Notes: a model not told the origin generated them from the sequence alone. A stretch of 64,000 nucleotides of DNA from an uncultured virus (IMG/VR IMGVR_UViG_3300028299_000005) (IMGVR_UViG_3300028299_000005); one strand, 5' to 3'. Counted from the first letter of the stretch, positions 1 through 64,000 are shown. Translations and numbers: made by a program.

Positions 1-216
1 TTTAGAAGTGTAACCGTAGGAGAAAGAGATTAGTGTGATTAAAATCCGAATTGCGTCTGAACGCAATGAGATTTTATCACACGTAGTCTTTTTCCGAGCG
101 GATGCACTGTTTAAAGGCACAAACACCCCATTCGTGGTGTTTAATTTTATCCCCATGTCAACGAGAACGTTTCATTCTCTATAACATAAATATGTTATTT
201 TATAAACTATAGTTAA
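1..216 (-). ncRNA. Retron-like msr/msd cassette 1 (truncated by window edge)
   Basis: Minus strand: TTAACTATA+G (G=C207), hairpin 181-198, triloop hairpin GAGAATG-AAA-CGTTCTC (163-179), hairpin 121-142, then a ~100-nt imperfect hairpin 8-107 (apex ATTGCGT-CTGA-ACGCAAT). The partner inverted repeat would lie before position 1. Confidence 0.6.
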
Positions 217-225
217 TTTTTTTTT

Positions 226-388
226 CTAATTATACATAAGGTCCTAGGACCTATCTCATATATCTTTAAGGATATATGTTCTTATATCGCGAAGACTCAA
301 GTATGGGGACGCGGAATAAGGTGTGTAGACCAAAATAGCCTACCAACAAGAACGTTTCGTTCTTGAAAATACAATGTACTATAATTAG
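226..388 (-). ncRNA. Retron-like msr/msd cassette 2
   Basis: Perfect inverted repeat CTAATTATA (226-234)/TATAATTAG (380-388) with unpaired G directly after it on the minus strand (C379); hairpin CAAGAACG-AAA-CGTTCTTG (347-365); hairpin 325-343; msd-like hairpin ~232-305. Confidence 0.72.
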
Positions 389-603
389 TTAAAATATTTT
401 AATGCTTTTTCTTCTTGTAATGATAATCTATAATATTCAGATATTAAAGGCCGCAATTCACGAATTACTTTACGTGCAGGACGTCCATACTTTTTTATTC
501 CCATAAGAAAAAACCGTTTGTGAAAAGACTCAAATTCAGTAAATTTAGCGATTATGTCTTTTTTGATATCATTTGTAGTTCTTATGCTTGTATTTTGTTC
601 CAT
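385..603 (-). CDS. Small basic protein, possibly histone H1-like (Hc1-type) DNA-binding protein
   Basis: Probable ATG at 603; ...GIKKYGRPARKVIRELRPLISEYYRLSL resembles the GNKAAGTRARK...LKEFRKxSL pattern recalled for Hc1-like proteins. Confidence 0.45.
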   Translation of the reverse strand: MEQNTSIRTTNDIKKDIIAKFTEFESFHKRFFLMGIKKYGRPARKVIRELRPLISEYYRLSLQEEKALKYFN

Positions 604-1316
604 GTTTTTCCCCGTGTTGCTTTTGATCGCCAACACTTATTACAATATGTACAACTCTCATTATGAGCAAGAAGCCCACTATCACAAGGACACTGTGCTT
701 TTATATTTCGAGCTTTTAATCGTTCTTCTTTTGTTCGCCCAATTGTAAAAAATATATCAAAAAGATATCCTTCTTTTAGCCAATTTGAGCAATCTTCAGA
801 AAGTCCTGTAAACGCAAAAGATATATTTGAATGTGAACGATAGCTTTGTGCTACTTTATAATTGGCTAATATGTTTTGATTATCAAAACTAAGAAGGACG
901 TTTGTTAGATTTTCTAACTGTAATAATTTTTCTAATTCTTGATGCATGTTGGCACCCGTAAGATTTTTTGAAATAATATAAAACTTAAAAGTTAATTCTT
1001 TTAAAAATTGATAATGCTTCGAAACGTAATCTCCCGATCCATATATACGAACAGGCAATCTATTTAAACGCAAATATTGTTTAGCTTTACTGTTTCTTAG
1101 TTTTCCATACTCTGTGTTTAATTGTTGTGCAAATGTTTTCGGTTTCGTTGTTGCCCAGTTGCTATTTCTTTTCATTTTATTCCAGTAAGCCGGATAAATT
1201 CTTTCAAGATTTTCAACATAACAATAATCACATATTTGATTACATGTTGTAATTCTGTCAAAATCTATTGAAAGCACCGTTTTACTGTTATTAGTAAAAG
1301 CCTGCAGCTGCATCAA
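582..1316 (-). CDS. Fe-S/radical-SAM-like phage protein (gp88-like)
   Basis: CNQICDYCY (CxxxCxxC), RIYGSGD and C-terminal CPC...CTYCNKCW. Confidence 0.55.
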   Translation of the reverse strand: MMQLQAFTNNSKTVLSIDFDRITTCNQICDYCYVENLERIYPAYWNKMKRNSNWATTKPKTFAQQLNTEYGKLRNSKAKQYLRLNRLPVRIYGSGDYVSKHYQFLKELTFKFYIISKNLTGANMHQELEKLLQLENLTNVLLSFDNQNILANYKVAQSYRSHSNISFAFTGLSEDCSNWLKEGYLFDIFFTIGRTKEERLKARNIKAQCPCDSGLLAHNESCTYCNKCWRSKATRGKTWNKIQA

Positions 1317-1338
1317 CGAGTTTGGTTAACTTAATTTA

Positions 1339-1548
1339 TTATATTTGTATCTTTGCCTTTTTGTCGTATTTCTTAGAAACTCCTTTCATATAGTCCTCAT
1401 AACTCACAGGAATAATTGTAGATAAGTGAGAATCACGAATTTTTTTACTTATATTTAAAGCGTCAATAATATCATTACCGCGCACATATAAAATTCGTGA
1501 TTCACTTAATTTCTTTCCTGTTTCGAGACTAATCCTAAAATGTTGCAT
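1339..1548 (-). CDS. Hypothetical protein (69 aa)
   Basis: ORF in the same-strand run downstream of the RT. Confidence 0.55.
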   Translation of the reverse strand: MQHFRISLETGKKLSESRILYVRGNDIIDALNISKKIRDSHLSTIIPVSYEDYMKGVSKKYDKKAKIQI

Positions 1549-1576
1549 TGTGTATATTTTCCGTATTTTGTGTGTT

Positions 1577-1732
1577 TACTTTATGTTGTCCGTTGCGGTG
1601 TTTGTTCTATTCCATGTTTCTTTCTGTCAAAACAACAACTAATTTTGCTAAGGCTACTAACAAAATAAGCCATGTTTGCTTTGATAAAGCGCTATAGAAC
1701 ATAACTGCTTTCCTCGGTTTGTCAATAAAGTA
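1577..1732 (-). ncRNA. Structured RNA, possible retron-like cassette 5
   Basis: Nested inverted repeats TACTTTAT/ATAAAGTA, GCGGT/ACTGC and TGTTCTAT (1603-1610)/ATAGAACA (1694-1701); CTATAG at the stem end (G=C1692) followed by GCTTT-ATC-AAAGC and a second hairpin. Confidence 0.5.
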
Positions 1733-1741
1733 TGTATATAT

Positions 1742-2341
1742 TTAGTTCATTATTTTTTTTTGAGGAACTTCTATTGTACAATACATAAATAAAAATCTTC
1801 TACATTCATTTAAAAGCTTATGAATCTGTATTTTTATTTTTTTAATATCTGTTGTACCCAAAGTACTAAAGATAGTTGTTTTATTTTCAGCCCAGTGGTA
1901 ACTAAAACCGCGTTGTTTTATAATGTGCCCTGCATCGGGAACCTTATAAAAACTTTGTTTTAGTCCTAGACGTCTGCGACCTTTTGCATTTTGTATGAAA
2001 AGTCGCATATATTCATTTTTTGAAAATCTTGCTAATTCATGAAATTCGTGTTTTGCTATACCCTTGAAACTAATAAATTGAGTTTGTGGTGTTCTAAGCT
2101 GACCCCACCCAAATGGTAAATAAATTTCTAGATATGCAGGGCATTCCAAAGCATTATATGTTTCTAATACTTTTAAGAAATCACTTTCCCAAAAGCTGTC
2201 AGAAGTTGTTTTCCCCTGCTGGGGTTCAATCCGTTGATCCACTCTATCTGTCCTCTCAAAACCTGCCGATCCTTTGATGACAGCTTGTTGGAATCTTTTA
2301 ATAGATTGAATAGCTGCGCTCTCAGATTTTTCCATTTCCAT
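1742..2341 (-). CDS. Hypothetical protein directly downstream of and overlapping the RT; start uncertain
   Basis: 199-aa ORF overlapping the RT 3' end by 169 nt; no recognisable motif. Confidence 0.5.
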   Translation of the reverse strand: MEMEKSESAAIQSIKRFQQAVIKGSAGFERTDRVDQRIEPQQGKTTSDSFWESDFLKVLETYNALECPAYLEIYLPFGWGQLRTPQTQFISFKGIAKHEFHELARFSKNEYMRLFIQNAKGRRRLGLKQSFYKVPDAGHIIKQRGFSYHWAENKTTIFSTLGTTDIKKIKIQIHKLLNECRRFLFMYCTIEVPQKKIMN

Positions 2342-3075
2342 TTAGGAACTCCTAATTTATCATTTATTACAATCCCGGTTACACTCATTCTTCTATGTGG
2401 GCGCATAATTCGGGTCTTTTTATAATTTAATTTAAAACCTTGTGTCTTTATTATACCAATAATTTCAGAAATATCTTCTATTGTAAATTCATAATTTTTT
2501 GCTGGATGCGAGAATGTAAGATCATCTGCATAACGTGTATAAACCAAACCACGTTTTTTACTAAATGTTTGCAGAGCAATATCCATCTTCATACAAATTA
2601 AATTAGCTAATGCAGGACTGGTCGGTGCGCCTTGTGGTAATCTATATTTATATGTAACAAGTTCAGCTAATATAATTGCCGTATTTGTAGTAAATTGAAA
2701 ATCTGGCTCCCGTTGTTTAAGTTTTGATCCTAAATATGTAATTTCTCTAATCACATGATTAAAATTTATTGAATGGAAAAAATTACTAAGATCCATACAT
2801 AAAATAACTTTATTTCCTAGATGTCTTTTTGCTCCTGTTGCAACTCCATAATTTTTACGAAATCCTACTGCTGCTCCATGTGGTCTAAATCTATATAAAA
2901 ATTTATAAAGGATGGCGACCTGAATACTTTTTAATTCTTCTTGTGGTGCATCAATCCAGCGATTCTTTTTATTAGCTTTTAAAATTGGATAACTTAAATA
3001 ATGGTTTTTTTTATTCATTATTATTACTTGAAGTTCTTCTACCGTTTTACCCAATAAATTATATATTGTTGTCAT
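2173..3075 (-). CDS. Retron-type reverse transcriptase
   Basis: YADD catalytic motif (YTRYADDLTFS), LPQGAPTSPALAN, DLSNFF, region-X-like GAKRH (NAxxH) and region-Y VTG (RMSVTGIVIN); ~300 aa with no maturase or nuclease domain. ATG 3075 preferred over TTG 3105. Confidence 0.92.
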   Translation of the reverse strand: MTTIYNLLGKTVEELQVIIMNKKNHYLSYPILKANKKNRWIDAPQEELKSIQVAILYKFLYRFRPHGAAVGFRKNYGVATGAKRHLGNKVILCMDLSNFFHSINFNHVIREITYLGSKLKQREPDFQFTTNTAIILAELVTYKYRLPQGAPTSPALANLICMKMDIALQTFSKKRGLVYTRYADDLTFSHPAKNYEFTIEDISEIIGIIKTQGFKLNYKKTRIMRPHRRMSVTGIVINDKLGVPKWKWKNLRAQLFNLLKDSNKLSSKDRQVLRGQIEWINGLNPSRGKQLLTAFGKVIS

Positions 3076-3097
3076 TTGTTTAGTTATCTTTTTTATA

Positions 3098-3119
3098 GGG
3101 CGCAACTAAGGCTGCGCCC
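3098..3119. other. GC-rich hairpin between ncRNA cassette 3 and the RT start
   Basis: GGGCGCA-ACTAAGGC-TGCGCCC. Confidence 0.6.
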
Positions 3120-3121
3120 TT

Positions 3122-3296
3122 CAGTTATACTAAGCTGTGCTACAATCACTTGTAGACAGCTTTTCTAGTAAAGTTCCTTTAAATATCAATTGTCATATTG
3201 ATAGTTTGAACTATGATTTCTCCAAGAACGATTCATTCCTTGTAATGCCTACCATTTCTTTAGTGTTTGAAACTATTAAAACGGTATCTATAACTG
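3122..3296 (-). ncRNA. Retron-like msr/msd cassette 3 (immediately upstream of RT)
   Basis: Perfect inverted repeat CAGTTATA (3122-3129)/TATAACTG (3289-3296) with G after it (C3288); hairpin CAAGGAATG-AAT-CGTTCTTG (3223-3242); msd-like hairpin AGCTGT-GCTACAA-TCAC-TTGTAG-ACAGCT (~3128-3170). Confidence 0.78.
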
Positions 3297-3464
3297 TACT
3301 ATGGATACACCTGAGTGATCCGTCTTTTATGTCTCTTGTCAATTATTTAAACAACCGCAGAGTTTACGGTTGTTTCTAAATAATTGCATGGTATTGCATA
3401 TTACCATTTGATCTTAGAAGGGCGAAACATCCTTCTTGTATGTGAATACTAATCAACTACAGTA
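3297..3464 (-). ncRNA. Retron-like msr/msd cassette 4
   Basis: Short terminal pairing TACTGT/ATAGTA followed by AG (G=C3457); hairpin AGAAGGATG-TTT-CGCCCTTCT (3416-3436); hairpin 3388-3407; long hairpin CAATTATTTA-AACAACCG...CGGTTGTT-TAAATAATTG (3340-3386). Confidence 0.6.
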
Positions 3465-3478
3465 TATTTATTTTTTTA

Positions 3479-6095
3479 TTACATATGAGAAAAAATAGTA
3501 ATAGCCAGTTTATCGGCGTGACTTTGCCGTAAATCACTTAAAATTGTAACACTATCTGAAAATTCATCCAGCGACGATCTTGAATTTTCATAAGAATTAA
3601 TTAAGATAGAATAGATCTTTACATTGTTTGCTTTTTTCCAAACTTTATATTCCTTTAACCAAGAATCCCGCACAGTACATAAACCATCTGTAATAAAAAT
3701 AATATCGCTTTTGGAAAATTCACGGCGATCTGTAATTGTGTCTCTAGCTAGGTCAAGTGCGGGTTCAAATTTTGTTCCTCCGCCGCTAAAATACATAGCC
3801 ATATCAAGTACTTCCTTTATTTTGTAAGATTCTTTTGCTGGAAAATAATTTGTATAAAGACTTTCTTTAGAGCCCGCATCATAATGAATTACAAGGAAAG
3901 CTCGTTTTTGGGCGCGTGCCAGGTCTAGTAAGCCGACTGCTACGGCTTTTGACCATCAGATTGTTAACCTAAAAGTTTTTTATCTTTTAGTTCTATATAT
4001 TACTATATAGCTCGGCATATATTTTCACCTGTTCTAGATGTCGGACACTCGTGGCAAGTTTATTGCTAGCTTAACGCTCACTTGCTATGCTCTACGGTGC
4101 TAAATGCTAATTAGTTACCTCGGTACTGTCCCTTAGGAGTTCCACCGATTTTGCCCGATTATTATTCTTAATATTCCTATTAAGAACGGCATGTAATTGA
4201 TTTTCTATTTTTTCTAAATTATTATAAAAATCGTATTCCCATATAACCAAAAAATTATATAATTTTGATTTTACATAGGCTTCTTTTCGCATATCTCTAC
4301 ATATATTATCTTTTTGAGTTTTATACAAAGGGCCATTGACATAAATTTTTGGGTTACAGTGCCAATAATCTCCATGTGTTTCGATAATTAGATTATGCTC
4401 TTTTAAATAAAAATCCGCTCTATATTTCCAAACTTTAAATTGTTCTTCAAACTGAAAGTTTAAACGACAAAGAAAAGCTTTAAAATCTATCTCAAGTTGC
4501 GATGCTTTTTTGGTCTTTATTCCCAACAAATGAAGCTGTATTTTAATAGTTTTTGGTGTACGTTTTAGAGTGGTAGCAAGATCGTCTATAGACATTGTAA
4601 AAACATTCTTTTTCAAAAAAGAGTATTCTTTTTGAGTCCATCGTTCTTTTCTTACCTTGCCCAATTCCCACAATTTATTATAAATTGCGCTATGACTTCT
4701 ATTTAGAAATTTAGATATTGTTTTTATATCTTCAGAAGAATTATATAATTTTATTAAAAGGTTCAAATCATCTTTACCCCAATCTGCCTTTTGTGTACTT
4801 ATTTTTCTTCCTAGACGCTTTTCTTCACGTCTTTTTCGAAAAATAGAATTACACTCTTTGCACATTGCCTGTAAATATTTGCCCTTTTGTCTTGTATAAA
4901 AATCTGTTTTTAATTTAGTTTTTTTACATTTACTACATTTTTTTGTATTCATATCTTTATATAACATACAATCTAGTAAATGTCAATCAATTTTTTTAGT
5001 TACCTCTGGTTCGCCTGACATAGATCCCGAATTATCTATACAACAAATAATTGGACCTTTTGCTTTTCGTTCTTTTCCTCTGTATTCATACTGCATTAGG
5101 CTTTTTTCAGCATACCCCTTATAAAACAGTTTTTTTAATATGGGATGCTTTATCTTCATAAGTTCAGAAGGAAGAAGTCGTGATAAATTATTGCCAGTCT
5201 TTATTTTATAAAGACTTTCAATTCCTCGTTTAACTTTTTCTCTCATAGTTGAGAGTGCCATTCTACGATATCGTCCGGCTAAAGCAGCAATTCGTTTCAG
5301 TTTCTCTGAACTTTTTAATTCATTTATTAATTTAATTTTTTCTTGATATCCAGTTGTCGAATATGTCGCATCTTGTTCTAATCCCCAATTAGTAATTAAA
5401 TCGGAAGTTTCAGTTGTTTGTGAAATAGCATAATCTAACATTTTAGTTGTAGCTCTTTTAACTCGACGCTGGCGTTTATCTTTATGTGTTTTCATATATT
5501 CTTCTAAACGTTTTTTCGCTTCTTTTAGAGTCCACTCCTTCTCTGCATCTGCTTTCTGCCTAGCCGTCTGTTTTTCTTCATCCGTAGCTTCACCTTCATC
5601 TATTTCTTTTTGTTTTTGTTTTAGCTTTTTATCTGCATCTTTTTGTGCCTGTTGCAAAGCATCTGCTGCGACTTGCATCTGTTTTTCAAACTCTTCCTGT
5701 AATTCCTCAATTAATTTTTTTACTTCTTCACCTAAAATTTGAGTGCCTATCGTGGATTGAATTATATCTAGTTTTGTTAAATTTCGTAATTCTCTATATT
5801 TAACAGAACTCATTAAACTATCCATGACTTGACTATTTAGAAGATAGTCGTAATCAATATCTTTTTCATCATATTTTTCAGGTGAGTATTTGTAAAGAGA
5901 ATCAAAAACATCTTGATGCAACTCTTTAAATGGAGGATATTTTTTCTGGCCTTCCTTATAAGTATCAGCAATATTAGGATTATAAAACAATACTTCTTTA
6001 AATGCTCTTTTATCAAAAGCATCTAATTTTACGACATTTTTTTTGATACGAACTTCTTTTGTAATGTCGGTTATTTTTATAGATAATTTTCGCAT
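3479..6095 (-). CDS. VWA (ViaA/CoxE-like) protein, spliced join(5002-6095, 3479-3956)
   Basis: MIDAS DNSGS in exon 1; splicing gives SGEPEV|WSKAVAVGL and continues in frame to GGGTKFE and IIFITDG; adjacent to a MoxR AAA+ gene. Confidence 0.88.
4107..4952 (-). CDS. Intron-encoded homing endonuclease (Vsr/DUF559-like PD-(D/E)XK)
   Basis: CxxC Zn finger, W-repeat helices, ADFYL...IETHGDYWH...LVIWE; ATG 4952 lies just after a TTGACA-N17-TATATA promoter. Confidence 0.8.
   Translation of the reverse strand: MNTKKCSKCKKTKLKTDFYTRQKGKYLQAMCKECNSIFRKRREEKRLGRKISTQKADWGKDDLNLLIKLYNSSEDIKTISKFLNRSHSAIYNKLWELGKVRKERWTQKEYSFLKKNVFTMSIDDLATTLKRTPKTIKIQLHLLGIKTKKASQLEIDFKAFLCRLNFQFEEQFKVWKYRADFYLKEHNLIIETHGDYWHCNPKIYVNGPLYKTQKDNICRDMRKEAYVKSKLYNFLVIWEYDFYNNLEKIENQLHAVLNRNIKNNNRAKSVELLRDSTEVTN
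4958..4986 (-). promoter_or_regulatory. sigma70-type promoter for the intron endonuclease
   Basis: TTGACA-17 nt-TATATA. Confidence 0.65.
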
Positions 6096-6104
6096 AAATT
6101 ATAC

Positions 6105-7244
6105 CTACTTTTTATCTTTAAAATTTAAACCAACTGCAGCAAAAATATCAGAAAGATAGTCTTCAATTTTGGTTTGAAGTCCTATTAATGACTTTACATC
6201 TTTTTTACGACTTTTAAGATTTACTTCATATTCATGAAGTTTACTTTTAGCTCCTTTTAATTTATTTACAATTTCTACAGCTTTAGTGGTTAAAGATGCT
6301 TCTTTTGGATCTAAGTCCATAAATTCTTTATATATATCCGTTGCATCATCAAAAAGCTCATCAATCTTATTTTTATCTGGATTAATCTTTGTTAAGATAT
6401 GACTATAAATAGTTTTTCGATGGTCTGGATCAGACCATAAGCAATGTTGAAGAATATCAAAATCCTCTTCATTTACTTTTGAGCGTCCATTAAAATAAGC
6501 CTCTGCCTTTAAAATGTTTCGAGCTACCATATAGGTTCTATCAGAAACATACGTACCATCCGCTCCAATCAAAGTTCTTAGATCTGTCAGTAATTTTTTA
6601 TCTGCATCAGTCATTATAACTTTTTTTGTTTCTTCTTGCGCGACCCGCATTTCATCTAATGTTAAAATAGGCGATTCTTCAAAATTAGGTAAGGTTAACA
6701 TCTTAATAAAATTTGAAGACTCTGCAATAGGTTGCGTTGAAAATTTGATAACAAATCTATCTAACATTGCATCAAGATCATCTCCTTCTTCTGGTAATTC
6801 GTTGGAAGCGCCAACTAAAGACAGTAAAGGTACTTTTTCAGGAATACCATTATTATAAAAAATTCTTTCATTCATTATAGTTAATAAAAAGTTTGCTACT
6901 CCAGTGTTACCTTTATATACTTCATCAATAAAAGCAAAGTCTGCTTCAGGAAGCATTGCTGCTGTAGCACGTATATATTGATCATCTTCCAATCCTCTTA
7001 AAGAAAAAGGACCTGCAAGTTCTTCAGGCGTTGAAAATTGGTTTAACATCCAACTAAAATACTTTGCACCGGAAATTAATCTGCTATAATAATTTACTAA
7101 TAAAGATTTTGCTATTCCTGGCCGTCCTAAAAATAATACATTAGCGCCCGCTAAAATTCCAAGCGTAATTCCATGAATTTCCTGGTCTCTTTCAATTAGA
7201 TATTTATTTAATATTTTTTCAACCTGTTGAAATTTCTTATACAT
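6105..7244 (-). CDS. MoxR/RavA-family AAA+ ATPase
   Basis: Walker A GRPGIAKS, FSTPEELAGP, Walker B AFIDEV, ASNELP, MLDRF, VSDR. Confidence 0.9.
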   Translation of the reverse strand: MYKKFQQVEKILNKYLIERDQEIHGITLGILAGANVLFLGRPGIAKSLLVNYYSRLISGAKYFSWMLNQFSTPEELAGPFSLRGLEDDQYIRATAAMLPEADFAFIDEVYKGNTGVANFLLTIMNERIFYNNGIPEKVPLLSLVGASNELPEEGDDLDAMLDRFVIKFSTQPIAESSNFIKMLTLPNFEESPILTLDEMRVAQEETKKVIMTDADKKLLTDLRTLIGADGTYVSDRTYMVARNILKAEAYFNGRSKVNEEDFDILQHCLWSDPDHRKTIYSHILTKINPDKNKIDELFDDATDIYKEFMDLDPKEASLTTKAVEIVNKLKGAKSKLHEYEVNLKSRKKDVKSLIGLQTKIEDYLSDIFAAVGLNFKDKK

Positions 7245-7632
7245 TCATTCCTCGTGTAATCATTTGTATTTGTTTTGGAAAATTTATTGACATCTGTCTT
7301 CGTTCTTGACAAAAAACTAAATATTTATGTTTTATGTCAATATGTGCTTCTGTTTCCTTTTTTTTAATTTCATAAATTAAATCATTGATAGTATCAAATT
7401 CATGGGGATATATGTTACATATATAATCTTTAACAGATGCATGTACATCTGAAAATGCAACCTGTATATATGTAACAAGTCCCAACGTAGTTTCGAATAC
7501 CGATATTACAAAATTCCCTAGATGCTTACTTGTCGAAGATACCGTTATAGCATTAGAGTTTGTTCCGCAAATTTTAAATTTATTTGTCTTCAGATTCTTG
7601 AGTATCAGTTTTGTCAGTTTTTTTGTTGTCAT
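7237..7632 (-). CDS. Hypothetical protein
   Basis: 131-aa ORF coupled to the AAA+ gene. Confidence 0.55.
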   Translation of the reverse strand: MTTKKLTKLILKNLKTNKFKICGTNSNAITVSSTSKHLGNFVISVFETTLGLVTYIQVAFSDVHASVKDYICNIYPHEFDTINDLIYEIKKKETEAHIDIKHKYLVFCQERRQMSINFPKQIQMITRGMNV

Positions 7633-7872
7633 TTTTTTGTTTTTTAGGTCCTAATGCTAAAGTTAAAGCCAAATCACAAATACTGTCTACAACAGCTTTT
7701 ATTTGGTCTCTAAATTTATCATTATTATTATTCTCTGTCATTCTTTTTTTTTCATTGATTTTTAATTTAGAGAAAAAACGACAAAAAAAATGTTTCTTCT
7801 CATAATGCTCTATTATAAACAGACGTTATTTTTTTCCTGGGATTATATATATACTATCGTTCATTTATGTCC

Positions 7873-7901
7873 TTGATTTTCTCTGTTCTATTGCTTATAT
7901 T
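7873..7901 (+). promoter_or_regulatory. sigma70-like promoter upstream of the RNAP gene
   Basis: TTGATT-17 nt-TATATT, same architecture as other promoters in the window. Confidence 0.5.
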
Positions 7902-8004
7902 TAAATGAATAGAACTTTTTTAGGTATATAATATCCGGAATTGAAAACGTCTCTGCTGGGACAAGATTCTTATACCCAAATTAACGCCAAAATATTAAGG
8001 TAAA

Positions 8005-11000
8005 ATGATTAATAATTTACTTCGACATGACACACAAAATACCGCAATTCAAAATGCATTAAAAAAATCTATAGTTGATGCATTCCCAATTGAATCCGGT
8101 GATAAAAAATTAACTCTGTCCAACATTCGAATCCCTGATACTTTAGAAAGTTGAGATTTTCCAAAACAAAAAACTTTCAAATTAGAACGTAAAAGCTGGC
8201 AAGTACCTATTTATGCAGATATTAAAATTACTGATGCAGCTGGATCACGAATTATAAGTCAAAAAAAGAATACTAAAATTGGTAATATACCAGTTCTAAC
8301 AAATCGATTTACCACAATTATTGATGGCAACGAATACCAAACAGTAAATCAACTCCGTCGTAAATCAGGTATTTACTCGCATATAAAGCAAAATGGTGAA
8401 CTTGAAAGTGAGTTTAATTTAGCGCAAGGTTTTAATTTTAAAATGCAATTAATTCCTGAAACACAATTATTTGTATTAATTCTAGGAAATAGAAAATATC
8501 GTCTATGAACTTTATTAAATGTTCTTGGAATGGATAGTGTTGCTATTGAAAAAGCTTGAAGTAAACCATTACTTGAAATAAATCAAAAAGGCGCTTTGAA
8601 TACTGAAGTATCAGAAATGACTTCTATTTTTAAAAAAGTTTATAATCGAGAACCAAAAGATTATAAAGAAGTTCTAGAAAAACTAAATGAATATTTTAAT
8701 GTATATACACAAGTAGACCCCGAAACGACAAGATTCACGTTAGGAGAAAGTTTTGAACATGTTACAGCTCCTGCTCTTTTAAGTGCCTCAAAAAAACTTT
8801 TAGCTATCAATAAAGGTACTTCTGAACCAGACGAAAGAGACAACCTTATTTTTAAAAAGCTGTATTCTGTTGAAGACCTATTAAGTGCACACTTTGAAAA
8901 ACAAATTCCTATTATTACTCGTAAACTTGCACGTTCTTTATCTTTAAAAGATCAAGCTGGAGAAATTATTAGTTCAAGTACTTTTGGAAAATCAATAAAA
9001 GAGTTTTTTACTACCGGTGATCTTTCTGCTACGCCTCCACAAACTAATCCAGTAACTATTGTCGAAGAATGACGTCGTACATCACCGATGGGCACCGGCG
9101 GTATACAAAGTCGACACTCTATTACTATGGAGTCACGAAATTTACAGCCCACACATTTAGGTTATTTAGATTCATTGGCCACGCCAGAATGTCTTGATAA
9201 AAAAACAGAAGTTTTTACTAAGAAAGGGTGAATATTTGCACCTGATATTACTTTAGACACAGAAATAGCTTGTAATATAAAAGGATCTTTGGAATTTCAT
9301 AAACCGCATAAAGTTTTTAAACATGAATATACAGAACAAATGTTTGGATATAAAAACTCGCGTTTAAATTATTTAGTTTCTGCTGGACACAACATATGAG
9401 CTAAAAACTATTATTCAGAAACTGATACATATGCATTATTACCAATAACAGAGTGTTATGGTAAAAAAATGCGCCATGAATTATCTTGTGATCCTTATGA
9501 AGGAAACAACGTCTCTTACTTTAGATTGCCAGGAACAGACGTAGACATAGATATAAATGACTGGGCCGAATTTATTGGCTGGTTTTTAAGTGAAGGATGT
9601 GTAATCCATTATTCCGCAGGACACACCGCTGTTTCCTTAACACAGGTAAAAAGTATCAATCCACAAAAATGACAAGAACTTAGTTCATTACTCTTAAAAT
9701 TACCTTTTGATTTTAATCATTATGAGCACTATTTTTACGATAAAAAAACTACAGAACTTCATCGTTATTTAGAAAATTTTGGCGAATACGCAAATAATAA
9801 ACATCTTCTTGACTATTATCTTGACTTACCTAAAAATGCACGTTTACGTCTTGCAAAAGGCTTGATGGCGGGCGATGGCCGTAGACAAGATCCACGCAGC
9901 ATAAGCACAAAAGTTTTGCCTTTCAAACAAGATGTATATACAACATCAAGTAAACAACTAGCTTTAGACGTTGAACGATTACTAATTGGGCTAGGTTTTG
10001 CAGTTACAGTAAATATATATAAAGATGCTCGTGCTGAACGTTACCACGATATTTTTGAAGTTAGAATTTTAGGTTTTTCTGAAGCTGTTGCAACTCCAGA
10101 AAATTATTATATGGTAAAAAGCGACGGTCATGTTTTTAGTGCTAGAGTTCCTGGAAACAAACTTTTAATAAAAAGAGAAAGTAGTTGAGCACATTGAACA
10201 GGAAATTCAGGAAGAGTTGGAATAACAGTCGGGCTAGCTTCCGAAGTTGAAAAAGATCACAATGACATGACAACTCCTGTATATACCCCAGAGGGCAAAC
10301 TAAAACATTTAAAACCACTTGAGTTTTTTAATGCAAAAATTGGTTTTCCAGATCAATATAGTTTTGAAGGGGCAGCAATAAAACCCAATAAAGGTAAAAT
10401 AAAGGTTATGTATCAAGGCGAACTCATAGAGACATCTGCAAAGGATGTTGATTATTATCTTCGTTCCGCCAAATCAATGTTTTCATTTGCAAGCAACCTA
10501 GTACCATTTTTAGCCAATACTCAAGGAAACCGTGCTTCTACAGGATCTCGTATGATCACGCAGGCCATGTCTTTAGTTGACCGTGAAATTCCACTTGTGC
10601 AATCTCGCAGAATAGATGGTGAAACCTACGAAGATCTTTTAGGTAACTATTTAAATCCTGTATTGGGTGTGAGCAACGATGGAAAACCTTACAAAACAGC
10701 TAAGATTACCAAAATTGCTGATGACTACATTTATTTAGAAACCCCTTCAGGTGAAAAGTTAAAACGCGGATTATATAAAGATTTTCCATTAAATCAAGAT
10801 GGCTTTCTTAACTCTAGTACAATGGTTAACGTAGGTGATACAGTTACTACATATCAACCTCTTGCTGAGAATAATTATTCACGAGGCAAAACTTTGGCCC
10901 TGGGCAAAAATCTTGTTGTTGCTTATATGCCATATAAAGGTTATAATTTTGAGGATGGTGCTGTTATTACAGAAAGTGCTGCTAAAAAACTTAGCCATCA

Positions 11001-14000
11001 AATGATTCATAAATCAAACATTTTCTTTAGTCCGAAATTAACTAATTTTAATTTGAAAAAATTTACGGCGTGATATCCCGAAGCGTTAAAACAAGAAAAT
11101 ATTTTAAAATTAACAGAAGAAGGATTGCCTAAAATTGGTGAAACTTTTCAGCCGGGGGAATATCTGGCAGCATATCTTGTTGAAAAAGAAATGGATGAGA
11201 CAGATCGTGCCTTAAAAAAATTAGATAAACATACATTTAGTCAACACGCAAAAAAACTTGTTGAATGGGACGAAGACGAACCGGGCGAAGTTATTGATGT
11301 AAAAAAAGTTGGAAGAAACATAGATATTTATATTAAAGCTGTTCATCCTTTTAAAGAGGGAGACAAGCTTTGTGTAGATGAAAATACTGAAATTTTAACA
11401 CGAGACGGTTGAAAATTTTTATTAGATATTTCTATAGATGACAATTTTTGTACACTTAACGCGCAAACACATGACATTGAATATCAAAATGCAGAAAAAA
11501 TAAATATTTATGATCACGACGGTCCTTTATACCAAATTCAAAATACTTTAATAGATCAACTTGTAACTCTTGATCACAAAATGTATGTAAAATTACGTTA
11601 TCAAAATAATTATGAATTATTAAAAGCATCTGATATTAAAGGTAAGCGTGTCCGTTATTTAAAAAATGGGCTATGAAAAGGCAATACCGGTATTGTACCA
11701 AAACCGTTTGTCAAACAAATGGATGATCTTGAATATGCTGCTCTAATGGGTTGATATTTATCCGAGGGTAATACAAATAAAACCTCAAATGGATATGTAA
11801 CAACTATTCATCAATCCAAAAAAATCTATCCAAATAATTATGAAGAAATTGCCCAATTAATAAAAAATTGTGGATTTACTCCAATTTATCGACCTGATAG
11901 ATTAGTTTTTAATGGTAAAGAATTTCACCAATATTTAAAACAATTTGGACATGCTCACGAAAAATTTATACCTGTAAATATTAAAAACGCCTCTTCTGAA
12001 ATTATTTTGACTTTTTTAGATGCGTATAACAAAGGCGATGGCCACACAACTAATACGGGACAGTCTGTAATTACTACAAACAGTATTCAGATGCGAGATG
12101 GCTTAATGGAATTATGATTAAAAGCCGGCTATAGTGCTTCTTATAAATTATCTGCTAAAAAAGGTGACACAATTTGTGGAAATCCTGTAAATTATGATAT
12201 TTGAAATGTTAGACAAATTAGAACTAAAAATTCGCCGCAAGTAAATCATGGACACATTCATGAACAAAATGCACAAATAGAGCAAATTATACATTATCAA
12301 GGAAAGGTGGGCTGTCCAACAACTCCTAATGGTATTATATATATTCGTCGCAATGGAAAAACTTCATGAACAGGAAATTCCGGCAGATACGGTAACAAAT
12401 CAATTGTTACCAAAATTATACCGGACGACTACGCACCACATCGCGAGGATGGAACTCCTGTTGAGATAATGTTAAATCCACACGGCGTGCCTTCTCGTAT
12501 GAACATAGGACAAATTTTAGAGACAGCTGCTGGCAAAATTGCCGTTAAAACCGGTAAACCATATATAGTAAATAATTTTGAAAATCCAGATGAAGATGCA
12601 GCAAATAAAATTAGCAAGGAATTAAAAAAATTAAATATTGAAGCAGATGAAAAACTAACTGATGGCCATACCGGAATGGCTTTTGATAATAAAATTTTTG
12701 TCGGTAATCAATATTTTTTAAAACTTAGACACATTGTAAAAAAGAAACAGGGTGTTCATAATTATGGAAGTTATGATGTAAATGAATTACCTGTAGGTAA
12801 AGGTGCACAAAAAACAGGTACTATGGAAACATATGCATACCTAGCACATGGCGCAAAAGCTAACCTAGCAGAAATGTCTACTGTAAAAGGCCGTTCAAAT
12901 GAAGAATACTGACGTAATTTACAATTAGGTTTACCGCCTGTTCCATCTAATAAGAATTTTATTTTTGATAAACTATTAGCGCATTTAAAAGGAGCGGGAA
13001 TTAATATAGACAAACAAGGTTCGCGTTTACGTATTTTTCCATTAACAGACAAAGAAACTATAAAAATGTCAAATGGCGAAATTAAAGATCCAGGTGCTTT
13101 TCTTATCGGAAAAAATCTTATGACGAGAAAGGGTGGCTTGTTTGATCCGGAAATTACAGGAGGGTTAAACGGAACACACTGGTCACATATTAATTTAACA
13201 GTTCCTGTTCCAAACCCAATGTTCTCTGATGCTATAATGAAAGTTCTTGATCTTACAGAAGATCAATTAAATAGTACCATAAGGGGTTCTTATAATATTA
13301 ATGGTAAAACAGGCGTGCCTGCACTTCTTGCAGCTTTAAAAGATATAAATGTAAAAGAATCTATTATACAATTAAAAACAGAATTAAAAAACTCTCCACC
13401 AACTAATGTAAACAAATTAAATCGTCGTATTCGTTATTTACAAACTCTTGACGAATTAAAATTAACTCCCATAGAAGCATATATAATGAAAACTGTGCCG
13501 GTATTACCTCCTGCATTTAGGCCAATATATCCTTTACAGACGGGCGATTTAATGATTAGCGATTTAAATAAGCATTATCGTGATATCGGCACAATTAATA
13601 TTGCTTTAAAAGGAGCAAAAAACGATTTAAATCCTGAAGAATTGGCAGAGGCTACTGCTTCGCTATATACATCAATAAAAGCATTTCAAGGTTTTATTGA
13701 CCCAATTAATTATTCCAGTAAAAAATATAAAGGAATTATAAAAGAATTATCTGGAAAGCAGGCATTAATTCAGGGCGCTGCATGAGCTAAACGACAAGAT
13801 ATAAGTGCACGTAGTACCATTACGATTGAACCTAGCTTAGGATTAGATCAGCTTGGTATACCAACCGATATGGCTTATAAAATGTTTAAACCTTTTATTA
13901 TACAGGATCTAAAAACACAGGGACTAAAAGCCACAACAGCTTTAAAAGAATATCAAGATAAAACTAATTTAGCATATAATTCTTTAAATACTGTTATACA

Positions 14001-17000
14001 AAATAGACCTGTATTTTTTAATAGGGCCCCCTCTTTACATAAACATGCAGTGCAAGCCTTTTGACCACAGCTTGTAACAGGCAAAGCAATTCAGACAAAC
14101 CCTTTAATAACAAAAGGTTACAATTTAGATTATGACGGAGATTCTGAGATTAATTCCGTGCTTATGTTCTTAAATAACAATTACTTACAGCAACTATCCA
14201 AATTAAATACTAATTTAGTACTTGACATACAAGAAAAAATTCCTTATATTAAAGGAGAAATTAAAATAAACCAAATAAAGAATATTATGTCAAGATATAA
14301 TGTAAAAACAGGATTAAAACAAGATGGAAAATATTATTTAGTAAACCTTGAAGATTTTCCATATGATAAAAATAAACTAATAGGAACAAAAGATCATATA
14401 GATTTTTATGAAGTTCCTGACGGTGTTGAAATTTTTGCTTACGACGAAAAAAAACAAGAAGTTTCTTTACAAAAAGTAAGTGGGTGGAGTGTTCATAAAG
14501 ATCGAGAAATATATACAGTAACTCTACAGAATAAACAACAAATCATCTCAGATGACGATCCAAGAGCAGTATATGGAATTAATCCAGGAACTTTAGAGTT
14601 TGTTCGTAACCGCCCTAAAGATTCTATTGGGATGTTAGTACCAACAGTTCGTAGCTTAACTAAAGGGTTGAAAATAAAACAACTAGATCATTTTACAGAA
14701 GGAATAGCAGACAGCAAACGATTAAAACCGACAATAGAATTAAATGATAAAACAGGTTATATTCTTGGAGCTCTAATCGGTGACGGCTGGTTTGATGCTG
14801 TTAAAGACAAATATAGATGTGTATGGTTATCTGGCATAGAAAAACCTATTCAAAAACAGCTCGAGGAATTTTTAACAGAAATTTTTAAAGAAGCCCCACA
14901 TGTTGGGCATCAAATTATGAAAACTTCTTATGGCCGAAGTGAAAAATTATGTGTTTCATCATCTGATTTTGCAAAATGGACAGCACCACTTATTGGTAAG
15001 GGCGCAAATAACAAACATTTGCCTCCCTTTTGGTTTACTGCTAACAGGAGTTTTAAATTAGGGCTATTGTCAGGATTACTAGATACCAATGGCTGCGTGT
15101 GTATTAGTCATTCAAAGGTTACGCCACAGATTGCCTACAGTTTTTGCAGCAATAGCATAAGATTAGTACAAGAAATTCAACATTTACTTTTAACTTTAGG
15201 AGTAAAAAGCAGAATCTCTTTTTCTAAAAAAACACAAACTGATAATGATTCCTGGATTTTATCAGCTTCTGCGGCAGATATGAAACTTTTAAGAGATGAC
15301 TTAATTACAGTACATGAAAGAAACAGGACTGCAATGTATACAGACAAAGCTTATCCTAATATGGATAGCAGTGCTGCTACTAAAGCTGATTTAGTACCTA
15401 TTGATTCCGCTACAACAGCTCTTTATTTAAAACGAATAGGTGCAAAACGTAACGACCTAAAAGATTTAAAAGCTCTTTATGTAACAGTGTGTAATACTAA
15501 GAAACGTGGTTATATTACTCGGCATGCAGCAAACCGATTGTTAAAAAAATACCCAGAAATTATCCCAACAACAGGCTGGAAACAAATTGTAAAAAATACT
15601 TCTGTAAGTTGGCAACCTGTGATTAGCTTTGAAAACACAGGTAAAAAAGAAACTGGCTATGACTTAACAGTTCCTGGTTATGAAACTTTTATGAGTGTTG
15701 ACGGCATAATATTATCTAATACCATGTCTATTATGACACCTATTAATTCTCTAGCTGTCGAAGAAGCTAAAGGAATGTTTCCAAGCAAAATTCTTTTTAA
15801 ACATGGAGACAATTCTTTAGTACCGAGTTTAAGTCAAGATTACTTATATGGTATTCACGAATTAAGTCAAATTAAAGATGTCTCTGCGAAAAGTTTTGAA
15901 TCTGTTGCGGCCGCTAAAAAAGCCGGCCTACCTTGAACTACGCAATTTAAATTAAAAGGTAAAAATATTACCATAGGACAACATTATTTAAATGATAAAC
16001 TCCCTACTCCGTTAAAAGACTTTACTAGACTTTTAAATAAAAAGGTTGTGAATGATTTATTAACTAAAGTGGGTAAAGAATATCCTGGTTATTTTGTTGA
16101 CCTAATAAATTCGTGAAAAGATCTTGGAAGTTTTTATGCCTATAAAGTTGGCAATACAATTTCATTAAATGATTTTGCAAACAGTAAAAGTTATCGTGAT
16201 GTCTTACTTGCCCAGGAAATGCCTGCAATTAATAAGTTAACAGGTGCAACACGTATCACGGCTTTAAATAAATTAACACAAGATGTAGAAAAAGCGCAAA
16301 ATAAAGCTTTCAAAGGTAAAAATAATATGTATAAAATGTTGGAAGCAGGATCTTTTTCCAAGCCTGACTCTGTGCGCCAAATTTTATCGATGCCTGGTGT
16401 ATTAAATGATATATATGGTAAGCCAATTTCTATTCCGGTAATAAAAAGTTACGGAGAAGGACTCGATGCCGCAAGTTATTTTACTTCTCTTTATGCAGTA
16501 AGAAGTGGAACAGTAGATCGATCTGTGAATACACAAGATACCGGTGCTTTAAACAAAGCTCTATTAAACGTAACTCGAAGACTGCTAATAACTACAGAAG
16601 ATTGTGCTACGCAAAAAGGTATTGAACTTCCAGTCGATGATAAAAACGTATTAGATAGATTTATTTTAGAAACAATTCCAGGTCTCATAAAACGTAATCA
16701 ACTAATTGATTCAGAAACTTTATTAAAATTAAAATTAAAAGGAATTACTTCTATAAAAGTAAGAAGTCCTTTAACTTGCGCTGCTGTTGATGGTATATGC
16801 CAACTTTGCTATGGTCTATTACCTAATGGATCTTTAGCACCTTTAGGAACTAATGTTGGAATATTAGACTCGCAAGCTCTTACAGAAGCTTTTACACAAA
16901 ACGTTATGAGAACTTTCCATTGTTGGCATCCAGGAAGTACTTTAATGACAGAGGGCGGCGAACTTCGAACCATAGCAGATATTGTAAATTCAAACTATCA

Positions 17001-18786
17001 AGGAAAAGTCTTAGACAAGAACAATGTTTTTGTGCAAGTTACGAAAGCTTGAAAACATAAAATAACAGCTCCTGTTGTATTTGTAAAAACTAAAAATGGT
17101 CGTTCTTTAATGTTACAAGACAACCACCCTTTACCTGTTATTACTAATACTTATATTTGCAAATATTGTGGAGGAAGATTAAAAAGTAAAAGCAAACAAT
17201 GCGCAGATTGTGCACGACGCTCTCCAAAAGCTGTTCCCAATACCAATTTAACTAACTGCACTATAAAAGAAGTAAAAGATATTCATTCTAAAAAAGAATC
17301 ATTAATATATCAAAATTTCCCATCTAATTTTGGTACTAAAAGATGAGATTGAGAATTCTCTCCTTACATGCTAGGAGCTTATATTTCAGAAGGATGCGTA
17401 AATAGAAGAGGAGATAAACTTTTAGGAATTACTTGAAGTCAAGAACCAAATACGGAAATTCATAAAAAATATGTAACAAGTTTAAATAAACCAATTTCAA
17501 ACAATAAGAATATTCGCTTGTATAATTCTAAATTAGCAGCGCGTGTAGCACAAGAATGTGGTGATTACAGCAATTCTAAAAAATTGCCTTATAATATTTT
17601 AAAATATTCGAAAGATACAGCATATCAAATTCTTGCTGGAATTATAGATGGTAATGGAACAATTTCAAGATATCCGGAAAACGGAAGAGCCTCTGGAAAC
17701 GATATTGTAATACTTGATACTACTAGTTATGCCTTAGCAAACCAATTAGTTATATTAGGCCAAGCTTTGGGAATATCTACTAATATGTTTCAAGCTACGT
17801 TTAGAACCATTAGTAATTATCAACCACTAAGAGTAACTTTTAAAATAACAAAACAGCAATTACGGATCTTCAAAAAGATATCCTTCAAAATTCAAAATAT
17901 AAAAACAGGTAAATTAGTATCTTACGTTGACAAGGCTACTATAAAGAGTATACAGCCAACTAATTATATGTATGATGAGGTGTTTGATATAGAAACTAAA
18001 TCATCTACTTTAGTAATTAACGGAATCTTTGTTCATAATTCAGGCGGGTCCGCGCTTGGTGGCGGCGGTGTGACTGAAGGATTTCCTAGAATGACTCAGC
18101 TATTAAAAGTTCCGGAAAAGTTAAGCTATAAAGCAACTTTAAGTACTGTAAAAGGACATGTAGTTGCGATCCAAAAAAATCAAACTGGCGGCTATAATAT
18201 AAAGATTGGGGGTTATGGCTCAGAAAATGATAAAAGTTTCGTGGTGCCTCCAGGAAGGACACCTATCGTTGCTTTAGGAGACAAAGTGGAACCTGGAGAT
18301 CCTTTAAGTGATGGTGTTATAAAGCCTCAAGAACTTGGAGAGTTAAAAACACATTTAGATGCTCAAAATTATTTAGTAGATGAAGCTTCAAAATTAATGG
18401 GTGGAAGTTTCTTTAGAAAAACGTTTGAGACTGTTATTCGCGGAATTAGCGATAATGCTATAGTAACTTCAGCGCCGGATAAAAGCGGTTTCTTACGTGG
18501 TGATCGCACTACTATTAGTTATCTAGACAAATTAAATAAAGACAGAAAAAAAGAAAAGATGGAACCTATAGAATATAACTCATATTTTAAATCAATAGAT
18601 ACACTAAATACTGATAGTAATGATTGACTTACTAAAATTACCTCAAACAGAATAAAAGCAGCTTTAATGACTGGTGCAGCTAAAGGACAATATGCAAATT
18701 TAAAAGGAAGAGATCCTATACCTGCATATATTTACGGAGAAAGTTTTGGAAAGCAAATAATGCCAGATAAAGGAGAATTTTATTAA
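8005..18786 (+). CDS. rpoBC: Fused beta-beta' multi-subunit RNA polymerase precursor with 4 inteins, TGA=Trp (~3593 aa)
   Basis: All + strand ORF fragments from 8596 to 18627 are in one frame, separated only by TGA (~26 by hand count). Motifs: [53 protein letters not shown]; then [54 protein letters not shown]. Confidence 0.93.
9190..10206 (+). mobile_element. Intein 1 (LAGLIDADG) in the beta TPE motif
   Basis: [14 protein letters not shown]...FIGWFLSEG...MAGDG...WTGN|S. Confidence 0.9.
11371..12378 (+). mobile_element. Intein 2 (LAGLIDADG) in the beta GDK-GRxGNK motif
   Basis: [14 protein letters not shown]...LMGWYLSEG...KGDG...RRNGKTSWTGN|S. Confidence 0.9.
14143..15720 (+). mobile_element. 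Intein 3 (LAGLIDADG) directly after the catalytic DYDGD
   Basis: Removal gives [19 protein letters not shown] and LSGLLDTNG motifs; [11 protein letters not shown]...ILSN|T C-terminus; atypical Ser start. Confidence 0.85.
14222..14250 (+). promoter_or_regulatory. sigma70-type promoter inside intein 3
   Basis: TTGACA-17 nt-TATATT; in-frame ATG at 14287. Confidence 0.6.
16921..18039 (+). mobile_element. Intein 4 (LAGLIDADG with Zn-ribbon insert) in the beta' trigger loop
   Basis: [11 protein letters not shown]...LGAYISEG...LAGIIDGNG...VFDIET...FVHN|SGG. Confidence 0.9.
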
Positions 18787-19016
18787 TGCCTAAATTTATG
18801 AATGTTGTTATTAAAAAACCATTGTCCTTAGGACAGTGATTAACAAAAAACCCGATACCTCCAAAAGACGCAGATCCTATGGTGCAAATGTTACATAATT
18901 TTCAATATCAAAAACGGTTAATAAAAGCTAAACAATTAAATCATCCTGTTTCCAAAAAAACACAAAAAGTTATTGAAAATTTAAAAAAACAACATAAATC
19001 TTGAAAAGATTTCTAA
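18786..19016 (+). CDS. Hypothetical protein (76 aa, two TGA=Trp)
   Basis: ATG overlaps the RNAP TAA (TAATG); open to TAA if TGA is read through. Confidence 0.65.
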
Positions 19017-19019
19017 ACA

Positions 19020-20231
19020 ATGTCTAAATTTTTTAAAGAAGCTAAATTAAAAAAAGATACTAAGCTTAGACGAACATTTCAAACTCTTGGTTGAAAAAAT
19101 TCATTACAAGCAAGTAGCATCACTTGACCACAGCAATATACCATGCAAGGTCACGATTTAACTGATATACTGTTTGGTGCTTCTCCTGGAAATCATCTTG
19201 CTTTTGGCTTTAGGAAAGCTAAAATATTAGATACTTTTAAATTAAAAGAAAAAATAGAAGACAGTATTGCACGTGGGTATATAGATCAAGTAAATACTCC
19301 AAAAAAATATCAGTTAATCGGTTATTTATATGAATATATTTCTCGTAAGAATAAATTAGAAGATATAAATGGTATACCACGAGCTAAAATAAAAGGTTTA
19401 GCAGAAGAAATACGAAAAGCGGAAATTAAACTTCAAGACATAGATTCGACAGCAACTATAGGAACAATGGGACTTATGTTGGGTAATATGGGCATCGGAT
19501 TATCAATGGCGCGATTAAAAGAAGATACTACGAAAGAAGGCATAATTAATTTTTTGAACATAGCTAAAAAACGTCAAGGACTTTCTAACTTAGATATAAA
19601 AATAATAGACAACTCATTGAACAGCCATTTTAATCCAGAAAAAAACTATTTGCAAACAGGAAGAATAAAAGGAATAGCTGGTCATGAATTTGGACATGCT
19701 GTCAATGCCAAACGATTTAATCAATTTTTTGGTGAAAAATCTGGTCCAAAAATTTCTGCTGTATTATATCACGGATTGGGCGATTACATGCCAATGACAG
19801 GTCATGTGTTAGGGCCTCTTGGACTTGTGCCGGTGTTTCCTTTAGCACTAGCAGCACCTTTAGTAGTATCATCGAAAGTACAAAATTTAATTAAAGGTGA
19901 TGATGCTACTACACGTCGTTACCGTTTTGGCTCTTGGGTAGCAGAACACCCCGGTACAGTTTTAGGGGGAGCTGTAATTCCTAAATTAATTGAAGAAGGC
20001 AGCGCAACAGGCAGAGGTATAAGCGAAATGATGCATCAAGCTCCCAAAGGATTAAAATTTATGGCATTTAAACAAGGCTTTAAACCGACTGCTCCTGCTT
20101 TTTTGACATATGTAACCGTGGCAGGACTTCCTACTATTGCCGGATGGGCATATGGTAAAAAAAGAAAATATGAAAAAGCATTACATAATAAAGAAAAAAA
20201 ACTATATAATTTTAAAGTCAAAAATGAGTAA
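19020..20231 (+). CDS. HExxH-containing putative membrane/virion protein (TGA=Trp)
   Basis: Starts MSKFFKEA with two in-frame TGA before 19143; GHEFGH motif, downstream IEEGSA, hydrophobic segments. Confidence 0.7.
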
Positions 20232-21612
20232 ATTTTTTAAAACAGCTTCTGAACTTCAATCACAACAAAAACGTGTTGTTGATAAATTACAAAAAACCGA
20301 CAGACTCTTAGTTTATCATGGCCTTGGTTCGGGAAAAACATTAGCTGCATTAGAGGTAGGAAAATCTTTACATTTGCCAGTTACAATTATAGGTCCTGCT
20401 TCATTAAAAGAAAATTTTCGTAAAGAACGACTAAAACACAAGGTAACCGGTGTAAAATCTAAATATTATTCTTATAGCAAGCCTCCGGAAACATTGCCTA
20501 CCAGAGATCTTTTAGTATTTGATGAGGCGCAACGTATGGGAAGAATGGAATCTCAACGATCAAATTATCCAGATAGGTATAAACCAACAAAAACAATGTT
20601 TTTAACAGGTACCCCTATTCGAAATGAACCTGCTGAACTTATTCCATTAATGCGCGGATTAGATATAAAAATACCTAGAGATAAGGCAAAATTTAATGAA
20701 GGTTTCATAGATGAACAAAAACAATATCCCGGTGTGTTTGCCAGAATATTTAGAGGTGTAAAAGCAGGCATTGTTCGAAAAGGCAAAAATTTACAAATAT
20801 TAGAAAATGCTTTTAAAGGAAAAGTTGACTATTTTGCTCCAAATTTAAAAGACTATCCCAAAATTATTAAAGAACGAATTGAAACAGTTATGTCTCCAAG
20901 ACAACAGGCTACATACAACTTAGCTCTCAAAGGCGCTTCAAATTTAAAATATAAAATAAAGCATGGTCTTTCACCAAGCAAAACGGAAGCAAGACATATA
21001 AATGCTTTTTTAACAGCAACACGTCAAATTTCAAACACTCCTGGTAAATTCAATATAAATGCTACAAATGAAGATGCACCGAAATTAAACAAGGCTATTT
21101 CTGAAATTATAGAGCATTATAAAAAAGATAAAAACTATAAAGGGGTAACATATTCAGCTTTTCTTGAGCATGGAATTGATCCTATGGAAAAACGTTTAAA
21201 GGCTATAAAAATTCCTTATGCTCGTTTTACTGGACAAACTTCTGATACTGATCGTAAAGCAATAATAAAAGATTTTAATTCTGGAAAAATAAAACATTTA
21301 CTTCTTTCAGGAGCTGGTGGTGAAGGTTTGGATTTAAAAGGCACTAAATTGCTTCAAATCCTTGAACCACATTGGAATGATCCAACTATTGAACAAGTAA
21401 AAGGACGTGTTAGTCGTTATCAGTCACATGCGCATCTGCCTCCTAAACAAAGGCAAGTCGAGATACAGACATTTATTAGTAAGCCACGAAAAACAACGTT
21501 TTTTAAACGTCAGTATAAAGGCGCAGACGAATATCTTGAAATGCTTTCAAAACAAAAAGCAGATTTAAACCAAGAGTTTTTAAACACACTGCAAAGAGCA
21601 TCAGATGGGTAA
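20224..21612 (+). CDS. SNF2/SF2-family helicase
   Basis: Starts MSKFFKTA; YHGLGSGKT, DEAQ, TGTP, GGEGLDL, QVKGRVSR. Confidence 0.88.
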   Translation: MSKFFKTASELQSQQKRVVDKLQKTDRLLVYHGLGSGKTLAALEVGKSLHLPVTIIGPASLKENFRKERLKHKVTGVKSKYYSYSKPPETLPTRDLLVFDEAQRMGRMESQRSNYPDRYKPTKTMFLTGTPIRNEPAELIPLMRGLDIKIPRDKAKFNEGFIDEQKQYPGVFARIFRGVKAGIVRKGKNLQILENAFKGKVDYFAPNLKDYPKIIKERIETVMSPRQQATYNLALKGASNLKYKIKHGLSPSKTEARHINAFLTATRQISNTPGKFNINATNEDAPKLNKAISEIIEHYKKDKNYKGVTYSAFLEHGIDPMEKRLKAIKIPYARFTGQTSDTDRKAIIKDFNSGKIKHLLLSGAGGEGLDLKGTKLLQILEPHWNDPTIEQVKGRVSRYQSHAHLPPKQRQVEIQTFISKPRKTTFFKRQYKGADEYLEMLSKQKADLNQEFLNTLQRASDG

Positions 21613-22087
21613 ATTTTTTAAACTAGCTGTTGGCCCTGTAATTAGACAGACGCCTTTAGAAAATTCACAAGCTTTATATTATAAACCAAAAGATTTAAAG
21701 GCCATGAGTGCCAATTCAATTTTTAAAAGAGAACTAGAAAAATTACCTAAAAAATGAAAGACGGAGGGGCTAATACTTTTTAATAACGTGCCCGCAAAAG
21801 ATCAAGGTTACGTAAAAGGAAAAGACATAGATAGACTTTTTCGTCGCCACGAGCTAACACATTATTTACGATATAAGCAAGGCAAAGCAGTACACGTAGG
21901 AAAGCCACACTTAAAAGGAATTATACACACTGCAATTGAAGAAATTGCTGCACACCATGCCGGACTAAAAAGATTAAATGCTCCAAAATTTAATAAAATT
22001 ATGGGTATAATTATGAATACTTATCACTCCACTAAATATATGTACCCAAAAGGTATTGTTCGAACACTCTTTACAAAAGGAAAATAA
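21605..22087 (+). CDS. Basic HExxH protein, paralog of 22395-22883 (one TGA=Trp)
   Basis: MGKFFKLAVGP start; RHELTHY...EE; TGA 21755 aligns with TGG of the paralog. Confidence 0.8.
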
Positions 22088-22089
22088 CT

Positions 22090-22395
22090 ATGGGTAAATT
22101 TTTTAAAACTGCAAAAACAAAATCAAAATTTCAAATACTACAAGACAATAAAGTACCCCTAACTCCAGAAGAAAGGACTACAGTTTTTGAGCGCAAAGCT
22201 GTTTGACATTATGGTTTCAGCAAGCATCCAATTACTGGACGTAAAGTTCAGCAGGTATCTGCTATTTGAAAAACCATAAATCCACGAACTAAAGAAGTAA
22301 CATATGTAACAAATACGCACAGAGCTTACAATACCGCACCTACCTTAAAAGGCGCTATTGAGCGTTATCATAAATTTATAAAAGAAACAGCATAA
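22090..22395 (+). CDS. Hypothetical protein (101 aa, two TGA=Trp)
   Basis: MGKFFKTA start; TAATG coupling to the next gene; absent from the ORF track. Confidence 0.75.
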
Positions 22396-22883
22396 TGGGT
22401 AAATTTTTTAAATTAGCAGTTGGGCCTGCTACAATGACTACAGAGCTTGGTCCGGGTATAGCCGCAAAGTATATTCAAGCAAAGGAATTATTAAAATTAG
22501 AAAAATCTTCGCCACAAGGAAAAGCTGAGTTAGCACAAGTTCCTTCTAAATGGAGACAGAAAGGAATTTTACTTACAAGTCCTATGAAGATACCTGATAT
22601 GCCAAATGCATCTGGTAAAGATTTAGCTAGGTCACTAAAACGGCATGAGCTAACACACTACATTCGTAGCCAAAAAGGTAAGCTAGATCATATAGGAAAA
22701 CCCTCTATTAAAGGAGTATTGCACTCTGTCAGAGAAGAAGTAGCGGCCTATCGTGGACAAACAAGCCGACTTAATGTTCCTAGGACAGCTAAATTAAAAG
22801 GAACTGCTGTTGGAGTTATTGGATCTGTTAAAGCTTTATATCCTAAAGGTGTTTTAAAAACTATTATACGCAAAGGAAAATAA
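22395..22883 (+). CDS. Basic HExxH protein, paralog of 21605-22087
   Basis: MGKFFKLAVGP; RHELTHYIR...EEVAA; YPKG...KGK end shared with the paralog. Confidence 0.8.
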   Translation: MGKFFKLAVGPATMTTELGPGIAAKYIQAKELLKLEKSSPQGKAELAQVPSKWRQKGILLTSPMKIPDMPNASGKDLARSLKRHELTHYIRSQKGKLDHIGKPSIKGVLHSVREEVAAYRGQTSRLNVPRTAKLKGTAVGVIGSVKALYPKGVLKTIIRKGK

Positions 22884-23384
22884 ATGTTTTTTTATAAGAC
22901 AGATAGCTATATTATAGTTGAGCGTCGTCATGAAATAAACGCCGAAGTTATGGACGGGCGCTTAGAATTACTTCATGATAATGAAGATGTCTATATTGTA
23001 GCACATCATCCAAATAAAAAATGATCTTATAATATAGGATGAACAGAAGAAGGTCCTTTATTTGAACTATGACCAAGAATAACTGCTTTAGGACATAAAC
23101 AAAAAATTGATCAACCCCATTTATATTATGAAGCAGTACCAAAACGTTTTTATAAAGCTTATCAAGAACTTTTTAAATTTCAGGATTTGCAAATAAATCA
23201 TGAACCTGACGAACAAAAGAAACCGATTGCAGATCCTAAACCAAATATAGTAGATTTAAGTAGCAAGACGCCACAGAATATAATTGTTAAAAAACAGTCT
23301 TCAGAAACTAGTGGACCTAGATTACAATATCCTAATGAAAAAGCCGTATATAGGTATCGACCACCAAATCAAAAAAATTCTTAA
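22884..23384 (+). CDS. Hypothetical protein (166 aa, three TGA=Trp)
   Basis: ATG abuts the previous TAA; open to TAA 23384 with TGA read through. Confidence 0.65.
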
Positions 23385-23387
23385 GTT

Positions 23388-23421
23388 AAAAAAAATGCGC
23401 CGACTGAGAGGCGCATTTTTT
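23388..23421. terminator. Bidirectional intrinsic terminator at the convergent strand switch
   Basis: A-run, ATGCGCC-GACTGAGA-GGCGCAT, T-run. Confidence 0.8.
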
Positions 23422-23422
23422 A

Positions 23423-24250
23423 TTACAACAATCTACTTACCAACTCAGCAAGCATTAAGGGATCTACTCCAGAGTCTGCAGCTTTTGGCGCTTTCCAGGA
23501 ACCCCAACAGACTAAAAAACCTGCAGGGTGGCAAAACCAACTTGGGAAGAACTCTTTAAGTCCATCACCCAGATTTACATTGCACATATTGCTCCTAACG
23601 ACGCCAATATTATAATCTCTAGTATATATAATAACCTTTGCTCCCTGACCAAACAAAACTCTTGTTGTTTGTGGGTATTTTTGATTACGCATTATTGCAA
23701 TCGGAAAACCTTCATACCATTCAGCATTCTTTGCTTCCCGTCTTGCTAATATATACATATTGTATGATTGTTGTATTCCATAAATTATACTATACCATTT
23801 TTGTAATAATGCAAAGTCATTATCACGATCGATATTTTTTAATGCATAAAATACAGTTAAAATTGTTGGTAATCCAGACACTTCTTGTGAAAAATTTACA
23901 TCTGGGTATGCTCGTCTCCAATCGCCAGTCGAATCTTGAGCATCTATAAAAATTTCCAAATTTTTAAAAGCTTTTTTGTGAGACGGCGAACCAAGTTTTT
24001 GTAGTATACTAGAAAAAGCACTTAATATTATTGCATTTCCGTTTGAATCTATTTTAGATTCACCTTTAATGCCAGAAAACATATCTACTATCAATATGTC
24101 TTGTAAGTCTTCTGGATTGTTCCAATCCGCTTCCATAAAATGAATATTTTTCATGGGGATGTCATATAGCATACACAAAAAACTCACTGTTGATGCGTTG
24201 TCCAAATCAAGACTTTTATGCGTGTAAATATGTGTTTCTGAGTTATACAT
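23423..24250 (-). CDS. MYG1/DHH-like phosphoesterase
   Basis: N-terminal YTHKSLDLD, central IDAQD and C-terminal WFCHPAGFL resemble MYG1/DHH motifs. Confidence 0.5.
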   Translation of the reverse strand: MYNSETHIYTHKSLDLDNASTVSFLCMLYDIPMKNIHFMEADWNNPEDLQDILIVDMFSGIKGESKIDSNGNAIILSAFSSILQKLGSPSHKKAFKNLEIFIDAQDSTGDWRRAYPDVNFSQEVSGLPTILTVFYALKNIDRDNDFALLQKWYSIIYGIQQSYNMYILARREAKNAEWYEGFPIAIMRNQKYPQTTRVLFGQGAKVIIYTRDYNIGVVRSNMCNVNLGDGLKEFFPSWFCHPAGFLVCWGSWKAPKAADSGVDPLMLAELVSRLL

Positions 24251-24251
24251 T

Positions 24252-25791
24252 TTAATTCCTTATTAATTGTTTTTCAAGATCTTTTTCAAATAAACTAATT
24301 ATTTCATCTTTATCTGCTTCTGATAACTGCTTATAAATATTTAACGTGGGCCTTAAAAAAGCAGATATTTGTTTTATAAATGATAACTTACCATGCTTAA
24401 AAAAATCAGTTTCTGTTAAGTAACTTTCAGCTTGTTCTAACAAAGCTTTGCCTATTGCAAAATTATTTTCTGAAGACATTATACTATTATTCTTTGAAAA
24501 CAAATTTCATCTGGCTTTTTTGTGGTCTGATCCATCAATTTCCAAGCAGCTATGAATGCAAACTTCCATCCTTGTTTGCCTAAAGTATCTAACATAGTGA
24601 CTTTAAAACTTTTGTCCATAGGTAATCTTTTCCACTCATACTTGCATTTTCCAATTTCCTCTTCAAGAATTTCTTTTACAGTACGCTCTCGTCCGTCCTT
24701 TTCGCTAAGAATTCGAACTTCTTTTATAACTGGCTTTTCAATAAATTTTTCAACAGTTGTTTGTCGCGTTTTAAACACTGTTTTTACTACACCATCATCC
24801 GAAATATCTACATTATCCAAAATCTCTGTTTCATACGGCGTTTTAGACGTAATAACTTCTTTTAAAACAGTTGTTGAAACTTTATTAAGTTTTTTTTTAT
24901 CTTCTATAGTAACACCACGACGTTTCTCTGTAACAGAAAGATTTGCTTCAATCTCTGCTTGTGTTCTGCGTAGCCGTGTAGGAATTTCTTGCTTTATTAA
25001 ATTTTTACGTTTTTGTGTTTCATTTTTTATTTCTTCTTGCTGTTGTTGCCAGTCCTCAAGTTTTTTACCTTGTTTTTTTAATTCAACTGGGAAACCAGCT
25101 TTTATTTCAGCTTGGGTCCTACGTATTTTGCTCATTTAATGTAATGATTAGTGGTATGTCCATATTTAAATTTCTGGATCTGCAAACTTCTTCCAAAATA
25201 CCAATAGTAACGTTAAAAGGATATTCTCTAATTAAGGCTTCAAACCATTGTATAATTGATGTATATGTCAATATTATTCGCACTGCCTCTATTTGATTTT
25301 CTTCTCTTGTAATATGATTACGAGCTTCATAATGATGCCCAAGAATTTGATATAAATGTGTTCTAGATGGAACACCCCATTTCTTTAAATGCGTATACAA
25401 AAAATCTCTTTGTGTGACGCGTAGAATAAAAAATAAAGCTTCAATTTGTTCATCTGAAGTTAAATCCGGAAATTTTTGAAATGCAAGATGTCTATTAGAT
25501 CTCCATAAATTTCTGCGCCTTTCATAGTCAATATTTATCATATTATTTTTCATCTCGTATTGTTAATAAACGTTTCAAAGCATCATCTTCCTGTTCTTGT
25601 TCAACTTCTTCTAAAAATATCTTTGCATTTAGCATTAAAGCCTCTTGAGCAATATCTTGATAGTGCTTAGTAAATTTGTCAGGATCAACATCAAGTGGAT
25701 TACTTTTAATAAAAGGCTTTAAACCATCAACCACTTCTTGTTTAAAAGTCATATAGGGATCAACAGTCTGCTTTTTTTTCTTGATTGTCAT
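24252..25791 (-). other. Four coupled hypothetical CDS (24252-24503, 24479-25135, 25119-25553, 25543-25791)
   Basis: Overlapping same-strand ORFs; 24479-25135 has a duplicated RRTQAEI motif. Confidence 0.6.
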
Positions 25792-25843
25792 ATTATGTCT
25801 TTATAAAAAGACGTCATGGATAAAGCCATTTGTCTTTGATGTA

Positions 25844-26098
25844 TTATTGAATTATTTCGTCGGACGCAGGAGATTCAATAATCTCTACGTCTGTTGCTTG
25901 TATGCCTTTTTCAGTAGGCGTTTCAATAAAAGAAATTTTTTGATCTTTCCGTAATTTACGATAACCTTCTTGTTTTAGTTCGGTAAAATGGACAAAGATC
26001 TGTCCTTTACTTTCATCTTCAGTTGTTGCAAAACCATATCCAAGTGCTGGATTAAACCATGCAACTGTTCCTATAGAACGTACTGCTTTTGTTGTCAT
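25844..26098 (-). CDS. Cold-shock domain protein
   Basis: GTVAWFN...GYGF...IFVHF...KGIQATDV. Confidence 0.9.
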   Translation of the reverse strand: MTTKAVRSIGTVAWFNPALGYGFATTEDESKGQIFVHFTELKQEGYRKLRKDQKISFIETPTEKGIQATDVEIIESPASDEIIQ

Positions 26099-26174
26099 AC
26101 TTTTTGTTTCCTATTTATATTGTTTAATACATATACTTCTATATGTGTGGAGTAGCGCGGCTGAATTATTTTAC

Positions 26175-26203
26175 TTGACAGCTCCACACAAATTCCTTAT
26201 ATT
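26175..26203 (+). promoter_or_regulatory. sigma70-type promoter for the HNH gene
   Basis: TTGACA-17 nt-TATATT, ATG 5 nt downstream. Confidence 0.7.
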
Positions 26204-26208
26204 GAATT

Positions 26209-26703
26209 ATGAATAATAAAAATACAATTCCAAGAACTTGTATAGAATGTCAAAGAGATTTTTTAGCGGATCCTCGTGAAGTAAATAGAGGCAATGCTTT
26301 ATTTTGTAGTTTATCCTGTGCAGCTTTTCATAATAATAGAGTTAGACTACTTTCTTATAAAACCCTTTCTAAAAATTGTCCACAATGCGGCAAAACATTT
26401 AAGACTAAACTTCCAGAAAAAATTTATTGCTCTATGCATTGTAGGCAGCAATTTTATTATAAACGTAACTCCCACAAAGGATACCCACAAGAACTAAAAA
26501 ACCTTCCTTGTGAAGTTTGCGGATGGCACGAATCCACGATTGACCATCATCATATTATTTCCCCGCGTAAGGAAGGACCTAAAACACTAGATAATCTAGT
26601 AGTGGTTTGCCCAAACTGCCATCGTAAAATTCACAAAAACCTGATTTCTCAGGACGATCTATATAAAATCGTTAATTCACGGACTATTTCATCATCTGCC
26701 TAA
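26209..26703 (+). CDS. HNH homing endonuclease, antisense within the tmRNA intron
   Basis: Zn-finger repeats; CEVCG...DHHHI...NLVVVCPNCH. Confidence 0.9.
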   Translation: MNNKNTIPRTCIECQRDFLADPREVNRGNALFCSLSCAAFHNNRVRLLSYKTLSKNCPQCGKTFKTKLPEKIYCSMHCRQQFYYKRNSHKGYPQELKNLPCEVCGWHESTIDHHHIISPRKEGPKTLDNLVVVCPNCHRKIHKNLISQDDLYKIVNSRTISSSA

Positions 26704-27271
26704 ACAGAGCTGGACGCTCTAGCTGGTTATTAAGGGAGCTATATCCCTCCAGTAGTCTCTGAACCTTCCCAAAGTGTACCTTGGGCTTGGCTGCAGATTA
26801 GCATATGCGTTAGCACTTAGCCTTCCTGCAATTCATCCAGTTTTTTCACTTGAGTTCACACCCAAGGCGATCCCAGTATTGAATCGAACCGCGGTCCGAA
26901 ATAATTTCCAATGAAACCTTAGTTACAAGTTTTAGCTTCTTTTTCTTCTCATAATAAAACATGAAGAAACAAACACGTTTTTATTATGTCCAAGTTCTTT
27001 TTTAGCGAGGAACTTAAAAGAATACTCGCCTTGCCTATTGGTTAGACTGAATAGACACAATCAAGTTCTGTTGTTTCTTGGTGAACTTTACCGCACAAAC
27101 TAACTACACGTAAGCGAAATTAGAATGACCTACTTGCCCTTGAGCAAGTAAGTGAGTTGGCACTGTTTTGCCATTTATGTGTTTTTGGATATGTTTTACG
27201 AGAGAAATCCATTTCTCGACTTGTAGTTTGACCTTCTTTTATCCCGTCGAAACCATTTCTACCCCATATTT

Positions 27272-27529
27272 TTATTTGTCAAAAGTCCACCAATTATAAT
27301 TATATAATAATGCACTTCTGGCGCCATCTGCAAAATTTACAGGTTCGTGCTGAATACTTTTTTTTATTACATAATCTCTTTCAGGACTGGAACTATAATA
27401 AATAGCATACCCAGCTTTTTTTGCCAATTGTTTTCCTAACTCTACTTCTTCTGTAGTTAGATACCAGTTTTGTGTTATATGTGCACAGCTTGTAAGTATT
27501 AAAATACTTAGTATTAGAATAATTTTCAT
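27272..27529 (-). CDS. Small putative lipoprotein
   Basis: Hydrophobic N-terminus with lipobox LTSC. Confidence 0.6.
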   Translation of the reverse strand: MKIILILSILILTSCAHITQNWYLTTEEVELGKQLAKKAGYAIYYSSSPERDYVIKKSIQHEPVNFADGARSALLYNYNWWTFDK

Positions 27530-27647
27530 CTGAAGTTCTCCTTTACTAAGTTCTTATACCAAATTAACTAAACTACTTTTCAACCACTCGCTCCCCATCC
27601 AGGATAATTACTGGCCACAGCCTTGTCCGTTGTATAGTCTAAGTTTT

Positions 27648-27726
27648 AAATTCTATGGAAAGTAAAATCGCTAGTTTTTTTTATCAGTAAAAGTTAGAAG
27701 GAAGCAATTTAATAGCCTTAGAATTT
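27648..27726 (-). ncRNA. GGCUAU/UCCUUCUA motif RNA, copy 1
   Basis: AAATTCTA-AGGCTAT-..ATTGCT-TCCTTCTA-..-TAGCGAT-..TTTCC-A-TAGAATTT. Confidence 0.7.
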
Positions 27727-27737
27727 ATTTAAATTTT

Positions 27738-27834
27738 ACAGAATTTCATGGAAATCACTATCACTAGTATTTAGAGTAGCCTTTCGGCCGCATTATTTTA
27801 GAAGGAAGTAATTAATATAGCCTTGTAATTCTGT
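27738..27834 (-). ncRNA. GGCUAU/UCCUUCUA motif RNA, copy 2
   Basis: ACAGAATT-..GGCTAT-..ATTACT-TCCTTCTA-..GGCC-GAAA-GGCT..-TAGTGAT-..TTTCC-..AATTCTGT. Confidence 0.75.
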
Positions 27835-27870
27835 GTGAACAGTGGGACGCATGGCGCCCCTACTGTTCAC
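27835..27870. other. Strong hairpin between the TerD-domain gene stop and the RNA copies
   Basis: GTGAACAGTGGG...CCTACTGTTCAC; no long U-tract on the minus strand. Confidence 0.6.
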
Positions 27871-27876
27871 TTATCC

Positions 27877-29955
27877 TTATAAAAAATCAGCCGTAATCTT
27901 TTCTATATCGTAAGGTGTAATACCTTCCGTTAAAGAAAATATATTTTCTGCTTCAGCCGGATCAGCTAATAAGGTACCCCGAGCTTCTCCATGTAAAGTA
28001 AATAAATCGTATAAAGTCGGCTTTTCTAAATCTGTTAACGCCTGAGCAATAGCAATAGTTCCACCCTTAGTATTTTCAACATGTCCATACATGTAATTCT
28101 TTCCGCCCATAAACATGTCACTATAAATTGCAGTTAGCTCTTGTAGATCAAAAATTAAAGGCATCATCGCCCGCGCATCTTGATTTAGATGAAACTTGTG
28201 TGTTACCGTTCGTGGCTCATAAATTTCTCCAGAAGCAGTTTCGGTTCTCATCATGGCGCCTGCGAAACATACCGGTATTTCACTGAATGTTTGTCCTGTG
28301 AAGGAGTAAACATTCATTAATACATATCGCATATCTGCATTTAGAGCAGCCTGAATATTGATATCAATGAATTCTGAAGCTCCGTTACGTCCAGCATCTA
28401 TTATGTCTCCACTATGGCTTGCTTGTAAACCAGCATTACATAAACGAGTCCAGGAAATATGCTCTGATTTAGTCCAATCTTCATTGTAATAAACTGCTGA
28501 TAGATCTATATCAACACGTCCGGTTCTATCGTTTTGTTCCCACCATAAGAATAATCGAATAACGACACCAGGATCCAGTGGAACACGAGAACCACGAGGT
28601 AAAACTTTTAAAGATTTTCCTACCGCACGCATTGCAAATGGTATTGGAAACCCTCTTAACACAGGATCTACATATACCAATCCAAGACTGTCACGTTTAT
28701 TAAATTGCGTTCTAAGTGCTATTTGACATGTAGATACTGCTTTTTTACATGTGGCGACACTCAAAGGCTTTAATTCATTTTCGACAACCTGAATTTTTGC
28801 TATATTGCCTTTTGGTAAAAAGGCACGTATTTTTGAATCAGGACGACCTCTAAAATGTGCTACAAGTTGTAGCAATACTTGTACAGAAACATGCTCAGCT
28901 ACATCAGCGAAATTATCCAAAATCTTAGTTTGTCCTTTCGGAAATGTACGAAGCATCCAATCAAGTCTGCGAGCGTATTCCCCGGGACGAGTTCTAGCCA
29001 ATTGAATAAGATTATCTAAATCTTTTGTTTGAATAGCTTGTTCAAAACCACCAGCAAAAGTTTTTACATCGAAATTATTTCTAATGGCTTCAAAAGCTTT
29101 ATAGGTCTTGGGATATTGTTTTGCATAATCTCCTGGATGAAGTATTTCCCCAGCGCGCACCCAACGTTCTCTATAACGTAACATATCTTCGACTATGTCG
29201 CCTTTGGCTTCCAATAGAGTTAAGAAAAATTTACGTTCAAAACGTTTAAATGCTTTGAATTTTGTAGGATCTTTTAAAGATACATCTCCACCAGATAAAC
29301 CAACCATTAACCTTAAAACGTCTGTAGCTGTTTTAAAATATTTCTTTATAACAATATCAGATAAAACATTATTGGTTTTGCAAGTAGCCATAAGAAAAGC
29401 GATGTTTTCTTTATTCTCAAGCGTATCTGGTAAATAACCTAAAATCTCTTCTTTATATTGACGAATAAACCAATCAAGATCTTCTTTATCAACTTTAGAA
29501 AGTGCAACTTTTGATGATAACAGATCAGAAAAAATTTGTTTAAATTCTTCAACAGTACCTAAATTAATAACTTTAGGTTTTGGAAAGTTTTGTAATAATG
29601 CACGAACTTCTTTTGTATATTGAGGTAACTTGCCTGTCAAATAATGTATTAAGGCATTAAAATACAATTCGGCTGGATGTGCTTCCATAACTTGCGTTGG
29701 GAAGTTAGGATACATAATTGTATAATCCTTGTTCCTTCCAACTAATTCTTTTAGCACAGCCAAAACCGTTTTTTGTATTTTAGCCATATCTACTAGCGAA
29801 TAAGTTTTTAAAACGTTTATTGCATCAATTGAAAATGTGTAACCTAATTTATGCATATCAACCAAAAAACTAGCTAATACTTCTGTACTATTAAATCCAT
29901 TTTTTGCTTCTAATATAATTTTTTCTTTACGACGAATAAAAAGATTATTTCTCAA
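27877..29955 (-). CDS. Large helical protein with a C-terminal TerD-like domain (possible Ro60/TROVE analog)
   Basis: C-terminal RLFLWW...RVDIDLSA...HSGDI...ASEFIDI (TerD-like); N-terminal helical region with MYPNFP, TATDVLR, RPGEYARRLD. Confidence 0.7.
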   Translation of the reverse strand: MRNNLFIRRKEKIILEAKNGFNSTEVLASFLVDMHKLGYTFSIDAINVLKTYSLVDMAKIQKTVLAVLKELVGRNKDYTIMYPNFPTQVMEAHPAELYFNALIHYLTGKLPQYTKEVRALLQNFPKPKVINLGTVEEFKQIFSDLLSSKVALSKVDKEDLDWFIRQYKEEILGYLPDTLENKENIAFLMATCKTNNVLSDIVIKKYFKTATDVLRLMVGLSGGDVSLKDPTKFKAFKRFERKFFLTLLEAKGDIVEDMLRYRERWVRAGEILHPGDYAKQYPKTYKAFEAIRNNFDVKTFAGGFEQAIQTKDLDNLIQLARTRPGEYARRLDWMLRTFPKGQTKILDNFADVAEHVSVQVLLQLVAHFRGRPDSKIRAFLPKGNIAKIQVVENELKPLSVATCKKAVSTCQIALRTQFNKRDSLGLVYVDPVLRGFPIPFAMRAVGKSLKVLPRGSRVPLDPGVVIRLFLWWEQNDRTGRVDIDLSAVYYNEDWTKSEHISWTRLCNAGLQASHSGDIIDAGRNGASEFIDINIQAALNADMRYVLMNVYSFTGQTFSEIPVCFAGAMMRTETASGEIYEPRTVTHKFHLNQDARAMMPLIFDLQELTAIYSDMFMGGKNYMYGHVENTKGGTIAIAQALTDLEKPTLYDLFTLHGEARGTLLADPAEAENIFSLTEGITPYDIEKITADFL

Positions 29956-30033
29956 AATATTTCTCCTTTTTTTAAATTAATAGTTGTTAACAACATTCTT
30001 ATACCAAATTTTGCTAAAGTGTGACAAACAAAT

Positions 30034-30830
30034 TTGCAAGACAGACAATTCTAACCATGTGGATTTCTAACTGCAACGCTAGTAAAATTGCAAACAAATG
30101 AATGTCTTCTGTCTTGCAATATTTTAAGCAGGCATTGGATGCAATATTAGTGTGTTATTCTCTTATCTTCCATGATAAGTCCTTCACATTTATAGCCACT
30201 CATATCAGGTTTCCAAACCACTGCTTAAATAGGTAAATAATAGTACCCGGTTCTATATGTCCCCTAGCTTTTCATCGCATATTGAGGTACAGAGGTCCAA
30301 GCCGGTTTTATACTTATAGGACACCTTTAACTATTATTTAATAATTACAAAATTATAGAAATCATTATCACTATTTTTAGAGTTGCTCTACCACTGAGCT
30401 ACACACCACAGGTACGGGCGTGACTGGATTCGAACCAGTGACCAACTCTTCAGTATTTTAGAAGGAAGTAATTAACATAGCCATATATTTTGTTTAAATT
30501 TTTGTAGGACAAACAAGTGCTTTCCATTTTAGAATATTTCTGTATGTGACCATATGAGCGCTAACTCATCATATACAGCCTCTTTTAGGGGCTTTATCAG
30601 ATAGATGTGTACCTTTCTGCGTTTACCCTCTTCGGTCTCTTGCCAGGCGGACTAAACCTTAGCTCAGGAAAACCTACCAGATGTTTGGTCTCTTATTATA
30701 ATATTAAATATATTACTTTAGTTTGCCCTACAATTTTTTGGGTTGGTGTTTGTGTACTAGTGTTGCGGCGTGCTCTCGCTCCCAATTGAGAGTGGCGATC
30801 GCGTCAATGCTATATCAATGCATCAACCCA
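30034..30830 (-). ncRNA. Tandem array of stem-closed small RNAs
   Basis: Successive terminal inverted repeats at 30034-30119, 30123-30229, 30234-30340, 30347-30493, ~30501-30733 and 30739-30830; no credible ORF. Confidence 0.55.
30347..30493 (-). ncRNA. GGCUAU/UCCUUCUA motif RNA, copy 3, with a permuted tRNA-like domain (YrlA-like)
   Basis: Same frame as copies 1-2 with a T arm (ACTGGTTCGAATCCAGT) placed before an acceptor-like hairpin and a D arm (TAGCTCAGTGGTAGAGC). Confidence 0.8.
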
Positions 30831-30831
30831 T

Positions 30832-30905
30832 TGAAGCCCCGATAGGAATCAAACCTATACCACTAAGTCCAAGGCCTAGTGTGCTATCATTATACTACGG
30901 AGCCA
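30832..30905 (-). tRNA. tRNA-Gln(TTG)
   Basis: Cloverleaf; loop CC-TTG-GA. Confidence 0.85.
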
Positions 30906-30912
30906 TATTTTT

Positions 30913-30985
30913 GCAGCTCTGGTAGGAGTCAAACCTACGCCATCAGATCCAGAGTCCGATGTCATATCACTAGACTACAGAGCTA
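30913..30985 (-). tRNA. tRNA-Gln(CTG)
   Basis: Cloverleaf; loop CT-CTG-GA. Confidence 0.85.
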
Positions 30986-30993
30986 ATTATATA

Positions 30994-31063
30994 GTGGCGG
31001 TAGAGAGTCTTGATCTCTCGAACAGGGGCGTATGAAGCCCCGTTTACTTCCCAGCTTACCGCC
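30994..31063 (-). tRNA. tRNA-Met(CAT), reduced D arm
   Basis: GGGGC-TTCATAC-GCCCC anticodon arm. Confidence 0.7.
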
Positions 31064-31068
31064 AAACT

Positions 31069-31425
31069 TTAGAAATTAAAATAAGGTTTTCTAATGGATC
31101 CTGGCAACATATTTTTTATGTTTTCTGCGCCTACAGGATTTAAAGAATGTATCACTATTTCAGCTGAAGTGCCATCTACTCCTTTAGATTGAAGGTATTT
31201 AGCAAATTGTGATCCAGTGTTTAAGTGCGCTATGCTCACCATTACTTTGCCACCAAGATCATGATCTAAATAGTATTTATCAAAGGGTGCTTCTTTTTCA
31301 TGTAGTGCAATAGCTTCATTTATCTCTTCAGCAAAATAAAGTTCTGCATCCGGATACTGCTTAGCTAACTTTTCTTTAAAACCTCTAATTCTATATATAT
31401 TGTCTTCTAGTATAAATATTTTCAT
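31069..31425 (-). CDS. Cyclic-phosphate-processing receiver-domain protein
   Basis: IFILED...YLDHDLG...TG...IHSLNPVG. Confidence 0.75.
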   Translation of the reverse strand: MKIFILEDNIYRIRGFKEKLAKQYPDAELYFAEEINEAIALHEKEAPFDKYYLDHDLGGKVMVSIAHLNTGSQFAKYLQSKGVDGTSAEIVIHSLNPVGAENIKNMLPGSIRKPYFNF

Positions 31426-31444
31426 ATTGTTTCCTTTTTTAGAT

Positions 31445-31519
31445 TGAGCCAATGAAGGGCTACGATCCCTTGACTTCTAGTTTACCGAACTAGTACTCTA
31501 CCACCTGAGTTACATTGGC
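31445..31519 (-). tRNA. tRNA-Thr(GGT)
   Basis: CTAGT-TCGGTAA-ACTAG. Confidence 0.85.
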
Positions 31520-31525
31520 AAATCT

Positions 31526-31652
31526 GGAGGTGTATTGACCATTATTACGACCTGGAGCCGAAGCCCCAGGATGGGAGTCGAACCCATATTTCCTCGCTTG
31601 AAGGTGTTCTACCATTAAACTAGTCGTGGGATTTGAACCCAGATTTCCTTCC
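31526..31652 (-). ncRNA. Double tRNA-elbow mimic RNA
   Basis: Two T arms (TGGGTTCAAATCCCA, TGGGTTCGACTCCCA), two D-arm-like segments and a UUCG hairpin. Confidence 0.6.
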
Positions 31653-31653
31653 T

Positions 31654-31727
31654 TGAGCCAGAGGCGAGATTTAAACTTGCATGACCCTACTTACGAAGTA
31701 GGTACCTAATCGTTCGGCCACTCTGGC
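31654..31727 (-). tRNA. tRNA-Thr(CGT)
   Basis: CCTAC-TTCGTAA-GTAGG. Confidence 0.8.
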
Positions 31728-31730
31728 AAT

Positions 31731-31806
31731 TGGTTGCGGGAGGGGGACTCGAACCCCCGACCTTCAGGTTATGAGCCTGACAAGCTGCCGCTGCTAATAC
31801 CCCGCT
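31731..31806 (-). tRNA. tRNA-Met(CAT), initiator-like
   Basis: TCAGG-CTCATAA-CCTGA; 1:72 mismatch; encoded CCA. Confidence 0.9.
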
Positions 31807-31807
31807 A

Positions 31808-31882
31808 GTGCACCTGAGAGGGTACGATCCTCCACCTTATCGGTTAAAAGCCGAGTACTCTATCCATTTGAGTTACAGGTGC
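31808..31882 (-). tRNA. tRNA-Lys(TTT)
   Basis: TCGG-CTTTTAA-CCGA. Confidence 0.85.
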
Positions 31883-31901
31883 AATAATACTTTATATTTT
31901 T

Positions 31902-31975
31902 TGAGCCAGAGACAGGGGTCAAACCTGCATAATTCTTCTTACAGGGAAGGTGCTTAGTCATTCGGCCACTCTGGC
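31902..31975 (-). tRNA. tRNA-Thr(TGT)
   Basis: Loop CC-TGT-AA. Confidence 0.8.
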
Positions 31976-31980
31976 AATAT

Positions 31981-32712
31981 CTAATTATATTTTCTTTCTA
32001 TGGGATTTTCATTAAAGAAAAGCCCTTCATCAATTTCTTGTTTAATTTTACGTTTATCTGCAGCTTTTTCATATTGTTTTTGAATTTCTTTATAGGGATC
32101 AGTATAATTAAAACGATCTACTAAACGTGCACCGCGCCCCTGATGCCACAATTTACTATGTAATCTATTTATTTCAGAATCAATTTCACCTTGCGGCAAC
32201 CTTTGATGTGTTAGATAATCATGTTCTATTTTAAAAACAAACATCCAACTAAATCTGAATTTATAAGCAAAAATTGAAACATTGTCCCACGGACGTTTTT
32301 CTAGCTCAATTCTTTTAAAATATCGTTGAAGGTGCTCAGGTACTTTTTTCCAATCTTTTTCTTCCACACACTCTAATTTTTGTTCAATTTTTTTGTGTAC
32401 CCATTCAGAAAATCCGGATCCTGTGCGTTTAATAAATTTTTGTTTCTTTTTAAACTTTTTAGTGCGAGACCACCATTGGTTTTGTAGAAAATTATCAAGT
32501 AGAAATTGCATATCTTTTGCTTTTTTTGAGCGAGATACATCGTCTCGTAAAACAAAATATCTTAAATAACCATTTGGAACAGGTTTATCTAATTCAACCC
32601 ATACTTCACTTTCTCTACGTTTACTCCAAAGTTCGCTGTACTTATTATAATCTCGAATATACTCTTTTTCTTTTTCGGCGTAATACTGTTTACGACTCTC
32701 ACGTCTACTCAT
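31981..32712 (-). CDS. Hypothetical basic protein
   Basis: 243-aa ORF within the tRNA region. Confidence 0.7.
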   Translation of the reverse strand: MSRRESRKQYYAEKEKEYIRDYNKYSELWSKRRESEVWVELDKPVPNGYLRYFVLRDDVSRSKKAKDMQFLLDNFLQNQWWSRTKKFKKKQKFIKRTGSGFSEWVHKKIEQKLECVEEKDWKKVPEHLQRYFKRIELEKRPWDNVSIFAYKFRFSWMFVFKIEHDYLTHQRLPQGEIDSEINRLHSKLWHQGRGARLVDRFNYTDPYKEIQKQYEKAADKRKIKQEIDEGLFFNENPIERKYN

Positions 32713-32749
32713 TTATAATATCCTATGGTTAGAATTAAGTAGTAACTAC

Positions 32750-32824
32750 TGGCAGGCACGCGAGGACTTGAACCCCGATTCGCAAGTTTTGGAGACTTGT
32801 GTGTTACCATTACACTACGCGCCT
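32750..32824 (-). tRNA. tRNA-Trp(CCA)
   Basis: CAAGT-CTCCAAA-ACTTG; encoded CCA. Confidence 0.9.
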
Positions 32825-32827
32825 AAT

Positions 32828-32902
32828 TGGAGCACCCGACAGGATTCAAACCTGCATGTCATGGATTTGCAGTCCAGAGCCTGGTCATTCAGCCACGAGT
32901 GC
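32828..32902 (-). tRNA. tRNA-Cys(GCA)
   Basis: Loop CT-GCA-AA. Confidence 0.88.
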
Positions 32903-33012
32903 ATACCTAACAGGATAGACATAGTTTCTGAGTCCAGGTTCATACGAATTTATAGTTCGCGACTTCACTTCGTTTCCTATGTCAGCCCAAGTCTGTTTTC
33001 TATCCTGTTAGT

Positions 33013-33085
33013 TGAGCAATAGGAGAGTATCGATCTCTCGTCCCGACGTTGGCAACGTCGTATTCTACCATTGAACTACTACTGC
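33013..33085 (-). tRNA. tRNA-Gly(GCC)
   Basis: CGACG-TTGCCAA-CGTCG. Confidence 0.85.
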
Positions 33086-33089
33086 GATT

Positions 33090-33656
33090 TTATTTAGTAC
33101 GACGATTAGCAACACGGCTTGCAACCCATCCTTCGGGTTTCACTATTCCTACAAAACCGTGCGCACTAATTGTTCCTAAAACACCAGCTACAACTGAATT
33201 TGATAAATACTTTTTATCTCTATTTAAATCTGCATGCAGTGTTTCGATTTCATGTATACCTAAACCTATTTTATTTAATTCAGGATTTAGCCACATTGCT
33301 ACTTTAATACTATCATATGCTTCTTCAATAAGTCGAGTACGATTATCAAGTCGTTTACCATCTATATAATGTTTTTTATAAATTTTATAGTATACACGTC
33401 CGCCTGCACCTACACGCCATAGAGCAACAGCTGTAACAAACTTAGTATAATATTGATATGCTTGACTATCTGTTCCTACAATAATACGTATTTCACGACC
33501 TTTCTCAGTAACTGCAACATCTTTAAATATTTCTTCAGGTAAACTTTCTATGCCTGTATTATATAAATCCATTCTATGCCAGCGCCATATAGATGCATCT
33601 TTCGTCATCGTCCGCACATAATTATCTTCTAGTTGGTATACCATTTTTTTCTCCAT
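33090..33656 (-). CDS. RNase H-like YkuK-family protein
   Basis: IIVGTDSQ...RLIEEA...LHADLN...ASRVAN. Confidence 0.75.
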   Translation of the reverse strand: MEKKMVYQLEDNYVRTMTKDASIWRWHRMDLYNTGIESLPEEIFKDVAVTEKGREIRIIVGTDSQAYQYYTKFVTAVALWRVGAGGRVYYKIYKKHYIDGKRLDNRTRLIEEAYDSIKVAMWLNPELNKIGLGIHEIETLHADLNRDKKYLSNSVVAGVLGTISAHGFVGIVKPEGWVASRVANRRTK

Positions 33657-33664
33657 TTGTATTC

Positions 33665-33738
33665 AGAGCCCCTAGTCGGTCTCAAACCGGCAAACGCAGC
33701 TTGGAAGGCTGATATGTTATCAATTACATCATAGAGGC
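33665..33738 (-). tRNA. tRNA-Gly(TCC)
   Basis: Loop CT-TCC-AA. Confidence 0.8.
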
Positions 33739-33741
33739 ATA

Positions 33742-33813
33742 GTGGGGACAGCAGGTATTGATCCTACGTCGCGTGTGTATCAGACACGTGCTCTACTATT
33801 GAACTATATCCCC
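33742..33813 (-). tRNA. tRNA-Ile(GAT)
   Basis: CGTGT-CTGATAC-ACACG. Confidence 0.82.
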
Positions 33814-33816
33814 TAT

Positions 33817-33902
33817 TGGAGGAGGGTAGAAGGATCGAACTCCGAGATATCACTCTCCCCTGGATTTCAAGTCCAGTTGCATACCGTTACGCAGTACCCT
33901 CC
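33817..33902 (-). tRNA. tRNA-Ser(TGA)
   Basis: CTGGA-CTTGAAA-TCCAG; long variable arm. Confidence 0.88.
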
Positions 33903-33904
33903 AA

Positions 33905-34002
33905 AAACGCTTAGGAAAACAAGATCGCTATTTGTTCGATTAATAGTCGAATGCTGTTGCCAGCATTATAGAAGGAAGCGATTCCTCATAGCCTTTGCGT
34001 TT
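33905..34002 (-). ncRNA. GGCUAU/UCCUUCUA motif RNA, copy 4
   Basis: AAACGC-..GGCTAT-..ATCGCT-TCCTTCTA-two hairpins-TAGCGAT-..TTTCC-..GCGTTT. Confidence 0.75.
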
Positions 34003-34021
34003 AAATAAAATTGAAACAGTG

Positions 34022-34231
34022 CTAAATTACTTTTACGTTATTAGCAGCTTCACCTTTTTCAGTAGTTTCTACATCAAATTCAACTTTTGCATTTTCTTTC
34101 AAAGTTTTGAAACCATCTGCTATAATTGAACTATGATGCACAAACAAGTCATTGCCTTTATCACGAGTGATAAAGCCAAATCCTTTACTATCGTTGAACC
34201 ATTTTACTGTTCCAACTTCTTTTTTTGTCAT
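34022..34231 (-). CDS. Cold-shock protein (CspA family)
   Basis: GTVKWFNDSKGFGFI...LFVHHS...GFKTL. Confidence 0.95.
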   Translation of the reverse strand: MTKKEVGTVKWFNDSKGFGFITRDKGNDLFVHHSSIIADGFKTLKENAKVEFDVETTEKGEAANNVKVI

Positions 34232-34311
34232 CTGTATATTTCCTACTTGTTTATTGTTATTACTCAATAGATATTAATACCATTTGCATAAACGAAAATC
34301 ATCCTTGAGAT

Positions 34312-34397
34312 TGCGGAAGATATAGGATTTAAACCTATGGAGATATTACTCTCACGGTTTAGCAAACCGCTGCATTATCTGACTCTGCCAATCTTCC
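34312..34397 (-). tRNA. tRNA-Ser(GCT)
   Basis: Loop TT-GCT-AA; long variable arm. Confidence 0.85.
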
Positions 34398-34402
34398 AGT
34401 TT

Positions 34403-34942
34403 TTATGTTATTTTTAAATAATCGAGTATATCTTGATACCCCTCTACGCGTGTTCCTGCATATTTTCTATATACATTTGAAGGTCTTGTAAATAACAAAT
34501 CTATTCCTGGTCTGCAATTCTCAAATTTATCATCTATAAGGATTCCAGGAATTATATGTTTATCTAATTTTATAGAATATATCAAATAATCATATTTTAT
34601 CTTATATTTATCTAACCACTCTACCGTAAATTTAAATGTTTCTGAATTTTGATGTGTATTTAAAATTACTATATATCCTTGCTTTCTTAATTTTTTAATA
34701 AATTGTGAAGCACCTTCAAAAGGCTTTGCATTGTCTAAAAATACTTCCTTTGCTTTTTTATGAAATAAAAAGTTAAGCAATTCTTTTTTTGGTATTAGGG
34801 GATAATGCTTTTCTATATTCCATTCAGTTGTTGTATTTAAATTTTTTGGAATTTTATCTGGATAATATTTTCTTAATGTTACATGTGCTGATTTTAAGAA
34901 ATATCTTATAACTCCGTCTATGTCTACATTTATTACTTTCAT
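34403..34942 (-). CDS. HAD-family 5'(3')-deoxyribonucleotidase-like protein
   Basis: VDIDGV...LIDD...PSN. Confidence 0.8.
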   Translation of the reverse strand: MKVINVDIDGVIRYFLKSAHVTLRKYYPDKIPKNLNTTTEWNIEKHYPLIPKKELLNFLFHKKAKEVFLDNAKPFEGASQFIKKLRKQGYIVILNTHQNSETFKFTVEWLDKYKIKYDYLIYSIKLDKHIIPGILIDDKFENCRPGIDLLFTRPSNVYRKYAGTRVEGYQDILDYLKIT

Positions 34943-34963
34943 TTTATGTTTCTTTTTTTTATT

Positions 34964-35038
34964 TGGGTGACCGAGCGGTTACGATCCGCCTACCCCCAGG
35001 GCCACATCCTGGTGCTCTTCCGAGTGAGCTACGGTCAC
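34964..35038 (-). tRNA. tRNA-His(GTG)
   Basis: CCAGG-ATGTGGC-CCTGG. Confidence 0.82.
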
Positions 35039-35039
35039 A

Positions 35040-35121
35040 GTACTCGAGGAGGGACTTGAACCCTCATGCCTAAAGGCACAGGTTTTTAAGACCTGCATGT
35101 CTGCCATTCCATCACCCGAGC
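35040..35121 (-). tRNA. tRNA-Leu(TAA)
   Basis: CAGGT-CTTAAAA-ACCTG. Confidence 0.9.
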
Positions 35122-35128
35122 AATTTTG

Positions 35129-35326
35129 TTAATACTCTAATTCTACGTTACTTTCTAAAATTCTTACAAGTTCTTGTAAAGATTTAAATTCAATTCCAAT
35201 CAAATCGCTTTCACTATTATAATGAAAAATAAAAGTCTCATCTTTACTGGGAATTGATTTTATTCCTTTTGGATATTCGAGCTGTATATAGCCTTCATCA
35301 GTTGTTTCGTCGTACGTTATGTCCAT
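35129..35326 (-). CDS. DUF2283-like small protein
   Basis: MDITYDETTDEGYIQL...LIGIEF. Confidence 0.55.
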   Translation of the reverse strand: MDITYDETTDEGYIQLEYPKGIKSIPSKDETFIFHYNSESDLIGIEFKSLQELVRILESNVELEY

Positions 35327-35389
35327 ATTCTTATTAAAATTTAAATTTTCATCACTTGTTCTTATACCAAGTATTTTATTATAAATCGT

Positions 35390-35464
35390 TGTACCCCGTG
35401 ATGGTTTCGCTCCATCTACCCTCTGCATGTAAAACAGATGCTCTCCTAATTGAGCTAACGGGGC
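35390..35464 (-). tRNA. tRNA-Val(TAC)
   Basis: Loop TT-TAC-AT. Confidence 0.82.
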
Positions 35465-35466
35465 AT

Positions 35467-35541
35467 TGCGCCAACGGAAGGATTCAAACCTTCATTCCTT
35501 CGGTTAACAGCCGACAGCTTTATCAAATTAGCTACGTTGGC
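35467..35541 (-). tRNA. tRNA-Asn(GTT)
   Basis: Loop CT-GTT-AA. Confidence 0.85.
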
Positions 35542-35543
35542 AA

Positions 35544-35629
35544 TGTGCTCACAGCAGGCATCGAACCTGCACGTATATTTCAACACTAGCTTTTGAAACT
35601 AGCGCGCCTACCTATTACGCCATGTGAGC
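35544..35629 (-). tRNA. tRNA-Leu(CAA)
   Basis: CTAGT-TTCAAAA-GCTAG; long variable arm. Confidence 0.85.
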
Positions 35630-35703
35630 GTGGAAGCTCCCGGTTACGCTCCGGATTCTTCGGTTCTTCAGACCGACGCAATAACTATATCTGCAAAACT
35701 TCC
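35630..35703 (-). tRNA. tRNA-Phe(GAA)
   Basis: TCGGT-CTGAAGA-ACCGA. Confidence 0.78.
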
Positions 35704-35707
35704 AATT

Positions 35708-35792
35708 TGTGCCTTAGGTTTGATTCGAGCAAACAGAGTCCGAAGACAGATGATCTACAGTCACCCCCAGCCCCTTACTGGTCTACTAAGGC
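35708..35792 (-). tRNA. tRNA-Tyr(GTA)
   Basis: Loop CT-GTA-GA; long variable arm. Confidence 0.78.
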
Positions 35793-35799
35793 AATACTA

Positions 35800-36420
35800 T
35801 TATATTGTTTTATTTGCTTTTAAATGTTTTTTATAAGCAATTAAATTTTGAATTTCGCAATTTTGCCTATAAAATTTGTCTTGTTTTGCAAGTATCTTAT
35901 TAGTATTTATTGTTTCTAAAATATACTCCGCCATTATTTGTGTTTTTTTAGAAGGTAATTTTGTATAAAATTTTGCTATAGAACCTTTTTCATAGGGCCA
36001 AACAAGCAAATAATAAAAGAATGAGTCACAGTTTTTTAATTGAATACGCATTGAAAATGTGGCATCCATAATAATCCAAACAGGTCTTGTTTCTTCAGGT
36101 GCTTTCATGATTAAGGACCAATGTTTAGTTGGGCATTCAAATTTTATTCCTGAAACCATTGTGCATGGCGGAATAACAAATGGCCATGTTCTTTTTTTCT
36201 CTTCTTCAGATAATAAGTAATGATAAATAAATTCCGAAAGTCTATAACTATTATATACCCATTTTCCCAAAAAAACCCAATCGTTTTTTGGTGTATGTCT
36301 TAATTCAGGAAGTATGTACATAGCCTGTTTTACTAATTTTAAGTCCACAATAAAATTCCATAAAAAAGGATTTACCACTTCATATTCACTAATCGTTATC
36401 AATGGTTTTTTATTTTCCAT
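35800..36420 (-). CDS. Hypothetical protein
   Basis: Start trimmed to ATG 36420 because the longer ORF runs through tRNA genes. Confidence 0.6.
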   Translation of the reverse strand: MENKKPLITISEYEVVNPFLWNFIVDLKLVKQAMYILPELRHTPKNDWVFLGKWVYNSYRLSEFIYHYLLSEEEKKRTWPFVIPPCTMVSGIKFECPTKHWSLIMKAPEETRPVWIIMDATFSMRIQLKNCDSFFYYLLVWPYEKGSIAKFYTKLPSKKTQIMAEYILETINTNKILAKQDKFYRQNCEIQNLIAYKKHLKANKTI

Positions 36421-36433
36421 GTTTTTTTTGGTT

Positions 36434-36519
36434 TGTACCGGAGACAGGCTTCGAACCTGCATGTTTGTTTCAACACTAGCTTCTAAGACTAGCGAGTATT
36501 CCTGTTCCTCCACTCCGGC
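36434..36519 (-). tRNA. tRNA-Leu(TAG)
   Basis: Loop CT-TAG-AA. Confidence 0.85.
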
Positions 36520-36521
36520 AT

Positions 36522-36600
36522 TGCGGGGCATGTGGGTAACGATCCCACCTGATTTCCAACTTGACGGGCTGGCGACCACAACCATGTAGTCCTATGCCCC
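36522..36600 (-). tRNA. tRNA-Asp(GTC)
   Basis: Loop CC-GTC-AA. Confidence 0.8.
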
Positions 36601-36604
36601 AATA

Positions 36605-36677
36605 GTACTCTCGAACGGAATCGAGCCGTTATCACAGATTTAGGAAATCCATATACTGTCCATTATACTACGAGAGT
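36605..36677 (-). tRNA. tRNA-Arg(CCT)
   Basis: Loop TT-CCT-AA. Confidence 0.8.
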
Positions 36678-36684
36678 AATTTTA

Positions 36685-37491
36685 TTAATCTTCTTTTATT
36701 AACGTGCAATGACCATCTTTAATTATTAAAGCATTTAATAAACCACCACCTTTAGAACCGCCGTCAATTAAATATCTTTTTACGCCCTTTTCAGTATATA
36801 ATATTGGTCCACGTGGGGTATGTCCACAAATAAATATTCTATCACCAAAAATGTCTTTATAACAATCGAGTAAAGATTTTACACTGGTTCTATAAAAATC
36901 ACGATCCCACAAAATATTATATATTGGATATTCTGAATTATATCCTGTAGATTGATACATTGTCGTAGAACTTATAGGATATTTTAAACTAAATTCTTCC
37001 AAGGGTGCATTTTCATATACACCTAACATATCATGTGAATTAATAAAACCACCATGTACAACAACAACCTCATCATCATAATAACTTGGCCACAAACCTT
37101 CTAAAAACTCAACATGACTTTTTAAAATTTGATGTTTTACTTTGTTAAATAAAAGTTCTATTTGTCGTCCTTTTATATCATAACTTAATAAAGTTGCTTT
37201 GCCGCCTTGATTATACCAGACACTCAGAGGCTCTACATTTTTTTGTTGAATCCAATCTAACATCCACCAATCATGATTCCCTATCAATTTTATAATGTTT
37301 TTGTTTTCATCTTGAAGCTTTATAATATTATTTATAGTTTTCTTAACACTAAAATCTTCTCCAAGAGAACCATCAATATAATCTCCTACAAAAATTACTT
37401 GATCTGCAGCTGGATCGTATTTACTTTTGGCTAAAATACAATCTATTCCTCCAAAATTTCCATGCAAGTCACCAATAATTATTTTTCTCAT
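36685..37491 (-). CDS. Calcineurin-like metallophosphoesterase
   Basis: GDLHG, GDYID, GNHD, VHGG, GHTP. Confidence 0.92.
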   Translation of the reverse strand: MRKIIIGDLHGNFGGIDCILAKSKYDPAADQVIFVGDYIDGSLGEDFSVKKTINNIIKLQDENKNIIKLIGNHDWWMLDWIQQKNVEPLSVWYNQGGKATLLSYDIKGRQIELLFNKVKHQILKSHVEFLEGLWPSYYDDEVVVVHGGFINSHDMLGVYENAPLEEFSLKYPISSTTMYQSTGYNSEYPIYNILWDRDFYRTSVKSLLDCYKDIFGDRIFICGHTPRGPILYTEKGVKRYLIDGGSKGGGLLNALIIKDGHCTLIKED

Positions 37492-37510
37492 ATTTTACCT
37501 TTATTTTTTT

Positions 37511-37584
37511 GTACTCTCGAGAGGACTCAAACCCCTATAATAGGCTTAGAAGGCCTATGTACTCTTCAATTGTACGACGAGAGC
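37511..37584 (-). tRNA. tRNA-Arg(TCT)
   Basis: TAGGC-CTTCTAA-GCCTA. Confidence 0.85.
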
Positions 37585-37586
37585 AA

Positions 37587-37661
37587 GTGGAACCAGTAGG
37601 TCACGATCCTACAATCTTCGGCTTAAGAGGCCGCTGCAGTGTCCAATTTTGCTATGGTTCC
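37587..37661 (-). tRNA. tRNA-Lys(CTT)
   Basis: Loop CT-CTT-AA. Confidence 0.8.
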
Positions 37662-37735
37662 TGAAATATTCTGCTTCAGACATAAAAAAGAATTTAGATA
37701 TCTAATACCCTTTATACCCCATATCAAGGGACAGT

Positions 37736-37811
37736 TGTACCCTCTGGAGGATTCAAACCCCACATCTCGTGGTCCGTGGCCACGTGTTCTATTCAACTGA
37801 ACTAAGAGGGC
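37736..37811 (-). tRNA. tRNA-Arg(ACG)
   Basis: CGTGG-CCACGGA-CCACG. Confidence 0.85.
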
Positions 37812-37913
37812 AAATATGCCGGACTGTCAGAGTTTCACTGGCTATTTACATTAAGATTAGGCTTTATGCTATTACTAACTACCTCTTCCCGCACTCAAGT
37901 GGGTATCCGGCAT

Positions 37914-37986
37914 TGTACTCGCAGAAGGTATTGATCCTCCGTCTGACCCTTATAAGGAGCCGGCTCTACCATTGAGCTATACGAGT
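37914..37986 (-). tRNA. tRNA-Ile(TAT)
   Basis: GGCTC-CTTATAA-GGGTC. Confidence 0.8.
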
Positions 37987-38173
37987 AAAAAATTAGGCAA
38001 CTCTAATAATACTTTATAAAGCACAAATTTTAAAGAGTTATAAAATTAGTAGTAAATTACAGAATATAGGATTTAACTGGATGCTTTTGCTTTAATAAAA
38101 GTAACGGTCCGTTCTCCTAATCATCTCCAAGAATGTATAAAGTTATAAAATACTAAAAGAGATTGCCTAAAAA

Positions 38174-38620
38174 CTATTCTATTTCAATTGTAAGCGTTGC
38201 GTTTGCTGCTTGTAGTTCGTCATTTAATCTATGATATTCTTCCGCCAAAATATCTCTGTATGTACCATCTTTTAATACTGAATGAATTTTTAGTACCAAT
38301 GTGTCCTCTTTGCGGGTATCATAACGAAATGAATGAGAATCTTTCTCAGGTTTTAATGCAGCAATCTCCCGATGCATAACATTCTTCCGAATAAGTTTTT
38401 GAACCAAACCATTCTTTGTATTTACGGTCTGAATGGCCGCCGAAAGGTTACTAATCTTTTCAGCAACGGTGAATATTTTTTTGCGAATTCCAACAAGATC
38501 TGCTTCCCCATCAGGAAGGTAATACATTTTGGAATTCTGAAGCTCTTGTATGAGCTCATTTAATTGAACTTCAAGATGTGCTTTATGTCTTAAAGCTTGT
38601 GATAAAGTATAAGTTGTCAA
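38174..38620 (-). CDS. DIP1984/septicolysin-like coiled-coil protein
   Basis: TLSQALRHKAHL N-terminus and LNDELQAANATLTIE C-terminus. Confidence 0.6.
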   Translation of the reverse strand: MTTYTLSQALRHKAHLEVQLNELIQELQNSKMYYLPDGEADLVGIRKKIFTVAEKISNLSAAIQTVNTKNGLVQKLIRKNVMHREIAALKPEKDSHSFRYDTRKEDTLVLKIHSVLKDGTYRDILAEEYHRLNDELQAANATLTIEIE

Positions 38621-38653
38621 TTAACTTTCCTATGTTTGTTGTTTATAAAATAG

Positions 38654-38730
38654 TGTGGAGCCATTCGGGAACGATCCGAAACCTTCCATCTTGCAAGGAT
38701 GACGCTCTCCCAAAGTTAAGCTATGGCCCC
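38654..38730 (-). tRNA. tRNA-Ala(TGC)
   Basis: Loop CT-TGC-AA; G3-U70. Confidence 0.88.
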
Positions 38731-38801
38731 AATTTTTAGGCCTTCCTGTAAGAAGGCCCATTCGCTTGTTATTATTCATAGCTAACAAGCTTTAGTCATT
38801 C

Positions 38802-39076
38802 AATATTCATAGCCCGGATTCTGTTTATCCTACGATTTCTCTGTTGGCATCTACCTTTGCATTATAGAGCTGCTTTCCCTCTAGCTATTTTGAATTGCTC
38901 CCTTGGAAGTGCGAACGACTATTAAGATGGAACTCGATAACTACTCACCGCTGGCCATATACCATCTTTAGGCACTAAAGAGTAAATTAACAGTCTCCTT
39001 CCGTTAGCAGTGGAGTCCGGAGCTTCCTCTCATCCATCGATAAGTTAACGATGGGTAGAGCCGTAGGTTGAATATT
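38802..39076 (-). ncRNA. rnpB: RNase P RNA (compact)
   Basis: GAGGAAGCTCCGGACTC and ACAGAATCCGGGCTA (P4 strands); terminal P1 AATATTCA/TGAATATT. Confidence 0.8.
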
Positions 39077-39153
39077 TGTAGCCGATAGGGGCGTCGATCC
39101 CCTTTCTTCGAGTTGAAAGCCCGAGGCACTAACCAATCGTATGCTAATCGGCC
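39077..39153 (-). tRNA. tRNA-Glu(TTC)
   Basis: TCGGG-CTTTCAA-CTCGA. Confidence 0.82.
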
Positions 39154-39276
39154 AATTTTTAAATGGGAGGCACTTTTTAACCCATCTGAATTTAATCAGA
39201 CTTTAACAGAATAACGTTTAACGACGCCTCCCATTTGAAGATCCATAAGATCTTATGCCGTTCTTTGTATTCTGTT

Positions 39277-39349
39277 TGTCCGGGTGAGAGGCAACGACCC
39301 TCTACCTACATGGTCCCAAACCATGCGCTCTACCTTAAGCTACACCCAG
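39277..39349 (-). tRNA. tRNA-Pro(TGG)
   Basis: CATGG-TTTGGGA-CCATG. Confidence 0.82.
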
Positions 39350-39403
39350 AATGTTTGTCCACTTTTCAAATAACGTGTGTTGGCGACCAAGCCAGCTATT
39401 GGA

Positions 39404-39432
39404 AATATAAATAATAAAAACTTAATTGTCAA
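39404..39432 (-). promoter_or_regulatory. sigma70-type promoter heading the tRNA/ncRNA operon
   Basis: TTGACA-17 nt-TATATT. Similar sites at 42225-42253, 45967-45996 and 51907-51935. Confidence 0.75.
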
Positions 39433-39580
39433 GTAATCTTTTCAGTTTTACGTTATTTTTTTTCTAAATAACCTGTTTTTTCAAAATACTCCGACAAAAC
39501 ATCTTTAAGTAATAAATAATCTTTTTATAGCAAGAATAACCTTAATAGCCCGCTTTTCAGTTAAGTCTACTTTTTCCATG

Positions 39581-39612
39581 AAAAAAAAGCAGGCCTTGTT
39601 AGACCTGCTTTG
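39581..39612 (-). terminator. Intrinsic terminator
   Basis: AAAGCAGGTCT-AACA-AGGCCTGC followed by a T-run on the minus strand. Confidence 0.75.
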
Positions 39613-39620
39613 ATTGTAAT

Positions 39621-39995
39621 TTACGAATTTTGTTCGTTTTTTGTATTATCTTTTTTAGACTGTAAAATTAACCATTGCTTCTTTAATGATTCAAGGTACG
39701 CGCTTACGCTTCCTTTTTCAGATGGGTACAATTTTGCACCAGTACGATATATTTTTGGAAGATATGCGAGTTTATCACGTCTCTTCACCCACCTTGCTAT
39801 AAAATGTGCTGCTTGTTCGGTATCAACGACAGATACCATCCTTATTTCTGAATTTTCTGCGCGATTTACATAGTCGCCCAAATAGCAAACAACCATGAAA
39901 TTTTCACCTTGTCCCGTAGTTACCGGCTTTCGACTATTTAAATATCCAAATAAACGATCTAAATCCTCGTAACGTTCTGTTTCAAACGTTTCCAT
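39621..39995 (-). CDS. Hypothetical protein
   Basis: 124-aa ORF followed by a terminator. Confidence 0.6.
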   Translation of the reverse strand: METFETERYEDLDRLFGYLNSRKPVTTGQGENFMVVCYLGDYVNRAENSEIRMVSVVDTEQAAHFIARWVKRRDKLAYLPKIYRTGAKLYPSEKGSVSAYLESLKKQWLILQSKKDNTKNEQNS

Positions 39996-40097
39996 AATTA
40001 CTGTCCCTAATTTTCAATTCCGAAAATCGTTCCATCTCCTCGCTTGGGACAATTCAAGCAACTTGATCATATAGTTCTTATACCTAATTCGGTAGAA

Positions 40098-40439
40098 CTA
40101 TTTTACTGCTAAAGTAACTGCTTGGAATTCTTTTGCAATCGGTAAGATTACGGAAAGAACGCCGTTTTCAAGTTTTACAAGATTGTCTGAGTTTGAAAAA
40201 TCATATTGTTTTTCATTTTCAATATCAAAAAAATTTGTAAATCCTGGAGCAAATGCTCCTTTACCTGCTTCTTTACGGGGTTTCCCAGAAACAGCTACGC
40301 CATTTTTTTGTACTTTAACAGAAATATCTTCTGCTAAATATCCCGGAGCCGCAATCTCAAGTAATAATTGAGTGTCATCTTTTTTATAAATAACATATTG
40401 TGCTTCCTGGTGGGTTGGCGCATCATGCATTATTCGCAT
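40098..40439 (-). CDS. Small heat-shock protein (Hsp20)
   Basis: LEIAAPGY.AEDISV...LENGVLSVILP. Confidence 0.8.
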   Translation of the reverse strand: MRIMHDAPTHQEAQYVIYKKDDTQLLLEIAAPGYLAEDISVKVQKNGVAVSGKPRKEAGKGAFAPGFTNFFDIENEKQYDFSNSDNLVKLENGVLSVILPIAKEFQAVTLAVK

Positions 40440-40499
40440 TTTGTTGTATGGTTTCTATTTATTGGCCAACAAATTAAAGTTATTTTAACTTTAACCGTT

Positions 40500-40850
40500 T
40501 TATATTCGTGCTTGCCATTCATTAAGCATACGCGGAAAACTTTTGCCTTCTCTGTATTCTTCGTTTTGAATGACACGAATGATTTTATTAAGTCCAAAAG
40601 CCACACCCATATCAAAAAAAGTGCCTTGACTTTTGGATGTAAAAAATATGTGTATTTCGTCTGCTTCTCGTATGGCATTTGTATTTTGTGTACAAATTTC
40701 TAAGCCCGTTGCATCTTGTTTTGTATCGCGATGCGGTAAGTGAACTATATGTCCGTCACTTTCTAAAATTTTAGTATAAGACTCTAACCTGTCACGTTCA
40801 TCAACTGTAGCATGTCGTACAGAACATATTATATATATCTTTTTTGACAT
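40500..40850 (-). CDS. Nucleoside 2-deoxyribosyltransferase-like protein
   Basis: KIYII...VHLPHRD...AIREAD...SQGTFFDMGVAF. Confidence 0.65.
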   Translation of the reverse strand: MSKKIYIICSVRHATVDERDRLESYTKILESDGHIVHLPHRDTKQDATGLEICTQNTNAIREADEIHIFFTSKSQGTFFDMGVAFGLNKIIRVIQNEEYREGKSFPRMLNEWQARI

Positions 40851-41359
40851 TTAATTTTCTGGTTATAAAAATCTTTTAATATATGTCTTTACAAAGTAAT
40901 AACTTTTGACATAATATTTCTGCACCCTCAAGCGTAACTTTAAATTGATGATGTCTTTTTAAAAAACATTCTCTTTCTGTTTGTAATAAAAATTTTTTAA
41001 TTGCTGAAACGCCTCCTTGTTCATATATATTAACGAGTTTTATTGTTAGGTCGACCTGAACGTATTTTTTCATGTTTAATAGTTTTTGGTTTACGTTTTT
41101 TTAGCTGTGCTTTTAAAACTATATGTACTGCCGGAGAGGCCGTATACTTGACTTTTTCTCCATTAACTAGTATCCAACCACGTCGTCTACTTTTTGATAT
41201 CTGACGTGATGTAGTCTTCTTTTGCTCTGCCAGTTCTGAATTTGTTGTCATATATCTCCTTATAATAAAATTAAAAATGGTTGCTTGATAAAACTCTTAT
41301 ACCAAAAAGACCAACATAATATCAACCTTTTTTGAATTTAATTTTTTCAGTTTTCTTTA

Positions 41360-42118
41360 TTAGGCACGCGTACCACACTGTCCACAAAAACGATTGCCTT
41401 TTCGCAAACGTGTGCCACATTGTGTACAATATGTACGTAAATCTTTTGCTGTATATACTTTTGCACTAATAGGTAATAAATGATATGTATATGTAACAGC
41501 AGTAAAAGATTCAAAATCTTTATAGACTGTCTGAAATTTTTGATCAGATTCCCGACCACTCTCAATGCGCCCCGTTTCAATACTTTTTTGTGTTTTCCTA
41601 GATCCGTCAGAGCTTACATTTTCTGATAAGTTACTATTTGTTGCGGAAAAAAAACAAAATTGATCCGAGATATTACTGACTTGGTAATATGGTCCTGTTC
41701 TCCAAGGATTCCAAGGATCCCAAGGCTGTAGTTGAGGCCCCTTATTTATATATGTATTATAATCAATAAAAATCTGATTATAGTTTATTTTAGACTTTTC
41801 TTGATAAAATAATATCCTAACTAAACCATTCTTTTGAATAGCTTTTTTAGCTGCCTTTGTGTCTGACACATTATATGTTTCAAAAAGAAACTTTTTTTGT
41901 TCATCAATAAAACGATCTAAATAAAAATGTTGACCGGGATTTAACACAAGCCCTGCAATACTAATAGGCTTTCCATTTAGCTCTATCATTGCTTTAAATA
42001 CATCTTGTGTTGGATTTTGTAATTCGATTTGAAATTCCGTTTGATCTTTTAAATAAACGTTACCGGAATATTTTTTTAAACGATGGCCATTTATGGCAAT
42101 CTCTGCAATAGGATTCAT
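41360..42118 (-). CDS. Hypothetical protein with C-terminal zinc ribbon
   Basis: YCTQCG...FCGQCG. Confidence 0.75.
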   Translation of the reverse strand: MNPIAEIAINGHRLKKYSGNVYLKDQTEFQIELQNPTQDVFKAMIELNGKPISIAGLVLNPGQHFYLDRFIDEQKKFLFETYNVSDTKAAKKAIQKNGLVRILFYQEKSKINYNQIFIDYNTYINKGPQLQPWDPWNPWRTGPYYQVSNISDQFCFFSATNSNLSENVSSDGSRKTQKSIETGRIESGRESDQKFQTVYKDFESFTAVTYTYHLLPISAKVYTAKDLRTYCTQCGTRLRKGNRFCGQCGTRA

Positions 42119-42467
42119 AGATATTCTCCTGTTTTGTGTTATACTATTGAACCAATTTGCAGGTTTTAATCTTCCTACTCAAATGCCCTTATGACACTTG
42201 GCGCAATAACGCGAGTAATACTTAAATATAATAATTTTAAACTAAAAAAGCAAGTGATTTATTACTTGCTTTTTGGATTATCAACTTCATGCATTAAATC
42301 TACCAAAGATGTTTGACATTTTGTACATCTTAATTCAACAATTTGCACAAATTCATCTTTCGCTGTAGGTGATAATATTTTAGATAGTTTTTTTATCTTA
42401 TATACCGGTGCAAATTCATCGTTTCCGCAAGTGCACAAAAAATCTGTTGTTTTAGATAAATCTATCT

Positions 42468-43013
42468 TTACGGCATTATTGATGGAATATCATCTGTCTT
42501 TTTTGATTTAAAATCACGTATTTGTTTTAGAACTTGTATTTTTTCGTCAATTTGATGAGCATAGGACATATTCGGAACACCACCACCATTATATGAACCC
42601 CATATTGCTAACCAATTAGTTGGTCCATGCATTACTTTCCATTTTTCTAAATCTTTTATAGCTATTGATGCGGCGTAATCCATATGAGTAATTAATTCTA
42701 CTAATATTAAATTACGAGTAAGATCATTTACTGGTTGATCTTCTTCCTTTAATAAATAATCTAGGTGTTTATGCCAATAACCACCACTTGGGTCTGAAAT
42801 ATTAAAAGGTACAACTTTTTTTCCAACAAATGATTCTTGCCACATAATTGCTGCCATACTATATCCCATATTAAATTCATCTCCATAGGCATATGCTTTT
42901 TTCAATAATACTTTTTGTTGAAGTGTAAGAACATTATAGCTTATTTTGGGCTCAACGCCAAGAACTACTGATAGAAAGAGTAGAAATAGCAACAGGTTCT
43001 TTATTCGTTTCAT
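42468..43013 (-). CDS. Secreted lysozyme/transglycosylase-like protein
   Basis: Signal peptide; AAIMWQES catalytic-Glu motif; SYNGG. Confidence 0.7.
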   Translation of the reverse strand: MKRIKNLLLFLLFLSVVLGVEPKISYNVLTLQQKVLLKKAYAYGDEFNMGYSMAAIMWQESFVGKKVVPFNISDPSGGYWHKHLDYLLKEEDQPVNDLTRNLILVELITHMDYAASIAIKDLEKWKVMHGPTNWLAIWGSYNGGGVPNMSYAHQIDEKIQVLKQIRDFKSKKTDDIPSIMP

Positions 43014-43465
43014 TTTTATCCTCTTTTAAATAACTAAATATCGTCGCATTCAATTATATCATGTTCCGCAAAAGGTCCAACAAAAATAGGTCTATCTTGC
43101 ACTGGAACCAGCTGCAACACTTCGTCTATTTCTTCCAAAACACAAATAGTTAGACGATCTTCAAGCGGAACACCGAGCTGATCCAGTATGTCTGAAAGTT
43201 TTTGAGAAGAAAAACAAAACAACTCTTTTTGTTCAGTCATTAATAAATCATCAGGAAGCGGAACTTCGCAATTGTAATAATCCATATCTTTCGCATCATC
43301 TAAATGTGCAGCAATGGTATTTTGCATTAAATCTAAAAGATCCGGACTTTCTACAATTACTCCAAAACCCATATTATATCTTCTGTTCATTTTTGTTCCT
43401 ATAAGTAAGGTTAATCAAATAGATCTAAACCAATCTAGATCTCCTTTTTCTTATACCACAAGTAT

Positions 43466-44170
43466 TTACTTTATACTGGCTACCAAAAGGTCAATTTCTC
43501 TTTTTAAATATGGAAGTTCATACTCAGTAAATATATCATTTTGAAGATGTATTATTGCTTGAGTTTTTATATTTTTTCCGTAGTAGTTTTCTAATATATG
43601 TCTATAAATTCCTAATTGAAATACATAATGCCAATAGTTACTATCTGGAATATTTTTTGAAAAAATAGAAATACCTTTTTTATTTCTAAAAGCTGTCTGT
43701 ACTATTTTTTCATTCGTTTTCCAGTCTATAATTATAAAAACCTTTGTAATAACATTGTATATTAATAAATCAATAGTTCCAGAAATACCGAGCTCTTCGC
43801 TGTAAATAATAACTTCAGGATACCAATCATATTTATCTTGATCAAACTGATTTATCCATTTTACGCCCTGGTGTGCTTTTATTTCCGTAACGGGTATTCT
43901 ATTTTTAATATATGCTTCTAATTCATTATGAACTTTAGTACCGTCTGTACCAGATTTATCCCACAACGCCATCAATTCTTCTTTTGTAAAAGAAGCATAC
44001 TTAGGTGAGACGGCCACCAAATTAGCAGCAATCTTTTCTTTTTCAAAAGGTGCAAAAAGACTATGCACAATAGTAGTGGTACTTATAAATTTAGCAGTGG
44101 GTTTAGATTTTAATGTATAAGTATGTGTATCACGATTTAATGAAATATCTTTAGAAAATAGTACATTCAT
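43466..44170 (-). CDS. PD-(D/E)XK (Cas4/RecB-like) nuclease
   Basis: HTY...STTT...GTKVH...E...GTIDLL...IDWKT...QLGIY. Confidence 0.85.
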   Translation of the reverse strand: MNVLFSKDISLNRDTHTYTLKSKPTAKFISTTTIVHSLFAPFEKEKIAANLVAVSPKYASFTKEELMALWDKSGTDGTKVHNELEAYIKNRIPVTEIKAHQGVKWINQFDQDKYDWYPEVIIYSEELGISGTIDLLIYNVITKVFIIIDWKTNEKIVQTAFRNKKGISIFSKNIPDSNYWHYVFQLGIYRHILENYYGKNIKTQAIIHLQNDIFTEYELPYLKREIDLLVASIK

Positions 44171-44781
44171 TATTCAATAATGTCTATCAACTCGTATTTT
44201 AAACATGTTCCCGCATCTAAAATTAGATCATGTTTTAACAAATCTATTAATTCTTTCTCGGGAAATTTACAATGCTTAATATATATTTCTTTAATATTAT
44301 TCATTAACTTATCTAAATTTTTCATATGATCCTGAATCTCATCATATTTTCCTACATTATCTGATGATAACTGGTGAATGAGCATATAAGAATATTTACC
44401 CATCTGTCTCTTATTTCCTACAACAGAAAGCAGTGTCGCCGCACTTGCAGCATAACCATCAATAGTAGTGTGTACCTTTACGCCAGATTTTTGAACTCTT
44501 TTTATTGTTTCAACAATTGCCAGGGCATCATACAAAAGGCCACCTGGACTATTAATATGTAAGTATATTGGGTCTGCTTGTTCTAGTTGTCTTGTAAGTT
44601 TCTCATGTATGTGTGTAATAGACATCTCTATCAATATTTTATTAAGATTTAAAGCGGATTCTTCATCTATCTTGGTGTAAAAGAATATTCTATTTGCAGT
44701 CTCGTCTATTCTCTTTCCTTCCTGTATTTCCGCTTTTTTTGTGTCACCCCAAAAAATACCGTGTGTATTTTTTTCTGTCAT
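44170..44781 (-). CDS. ClpP-like protease
   Basis: HINSPGG, AASAAT (catalytic Ser), LIHQ. Confidence 0.88.
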   Translation of the reverse strand: MTEKNTHGIFWGDTKKAEIQEGKRIDETANRIFFYTKIDEESALNLNKILIEMSITHIHEKLTRQLEQADPIYLHINSPGGLLYDALAIVETIKRVQKSGVKVHTTIDGYAASAATLLSVVGNKRQMGKYSYMLIHQLSSDNVGKYDEIQDHMKNLDKLMNNIKEIYIKHCKFPEKELIDLLKHDLILDAGTCLKYELIDIIE

Positions 44782-45009
44782 CTTTGTTCCTTTATTTAAT
44801 CATCGTTGTTATATATAAAATTTTTGCTCATATGGGCTTATAATTTATTATTTAAAATGTCTTATCTATTTTTTTAGATCATCTAATTGGAACAAGCCGA
44901 AATTTTTTAGATTCCAGCTTGCTATGATAATAATTCCAAACGATGTTATTTATACCGAAGAAATCTTAGTACAAGTTAGTGTGATTAATAGAACCAAAAT
45001 AAAAATAAT

Positions 45010-46550
45010 TTAAATTTCATTTTTTTTATGACATAATAAATATGTTTTTAAATATTCAATATCCATTTTAGTTGCGTCAACATATTTTTTAGTATTTTTA
45101 TCATAAAAAATTAAAGCTTTTCGAGCCCATTCCGCAACTTTTTTTATGTCCCATCCAACCATTTCGATTGTAGTTAAAACAACATAGTCTGGCTCTGCTT
45201 TTTGAATCATGCATTCACTGCATATTTTATAAGAAATAGCTGCAAGTTTTGAAGTCACTATTCCTAAACTAATATGATCATTACATATTTCACAAATATC
45301 TTCTTTTGTCATAAAATCGAGTATCTCCCAATTAAAAATTTCATTGAGTAAAACTTCGGCGGAAGCAAATTCTATTTCTACTGTTTTATTAGACCCTAGT
45401 TTAGGAATTAAAATTACTTTTACTTTTCCTTCAGAGATATTCTCTTTTGAAGTATACCAACCTTCCTCACCAGTAGAAGTTCGTACGCGTAAATTACTAA
45501 ATCGTACAGTTTCTTTTAATTCTTTAATCTTCATTCTCTTCTTCCCTTTCTTTCCAAAATATATTTTTAGGAATGTTTTTTATTTTTAAAATTTCTAGCA
45601 ACATGTGGCCCCTGACGTCTGCTTCAGTTTTGCCATGTGTTTCTAAGGAAATATCCTCATCTTTGTTTTGATAAGTGCAATACCATTGTGGAATAACTTC
45701 GCTATTAAAACGCCAAAATGTCTGCACTTCAGCGGGCAAAAGTTGTCCTAATTCACTACTTAAATAGGCCGAACAGAATTGCTTATGTTTTTTTGCAACT
45801 GCTGCCGACTCAATTGTTATATGACCCTCTAGGTAAGTTACCCAAAAAAACATAGTATTCATAGCAACATCCGCTTTTACTAAGTCATGGGAAAGTTCGT
45901 AATTAGTAACCTGACGGTCTAGGGATAGAATCATAATTTAGCCTCATTTATATGTTCATATTCTTTAATATAAGCCAAGAATTCAACATAAGTCAAGGTT
46001 TTTTTACCCTTGGAATTTCCAACCCATTTTACGAAAGTTCTCTTGAAAATTTACAGACGTGGATTTATTTTTCAATCTTTTAGTAGTAAAAAACGAACCT
46101 TTTGGATTTGTGATAGTAACTTCATGATAGTTATTTTTAGTTTCTGAAAAAATAGCTAAAAGCGCACCACGAGGTGTATGTTTTATATAAGTTATCATTA
46201 TTTAGTTTCCTCTATGTTACTGTATCAGACCATGCCTGATAAAAAAATTTATGTAATTGTGCACCACCGTTGCTTGGCACTGCTGTTGACCCTGCCATAC
46301 TAGTTATATAAGTACTATTGGCTGAACTTGTTATAATTCCACTTACTGTATAGGTTATAGAACTTGAAAAATTACTATTTCTTTGGCCCCAGCGTTCATC
46401 TGTGATTTCACCATTTTTCACGACCCGGCAATGCTCATGACCACATTTAGGACATGTTAATACATGCTGTCCTTCGAGGGCGTCATCAATTGAAAATTGT
46501 ACATATTGATTACATTCGTGACAATGTATTTCTTGTCTCCTTAATGCCAT
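45010..46550 (-). other. Four small hypothetical CDS (45010-45534, 45524-45934, 46004-46198, 46212-46550)
   Basis: Same-strand ORFs, two with CxxC pairs. Confidence 0.6.
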
Positions 46551-46690
46551 GCTTCCTCCTGAATTGTGTTTGTTTTTCCTTTTACATATTGATAGTCTCT
46601 AATCATTTCTACTCCAAAAATATTAATTTATCTTTTTACTTTAAATTTTTAACTTAAAATAAGGACATTGTCCTTATTTTTTTTTGATTT

Positions 46691-47782
46691 CTATTTAGGA
46701 TTTCGCTGCGAACATCCACGAAAAAATCCCATATTACGTTGTACTTCATAGTCATCAACAGCTTGCCAATACTCTTCAGCTATATTTAAATATACTGGTG
46801 TTAATACGCCAATAGTGGGACTTTTGTGTTGCCAATAACCGTCTTTAAAAGCTTCAACGCTGTAATAATATTCTGTGTTAGGCATTATTTCGCTATCTTT
46901 ATAAGACTGTTCATGAGCATAAAAGTTTTTCCATGTAATATGCAAGCCACCGCCATCTTTTGGCCAAGCCTTATTTAACCTGTATTCGGTTGAGCCTTCA
47001 ACATGTAGCCAAAATAACTGAATACTCTGTGTGATCTCATCATAAATATGTGCAATTACCATGTCTTCATATACGACTTGTGGTTTTGTACCGACTGCAT
47101 TACGAGTATTTCCACAGTTACTTGTCTGTGTAAACGTTTGATTTTTTAAAACCGTAGAAGGGTCTGGCTGCCAATTCGTATCTATACAAACCATTGCAGG
47201 CAAATAATTTTTTAATGCTTCCCATGCCACATCTGCCATAACCTGTTGTCCTTCAAGATTTATGTGCAAATTATCTGCTTGATAATGTTCTGGATGTAAG
47301 GCAGCTTTAAAGTTAATTAATTCCAGCCCTTTTTCTGAAGCAATACACAGTATTATTGCAATCGCTTCATCTATGTTCGCATTTCGTTCTATCTGAATTG
47401 CTTCCGGCATAACATATGGTATTATTCCTAAATATATTTTACCGGTAAAATAAGTAAGAAACTCTCTATAATCAGCTGCAAATTGTGTTGACGCTGTTCC
47501 TGCCCAGTTAAGAATTGATGTGTCATTTGTACCCAACAGGATAATAACATAGTCAGGGTTCCAGGCTTTTACTTCCACAAAATCTCCCGTGTTCCAATAG
47601 GTGTTCGGATGTGTTTTTCTCATTGTTGCCCCGGGAACACCAAACTCTTTTACCGTTGCTGTCGTTTTTTCATTTAAATAAATAGGATATGATGAATGTG
47701 TCAATGAATTGCCTATACAAGCAACTTTTTGTGCCTGCGTAACTACTACTAAAAGAAAAAACAACAAAAATGTTTTTTTCAT
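46691..47782 (-). CDS. Secreted SGNH/GDSL hydrolase with FN3-like C-terminus
   Basis: Signal peptide; IGNSLT, GVPG, LGTND, DNLH. Confidence 0.85.
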   Translation of the reverse strand: MKKTFLLFFLLVVVTQAQKVACIGNSLTHSSYPIYLNEKTTATVKEFGVPGATMRKTHPNTYWNTGDFVEVKAWNPDYVIILLGTNDTSILNWAGTASTQFAADYREFLTYFTGKIYLGIIPYVMPEAIQIERNANIDEAIAIILCIASEKGLELINFKAALHPEHYQADNLHINLEGQQVMADVAWEALKNYLPAMVCIDTNWQPDPSTVLKNQTFTQTSNCGNTRNAVGTKPQVVYEDMVIAHIYDEITQSIQLFWLHVEGSTEYRLNKAWPKDGGGLHITWKNFYAHEQSYKDSEIMPNTEYYYSVEAFKDGYWQHKSPTIGVLTPVYLNIAEEYWQAVDDYEVQRNMGFFRGCSQRNPK

Positions 47783-47829
47783 TTAAACTCCTTATTTAAC
47801 TATTTTTCTTATACCTAAAACATAAGTAC

Positions 47830-48144
47830 TTATTTTTTATCTAACTGATCCAACTCATCATCTAAAAAACCATCAATCGAAAAATAACATTTATTTACTT
47901 TACACCCATGATTGTGAAAACCTTCATAATCATCAATCAATACATCAGCATTTGGGCATATTTCAGAACTCTTTGATATAAACTCACATCCCATTAATTT
48001 TGCTATTGCAGGACCATATTCACTTGCCGACCAGAAAATTATATCATATGGAAATAATTCTCCGTATCGGGGGTGTGGTAAATATTGTCCATCTTGCATT
48101 ATCAAGAAGGTGCCGTCAATATCCAACAAAATCGTTTTTGTCAT
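47830..48144 (-). CDS. Minimal HAD-like protein
   Basis: LDIDGT...WSA...LIDD. Confidence 0.65.
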   Translation of the reverse strand: MTKTILLDIDGTFLIMQDGQYLPHPRYGELFPYDIIFWSASEYGPAIAKLMGCEFISKSSEICPNADVLIDDYEGFHNHGCKVNKCYFSIDGFLDDELDQLDKK

Positions 48145-48155
48145 ATCTATATCTC

Positions 48156-48677
48156 CTATAAATATTTTTTATATATCGCTTGCAAGGCTTCTGCATTACC
48201 TTTGGCATCATTAACCGGATTGTGATCATGCGGAGTTTGACGATACTTTCTTTTCCAATCTCTATTAGCGCGTAAGTCCTTTACAATGCCGCAGTATATG
48301 TCTCCAATGCGCCTTGCAGAAAAACCAAAAGGATTTTTAAGTGCGTGTCGGTCAAAGTAAAAATTAATCCATTGCCAATCAAAAGCAGGATTATCACTTA
48401 TAAAAGTAATTCTTTCTGTTCCAAACAAGCTAATTAACCAATCACGAAAAGCAACCATTACTAAAAATGGAGGTTCAAATGCTAAATGCTCTTCACGTGT
48501 AATTCCACATACTGCTAAAGCATGTTCGTTATAAATGTCAGAAATAGGTGCCGTCTGACCATAAAATGTTTTTGTAGTATCTTCTACCAATACCGCTCCA
48601 AAACAAACCATGCTACCACTAGCGGGTGATTGGTTGTCAGCTTCCACATCTACTACTATCCAGTTTTTCATATCCAT
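48156..48677 (-). CDS. DEDDh 3'-5' exoribonuclease
   Basis: VDVE...AFDW...HNPVNDA. Confidence 0.85.
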   Translation of the reverse strand: MDMKNWIVVDVEADNQSPASGSMVCFGAVLVEDTTKTFYGQTAPISDIYNEHALAVCGITREEHLAFEPPFLVMVAFRDWLISLFGTERITFISDNPAFDWQWINFYFDRHALKNPFGFSARRIGDIYCGIVKDLRANRDWKRKYRQTPHDHNPVNDAKGNAEALQAIYKKYL

Positions 48678-50414
48678 AATTTGTTTTGGTTATAGTATTG
48701 TTATATTGATATCAGCTATATGAAAAGAAGCTGCATAGAGCTTTAACCGTTTATCATATAACTGATATATTATGAATTCATCTGCAAGTTCATAGGCTCC
48801 AAAATCACCTGGATCTACAAATCCTAAATATTCATTATTTTCATCATGTCTTTGATTTAAATATACAAATTTATTTATTGCTTCTATATAGATCGAAAAT
48901 GTTTTTTGCTCATTTATCTGACCTATATAAAATTTACCGTCTTGCATAATCGCTTACCTTTAGGGAAATAATATCTTGCGCCATTTGATTTCGTAAGTCA
49001 AGCAACAATAACATATTCTTTAATTCAATAAGCGTAGTCTGCATTACAACTAGTTGATCAGTTATTTGCATAATTTCAGGACGAAGTACATGATCGGACG
49101 AAGTAAACTGTCGATTTTGATAGTCTCTTTGCATTTGCTCCGCCATTTTTATTAATCTGTTAGATGTCTGATCATTATCATAAATACGTTCTTGTACTTC
49201 TTGCAAAACTTTATCTATCTTTTCCATTTAAAGACTCCATTTCTACTTTCCCCAAGTTAATTTTAAAAGATCCATAAGCTCAACCAACTTTTGTTCGATT
49301 GCCTCCAATCTTTTATCTTGTGCCTCTACAACCGACATGCTCAAGGACTCTGCCGAAACCCCAATATCTATACTAGACTCAGTAACTTTAGACATTTTAT
49401 GCTCCGCCTCATTCAAACCAAAAGTTTCGTGGTTAATAATGTTCGTCATTTTTTGAAATAATCTTGATTTGCCCATACTTATCTTTATATACATAGTCTC
49501 CTATATCAGGATGCTCTTGGATAGATAAAGTGCTGCCATTATTTAATAATAATTCTGTCATATTTATATATTGAGAAATATCTACAATAGTTCCTATATA
49601 TGTATATCCAGATATGTCAGGTATAGAAACAGCACAACTTATAAATACAAAGACAATGCATAATAAAATATTTTGTATTAGTTGTTTTTTATTCATTATT
49701 TTTGTGCTTGTAATTTTTTAAACGCCTCATCCGGATCAATTTTAGCTCTTTTAAATCCGGCACGAGCGCAAAACTCATTTGGCTCGTCTATAGCTTGTAA
49801 TTGTTTATATTGCGGTAGTTTTTTTACTTGGGCCGCATACCCCTTTGCAAACTCTTGAGCTTGTTCTTCAGTATACTCTAACCGTTCAATAAAATCTACC
49901 CAAAATTCAAATGTATCTTCTATCTCTTTTAAAATATCAACTGTGCATTCCGACAAACTCATCAGCTTTTCCATCTTTTATTCCTTCTTGTATTAGTTTT
50001 AATTGCACAAAAGCAATCAAATTGTCTAATTGTTGTAAAACGCGCTCTGCGGGAGTTAAAAGTATACAATTTAAATATCCTTGCATCATCATAGTTTGTC
50101 CATCCCAATGCATGAATACCCCACCAGATCCTATAAAAGAAAAAGAATCAGAACGTATATAACTTCCCTGTTTAAGGATAGGATAATGTATATTAGCTTT
50201 CTCTTTAGAACACACTAAACATCACTATTCCATGTTTATCTTTTGCCAAATAAACTCTATCCTGGATACAAGCATTGCGCTCATCTAATGTTTTACACTC
50301 TTTAAAATAAGAACGTAATTCATAATTATCTAAGTCAATGCCTAGATAACGTATACCTTCCTTCCAGCCAAGAATAAAAGCGGCTTTTTCTTCGTTTGTC
50401 ATTTTATATTTTGA

Positions 50415-51855
50415 TTAACCCTTTATAACTGCTAAAGGTCTTAATTTTATTTTAATTTTTACAAGGTCTTTCTGTAATTCCATAACCTCATCTATATCTT
50501 TGTAAGCACTCGGTGCTTCATCTAATCTTGTTGCATCCATCTCATGAAGTATTCCTTGATCATTTAAAATCTTTTGTTCTTTTATAAGATCTAAGGTATC
50601 ATTTGCAACCCGCCTTCCCATCTTTCGTCCAGCGCCGTGTGAACAACTCTGAAAAGATTCCCTATTTCCTAGTCCTTCTACAATATATGAACTGGTGCCC
50701 ATTGATCCCGGAATAATTCCTAGTTCGCCCACATACGCCCGTGTAGCACCCTTTCGATGTACAAGCACATTAGCACCAAAATGATTTTCCCAAGCTGCGT
50801 AGTTGTGTGCCATATTAATTGTTTTATCTGCGTTGACAGTCATAGACGTTCCCATAACTTCTTGGATAGCTTCTAAGACCCTGCTCATCATAAGTGTTCT
50901 ATTAGCCAGTGCAAACTCTACGCAATAAGTCATTTCTTTATAATAGCTTATACCGTCTACGTCACTAATAGGTAAAAAAGAAAGGTCCCAAGATTTTGGA
51001 ACCTCTGAAAACCAAAGCTCATTTTTAGCTTTAGCTATTTTGTTATAGTGATCTGCTACCTGCTTACCTAAATTTCTACTGCCCGAATGAATCATGGCCC
51101 AAAGACGGTTTTGATCATCTGTTTGTAATTCTATGAAGTGATTCTATGTGTTACTGTTTTAATCAAATAATTTTTTTAAAACTGAACAGGCCATTTCTGC
51201 CTGTTTCTTAAGCTTTTATAGCTATTTATACCTAAGATCGGACTGTCGCTTTACCATTTTATAGTATCCTTTCACTCAGTCTCTCACGCTAGCTTTACCC
51301 TTGCGCCCTGTCGTCTTATAGCAAGACTTCCAAGTCAATTAGAAAAGATTTCAGAATTTTAGTTTATACTCCTGAACTGGGGGCAACCAATTTACCGCCT
51401 CCAAGAGTTCCAAGCTGCTTTAATGCTTTATTAAAATTGAGAATCACAATTTCATGACACGCCTGTGGTATAGGCATTCGCGCAGCACTTTGGTCTTTTT
51501 CGTGCCAGTTAAATCCTACAGGTATTAATTCTTTTATTCTGTTGGTTATAGCTTGAAGCATGCCTTTAGTTATACTGCTGGCAATGTTAACATTTGTTCT
51601 AACCGCAATCATGCCGCAGCCTATATCAAAACCAACCATTGCGGGGGATATAACTTTTTGTGTGGCACATACTCCACCAATAGGCATACCGAAGCCACAA
51701 TGTCCGTCACTATTTAATACTACATGTTTATAAACAAAAGGCAGCCTTGACAGCCGCTCTATTTGTTCTATAGTGAGTAAATCTTTATAATAATCCTCTT
51801 CGTGCAACCAAACTTTTATTGGAACACGACTTGCTTCTGGTTTATAGGTGAACAT
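50415..51855 (-). CDS. rtcB: RtcB RNA ligase, spliced join(51394-51855, 50415-51143)
   Basis: DGHCG, VGFDIGCG, GTLGGG|NHFIE, HSGSR, HNY, HRKGA, PGSMG, SHGAGR, DEAPSAYK. Confidence 0.93.
51144..51393 (-). mobile_element. ORF-less group I intron in rtcB
   Basis: Splits GGG|NH after U and ends in G; CGTGAGAGACTG (R) and GACAGTCCG (S) elements. Confidence 0.85.
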
Positions 51856-53610
51856 ATTTTTATTCCCTAAATTTTTTATACTTCATGTAATCTTTCTCCT
51901 TATTTTAATATAGTATATTTATTTGTTTATATCAAGGTAGTTATCAGTCATTTCAACTTTAGGTGCCCAAGATTTTATTGGAATTCTTCCTTCTGTAAAT
52001 ATTCTAGGCATGTGTGCCCTCCACATCAACTATATGTTTAGGAAGCATTGTTTTTGAATTAACAAACTCTTCATCCTCTTTCGTAATATACTGCATTTTT
52101 ATAATTAGTGCCGAGAGCTGTTCTGGATTTATTAAACTTAAAATATCAAAACCGTTTCTTAACTTCTCTCCTTCAGCTACTAATTGCCCATTTATAAAAA
52201 GACCTTCCCAGTCTTCTTCTGTCTGCGACTTAACTAGCGTTATATTCATGCTTTTTTTAAGTAAAGAATTTAATAATAATTGTTGAATGCAAACTTGTAT
52301 TCGTAAAACTTCATTTAGTATGTTTACAAACATACTATTGGGATTTTTTGCTATCGCTTTTCGTAAAGCTGCTATTCTTTCATTCATTTCTTCATGTAAT
52401 AGTCCTAAAGCATTACTCATTTGTTTTCCTCTAACCATTTTTCGTTTTGTGTGAACCACACATTAGGAATTTTCTTTGAAAAATCTTTTTCAGTTGCAAA
52501 AATTTGTATTCCTTCGTAATCGATAAAATATCTAATTTGCATAAAATCCGAGTCGGCTACAAAAATTTCAAAATTTACTTTTCCAAGCCTGTTCTGCGAT
52601 TGCTTTCTTAAAGCTAACTTTAATCTAACAGATTCTAATTCCATATATTTTATAGCTAGTTCTTTAGTATTAAAATATAAAGAACCTCTTAGAAGGGATC
52701 CGTCTTTAAAAAAAGTTTGCTCATAAATTAGTTCGATACACGCCGGATTTTTCATTTTTTTCTGTCTCCCTAAACATTATTAATAATTTTTTGTTATTTC
52801 TAATAAAAAACAAATTGTGTGGTCTTGTCGCTTTTGGGTGTATATCTCCAGTATATTTTACAAACACATATGTATCATTTACACTTGTTACAACACCTAA
52901 ATTTTCTTTTATATGAATACCCCCGTCATTTCCGGCTGCAATAGCTTCCCGCATTAGATGCTCAGGAATATAAAGCACCGCATTGCCTTTTTTAAATTCT
53001 GCAGTTGTTCTTTCTTTCATCTTAATTTCTCTTATTCAAAAGTTTGATCCACAAAATCCCAACATTTTTGACGAAACTCTAATTTTATACGTTCTCGATT
53101 CATATAATCTTCTGCGTTAACAATACTTCTCTGTATTCCAGCAACGCCTTTGATCATGCGTATTGCATTTTCTATATATTCTAGATCATCATCTTTTATA
53201 TCACTATCTAAAACAATTGTAAATCCTTTTATTCTATCGGTCATTTTTTTCTAATTGATTTTCATCTAAATTCCAAGCATCCATTCTTTTCATAGCTTCT
53301 AACACAGATTTTTGAGGCATTAATTTTCTTTTTAAAATGCACCATTTGACAATACCCCAATACTTGTCTGCTCTCCACATTTCATACAAACTTCTAATTT
53401 CAGAATAAGGCAATTTCTCAGCATCCACACACGCAAATGCAAAAATATCATTACAAACTACACGTAGTTCTACTGTTTCGTCTGTGCTCTGACTTGAAAT
53501 TAGCTCACCGTTTAGGAGCATATGCGCTAACGCTGCCTCTTCATTAAAAAGTGTCTCGCCATTTTTTCCTTCGAGATATACATCTTTTTTAACAATCATA
53601 TTATTTATTT

Positions 53611-54096
53611 TCATTTCAATAAATGTCCAAAGATTTCTTTTTTATCAGATATATATTCATTAGTTCCCAAAAGAACATGAAAACAGCCTTTTTGTGCTGT
53701 TAGTTCTCTCATCCATTTTATCCAATTCGTCTCCAGTAATTTTACAAATGAGAAGTCATTACCACGTGTCTTATACCTATTAATATACTCAATCTTCAGA
53801 AATGGATTTGGATATACGAGCGTAAACTCTAGACCTTCTTCTACTAGGGCATCGCGCACTTCTTTATGACTGCTAATAAAAATAATATCTGCTTTTCCTA
53901 TATTAGCTTTTATATATTCTATATAATTAGTGGGAAAACCCACTTTATTAAAAGTAGAGCTGTCACTGTCTAATATAACTTTTCCATCCATCCCACCAAA
54001 CACAGTATAAAAATATGATTTACCTGTGCCTGGAAAAGCTGAACATAACAATGTTTTCTTTTTCTTAAATTTTTTCACAATAGGTCTCCATAACAA
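53611..54096 (-). CDS. P-loop kinase-like protein
   Basis: SAFPGTGKS; LDSDSS; ends in TGA within an ATGA overlap. Confidence 0.7.
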   Translation of the reverse strand: MLWRPIVKKFKKKKTLLCSAFPGTGKSYFYTVFGGMDGKVILDSDSSTFNKVGFPTNYIEYIKANIGKADIIFISSHKEVRDALVEEGLEFTLVYPNPFLKIEYINRYKTRGNDFSFVKLLETNWIKWMRELTAQKGCFHVLLGTNEYISDKKEIFGHLLK

Positions 54097-56466
54097 ATTT
54101 AGAAAGAACTCCTACTCGTGGAGGTTCTTCTATGGTCTGCACAGTTACCACATCTAAAACAAAAGTTGCGGCTACTCTAGTTTTGGCACCCGTTACAAAA
54201 AATTCAGTGTCGGCGTCTATATCAAACTTAGCTCCATTTTGGTCAATAAACCCAACAACTGTTTTAGTTCTATATTTTATATTCATTCTTTATTTCCTAA
54301 ATTAAATTCGTGTAGTCGTATCAACCGTCAAAAGCCTATATTTTTGTTCTTGCTCCTCTAATCCCCAATTACGCCTATTTTTTATAGTACGGCGTATCTG
54401 TGTTTTAGCCTTTGACTCTGTTTCAACTCTAACAGGATTGCCTCGACTACAAGAATAACAAAGCTGTCCATCTTCAGAAACAAAAGTCATAGGAATACCC
54501 TCTTGATCTGTAATAATAACATATCTTATTTTTTTCATATATTCCTCCAAATGAAAGGGGCCGATAACTGCCCCTTTAAGTTAAAATTTCCTTACGATGC
54601 CATCTTTTTTAATTATAATCTGTTTACCAAAAAACTTATATAACCAACAAAGCTTAATAAAAACCAAACTTTTACGATTAGCGGTTATGTCACTAAAAAC
54701 ATTCCATACTCCATTTAAGAAATATTTAGGTACTTTAACTGTAAACGAAAAATCTGTCTCATTCGCTCTTACTTTTAAATTTGGTAAATCTATCGCCATC
54801 TTATATAACATTAAACTTAAATCAGGCTGCACCGGAACCGGTGCTTTTCCTGCCCGTTTTTTTATTATTTTAGCCATGGGCCATACCTCTGTTTTTCTAT
54901 TTTTATTTACTAACCTTTTATAGCAATTCTATATTATTATTCACCCTCTATTACTATATCAGGCTTATTACGTTTTATAGGTTCTATAACAAAACCCAAT
55001 AGTTTTTTTCGTGCTCCGGCTTTTTTTAACTGTTCAAGCTGAACGGTTAATTTTCGTCGTTCAAATTCAGCAAATGTCTCTTTATTCATTTTATTTACTT
55101 CAAAATATATACCTTCAGGATCATCTCTATAATCCCAAATACCCTCCAAAACTTCACATTTATCTGTAGTTACTTTAGTTGCTAAAGCCATGCCAAGAGG
55201 ATGAAAAAATTGTCTATTTACTTCTTGTAAAAAACCTAACTCCCTAAATTCAGTGATATTCATATATTTTATGGCTTCAGTATTTTTGGACTTTTTTGTT
55301 TTTACTATATTTTTTGACATATTGTTTCTCTAATTATATTTATTGTTGTATTCAGTGCTCTTTCAATATTTTGTGTATCTTTGTCTTTTTCTTCCTCTTC
55401 CATGGTTAACAAATCAACCGCTGGGATTTCTAAAAGAGGAATAGTTTCTGGAAAACCCGTTTTAGGTTTTGTTATAATGGTAGCAACAGTACTCTTCGGT
55501 TTTTTAGTCCAACCCCAATATGCTGCCTGACTATAATAAGACTCAAGATAAGCAAGTCTTCTAGCCGCTTTTTTTGCTGTTGCAAAACAAACAGGACAAT
55601 CCATAACTACTTTTAGGGTAGGTTTTGAATCAGTGTAGATTCTATCAACTTTATGAATAGAGAGGCCACAAACTGTTTTTTCTTTTAGAGATGTTTTTGT
55701 TGATATCTTATGTAAAATTTTGCCATTTGGCACTACCAAATATTTCATTTTACTTTCTCCCAAAAAAAGTAAATTATTTTTTGTGTCATAAATGTCTCCT
55801 ATTTATCTTTGTAATTCTAAAATTATTTTTCGAACGATTTTAGAACTAATTTATCACAGATTTAACTAATGTATAATACTTTTTTAACTGTCATAGCCCG
55901 TTCGCCTTTTGGGATTTTACGAGTATTAACAGTTACATCACTCATCTCAAAGTTCTTTACAATCGTTCTTGGTATTTCCTGATCAAACGTGAAAAATTAA
56001 TTTTAACCAAGCTACCAAATTATCAAAAAACTGTTTTAATCTTTGCATTTGAAAAGTCTCCTTAACCAATTGTCAACATACAATGTGCAATCGTTATTTT
56101 TGTTTTGTATATTAAAATTCTTTATTCTTACTTCAACACACTCTATAGCTGTATCTTTCTTTCCTATCACTTTTTTACAATGTGCTGGTGTATGAAATTC
56201 CACCGATCCCCAACTAAAATATTTGCAGTTTTACAATATACCTTCATGGTCTATTCCTTTAATTTAAAAGGTAACACGTTATGCAAATAGAAATAAATAT
56301 AATAATAGCGGGAATTAAAATAAAAGACAATGCTGCTATTAGTGCCGCCGCCACTACTAAAAATGCCATTATCCCTATTGCAAACGCAGCTAACATTATA
56401 ATGCCTAACAACCATTTGCCTGTAGCTTTCAAAAACTTTTTCATTTATTTTCCTTTTGTTTAATTT

Positions 56467-56539
56467 TGGAGCGGGCGATGAACTTGATTTTCATATCTCT
56501 CTGCTAAAATGCCGAGGCTCTCCTTTGAGCTACGCCCAC
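56467..56539 (-). pseudogene. Degenerate tRNA-like element
   Basis: Acceptor stem, D arm and CCA intact; anticodon arm and T loop non-canonical. Confidence 0.55.
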
Positions 56540-57154
56540 ATATTTTTAATTGCTTTCAAAAATCCACGCTGGTCTTTTACTGTTCTCAGGTGCTCGTATT
56601 CTTCGTGAATGCCAAGGATCTGTTAGATCAATAACCATCTTTATGTTTTTATTGTATCCTAAAATTTCTTCATTCAGCGGGGCATCTATAATTTCTACAT
56701 GTCTTTCCAATATATGTGTAAATGATAATGAAAGCCCGCAATTCACACACGGAATTGTAGTCAGCCATAAACCATTATTACTGTGCGTGACTATGCACTC
56801 TGTTCCCACTGGGACTGAACCATAGTGATTTTTGAGTTCATGTACACATCGTACCTTTAAGCCAATTCAATCCATTTTTCGTTTAGGCAATTTCATATTA
56901 TTCCTTTATCTTTAAAAATTTCAATTCGGTTTTTTTATCAAAACCATCTCGAACAGGACATAGCGGATTTACGCCAAAAAGAGCTGCCACTATCTCAGGT
57001 TTTAAATATTTTGGATAAGGCTGTTTTGGTAAATCCCACCCAATAGTAATTCCTGTACCATAGTCATCTATAATATAACCATTTGTGCCTTTTGGCACTC
57101 CAGAAAAATCCCGTAATGACTCAACTTCGGAACCTATTTTAATTTCTTTTATTG

Positions 57155-57349
57155 TCATTGTCGATGATTCCAAGCTTCTGTTACTTCACACTTAGTAGAA
57201 CCACTTACACGTACAGAGTGATTGTATTTTATACAACCGAGCTCATAGGTATCATGCTTACCGAACGGCCAAAAAATATTTCGATGTCGGAGTACTTGTG
57301 GTATATGCGCACAAAAAGGACAGGGTAACAAATCAATTTTTCTTTTCAT
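57155..57349 (-). CDS. Lar-like (restriction alleviation) zinc-finger protein
   Basis: LLPCPFC...EAWN.R. Confidence 0.5.
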   Translation of the reverse strand: MKRKIDLLPCPFCAHIPQVLRHRNIFWPFGKHDTYELGCIKYNHSVRVSGSTKCEVTEAWNHRQ

Positions 57350-58339
57350 TTAGTCTCCTTCTATAATTCCTGCTGGAAATTGTTCACAAAAGAATTTTAA
57401 TGCCAATAAAGCATTTCCTGCATTTCCTTGTGTGGCCTCCCAGTAATTATTTGTTTTATCAATACCTAATTTTTCTATGGCTTTATTTATATGTAATAGA
57501 CACTCTTTACCGGTTTTACCATATAAAAACCTAATACCTTCATCTCCTAACACTTCCTTATAAAAATAACCATAATTATAAGTAATATTATGTTCTGCAA
57601 GGTCATTGCCACCTATAATATATGTTCCGCCTTTATAATAATGTGGCTCTTTTAATTTGCAAACCTCACCTTGTATATTAACCATTCTTATGTCGTAACT
57701 CATGGATATCTCCTAAATTTGTTAATACTATATCTGAATGCAATAACTTTGAAATCTGATGTTTACTGTTTGGCTTATTATAAGAGCTATTCAATCGAAT
57801 AACGTTATTACCTGCATAAGTGTACAGTTCTTCCCAGCTTATTCGCTTAATAAATTCTTGATATTTCTTATCTAATTCTTTCCAAAACTGATATGTTTTT
57901 GAAGGAAAACGCCAACTGAAGAATTCTGATATAGCCTGTGGTCTGAGACTTATCAGGACTATACTTAGATCATGAGAAGCGGCTGCTGCATTGCCATAGG
58001 TTAAAAAGAAGTGTTTATAAACCTCTAAAACACCTTCTCGCTTTAAAAACCAATATAATGTTTTGAAATTCATAACTTAAAGTCTGCTAACAGTTTCTTT
58101 TAATTTCAGCTGTGCGGGGGTATGTTCGACGAATAGCCATTCATCTGTATTTGTATCCGGTTTTACTTTGATTATGTTAAAAGCATACACAGAGCCCAAC
58201 TCATCAAAGAGGCCTATCTCAGAACAATGTGTTTCAATCATGCGAATATCGCCCCTCATATTATCTTTCATAACACCCGTTACCAATGGGCCAAGTTGGT
58301 TTGTAAGAATAGCCATACCTGCTTTTATATCATTTGTTT

Positions 58340-59170
58340 TCATTTTATCTCCTTTAAATTAAAGCTTGATTTATATAGTTTCATAGTAGGTAAATTTAAA
58401 TATTTACTTAATAACTCTGGCTCATATAAAGACATTTTTAACCATTTTTTATCTTGTAAATATGGATAAAAATTAGCTCCAAAAGCTATTTTTGAATAAT
58501 CTATTTTTTTTATCTGTTCAAATAAATACCCAAAATCTGTGAATGTACGCGAAGCTCTGCCCATCCTCATATATGGTAGTAATACAAAATAATGTACTTT
58601 TGGAAATTTTTTATAGATCTCAAGAAAATCATCTACAGAATCTTTATCAGATATAATTATATGCAGATTAGTTCTAATCCCGGCAGCTATATAACAATGC
58701 GCTGCCACTTCCCATGCCAGATGTTTATGTGTCGACACTGCCACACCTCCACAATAGTTCTGTGTTAGTTTTATTAGTGACGAAGACATATTAAGTCCGT
58801 TTGTAGTATAGTTAGGCATAATTCCTAAAGCCCGACAGGTTTTTATGATTTCTTCAAATTGTACATGATCTGTCGGCTCTCCGCCGCCAAAAGCTACTTG
58901 AAACGGTCTTTGATGCGGAGTCATACATTCAAAAAAAGTTTTAAAGCGTTCAAGAACAGGTAGATCACGACTATATGAGGTACAGCTATTTTGATAACAA
59001 TATGGACAGCCGCCTTTACAATAGTTTGTAATACTTACGTCATAAAATTCAGGGTAATCAAGTTCTTGAATAGGCTTTGAAGGGTCTATAGTCATTCTTA
59101 TAGTTTTTCCGCTACTATTAAAAATAGCATAATAATTTTTATCTTCAAACCTTCTAGTTTTAATCACCAA
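58340..59170 (-). CDS. Radical SAM protein
   Basis: CKGGCPYC, GGGEP, YTTNG. Confidence 0.9.
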   Translation of the reverse strand: MVIKTRRFEDKNYYAIFNSSGKTIRMTIDPSKPIQELDYPEFYDVSITNYCKGGCPYCYQNSCTSYSRDLPVLERFKTFFECMTPHQRPFQVAFGGGEPTDHVQFEEIIKTCRALGIMPNYTTNGLNMSSSLIKLTQNYCGGVAVSTHKHLAWEVAAHCYIAAGIRTNLHIIISDKDSVDDFLEIYKKFPKVHYFVLLPYMRMGRASRTFTDFGYLFEQIKKIDYSKIAFGANFYPYLQDKKWLKMSLYEPELLSKYLNLPTMKLYKSSFNLKEIK

Positions 59171-59245
59171 TCTTCCTAAGCTTCAGATCTTTGAATAGCC
59201 AGACTAAGAACTGCTTTCTGTTGTTTTTTATTTAGTTTCTTCATT

Positions 59246-59623
59246 TTAACCTAAATGATAGCGTTTACAATTAAAGCTATCTTCAATCACGTCAAAAAAT
59301 TTGTAAGGTATGCTGTTGTCATCTGTTCCTGTAATGAGAACATCTCCAACTTTTAAATGCTTTAAACTGGGATAATCGTCTGCCCAATTTTCATGATAAT
59401 CCTTTACTGTTTCTTCGTCAGCCAATGTTACTGTTAAACAATCACTAAGAGCTTCTGATCCAGTATCATTATATAGTGCCTTATAGTATGGCCATTTTTC
59501 CTCCAAAATACCTCTAACCATGTCAGCTGATTTTTCTCCACTAGCTACAAATAATTCAGTAGATGAATTTGTTATGACATCCACGAAAGAGTGAATAGAC
59601 ACAACAAAAAATGTTTTTTTCAT
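59246..59623 (-). CDS. Radical-SAM-associated protein
   Basis: ITNSSTELFV motif next to the radical SAM gene. Confidence 0.5.
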   Translation of the reverse strand: MKKTFFVVSIHSFVDVITNSSTELFVASGEKSADMVRGILEEKWPYYKALYNDTGSEALSDCLTVTLADEETVKDYHENWADDYPSLKHLKVGDVLITGTDDNSIPYKFFDVIEDSFNCKRYHLG

Positions 59624-60271
59624 AATTTTTCCTTCCTATAGTCTAAAATTTCATTTAGTTTATTAATAAATTCTTGAGATTGAAGAATACGCCCTTCTCT
59701 AATATATATAAGCATTTTATTATCAACGGAATTTTTTCTTAAAGGCTCTAATTCTGCACGGTATTGATCAATCTCTGCCTGCGTATCCTGTATATCTTGC
59801 TCAATAGTTTCCGTAGGAATATGTGTATATTTGCTAAAGCATGTCATTATTTAAACTCTATATTAAATCACGCGAATTAAACTTATTATTGCCTTTATCC
59901 TCTGTAGGCCCTTTTTCCTCGTCATCAATAAAATTAATCCATACTTTCTTTATTCTTTTGCCCCAATCACCTTCTTCGCCAACAAGAGCATATACCGGAT
60001 ATGTACCATCACCACGTCCAGAAGACACACACACTCCAAGGCCTTCATGACCAAGATCATAATTAAAGGACTTCATTGTGGGGAATTTTTCTGACAGCCC
60101 CTCACAAAACTCAAACCAACTTTTACCTATTGCTTTAGGAAGGGTTTTGCTATGTAAAACATAACAAGGATCTCCAATCCAAACTAAACCGGCATCAACG
60201 CCTATCATTCCTATTTTTACAACTGTGTCTTTCATTATTTCATCTTCTCTCTATTTTGTTATTTAAATTGT

Positions 60272-60417
60272 TGGGACGGCCGGAGGCCTTCAGCTCACGG
60301 CGCAGCCCCTCTCTGTAAAAAAGAGTATTTTATTTTACTTCCTTCATCCTAAGGAAGCCGTGATTCAGAATTACCGGACTTCGCACACTACATGTGAAAT
60401 CGTGCAACTGCCGCCCC
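60272..60417 (-). ncRNA. Unknown structured RNA
   Basis: GC-rich terminal stem GGGGCGGC/GCCGTCCC with nested CCGG, TCACGG and CTTCCTT stems in an AT-rich intergenic gap. Confidence 0.55.
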
Positions 60418-62468
60418 ATTATTTTTAGTTACTTACTTAATTTTTTAAGTATTTACCGGAACAAATACAGCCGTAGCTTTCATGCCTTTAGCACGATCAG
60501 TATCTGTAATACGATATATCCAGCCACCAATAACACGAATTATCTCAATAGAGAGAGAACCCTGTAGATATCCAACAGATGTATGTAAAGGCATGTCATT
60601 TAAAACTTCTTGTGTTATTAACATTTTCTATTTTTTGGTTTTTTAATTTTTTCACCCTATGTCCTTTGTAGCATCTGGAAAATAGCCACTTGTCATCAGT
60701 TCTAACCAGCGTTCGGCATTTTTCCGTATTATTATTACTCGAGCTATTGAAGAAGAACAATCATGAAAGGAATAATAATCCTGTTCCTCCAATTCAATAA
60801 AAGTACTGGCATCATCAAAAAGAATATATACAGGCTCAATATGTTGTTTTTTCTTTTTGAAAGGCTTCATACGAAAACCTTTTATTGCTACAACTTTTAA
60901 TCCTATAATGTTTAGTAAAGAAATCATATTTTTATGTCTGCTCTTTTATATTATCTACTGCCGGTTTTAATATTTTTAAAGTTATGTATGACCACCAAGT
61001 AATCTTGTGCCAAGTTTTTTTACCTTGAAAATTCTTTATTTTTTCAATAGCTTCGTACTTCGACGCCTTAATTCTAATTTTTCCAATAGCGTCACCATCT
61101 TTATTTATTATCTTATAATATGCTTTATATTTCATATATTTCATATATTTAATCAAAGTACTTCATTGGATGACAAATTGAATCACAACCATGCCAATCA
61201 AGATTAGCTTTTATTTGTTTACCTACTGACCGAATAAAATCTACGATCATCTCAGCCATTAAAAAATCAGGCATATCACATTCATTCTCGATCGAATATT
61301 TGTTAATTAATTCTTCTAGTTCTTTTTTAAATGCTTCCATTAAATTTCTCCATATTTTTACTCCTTTGTGTTTTGTTTATTACTTATCCTTTGGTGGTTG
61401 ATTTTTAAAACAATTATCTTCTCTACAAATACAACCATCTAATCCTGATAGTAACATTCTTCTGTGGCTACATTCGATATTCCCGTTTATATTCATTTTA
61501 AGTTTGCACTTCTTTTGAATTTTTATAAATGTCTTATTCTTTGGTGAGTCACTTTCTAAATTTTGCCAATTTCGAGAATAATTTCTATAATCATCTATAA
61601 TTGGTTTATCCTTCTTACTCCTTACAAGTTTTAAATCCTTGCTCAATTTATTATCAATATCTATTTCTTTATCTTTTGGTACGAAAAACCTCATTAATCC
61701 AATTTTTAATTCAAGTTTTTTCTTTTCTTTCGCACATTCTTTGATGATTGCTTGTTTGTATTCGTCTAAATCATTAACCATTTCCAATTTGCAACGCCAT
61801 CCTGTATACTTACTTGCAATTTCTTCTTTTTTTTTTCATTGCTTATTCTTTAAAACTTCTTTTAATTTTCTATAACTATGATAGTATTTACTTAACATTT
61901 CGATACAATCTTTTTTGGCTTTAGCATTATCAAGTTTTGTATCAAGATTGCAAGTATGAATTAGCAGAAAATATAATGCCAACCAAACAAAAACCCCTAC
62001 TTCGCCACCATCGTATTTACATTCTGTCATTTTTTCTCCTGTTAATATTTCTAAATTTAAAATTCATATATAACCAGAGCAAGTATCTACGGATGTCTCT
62101 TAACCATTTCCTTACTTGTCCTTTAAGTTTAAAACATCAAGACAATATTTGTAAGGTCTTCCGCTGGACTTACTCCATTTCTTCGCACATTCTTTGATGA
62201 TTGAGTTTTCTAATTGGTCTAAACTTTCTTCAATCGAATGTTCTAAATTCTCAATGCTAATATTAGCATTCCCATAATTGTGAATTTCTAACATTATATC
62301 ATTAAGTGTTTTTTCTTTCATCATATTTATCCTCTTAAATTATTTTACAATTTCTCTTGCAAATGTAATTTTTGTTACAGTAATATTCACCACCGTAGCC
62401 ACTTTGGTTTAGGTATTCGAAATACGTACTACTTGCGCTATCACGCTCTTTGGTAGTATGAAAACGTT

Positions 62469-62498
62469 AAAGGGCAGGGCTATTTAGTCCTGCCCTTT
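62469..62498. terminator. Intrinsic terminator-like hairpin
   Basis: AAAGGGCAGGGCTA-TT-TAGTCCTGCCCTTT. Confidence 0.7.
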
Positions 62499-62504
62499 TT
62501 TATT

Positions 62505-62589
62505 TGGAGGGGGCAACCGTGGTGGTTTACGGCTCCGGCCGATAACCGGATGAACGTCAAATGACGTGGTTTCGAATACCGCTCCCTCC
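62505..62589 (-). ncRNA. Unknown cloverleaf-like RNA ending in CCA
   Basis: GGAGGGAGC/GCCCCCTCC terminal stem enclosing four short hairpins. Confidence 0.5.
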
Positions 62590-64000
62590 GCTTTTTATAA
62601 ATTGTTGCTTAGTCATAATGTTATTACTTCTTTATATGATACAATTAAAAATTGTAATGTAAATCAGTATCTTTAATTATTATTCCTCCTTTAGGTTTTT
62701 ATGGTAATTATCAAATCCATTTATTATTTCTAACATTAAATTCATAGTATTATGGGATATTATGTTTCCTGAATGACTTTTATTGTCTCCGTCAAAGTGT
62801 TCAGATTGTATGTTCCTAAAAATTTCTAATTTATATTCAGTATCAAAATCTAAATCAATCATTTTTTTCGCACATTTTTCAATGATTGATTGTTTATATT
62901 GGTCTAAAGTCAATGCCTTTTGTCCGATAGTTAATTCTTTATATCCCAATATTTTTATTCCACAAAGAAATCCTTGTTTATCATAGTCAAGATAAACTCC
63001 ATAATCAACTCTATCAATTTCAGTTGTTTTGTCTATTTCTCCATCACTTAGTTTTATATAAATTGGTTTCTTATTCATTTATTTACTCCTTAATTGGCTT
63101 GTGAAATTCTTTATAAAAATCTATCATAGCATCATATATACTATCTCCAAATCCAGCAATTCCTTCTTGTAAATTATCACCATACAAATAACACCATTGA
63201 TTCCCATCTTTTTGTGGCTTTAATCCAAGTATAGAGATTAACTCATATCTTGACTTATCATATAAATCAGTCATTTTATCTTGATGTTGCATTTGGTCAT
63301 AGTGCTGTCTTTGTGCAGATTCTTCTCTAAAAATTTGTATCTGTTCATCTATTAAACTCATTATATTTACCTCTTATCCTTTAGGTTTCTGATTGCTTTG
63401 ACTGTTCACGATAATTGTTATAATGTTTTAAAATATTGTCTGTAGTCGATTTTTCTGTTTTAACAAATTTCCCAAATGTAAGTATTAGTTCTATGTCTAA
63501 AGACGATGTTTCTCTTAATCTTGATAAGATATTTACATCTGTGCATAGTCTTTTTTCTTCTTTTAGTTTATCACATATAGCAACAATTAATGTATCTCCA
63601 TTATATTTACTCATTTGTTATCCTTTATTCTTTAGATGTATGATTGCTTCTTTCATGGCTAAATTCCAAAATAATCTACCACAATAACCGCTAATTGTAG
63701 TTCTTAAATGTTCGTCGGGAATTGCCATTACGTACTCTTTTGTTGTCATTGGAAAAACCGATTCAGGATATGGATTTTGGATTTCTTGTATATCTTTAAC
63801 ACATTCTTCGATTATGCTTTGTTCTAATTGGTCTAATCTTTCTCTAACATACTTACAATTATCATAATAACTATTTCCATTGCTTAACATCATTGACGCT
63901 AAGTCCACTATTATTTCTTTCTTATTCATTTATTACTCCAGATTAAAAAATTACAATTAATTTCATTTGCCCCATTTTTTGCACAATCGTACCCCATTTT

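What the first reader, a model, noticed from the sequence alone, without database searches (positions are those of the whole stretch)
8005..23384. Strand-partitioned genetic code: TGA=Trp on the + block, TGA=stop on the - strand
Seen: + genes carry many in-frame TGA at Trp positions. Intein 2 LMG[TGA]YLSEG matches intein 1 FIG[TGG]FLSEG, and paralog PKK[TGA 21755]K matches PSK[TGG 22551]R, which supports Trp rather than Gly. Minus-strand genes use TGG for Trp and some end in TGA (53611 and 61836 in ATGA overlaps; 60652). Known: stop-codon recoding restricted to late genes occurs in some phages. Notable here: the RNA polymerase itself is recoded from codon 50, so its synthesis depends on the code switch. 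No canonical tRNA-Trp(TCA) is among the 32 tRNAs in the window.
Basis: partly seen in the sequence, partly recalled or inferred. Interest (0 to 1): 0.75.

Follow-up and report, generated by a model that had tools for sequence, protein, structure and literature searches.

The report
Phage late genes read TGA as tryptophan
A large lake-water phage spells many tryptophans in its particle-associated genes, including its own RNA polymerase, with the stop codon TGA while its other genes keep the standard code, which is a known phage trick seen here in a new lineage.

Summary
The seven + strand genes at 8005-23384 carry 34 in-frame TGA and 18 TGG. 83 minus-strand ORFs have 178 TGG, and ten end in TGA under the standard code. 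TGA means Trp. Of the 11 alignable TGA sites outside inteins in the polymerase, an 84%-identical relative has TGG at 8 and TGA at 3, and a standard-code relative has Trp at 7.

The split follows gene module, not strand. The complete relative G001 has a TGA-free + block, and another relative has TGA-rich minus-strand genes.

The polymerase is not a paradox. Its homologues in phage Arash are abundant virion proteins, so it is probably a late, packaged product.

The window holds no tRNA(UCA). Eight relatives have one at a syntenic site beside the endolysin gene. One of them is a contig that appears to belong to the window's own phage population and ends about 1.4 kb before the window.

This architecture is already published for gut phages, so this is a new member of a known kind. 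One possibly new detail is that the suppressor tRNA's extra arm mimics a Trp anticodon loop.

The parts
8005..18786 (+). Fused beta-beta' RNA polymerase gene, 3593 codons, with 26 in-frame TGA (Trp) and 14 TGG. It ends in TAA.
   Evidence: Pfam RNA_pol_Rpb2_6 2e-56, Rpb1_2, Rpb1_5, Rpb1_1. (31-33% identity to Arash gp206/gp216). (84% identity to the intein-free 2019-aa orthologue in L003).
9190..10206 (+). Intein 1 (aa 396-734, C...GN|S), with 5 TGA and 2 TGG
   Evidence: Gap in L003 and L004 in the alignment.
11371..12378 (+). Intein 2 (aa 1123-1458, C...GN|S), with 6 TGA and 0 TGG
14143..15720 (+). Intein 3 (aa 2047-2572, S...SN|T) with a LAGLIDADG domain, inserted in the DYDGD catalytic motif. 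It has 0 TGA and 8 TGG.
   Evidence: (LAGLIDADG_3 7e-25), and (0:8 against 26:6 in the rest of the gene, Fisher p 3.9e-5).
16921..18039 (+). Intein 4 (aa 2973-3345, C...HN|S), with 4 TGA and 1 TGG
   Evidence: (Intein_splicing).
19020..20231 (+). 403-aa protein of unknown family with an MSKFFK N-terminus and 2 TGA
   Evidence: 58% identity to the G001 orthologue, where TGA codon 36 aligns with W and codon 25 with F.
20224..21612 (+). SNF2-type helicase with 0 TGA. The start is probably the ATG at 20224.
   Evidence: Helicase_C, SNF2-rel_dom. (35% identity, E 2e-71, to Arash gp217, which was detected in virions). (start candidates).
21605..22087 (+). 160-aa MGKFFK protein with 1 TGA (21755)
   Evidence: the TGA aligns with the TGG-encoded W of its paralogue 22395-22883.
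22090..22395 (+). 101-aa MGKFFK protein with 2 TGA
22395..22883 (+). 162-aa paralogue of 21605-22087, with 0 TGA and 1 TGG
22884..23384 (+). 166-aa protein with 3 TGA and 0 TGG
   Evidence: all three TGA sites align with W in the 64%-identical G001 orthologue.
53611..54096 (-). Minus-strand gene that ends in TGA, with an ATGA overlap to the next gene (53234-53614)
   Evidence: the 71%-identical G001 orthologue ends at the corresponding residue with another stop.
52417..52755 (-). Minus-strand gene that ends in TGA
   Evidence: the G001 orthologue has TGA at the same aligned position, and the sequence after it is unrelated.
57155..57349 (-). Minus-strand gene that ends in TGA
   Evidence: the G001 orthologue ends in TGA three codons later.
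58340..59170 (-). Radical-SAM gene that ends in TGA. The next in-frame stop is 4 codons on.
   Evidence: G001 has a Cys codon there and 3 more residues, so this one is ambiguous.
32750..32824 (-). tRNA-Trp(CCA), the only Trp tRNA in the window. It lies in a tRNA array of about 31 genes at 30833-39349.
   Evidence: it is the window's best match (35.5 bits) to the model of the relatives' tRNA(UCA).

Best explanation
The window comes from a large lake-water phage, of the order of 200 kb if it is like its complete relative G001 (210 kb). It is distantly related to Salmonella phage Arash. The phage uses two readings of TGA within one genome.

Genes of the late, virion and lysis module read TGA as tryptophan. 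In the window these are the fused beta-beta' RNA polymerase, the SNF2 helicase and the small MxKFFK proteins. Replication, tRNA and auxiliary genes use only TGG for Trp and still use TGA as a stop.

Inferred mechanism: the host reads the standard code, so standard-code genes are translated first. A phage tRNA with anticodon UCA, encoded on the late-gene strand just upstream of the endolysin gene, is then made and is charged with Trp by the host TrpRS. No phage release factor or TrpRS exists in the complete relative. The tRNA competes with RF2, which opens the TGA-containing genes.

The polymerase is probably packaged in the particle and used in the next infection, so its dependence on the switch is not circular.

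The lineage shows stepwise TGG-to-TGA drift. The polymerase has 0 TGA in a standard-code relative, 3 in G001 and 11 in the window's exteins.

Shown here: the codon counts, the Trp meaning, the module pattern, and the conserved tRNA(UCA) in relatives. Inferred: the timing, the charging enzyme, virion packaging in this phage, and that the window's own genome holds the tRNA.
For: TGA means Trp:
- At 11 alignable extein TGA sites of the polymerase, L003 (84% identity) has TGG at 8 and TGA at 3. L004 (58% identity, no TGA in this gene) has W at 7. Arash has W at 2.
- 4 of 5 TGA sites in two other + genes align with W, as does the site in the in-window paralogue.
- Trp frequency in the + block is 3.5 per 1000 codons with TGG alone and 10.2 with TGA added. 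The minus strand has 14.7.

Module pattern:
- G001 (210,208 bp, CheckV 100%) has TGA in tail fibre, baseplate, terminase, a 2588-aa fibre (32 TGA) and the polymerase. It has 0 TGA against 110 TGG in its 34-gene replication block: DNA polymerase, sigma factor, RNR, primase, helicase.
- Coding fraction rises from 0.756 to 0.848 in the window and from 0.838 to 0.903 in G001 under code 4.

TGA still acts as a stop:
- 18 of 104 ORFs in the minus-strand region of G001 at 93-176 kb end in TGA, as do 19 of 74 on the corresponding strand of standard-code G002.

Suppressor tRNA:
- tRNA(UCA) lies at G001 65786-65883, directly upstream of the amidase gene.
- The same tRNA sits at the syntenic site in 7 of the 16 metagenome loci of 5 kb or more that were scanned, out of 25 found.
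- 15 of 26 predicted pairs show compensatory changes. A1:U72, G73 and the anticodon loop CUUCAAA are each conserved in 7 of 7 sequences.
- With the family's covariance model, the next-best hits after the 8 family members are the tRNA-Trp(CCA) genes of G001 and of the window.

Link to the window's phage:
- Contigs of runs that hold 71-98% of the window's sampled words are collinear with L055 at a constant offset over six pieces. They share an exact 30-nt stretch with it.
- L055 ends about 1.4 kb before the window start in G001 coordinates.
- L055 is heavily recoded (amidase 5 TGA and 0 TGG, portal 4 TGA), is intein-rich, and holds the tRNA(UCA).

Other:
- Arash gp206, gp216 and gp217 are abundant in virions (passages read).
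- No RF-1, PCRF or class Ib synthetase domain was found in G001.
- The published model matches (passages read).
Against: - No tRNA(UCA) is in the window itself, and the window's contig could not be extended. Exact-pattern scans of viral and metagenome contigs found nothing. L055 does not overlap the window, so the claim that they are the same genome is an inference.
- Timing is not shown. No expression data were analysed, and the RNA-library contigs do not show transcription.
- Virion packaging of the polymerase is known only for Arash, at 31% identity.
- The host and its code are unknown.
- One minus-strand case is unresolved. The TGA at 61836 is followed in frame by a 135-aa ORF (61380-61787). 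The overlapping ATG opens only 9 codons, and G001 has no homologue. A sense TGA on the minus strand is therefore not excluded there.
- Sense and stop TGA codons have the same following-base preference (A in 16 of 34 against 5 of 10), so context does not separate them. Late in infection, genes that end in TGA would be read through.
- The tRNA(UCA) has a long extra arm and G73, which are also features that SerRS uses (recalled, and in passages of PMC5389517 read).
Confidence: 0.85

Rival explanations
1. The whole phage, and its host, use code 4. Minus-strand TGA codons are read through, and the apparent partition is only a codon-usage difference.
For: Several minus-strand TGA 'stops' are followed by a second stop within 1-4 codons. 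Sense codons before the next TAA or TAG number 1, 1, 2, 3, 4, 4, 15, 43 and 151, so read-through would often be harmless. The TGA at 61836 could join two ORFs.
Against: 83 minus-strand ORFs have 178 TGG and no internal TGA, against 34 TGA to 18 TGG in the + block. One TGA stop is conserved as TGA in G001 with unrelated sequence after it, and another orthologue ends at the same residue. The 35 replication-block ORFs of G001 contain no TGA. Relative G002 uses the standard code throughout: coding fraction is 0.862 under code 11 and 0.865 under code 4.
Confidence: 0.03
2. TGA in the + block encodes another residue. Candidates are Gly (code 25), Sec, or Ser inserted by a long-armed tRNA(UCA) that SerRS charges.
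For: The clade's tRNA(UCA) has a long extra arm and G73. Rfam scores it best as tRNA-Sec, at 32.5 bits, below the 47-bit cut-off. ARAGORN labels it SeC.
Against: The TGA sites align with Trp, the rarest residue. That holds at 7 of 11 sites in a standard-code relative, and two of those sites are also W in Arash. None of the 11 aligns with G, C or S in L003 or L004. The tRNA has a 7/5 acceptor/T-stem and A1:U72, like the phage tRNA-Trp. Its nearest tRNAs under the covariance model are tRNA-Trp.
Confidence: 0.05
3. No dedicated suppressor is involved in this phage. The phage tRNA-Trp(CCA) reads UGA by C-A wobble, in the manner of the Hirsh suppressor, perhaps helped by an unknown inhibitor of RF2.
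For: The window holds tRNA-Trp(CCA) but no tRNA(UCA). Its D-stem has U11:A24, the pairing of the E. coli Hirsh suppressor (recalled). Borges et al. detected suppressors in only 35% of TGA-recoded genomes.
Against: U11:A24 is also the natural state in other bacteria (recalled), so it says little. The same tRNA-Trp(CCA) exists in lightly recoded G001. Eight relatives keep a tRNA(UCA) under structural selection. The contig that most likely adjoins the window has one.
Confidence: 0.05
4. The TGA codons are assembly errors, or the genes are decaying pseudogenes.
For: None beyond the fact that this is a metagenomic sequence.
Against: The 3593-codon frame has no TAA or TAG. Catalytic motifs are conserved. 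Three TGA sites are shared with L003. The same pattern occurs in independent contigs.
Confidence: 0.01

Closest known systems
TGA-to-Trp reassignment confined to late genes in crAss-like phages (Yutin et al. 2021, PMC7886860; passages read)
   Same: TGA is reassigned to Trp only in the part of the genome with late genes. Suppressor tRNAs are imperfectly matched to recoding. Close relatives differ in code. Inteins and recoding occur together in one gene. The genes of a virion RNA polymerase carry in-frame stops.
   Different: This is a different phage lineage, Arash-like rather than Crassvirales. The polymerase is a bacterial-type fused beta-beta' enzyme, not the crAss single-chain two-barrel enzyme. 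The habitat is lake water, not gut.
TGA-recoded Agate and Jade phages and the lytic-regulation model (Borges et al., bioRxiv 10.1101/2021.08.26.457843; passages read)
   Same: Structural and lysis genes are recoded and replication genes are standard. Low GC content. Near relatives use the standard code. The suppressor tRNA lies next to the lysis cassette. The host TrpRS is presumed to charge it.
   Different: No phage RF1 or TrpRS 'code change module' was found in the complete relative. TGA is not depleted as a stop in the non-recoded part: 10 of 83 ORFs in the window and 18 of 104 in G001 end in TGA. It is rare on the late strand of the standard-code relative, at 1 of 26.
Salmonella phage Arash RNA polymerase gp206/gp216 with helicase gp217 (PMC10585845; passages read)
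   Same: A beta-beta' polymerase followed by an SNF2-type helicase, in the same order and in a structural-gene neighbourhood. Identity is 31-35%.
   Different: Arash uses the standard code, has no inteins, and splits the enzyme into two genes. In the window the enzyme is one 3593-codon gene with four inteins and 26 TGA.
Phage genomes divided into blocks with different genetic codes (Mgcod preprint, 10.1101/2022.06.29.495998; abstract only)
   Same: Distinct genome blocks each use one code, opal or amber reassignment against standard.
   Different: That work describes crAss-like gut phages. No paper found in my searches names this lineage.
Zeta crAss-like phage Lera (PMC12386605; passages read)
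   Same: TGA interrupts the polymerase, helicase and terminase genes. Trp is confirmed by homologues. The phage has many tRNAs, including tRNA-Sup(TCA).
   Different: Different order of phages, and a gut source.

Membership tests
Phage block-wise stop-codon recoding, TGA to Trp (Yutin 2021, Borges 2021/22) | In-frame TGA in conserved genes at positions where homologues have Trp | tested here: met
   8 of 11 sites are TGG in L003 and 7 of 11 are W in L004. Supported.
Phage block-wise stop-codon recoding, TGA to Trp (Yutin 2021, Borges 2021/22) | Recoding limited to late, structural or lysis genes, with other genes compatible with the standard code | tested here: met
   Window. Complete relative G001. 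That the window's + block is 'late' is inferred from Arash virion proteomics.
Phage block-wise stop-codon recoding, TGA to Trp (Yutin 2021, Borges 2021/22) | Phage-encoded suppressor tRNA with anticodon UCA | tested here: inconclusive
   Absent from the window. Present in G001 and 7 metagenome relatives, including L055, which appears to be the window's own phage population.
Phage block-wise stop-codon recoding, TGA to Trp (Yutin 2021, Borges 2021/22) | Host uses the standard code | not testable with these tools
   The host is unknown. A standard code is inferred from the TGA-free, TGA-terminated minus-strand genes.
Phage block-wise stop-codon recoding, TGA to Trp (Yutin 2021, Borges 2021/22) | Close relatives that use the standard code | tested here: met
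   G002/L004: the polymerase has 0 TGA, and coding fraction is 0.862 under code 11 against 0.865 under code 4.
Phage block-wise stop-codon recoding, TGA to Trp (Yutin 2021, Borges 2021/22) | Trp at TGA shown by peptides | not testable with these tools
   No proteomic data were available.
Arash-type phage beta-beta' RNA polymerase | Rpb2 and Rpb1 catalytic domains, sequence similarity to gp206/gp216, and a helicase neighbour | tested here: met
Arash-type phage beta-beta' RNA polymerase | Protein packaged in the virion | not testable with these tools
   Shown only for Arash by mass spectrometry.
Genome-wide code 4 (Mycoplasma-type) | TGA is sense throughout the genome and never a stop | tested here: not met
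Code 25 (TGA = Gly) | TGA aligns with Gly, and a tRNA-Gly(UCA) is present | tested here: not met
   In L003 and L004, 0 of 11 sites align with G. The window's extra Gly tRNA has anticodon UCC.
Selenocysteine decoding | tRNA-Sec with an 8/5 acceptor/T arm, and Sec or Cys in homologues | tested here: not met
   The tRNA is 7/5 and scores below the Rfam cut-off. The sites align with W. SelA, SelB and SECIS were not searched.

The most novel reading that the evidence does not exclude
The suppressor of this clade is not a plain anticodon mutant of tRNA-Trp. It is a distinct, conserved tRNA(UCA) whose long extra arm is a second 'anticodon arm': a 5-7 bp covarying stem with a loop N-U-C-C-A-A-N in 7 of 7 sequences. 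That loop matches the tRNA-Trp anticodon loop, which reads CUCCAAA in the window's own tRNA-Trp.

Together with A1:U72 and G73, this decoy could give the host TrpRS the CCA identity element that the real UCA anticodon lacks. That would explain how such phages obtain faithful Trp insertion at UGA in a standard-code cell without a synthetase of their own.

Earlier notes of this scan report a similar hairpin in unrelated recoded phages, so it may be a convergent solution.
Probability: 0.3. Interest if true: 0.7.

Novelty: new member of a known kind. Interest (0 to 1): 0.38.

Why it matters
The main finding extends block-wise TGA-to-Trp recoding, known mostly from gut phages, to a freshwater lineage of large phages. 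This lineage has a bacterial-type polymerase that is probably carried in the virion.

The lineage also gives a clean three-step series. The polymerase exteins hold 0, 3 and 11 TGA, and the site comparisons are consistent with TGG-to-TGA replacement in late genes. The presence of a tRNA(UCA) tracks that series.

In practice, such genomes are badly mis-annotated under code 11. The polymerase breaks into more than a dozen ORFs.

The more interesting lead is the extra arm of the suppressor tRNA, which resembles a Trp anticodon loop. If it is an identity decoy for TrpRS, it would answer an open question raised by Borges et al.: how suppressors are charged correctly. It would also offer a natural design for orthogonal opal suppressors.

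Tried and rejected
- Whole genome: none is held for the window.
- Extending the window: exact 49-nt pattern scans of viral contigs and metagenome contigs found nothing.
- Close DNA relatives: megablast of the + block against INPHARED phages found no match. The helicase as a query in viral contigs found no relative.
- Suppressor in the window: relaxed ARAGORN, with and without introns, gave only noise with TCA anticodons, such as antisense hits of real tRNAs. blastn of the G001 tRNA(UCA) against the window and G002 gave only chance 10-14 nt matches.
- Odd tRNA-like stretch at 31563-31630: it folds no better than shuffles (z -0.67), and I could not assign an anticodon.
- Codon context as a discriminator of sense and stop TGA: no difference.
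- 'Backup stop' enrichment after minus-strand TGA: 6 of 9 are followed by a stop within 4 sense codons, against roughly 0.25 expected by my rough hand estimate. This was not tested formally and I do not rely on it.
- Read laying on the G001 tRNA region at 80% likeness: the tRNA itself was not covered by the main contigs, and one contig has 792 other letters there. On its own this says nothing about presence. The geometry matched L055 afterwards.
- Rfam found no intron family in the interrupted vWA gene or the split RtcB gene.
- Literature on a Trp-anticodon-like extra arm in suppressor tRNAs: searches (listings only) and passages of PMC5389517 gave nothing relevant. This is not proof that it is unpublished.
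- Host identification was not attempted beyond the run labels (lake water).
- Supplementary tables of Borges et al. were not opened (bioRxiv supplements are closed). Those of Yutin et al. were not opened either. Either set could list relatives of this clade.

Full report
WHAT IS THERE. The window is 31-40% G+C (measured over 2-kb stretches) and gene-dense. It holds a tRNA array, a tmRNA and many small ORFs on the minus strand. Under the standard code the + strand between 8005 and 23384 breaks into short ORFs. Under code 4 it becomes seven tightly packed genes.

The first gene, 8005-18786, is 3593 codons with 26 in-frame TGA. Pfam identifies RNA polymerase Rpb2 domain 6 (2e-56), Rpb1 domains 1, 2 and 5, a LAGLIDADG domain and intein splicing domains. 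It is therefore a fused beta-beta' polymerase.

Alignment with intein-free orthologues defines four inteins: aa 396-734, 1123-1458, 2047-2572 and 2973-3345.

Downstream lie a 403-aa protein of unknown family, an SNF2-type helicase and four small proteins. Three of the proteins in the block begin M[GS]KFFK.

In total the + block has 34 TGA and 18 TGG in 5076 codons, and all seven genes end in TAA.

THE OTHER STRAND. I selected 83 non-overlapping code-11 ORFs of 60 aa or more on the minus strand, outside the + block. They contain 178 TGG, and their stops are TAA 58, TAG 15 and TGA 10.

Counting no internal TGA in code-11 ORFs is circular. Three observations make the point independently:
- These ORFs tile the strand.
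- They contain 777 off-frame TGA.
- Code 4 adds almost nothing real on this strand. The extensions are short tails or spurious overlaps.

Pfam shows auxiliary functions on this strand: RtcB, ClpP, MoxR/vWA, a reverse transcriptase, nucleotide enzymes and a radical-SAM protein.

One of the ten TGA ends, at 4983, is not a true gene end. The vWA gene is interrupted there by an inserted ORF that resembles a homing endonuclease. Relative L004 has the uninterrupted 517-aa gene. No Rfam intron family matched.

For four other TGA ends, G001 has an orthologue to compare:
- 52417: G001 has TGA at the same aligned position, followed by unrelated sequence.
- 53611: the orthologue ends at the same residue with another stop.
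- 57155: G001 ends in TGA three codons later.
- 58340: G001 has a Cys codon and three more residues, so this case is ambiguous.

The TGA at 61836 is followed in frame by a 135-aa ORF. The overlapping ATG opens only nine codons. This case stays open.

MEANING OF TGA. The phage database gave only distant relatives, at 30-33% identity: Salmonella phage Arash, Vibrio phage D181 and others. Against these, two TGA sites fall on invariant Trp and the rest on varied residues.

IMG/VR gave two much closer relatives. L003 belongs to G001 (210,208 bp, CheckV 100% complete). L004 belongs to G002 (an 81-kb fragment). Their polymerases are 2019 and 2020 aa, have no inteins, and carry 3 and 0 TGA.

At the 11 alignable extein TGA sites of the window, L003 has TGG at 8 and TGA at 3. 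L004 has Trp at 7, and N, K, P and F at the others.

None of the 11 polymerase sites aligns with Gly, Cys or Ser in L003 or L004. TGA therefore means Trp.

No site has TGA in L003 and TGG in the window. The comparison is consistent with drift from TGG to TGA.

MODULE, NOT STRAND. In G001, TGA-containing genes are + strand structural genes: collagen-like tail fibre, baseplate wedge, terminase (with an intein), a 2588-aa fibre with 32 TGA, and the polymerase. The 34-gene minus-strand replication block has 0 TGA and 110 TGG. It encodes DNA polymerase, sigma factor, RNR, primase, helicase and resolvase.

However, a + strand block of G001 at 154-165 kb also has 0 TGA. In relative L076, minus-strand GNAT and glycosyltransferase genes carry 11 and 6 TGA. 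In this window, strand happens to coincide with gene module.

THE POLYMERASE 'PARADOX'. In Arash the homologues gp206 and gp216 and the helicase gp217 sit next to the portal gene. By mass spectrometry they are among the most abundant proteins of purified particles. gp206 had the most spectra of all (passages read). The window's helicase is 35% identical to gp217.

The simplest reading is that the window's + block encodes virion-carried proteins. They would be made late and used at the start of the next infection, so recoding them is what the published model expects. Packaging in this phage is inferred, not shown.

THE SUPPRESSOR. The window has no tRNA(UCA). G001 has one at 65786-65883 on the late-gene strand, 18 nt upstream of an amidase/endolysin gene. 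That position corresponds to about 9.6 kb before the window's first base.

Using the G001 portal as a query, the metagenome scan returned 25 loci. I scanned the 16 that are 5 kb or longer. Seven carry a tRNA(UCA) at the syntenic place.

The seven distinct sequences, G001's among them, fold as a cloverleaf with a long extra arm. 15 of 26 predicted pairs show compensatory changes. A1:U72, G73 and the anticodon loop CUUCAAA are invariant.

A covariance model of the family scores the eight members at 69-113 bits. The next-best hits are the tRNA-Trp(CCA) genes of G001 (38.8 bits) and of the window (35.5 bits). It finds no member in the window, in G002, or in L072, L076 and L078.

G001 has no release-factor domain and no TrpRS-type synthetase domain, so charging must rely on the host.

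IS THE tRNA IN THE WINDOW'S OWN GENOME? Runs from lake-water metagenomes and metatranscriptomes hold 71-98% of the sampled words of window 1-8000. I laid their contigs on the G001 tRNA region. They are collinear with it but carry 792 letters where G001 has 417.

Locus L055 has exactly this geometry:
- All six aligned pieces of one contig sit at a constant offset of -3092 from L055.
- A 30-nt loose end of the contigs is an exact match in L055 at the predicted place.
- L055 ends about 1.4 kb before the window start in G001 coordinates and does not overlap the window.
- L055 is as distant from G001 as the window is.
- L055 is heavily recoded: coding fraction rises from 0.665 to 0.919 under code 4, the amidase has 5 TGA and 0 TGG, and the portal has 4 TGA.
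- L055 is intein-rich and holds the tRNA(UCA) at 4882-4976.

I rate it about 0.8 likely that L055 is the neighbouring part of the window's genome.

A POSSIBLY NEW DETAIL. The extra arm of the tRNA(UCA) is a 5-7 bp covarying stem. Its loop reads GUCCAAA in 5 of 7 sequences, UUCCAAA in one and GGUCCAAG in one, so UCCAA is invariant. This is the sequence of a tRNA-Trp anticodon loop, which is CUCCAAA in the window's tRNA-Trp.

Two earlier notes of this scan (e1-7844719 and e1-1067908) describe a similar second hairpin in unrelated TGA-recoded phages. I confirmed the feature for this clade only.

It might serve as a decoy identity element for TrpRS. That is speculation, because the geometry of TrpRS binding was not examined. 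My literature searches found no description of it (listings only, passages).

COMPARISON WITH WHAT IS KNOWN. The following are all in print:
- TGA-to-Trp reassignment confined to late genes.
- Imperfect matching between suppressors and recoding.
- Standard-code sister phages.
- Recoded inteins.
- Recoded polymerase and helicase genes.
- A suppressor tRNA next to the lysis genes.
- Genomes described as blocks with different codes.

Borges et al. found suppressors in only 35% of TGA-recoded genomes, so a window without one is not unusual.

The following appear specific to this case:
- The lineage and habitat.
- The degree of recoding in a 3593-codon polymerase gene with four inteins.
- TGA is still used as a stop in about one tenth of the non-recoded genes, whereas the late strand of the standard-code relative has almost none: 1 of 26 against 19 of 74. 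This fits the published 'depletion first' route for the late genes only.
- Intein 3 has 8 TGG and no TGA, against 26 TGA and 6 TGG in the rest of the gene (p 3.9e-5). This suggests it arrived recently from a standard-code source.

VERDICT. This is a new member of a known kind, of moderate-to-low interest as posed. The tRNA lead is worth a bench test.

Noticed in passing
window 26661-27257 (-) and 26209-26703 (+): A phage-encoded tmRNA (Rfam 88.9 bits, 26880-27257) abuts a group I intron match (73.9 bits, 26661-26891). An HNH endonuclease ORF lies on the opposite strand next to it. G001 also has a tmRNA at the syntenic place, with tag GKNIPVNLLAQGQVGHSNFAYAG by ARAGORN.
   Followed up: no
window 38798-39076 (-): A full-length but weak match to bacterial RNase P RNA class A (34.4 bits against a 100-bit cut-off, E 5.7e-8, model 1-367 compressed into 279 nt), inside the tRNA array. 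It may be a reduced phage RNase P RNA or a chance match.
   Followed up: no
window 50415-51855 (-): RtcB RNA ligase is split into two ORFs, 51364-51855 (N-terminal part) and 50415-51095 (C-terminal part). About 240 nt lie between them that the intact 394-aa G001 orthologue lacks. No Rfam intron family matched.
   Followed up: partly
window 3479-6095 (-): A vWA-domain gene next to a MoxR ATPase is interrupted after its SGSMSG motif by an ORF with a zinc ribbon and a REase_MTES_1575-like domain (4107-4967). L003 shares the interruption, and L004 has the intact 517-aa gene. The splicing mechanism is unknown.
   Followed up: partly
window 14143-15720 (+): Intein 3 of the polymerase, in the DYDGD catalytic motif, uses only TGG for Trp (8 to 0). 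The other inteins and the exteins use mostly TGA. This suggests it arrived recently from a standard-code genome.
   Followed up: partly
window 19020, 21605, 22090, 22395 (+); G001 187447 and 92055: Several late-block proteins share the N-terminus M[GSA]KFFK. This may be a targeting or processing signal for particle-carried proteins.
   Followed up: no
window 31563-31630 (-): A degenerate tRNA-like stretch (Rfam 30.9 bits, partial) follows a stray T-arm-like fragment. No anticodon could be assigned. The window's set of about 31 tRNAs has no tRNA-Asp.
   Followed up: partly
window 61380-62030 (-): The TGA at 61836 sits before a run of ten A and is followed in frame by a 135-aa ORF. It could be a real stop, a read-through fusion or a slippery site. 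G001 has no homologue.
   Followed up: partly
window 2173-3105 (-): A reverse transcriptase (RVT_1, 1.9e-21) lies near a GP88-family gene and is conserved in L003 and L004. It may belong to a diversity-generating retroelement. No repeats were checked.
   Followed up: no
G002 (L052) 34629-34706: The standard-code relative carries a tRNA with anticodon CUA (an amber suppressor type) in its tRNA array. There is no sign of TAG recoding: coding fraction is 0.870 against 0.876.
   Followed up: partly
L055 7040-9124 and 12265-14673: The contig that probably adjoins the window has inteins in an actin-like (Volactin) gene and in a glycosyltransferase gene. The phage appears unusually rich in inteins.
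   Followed up: no
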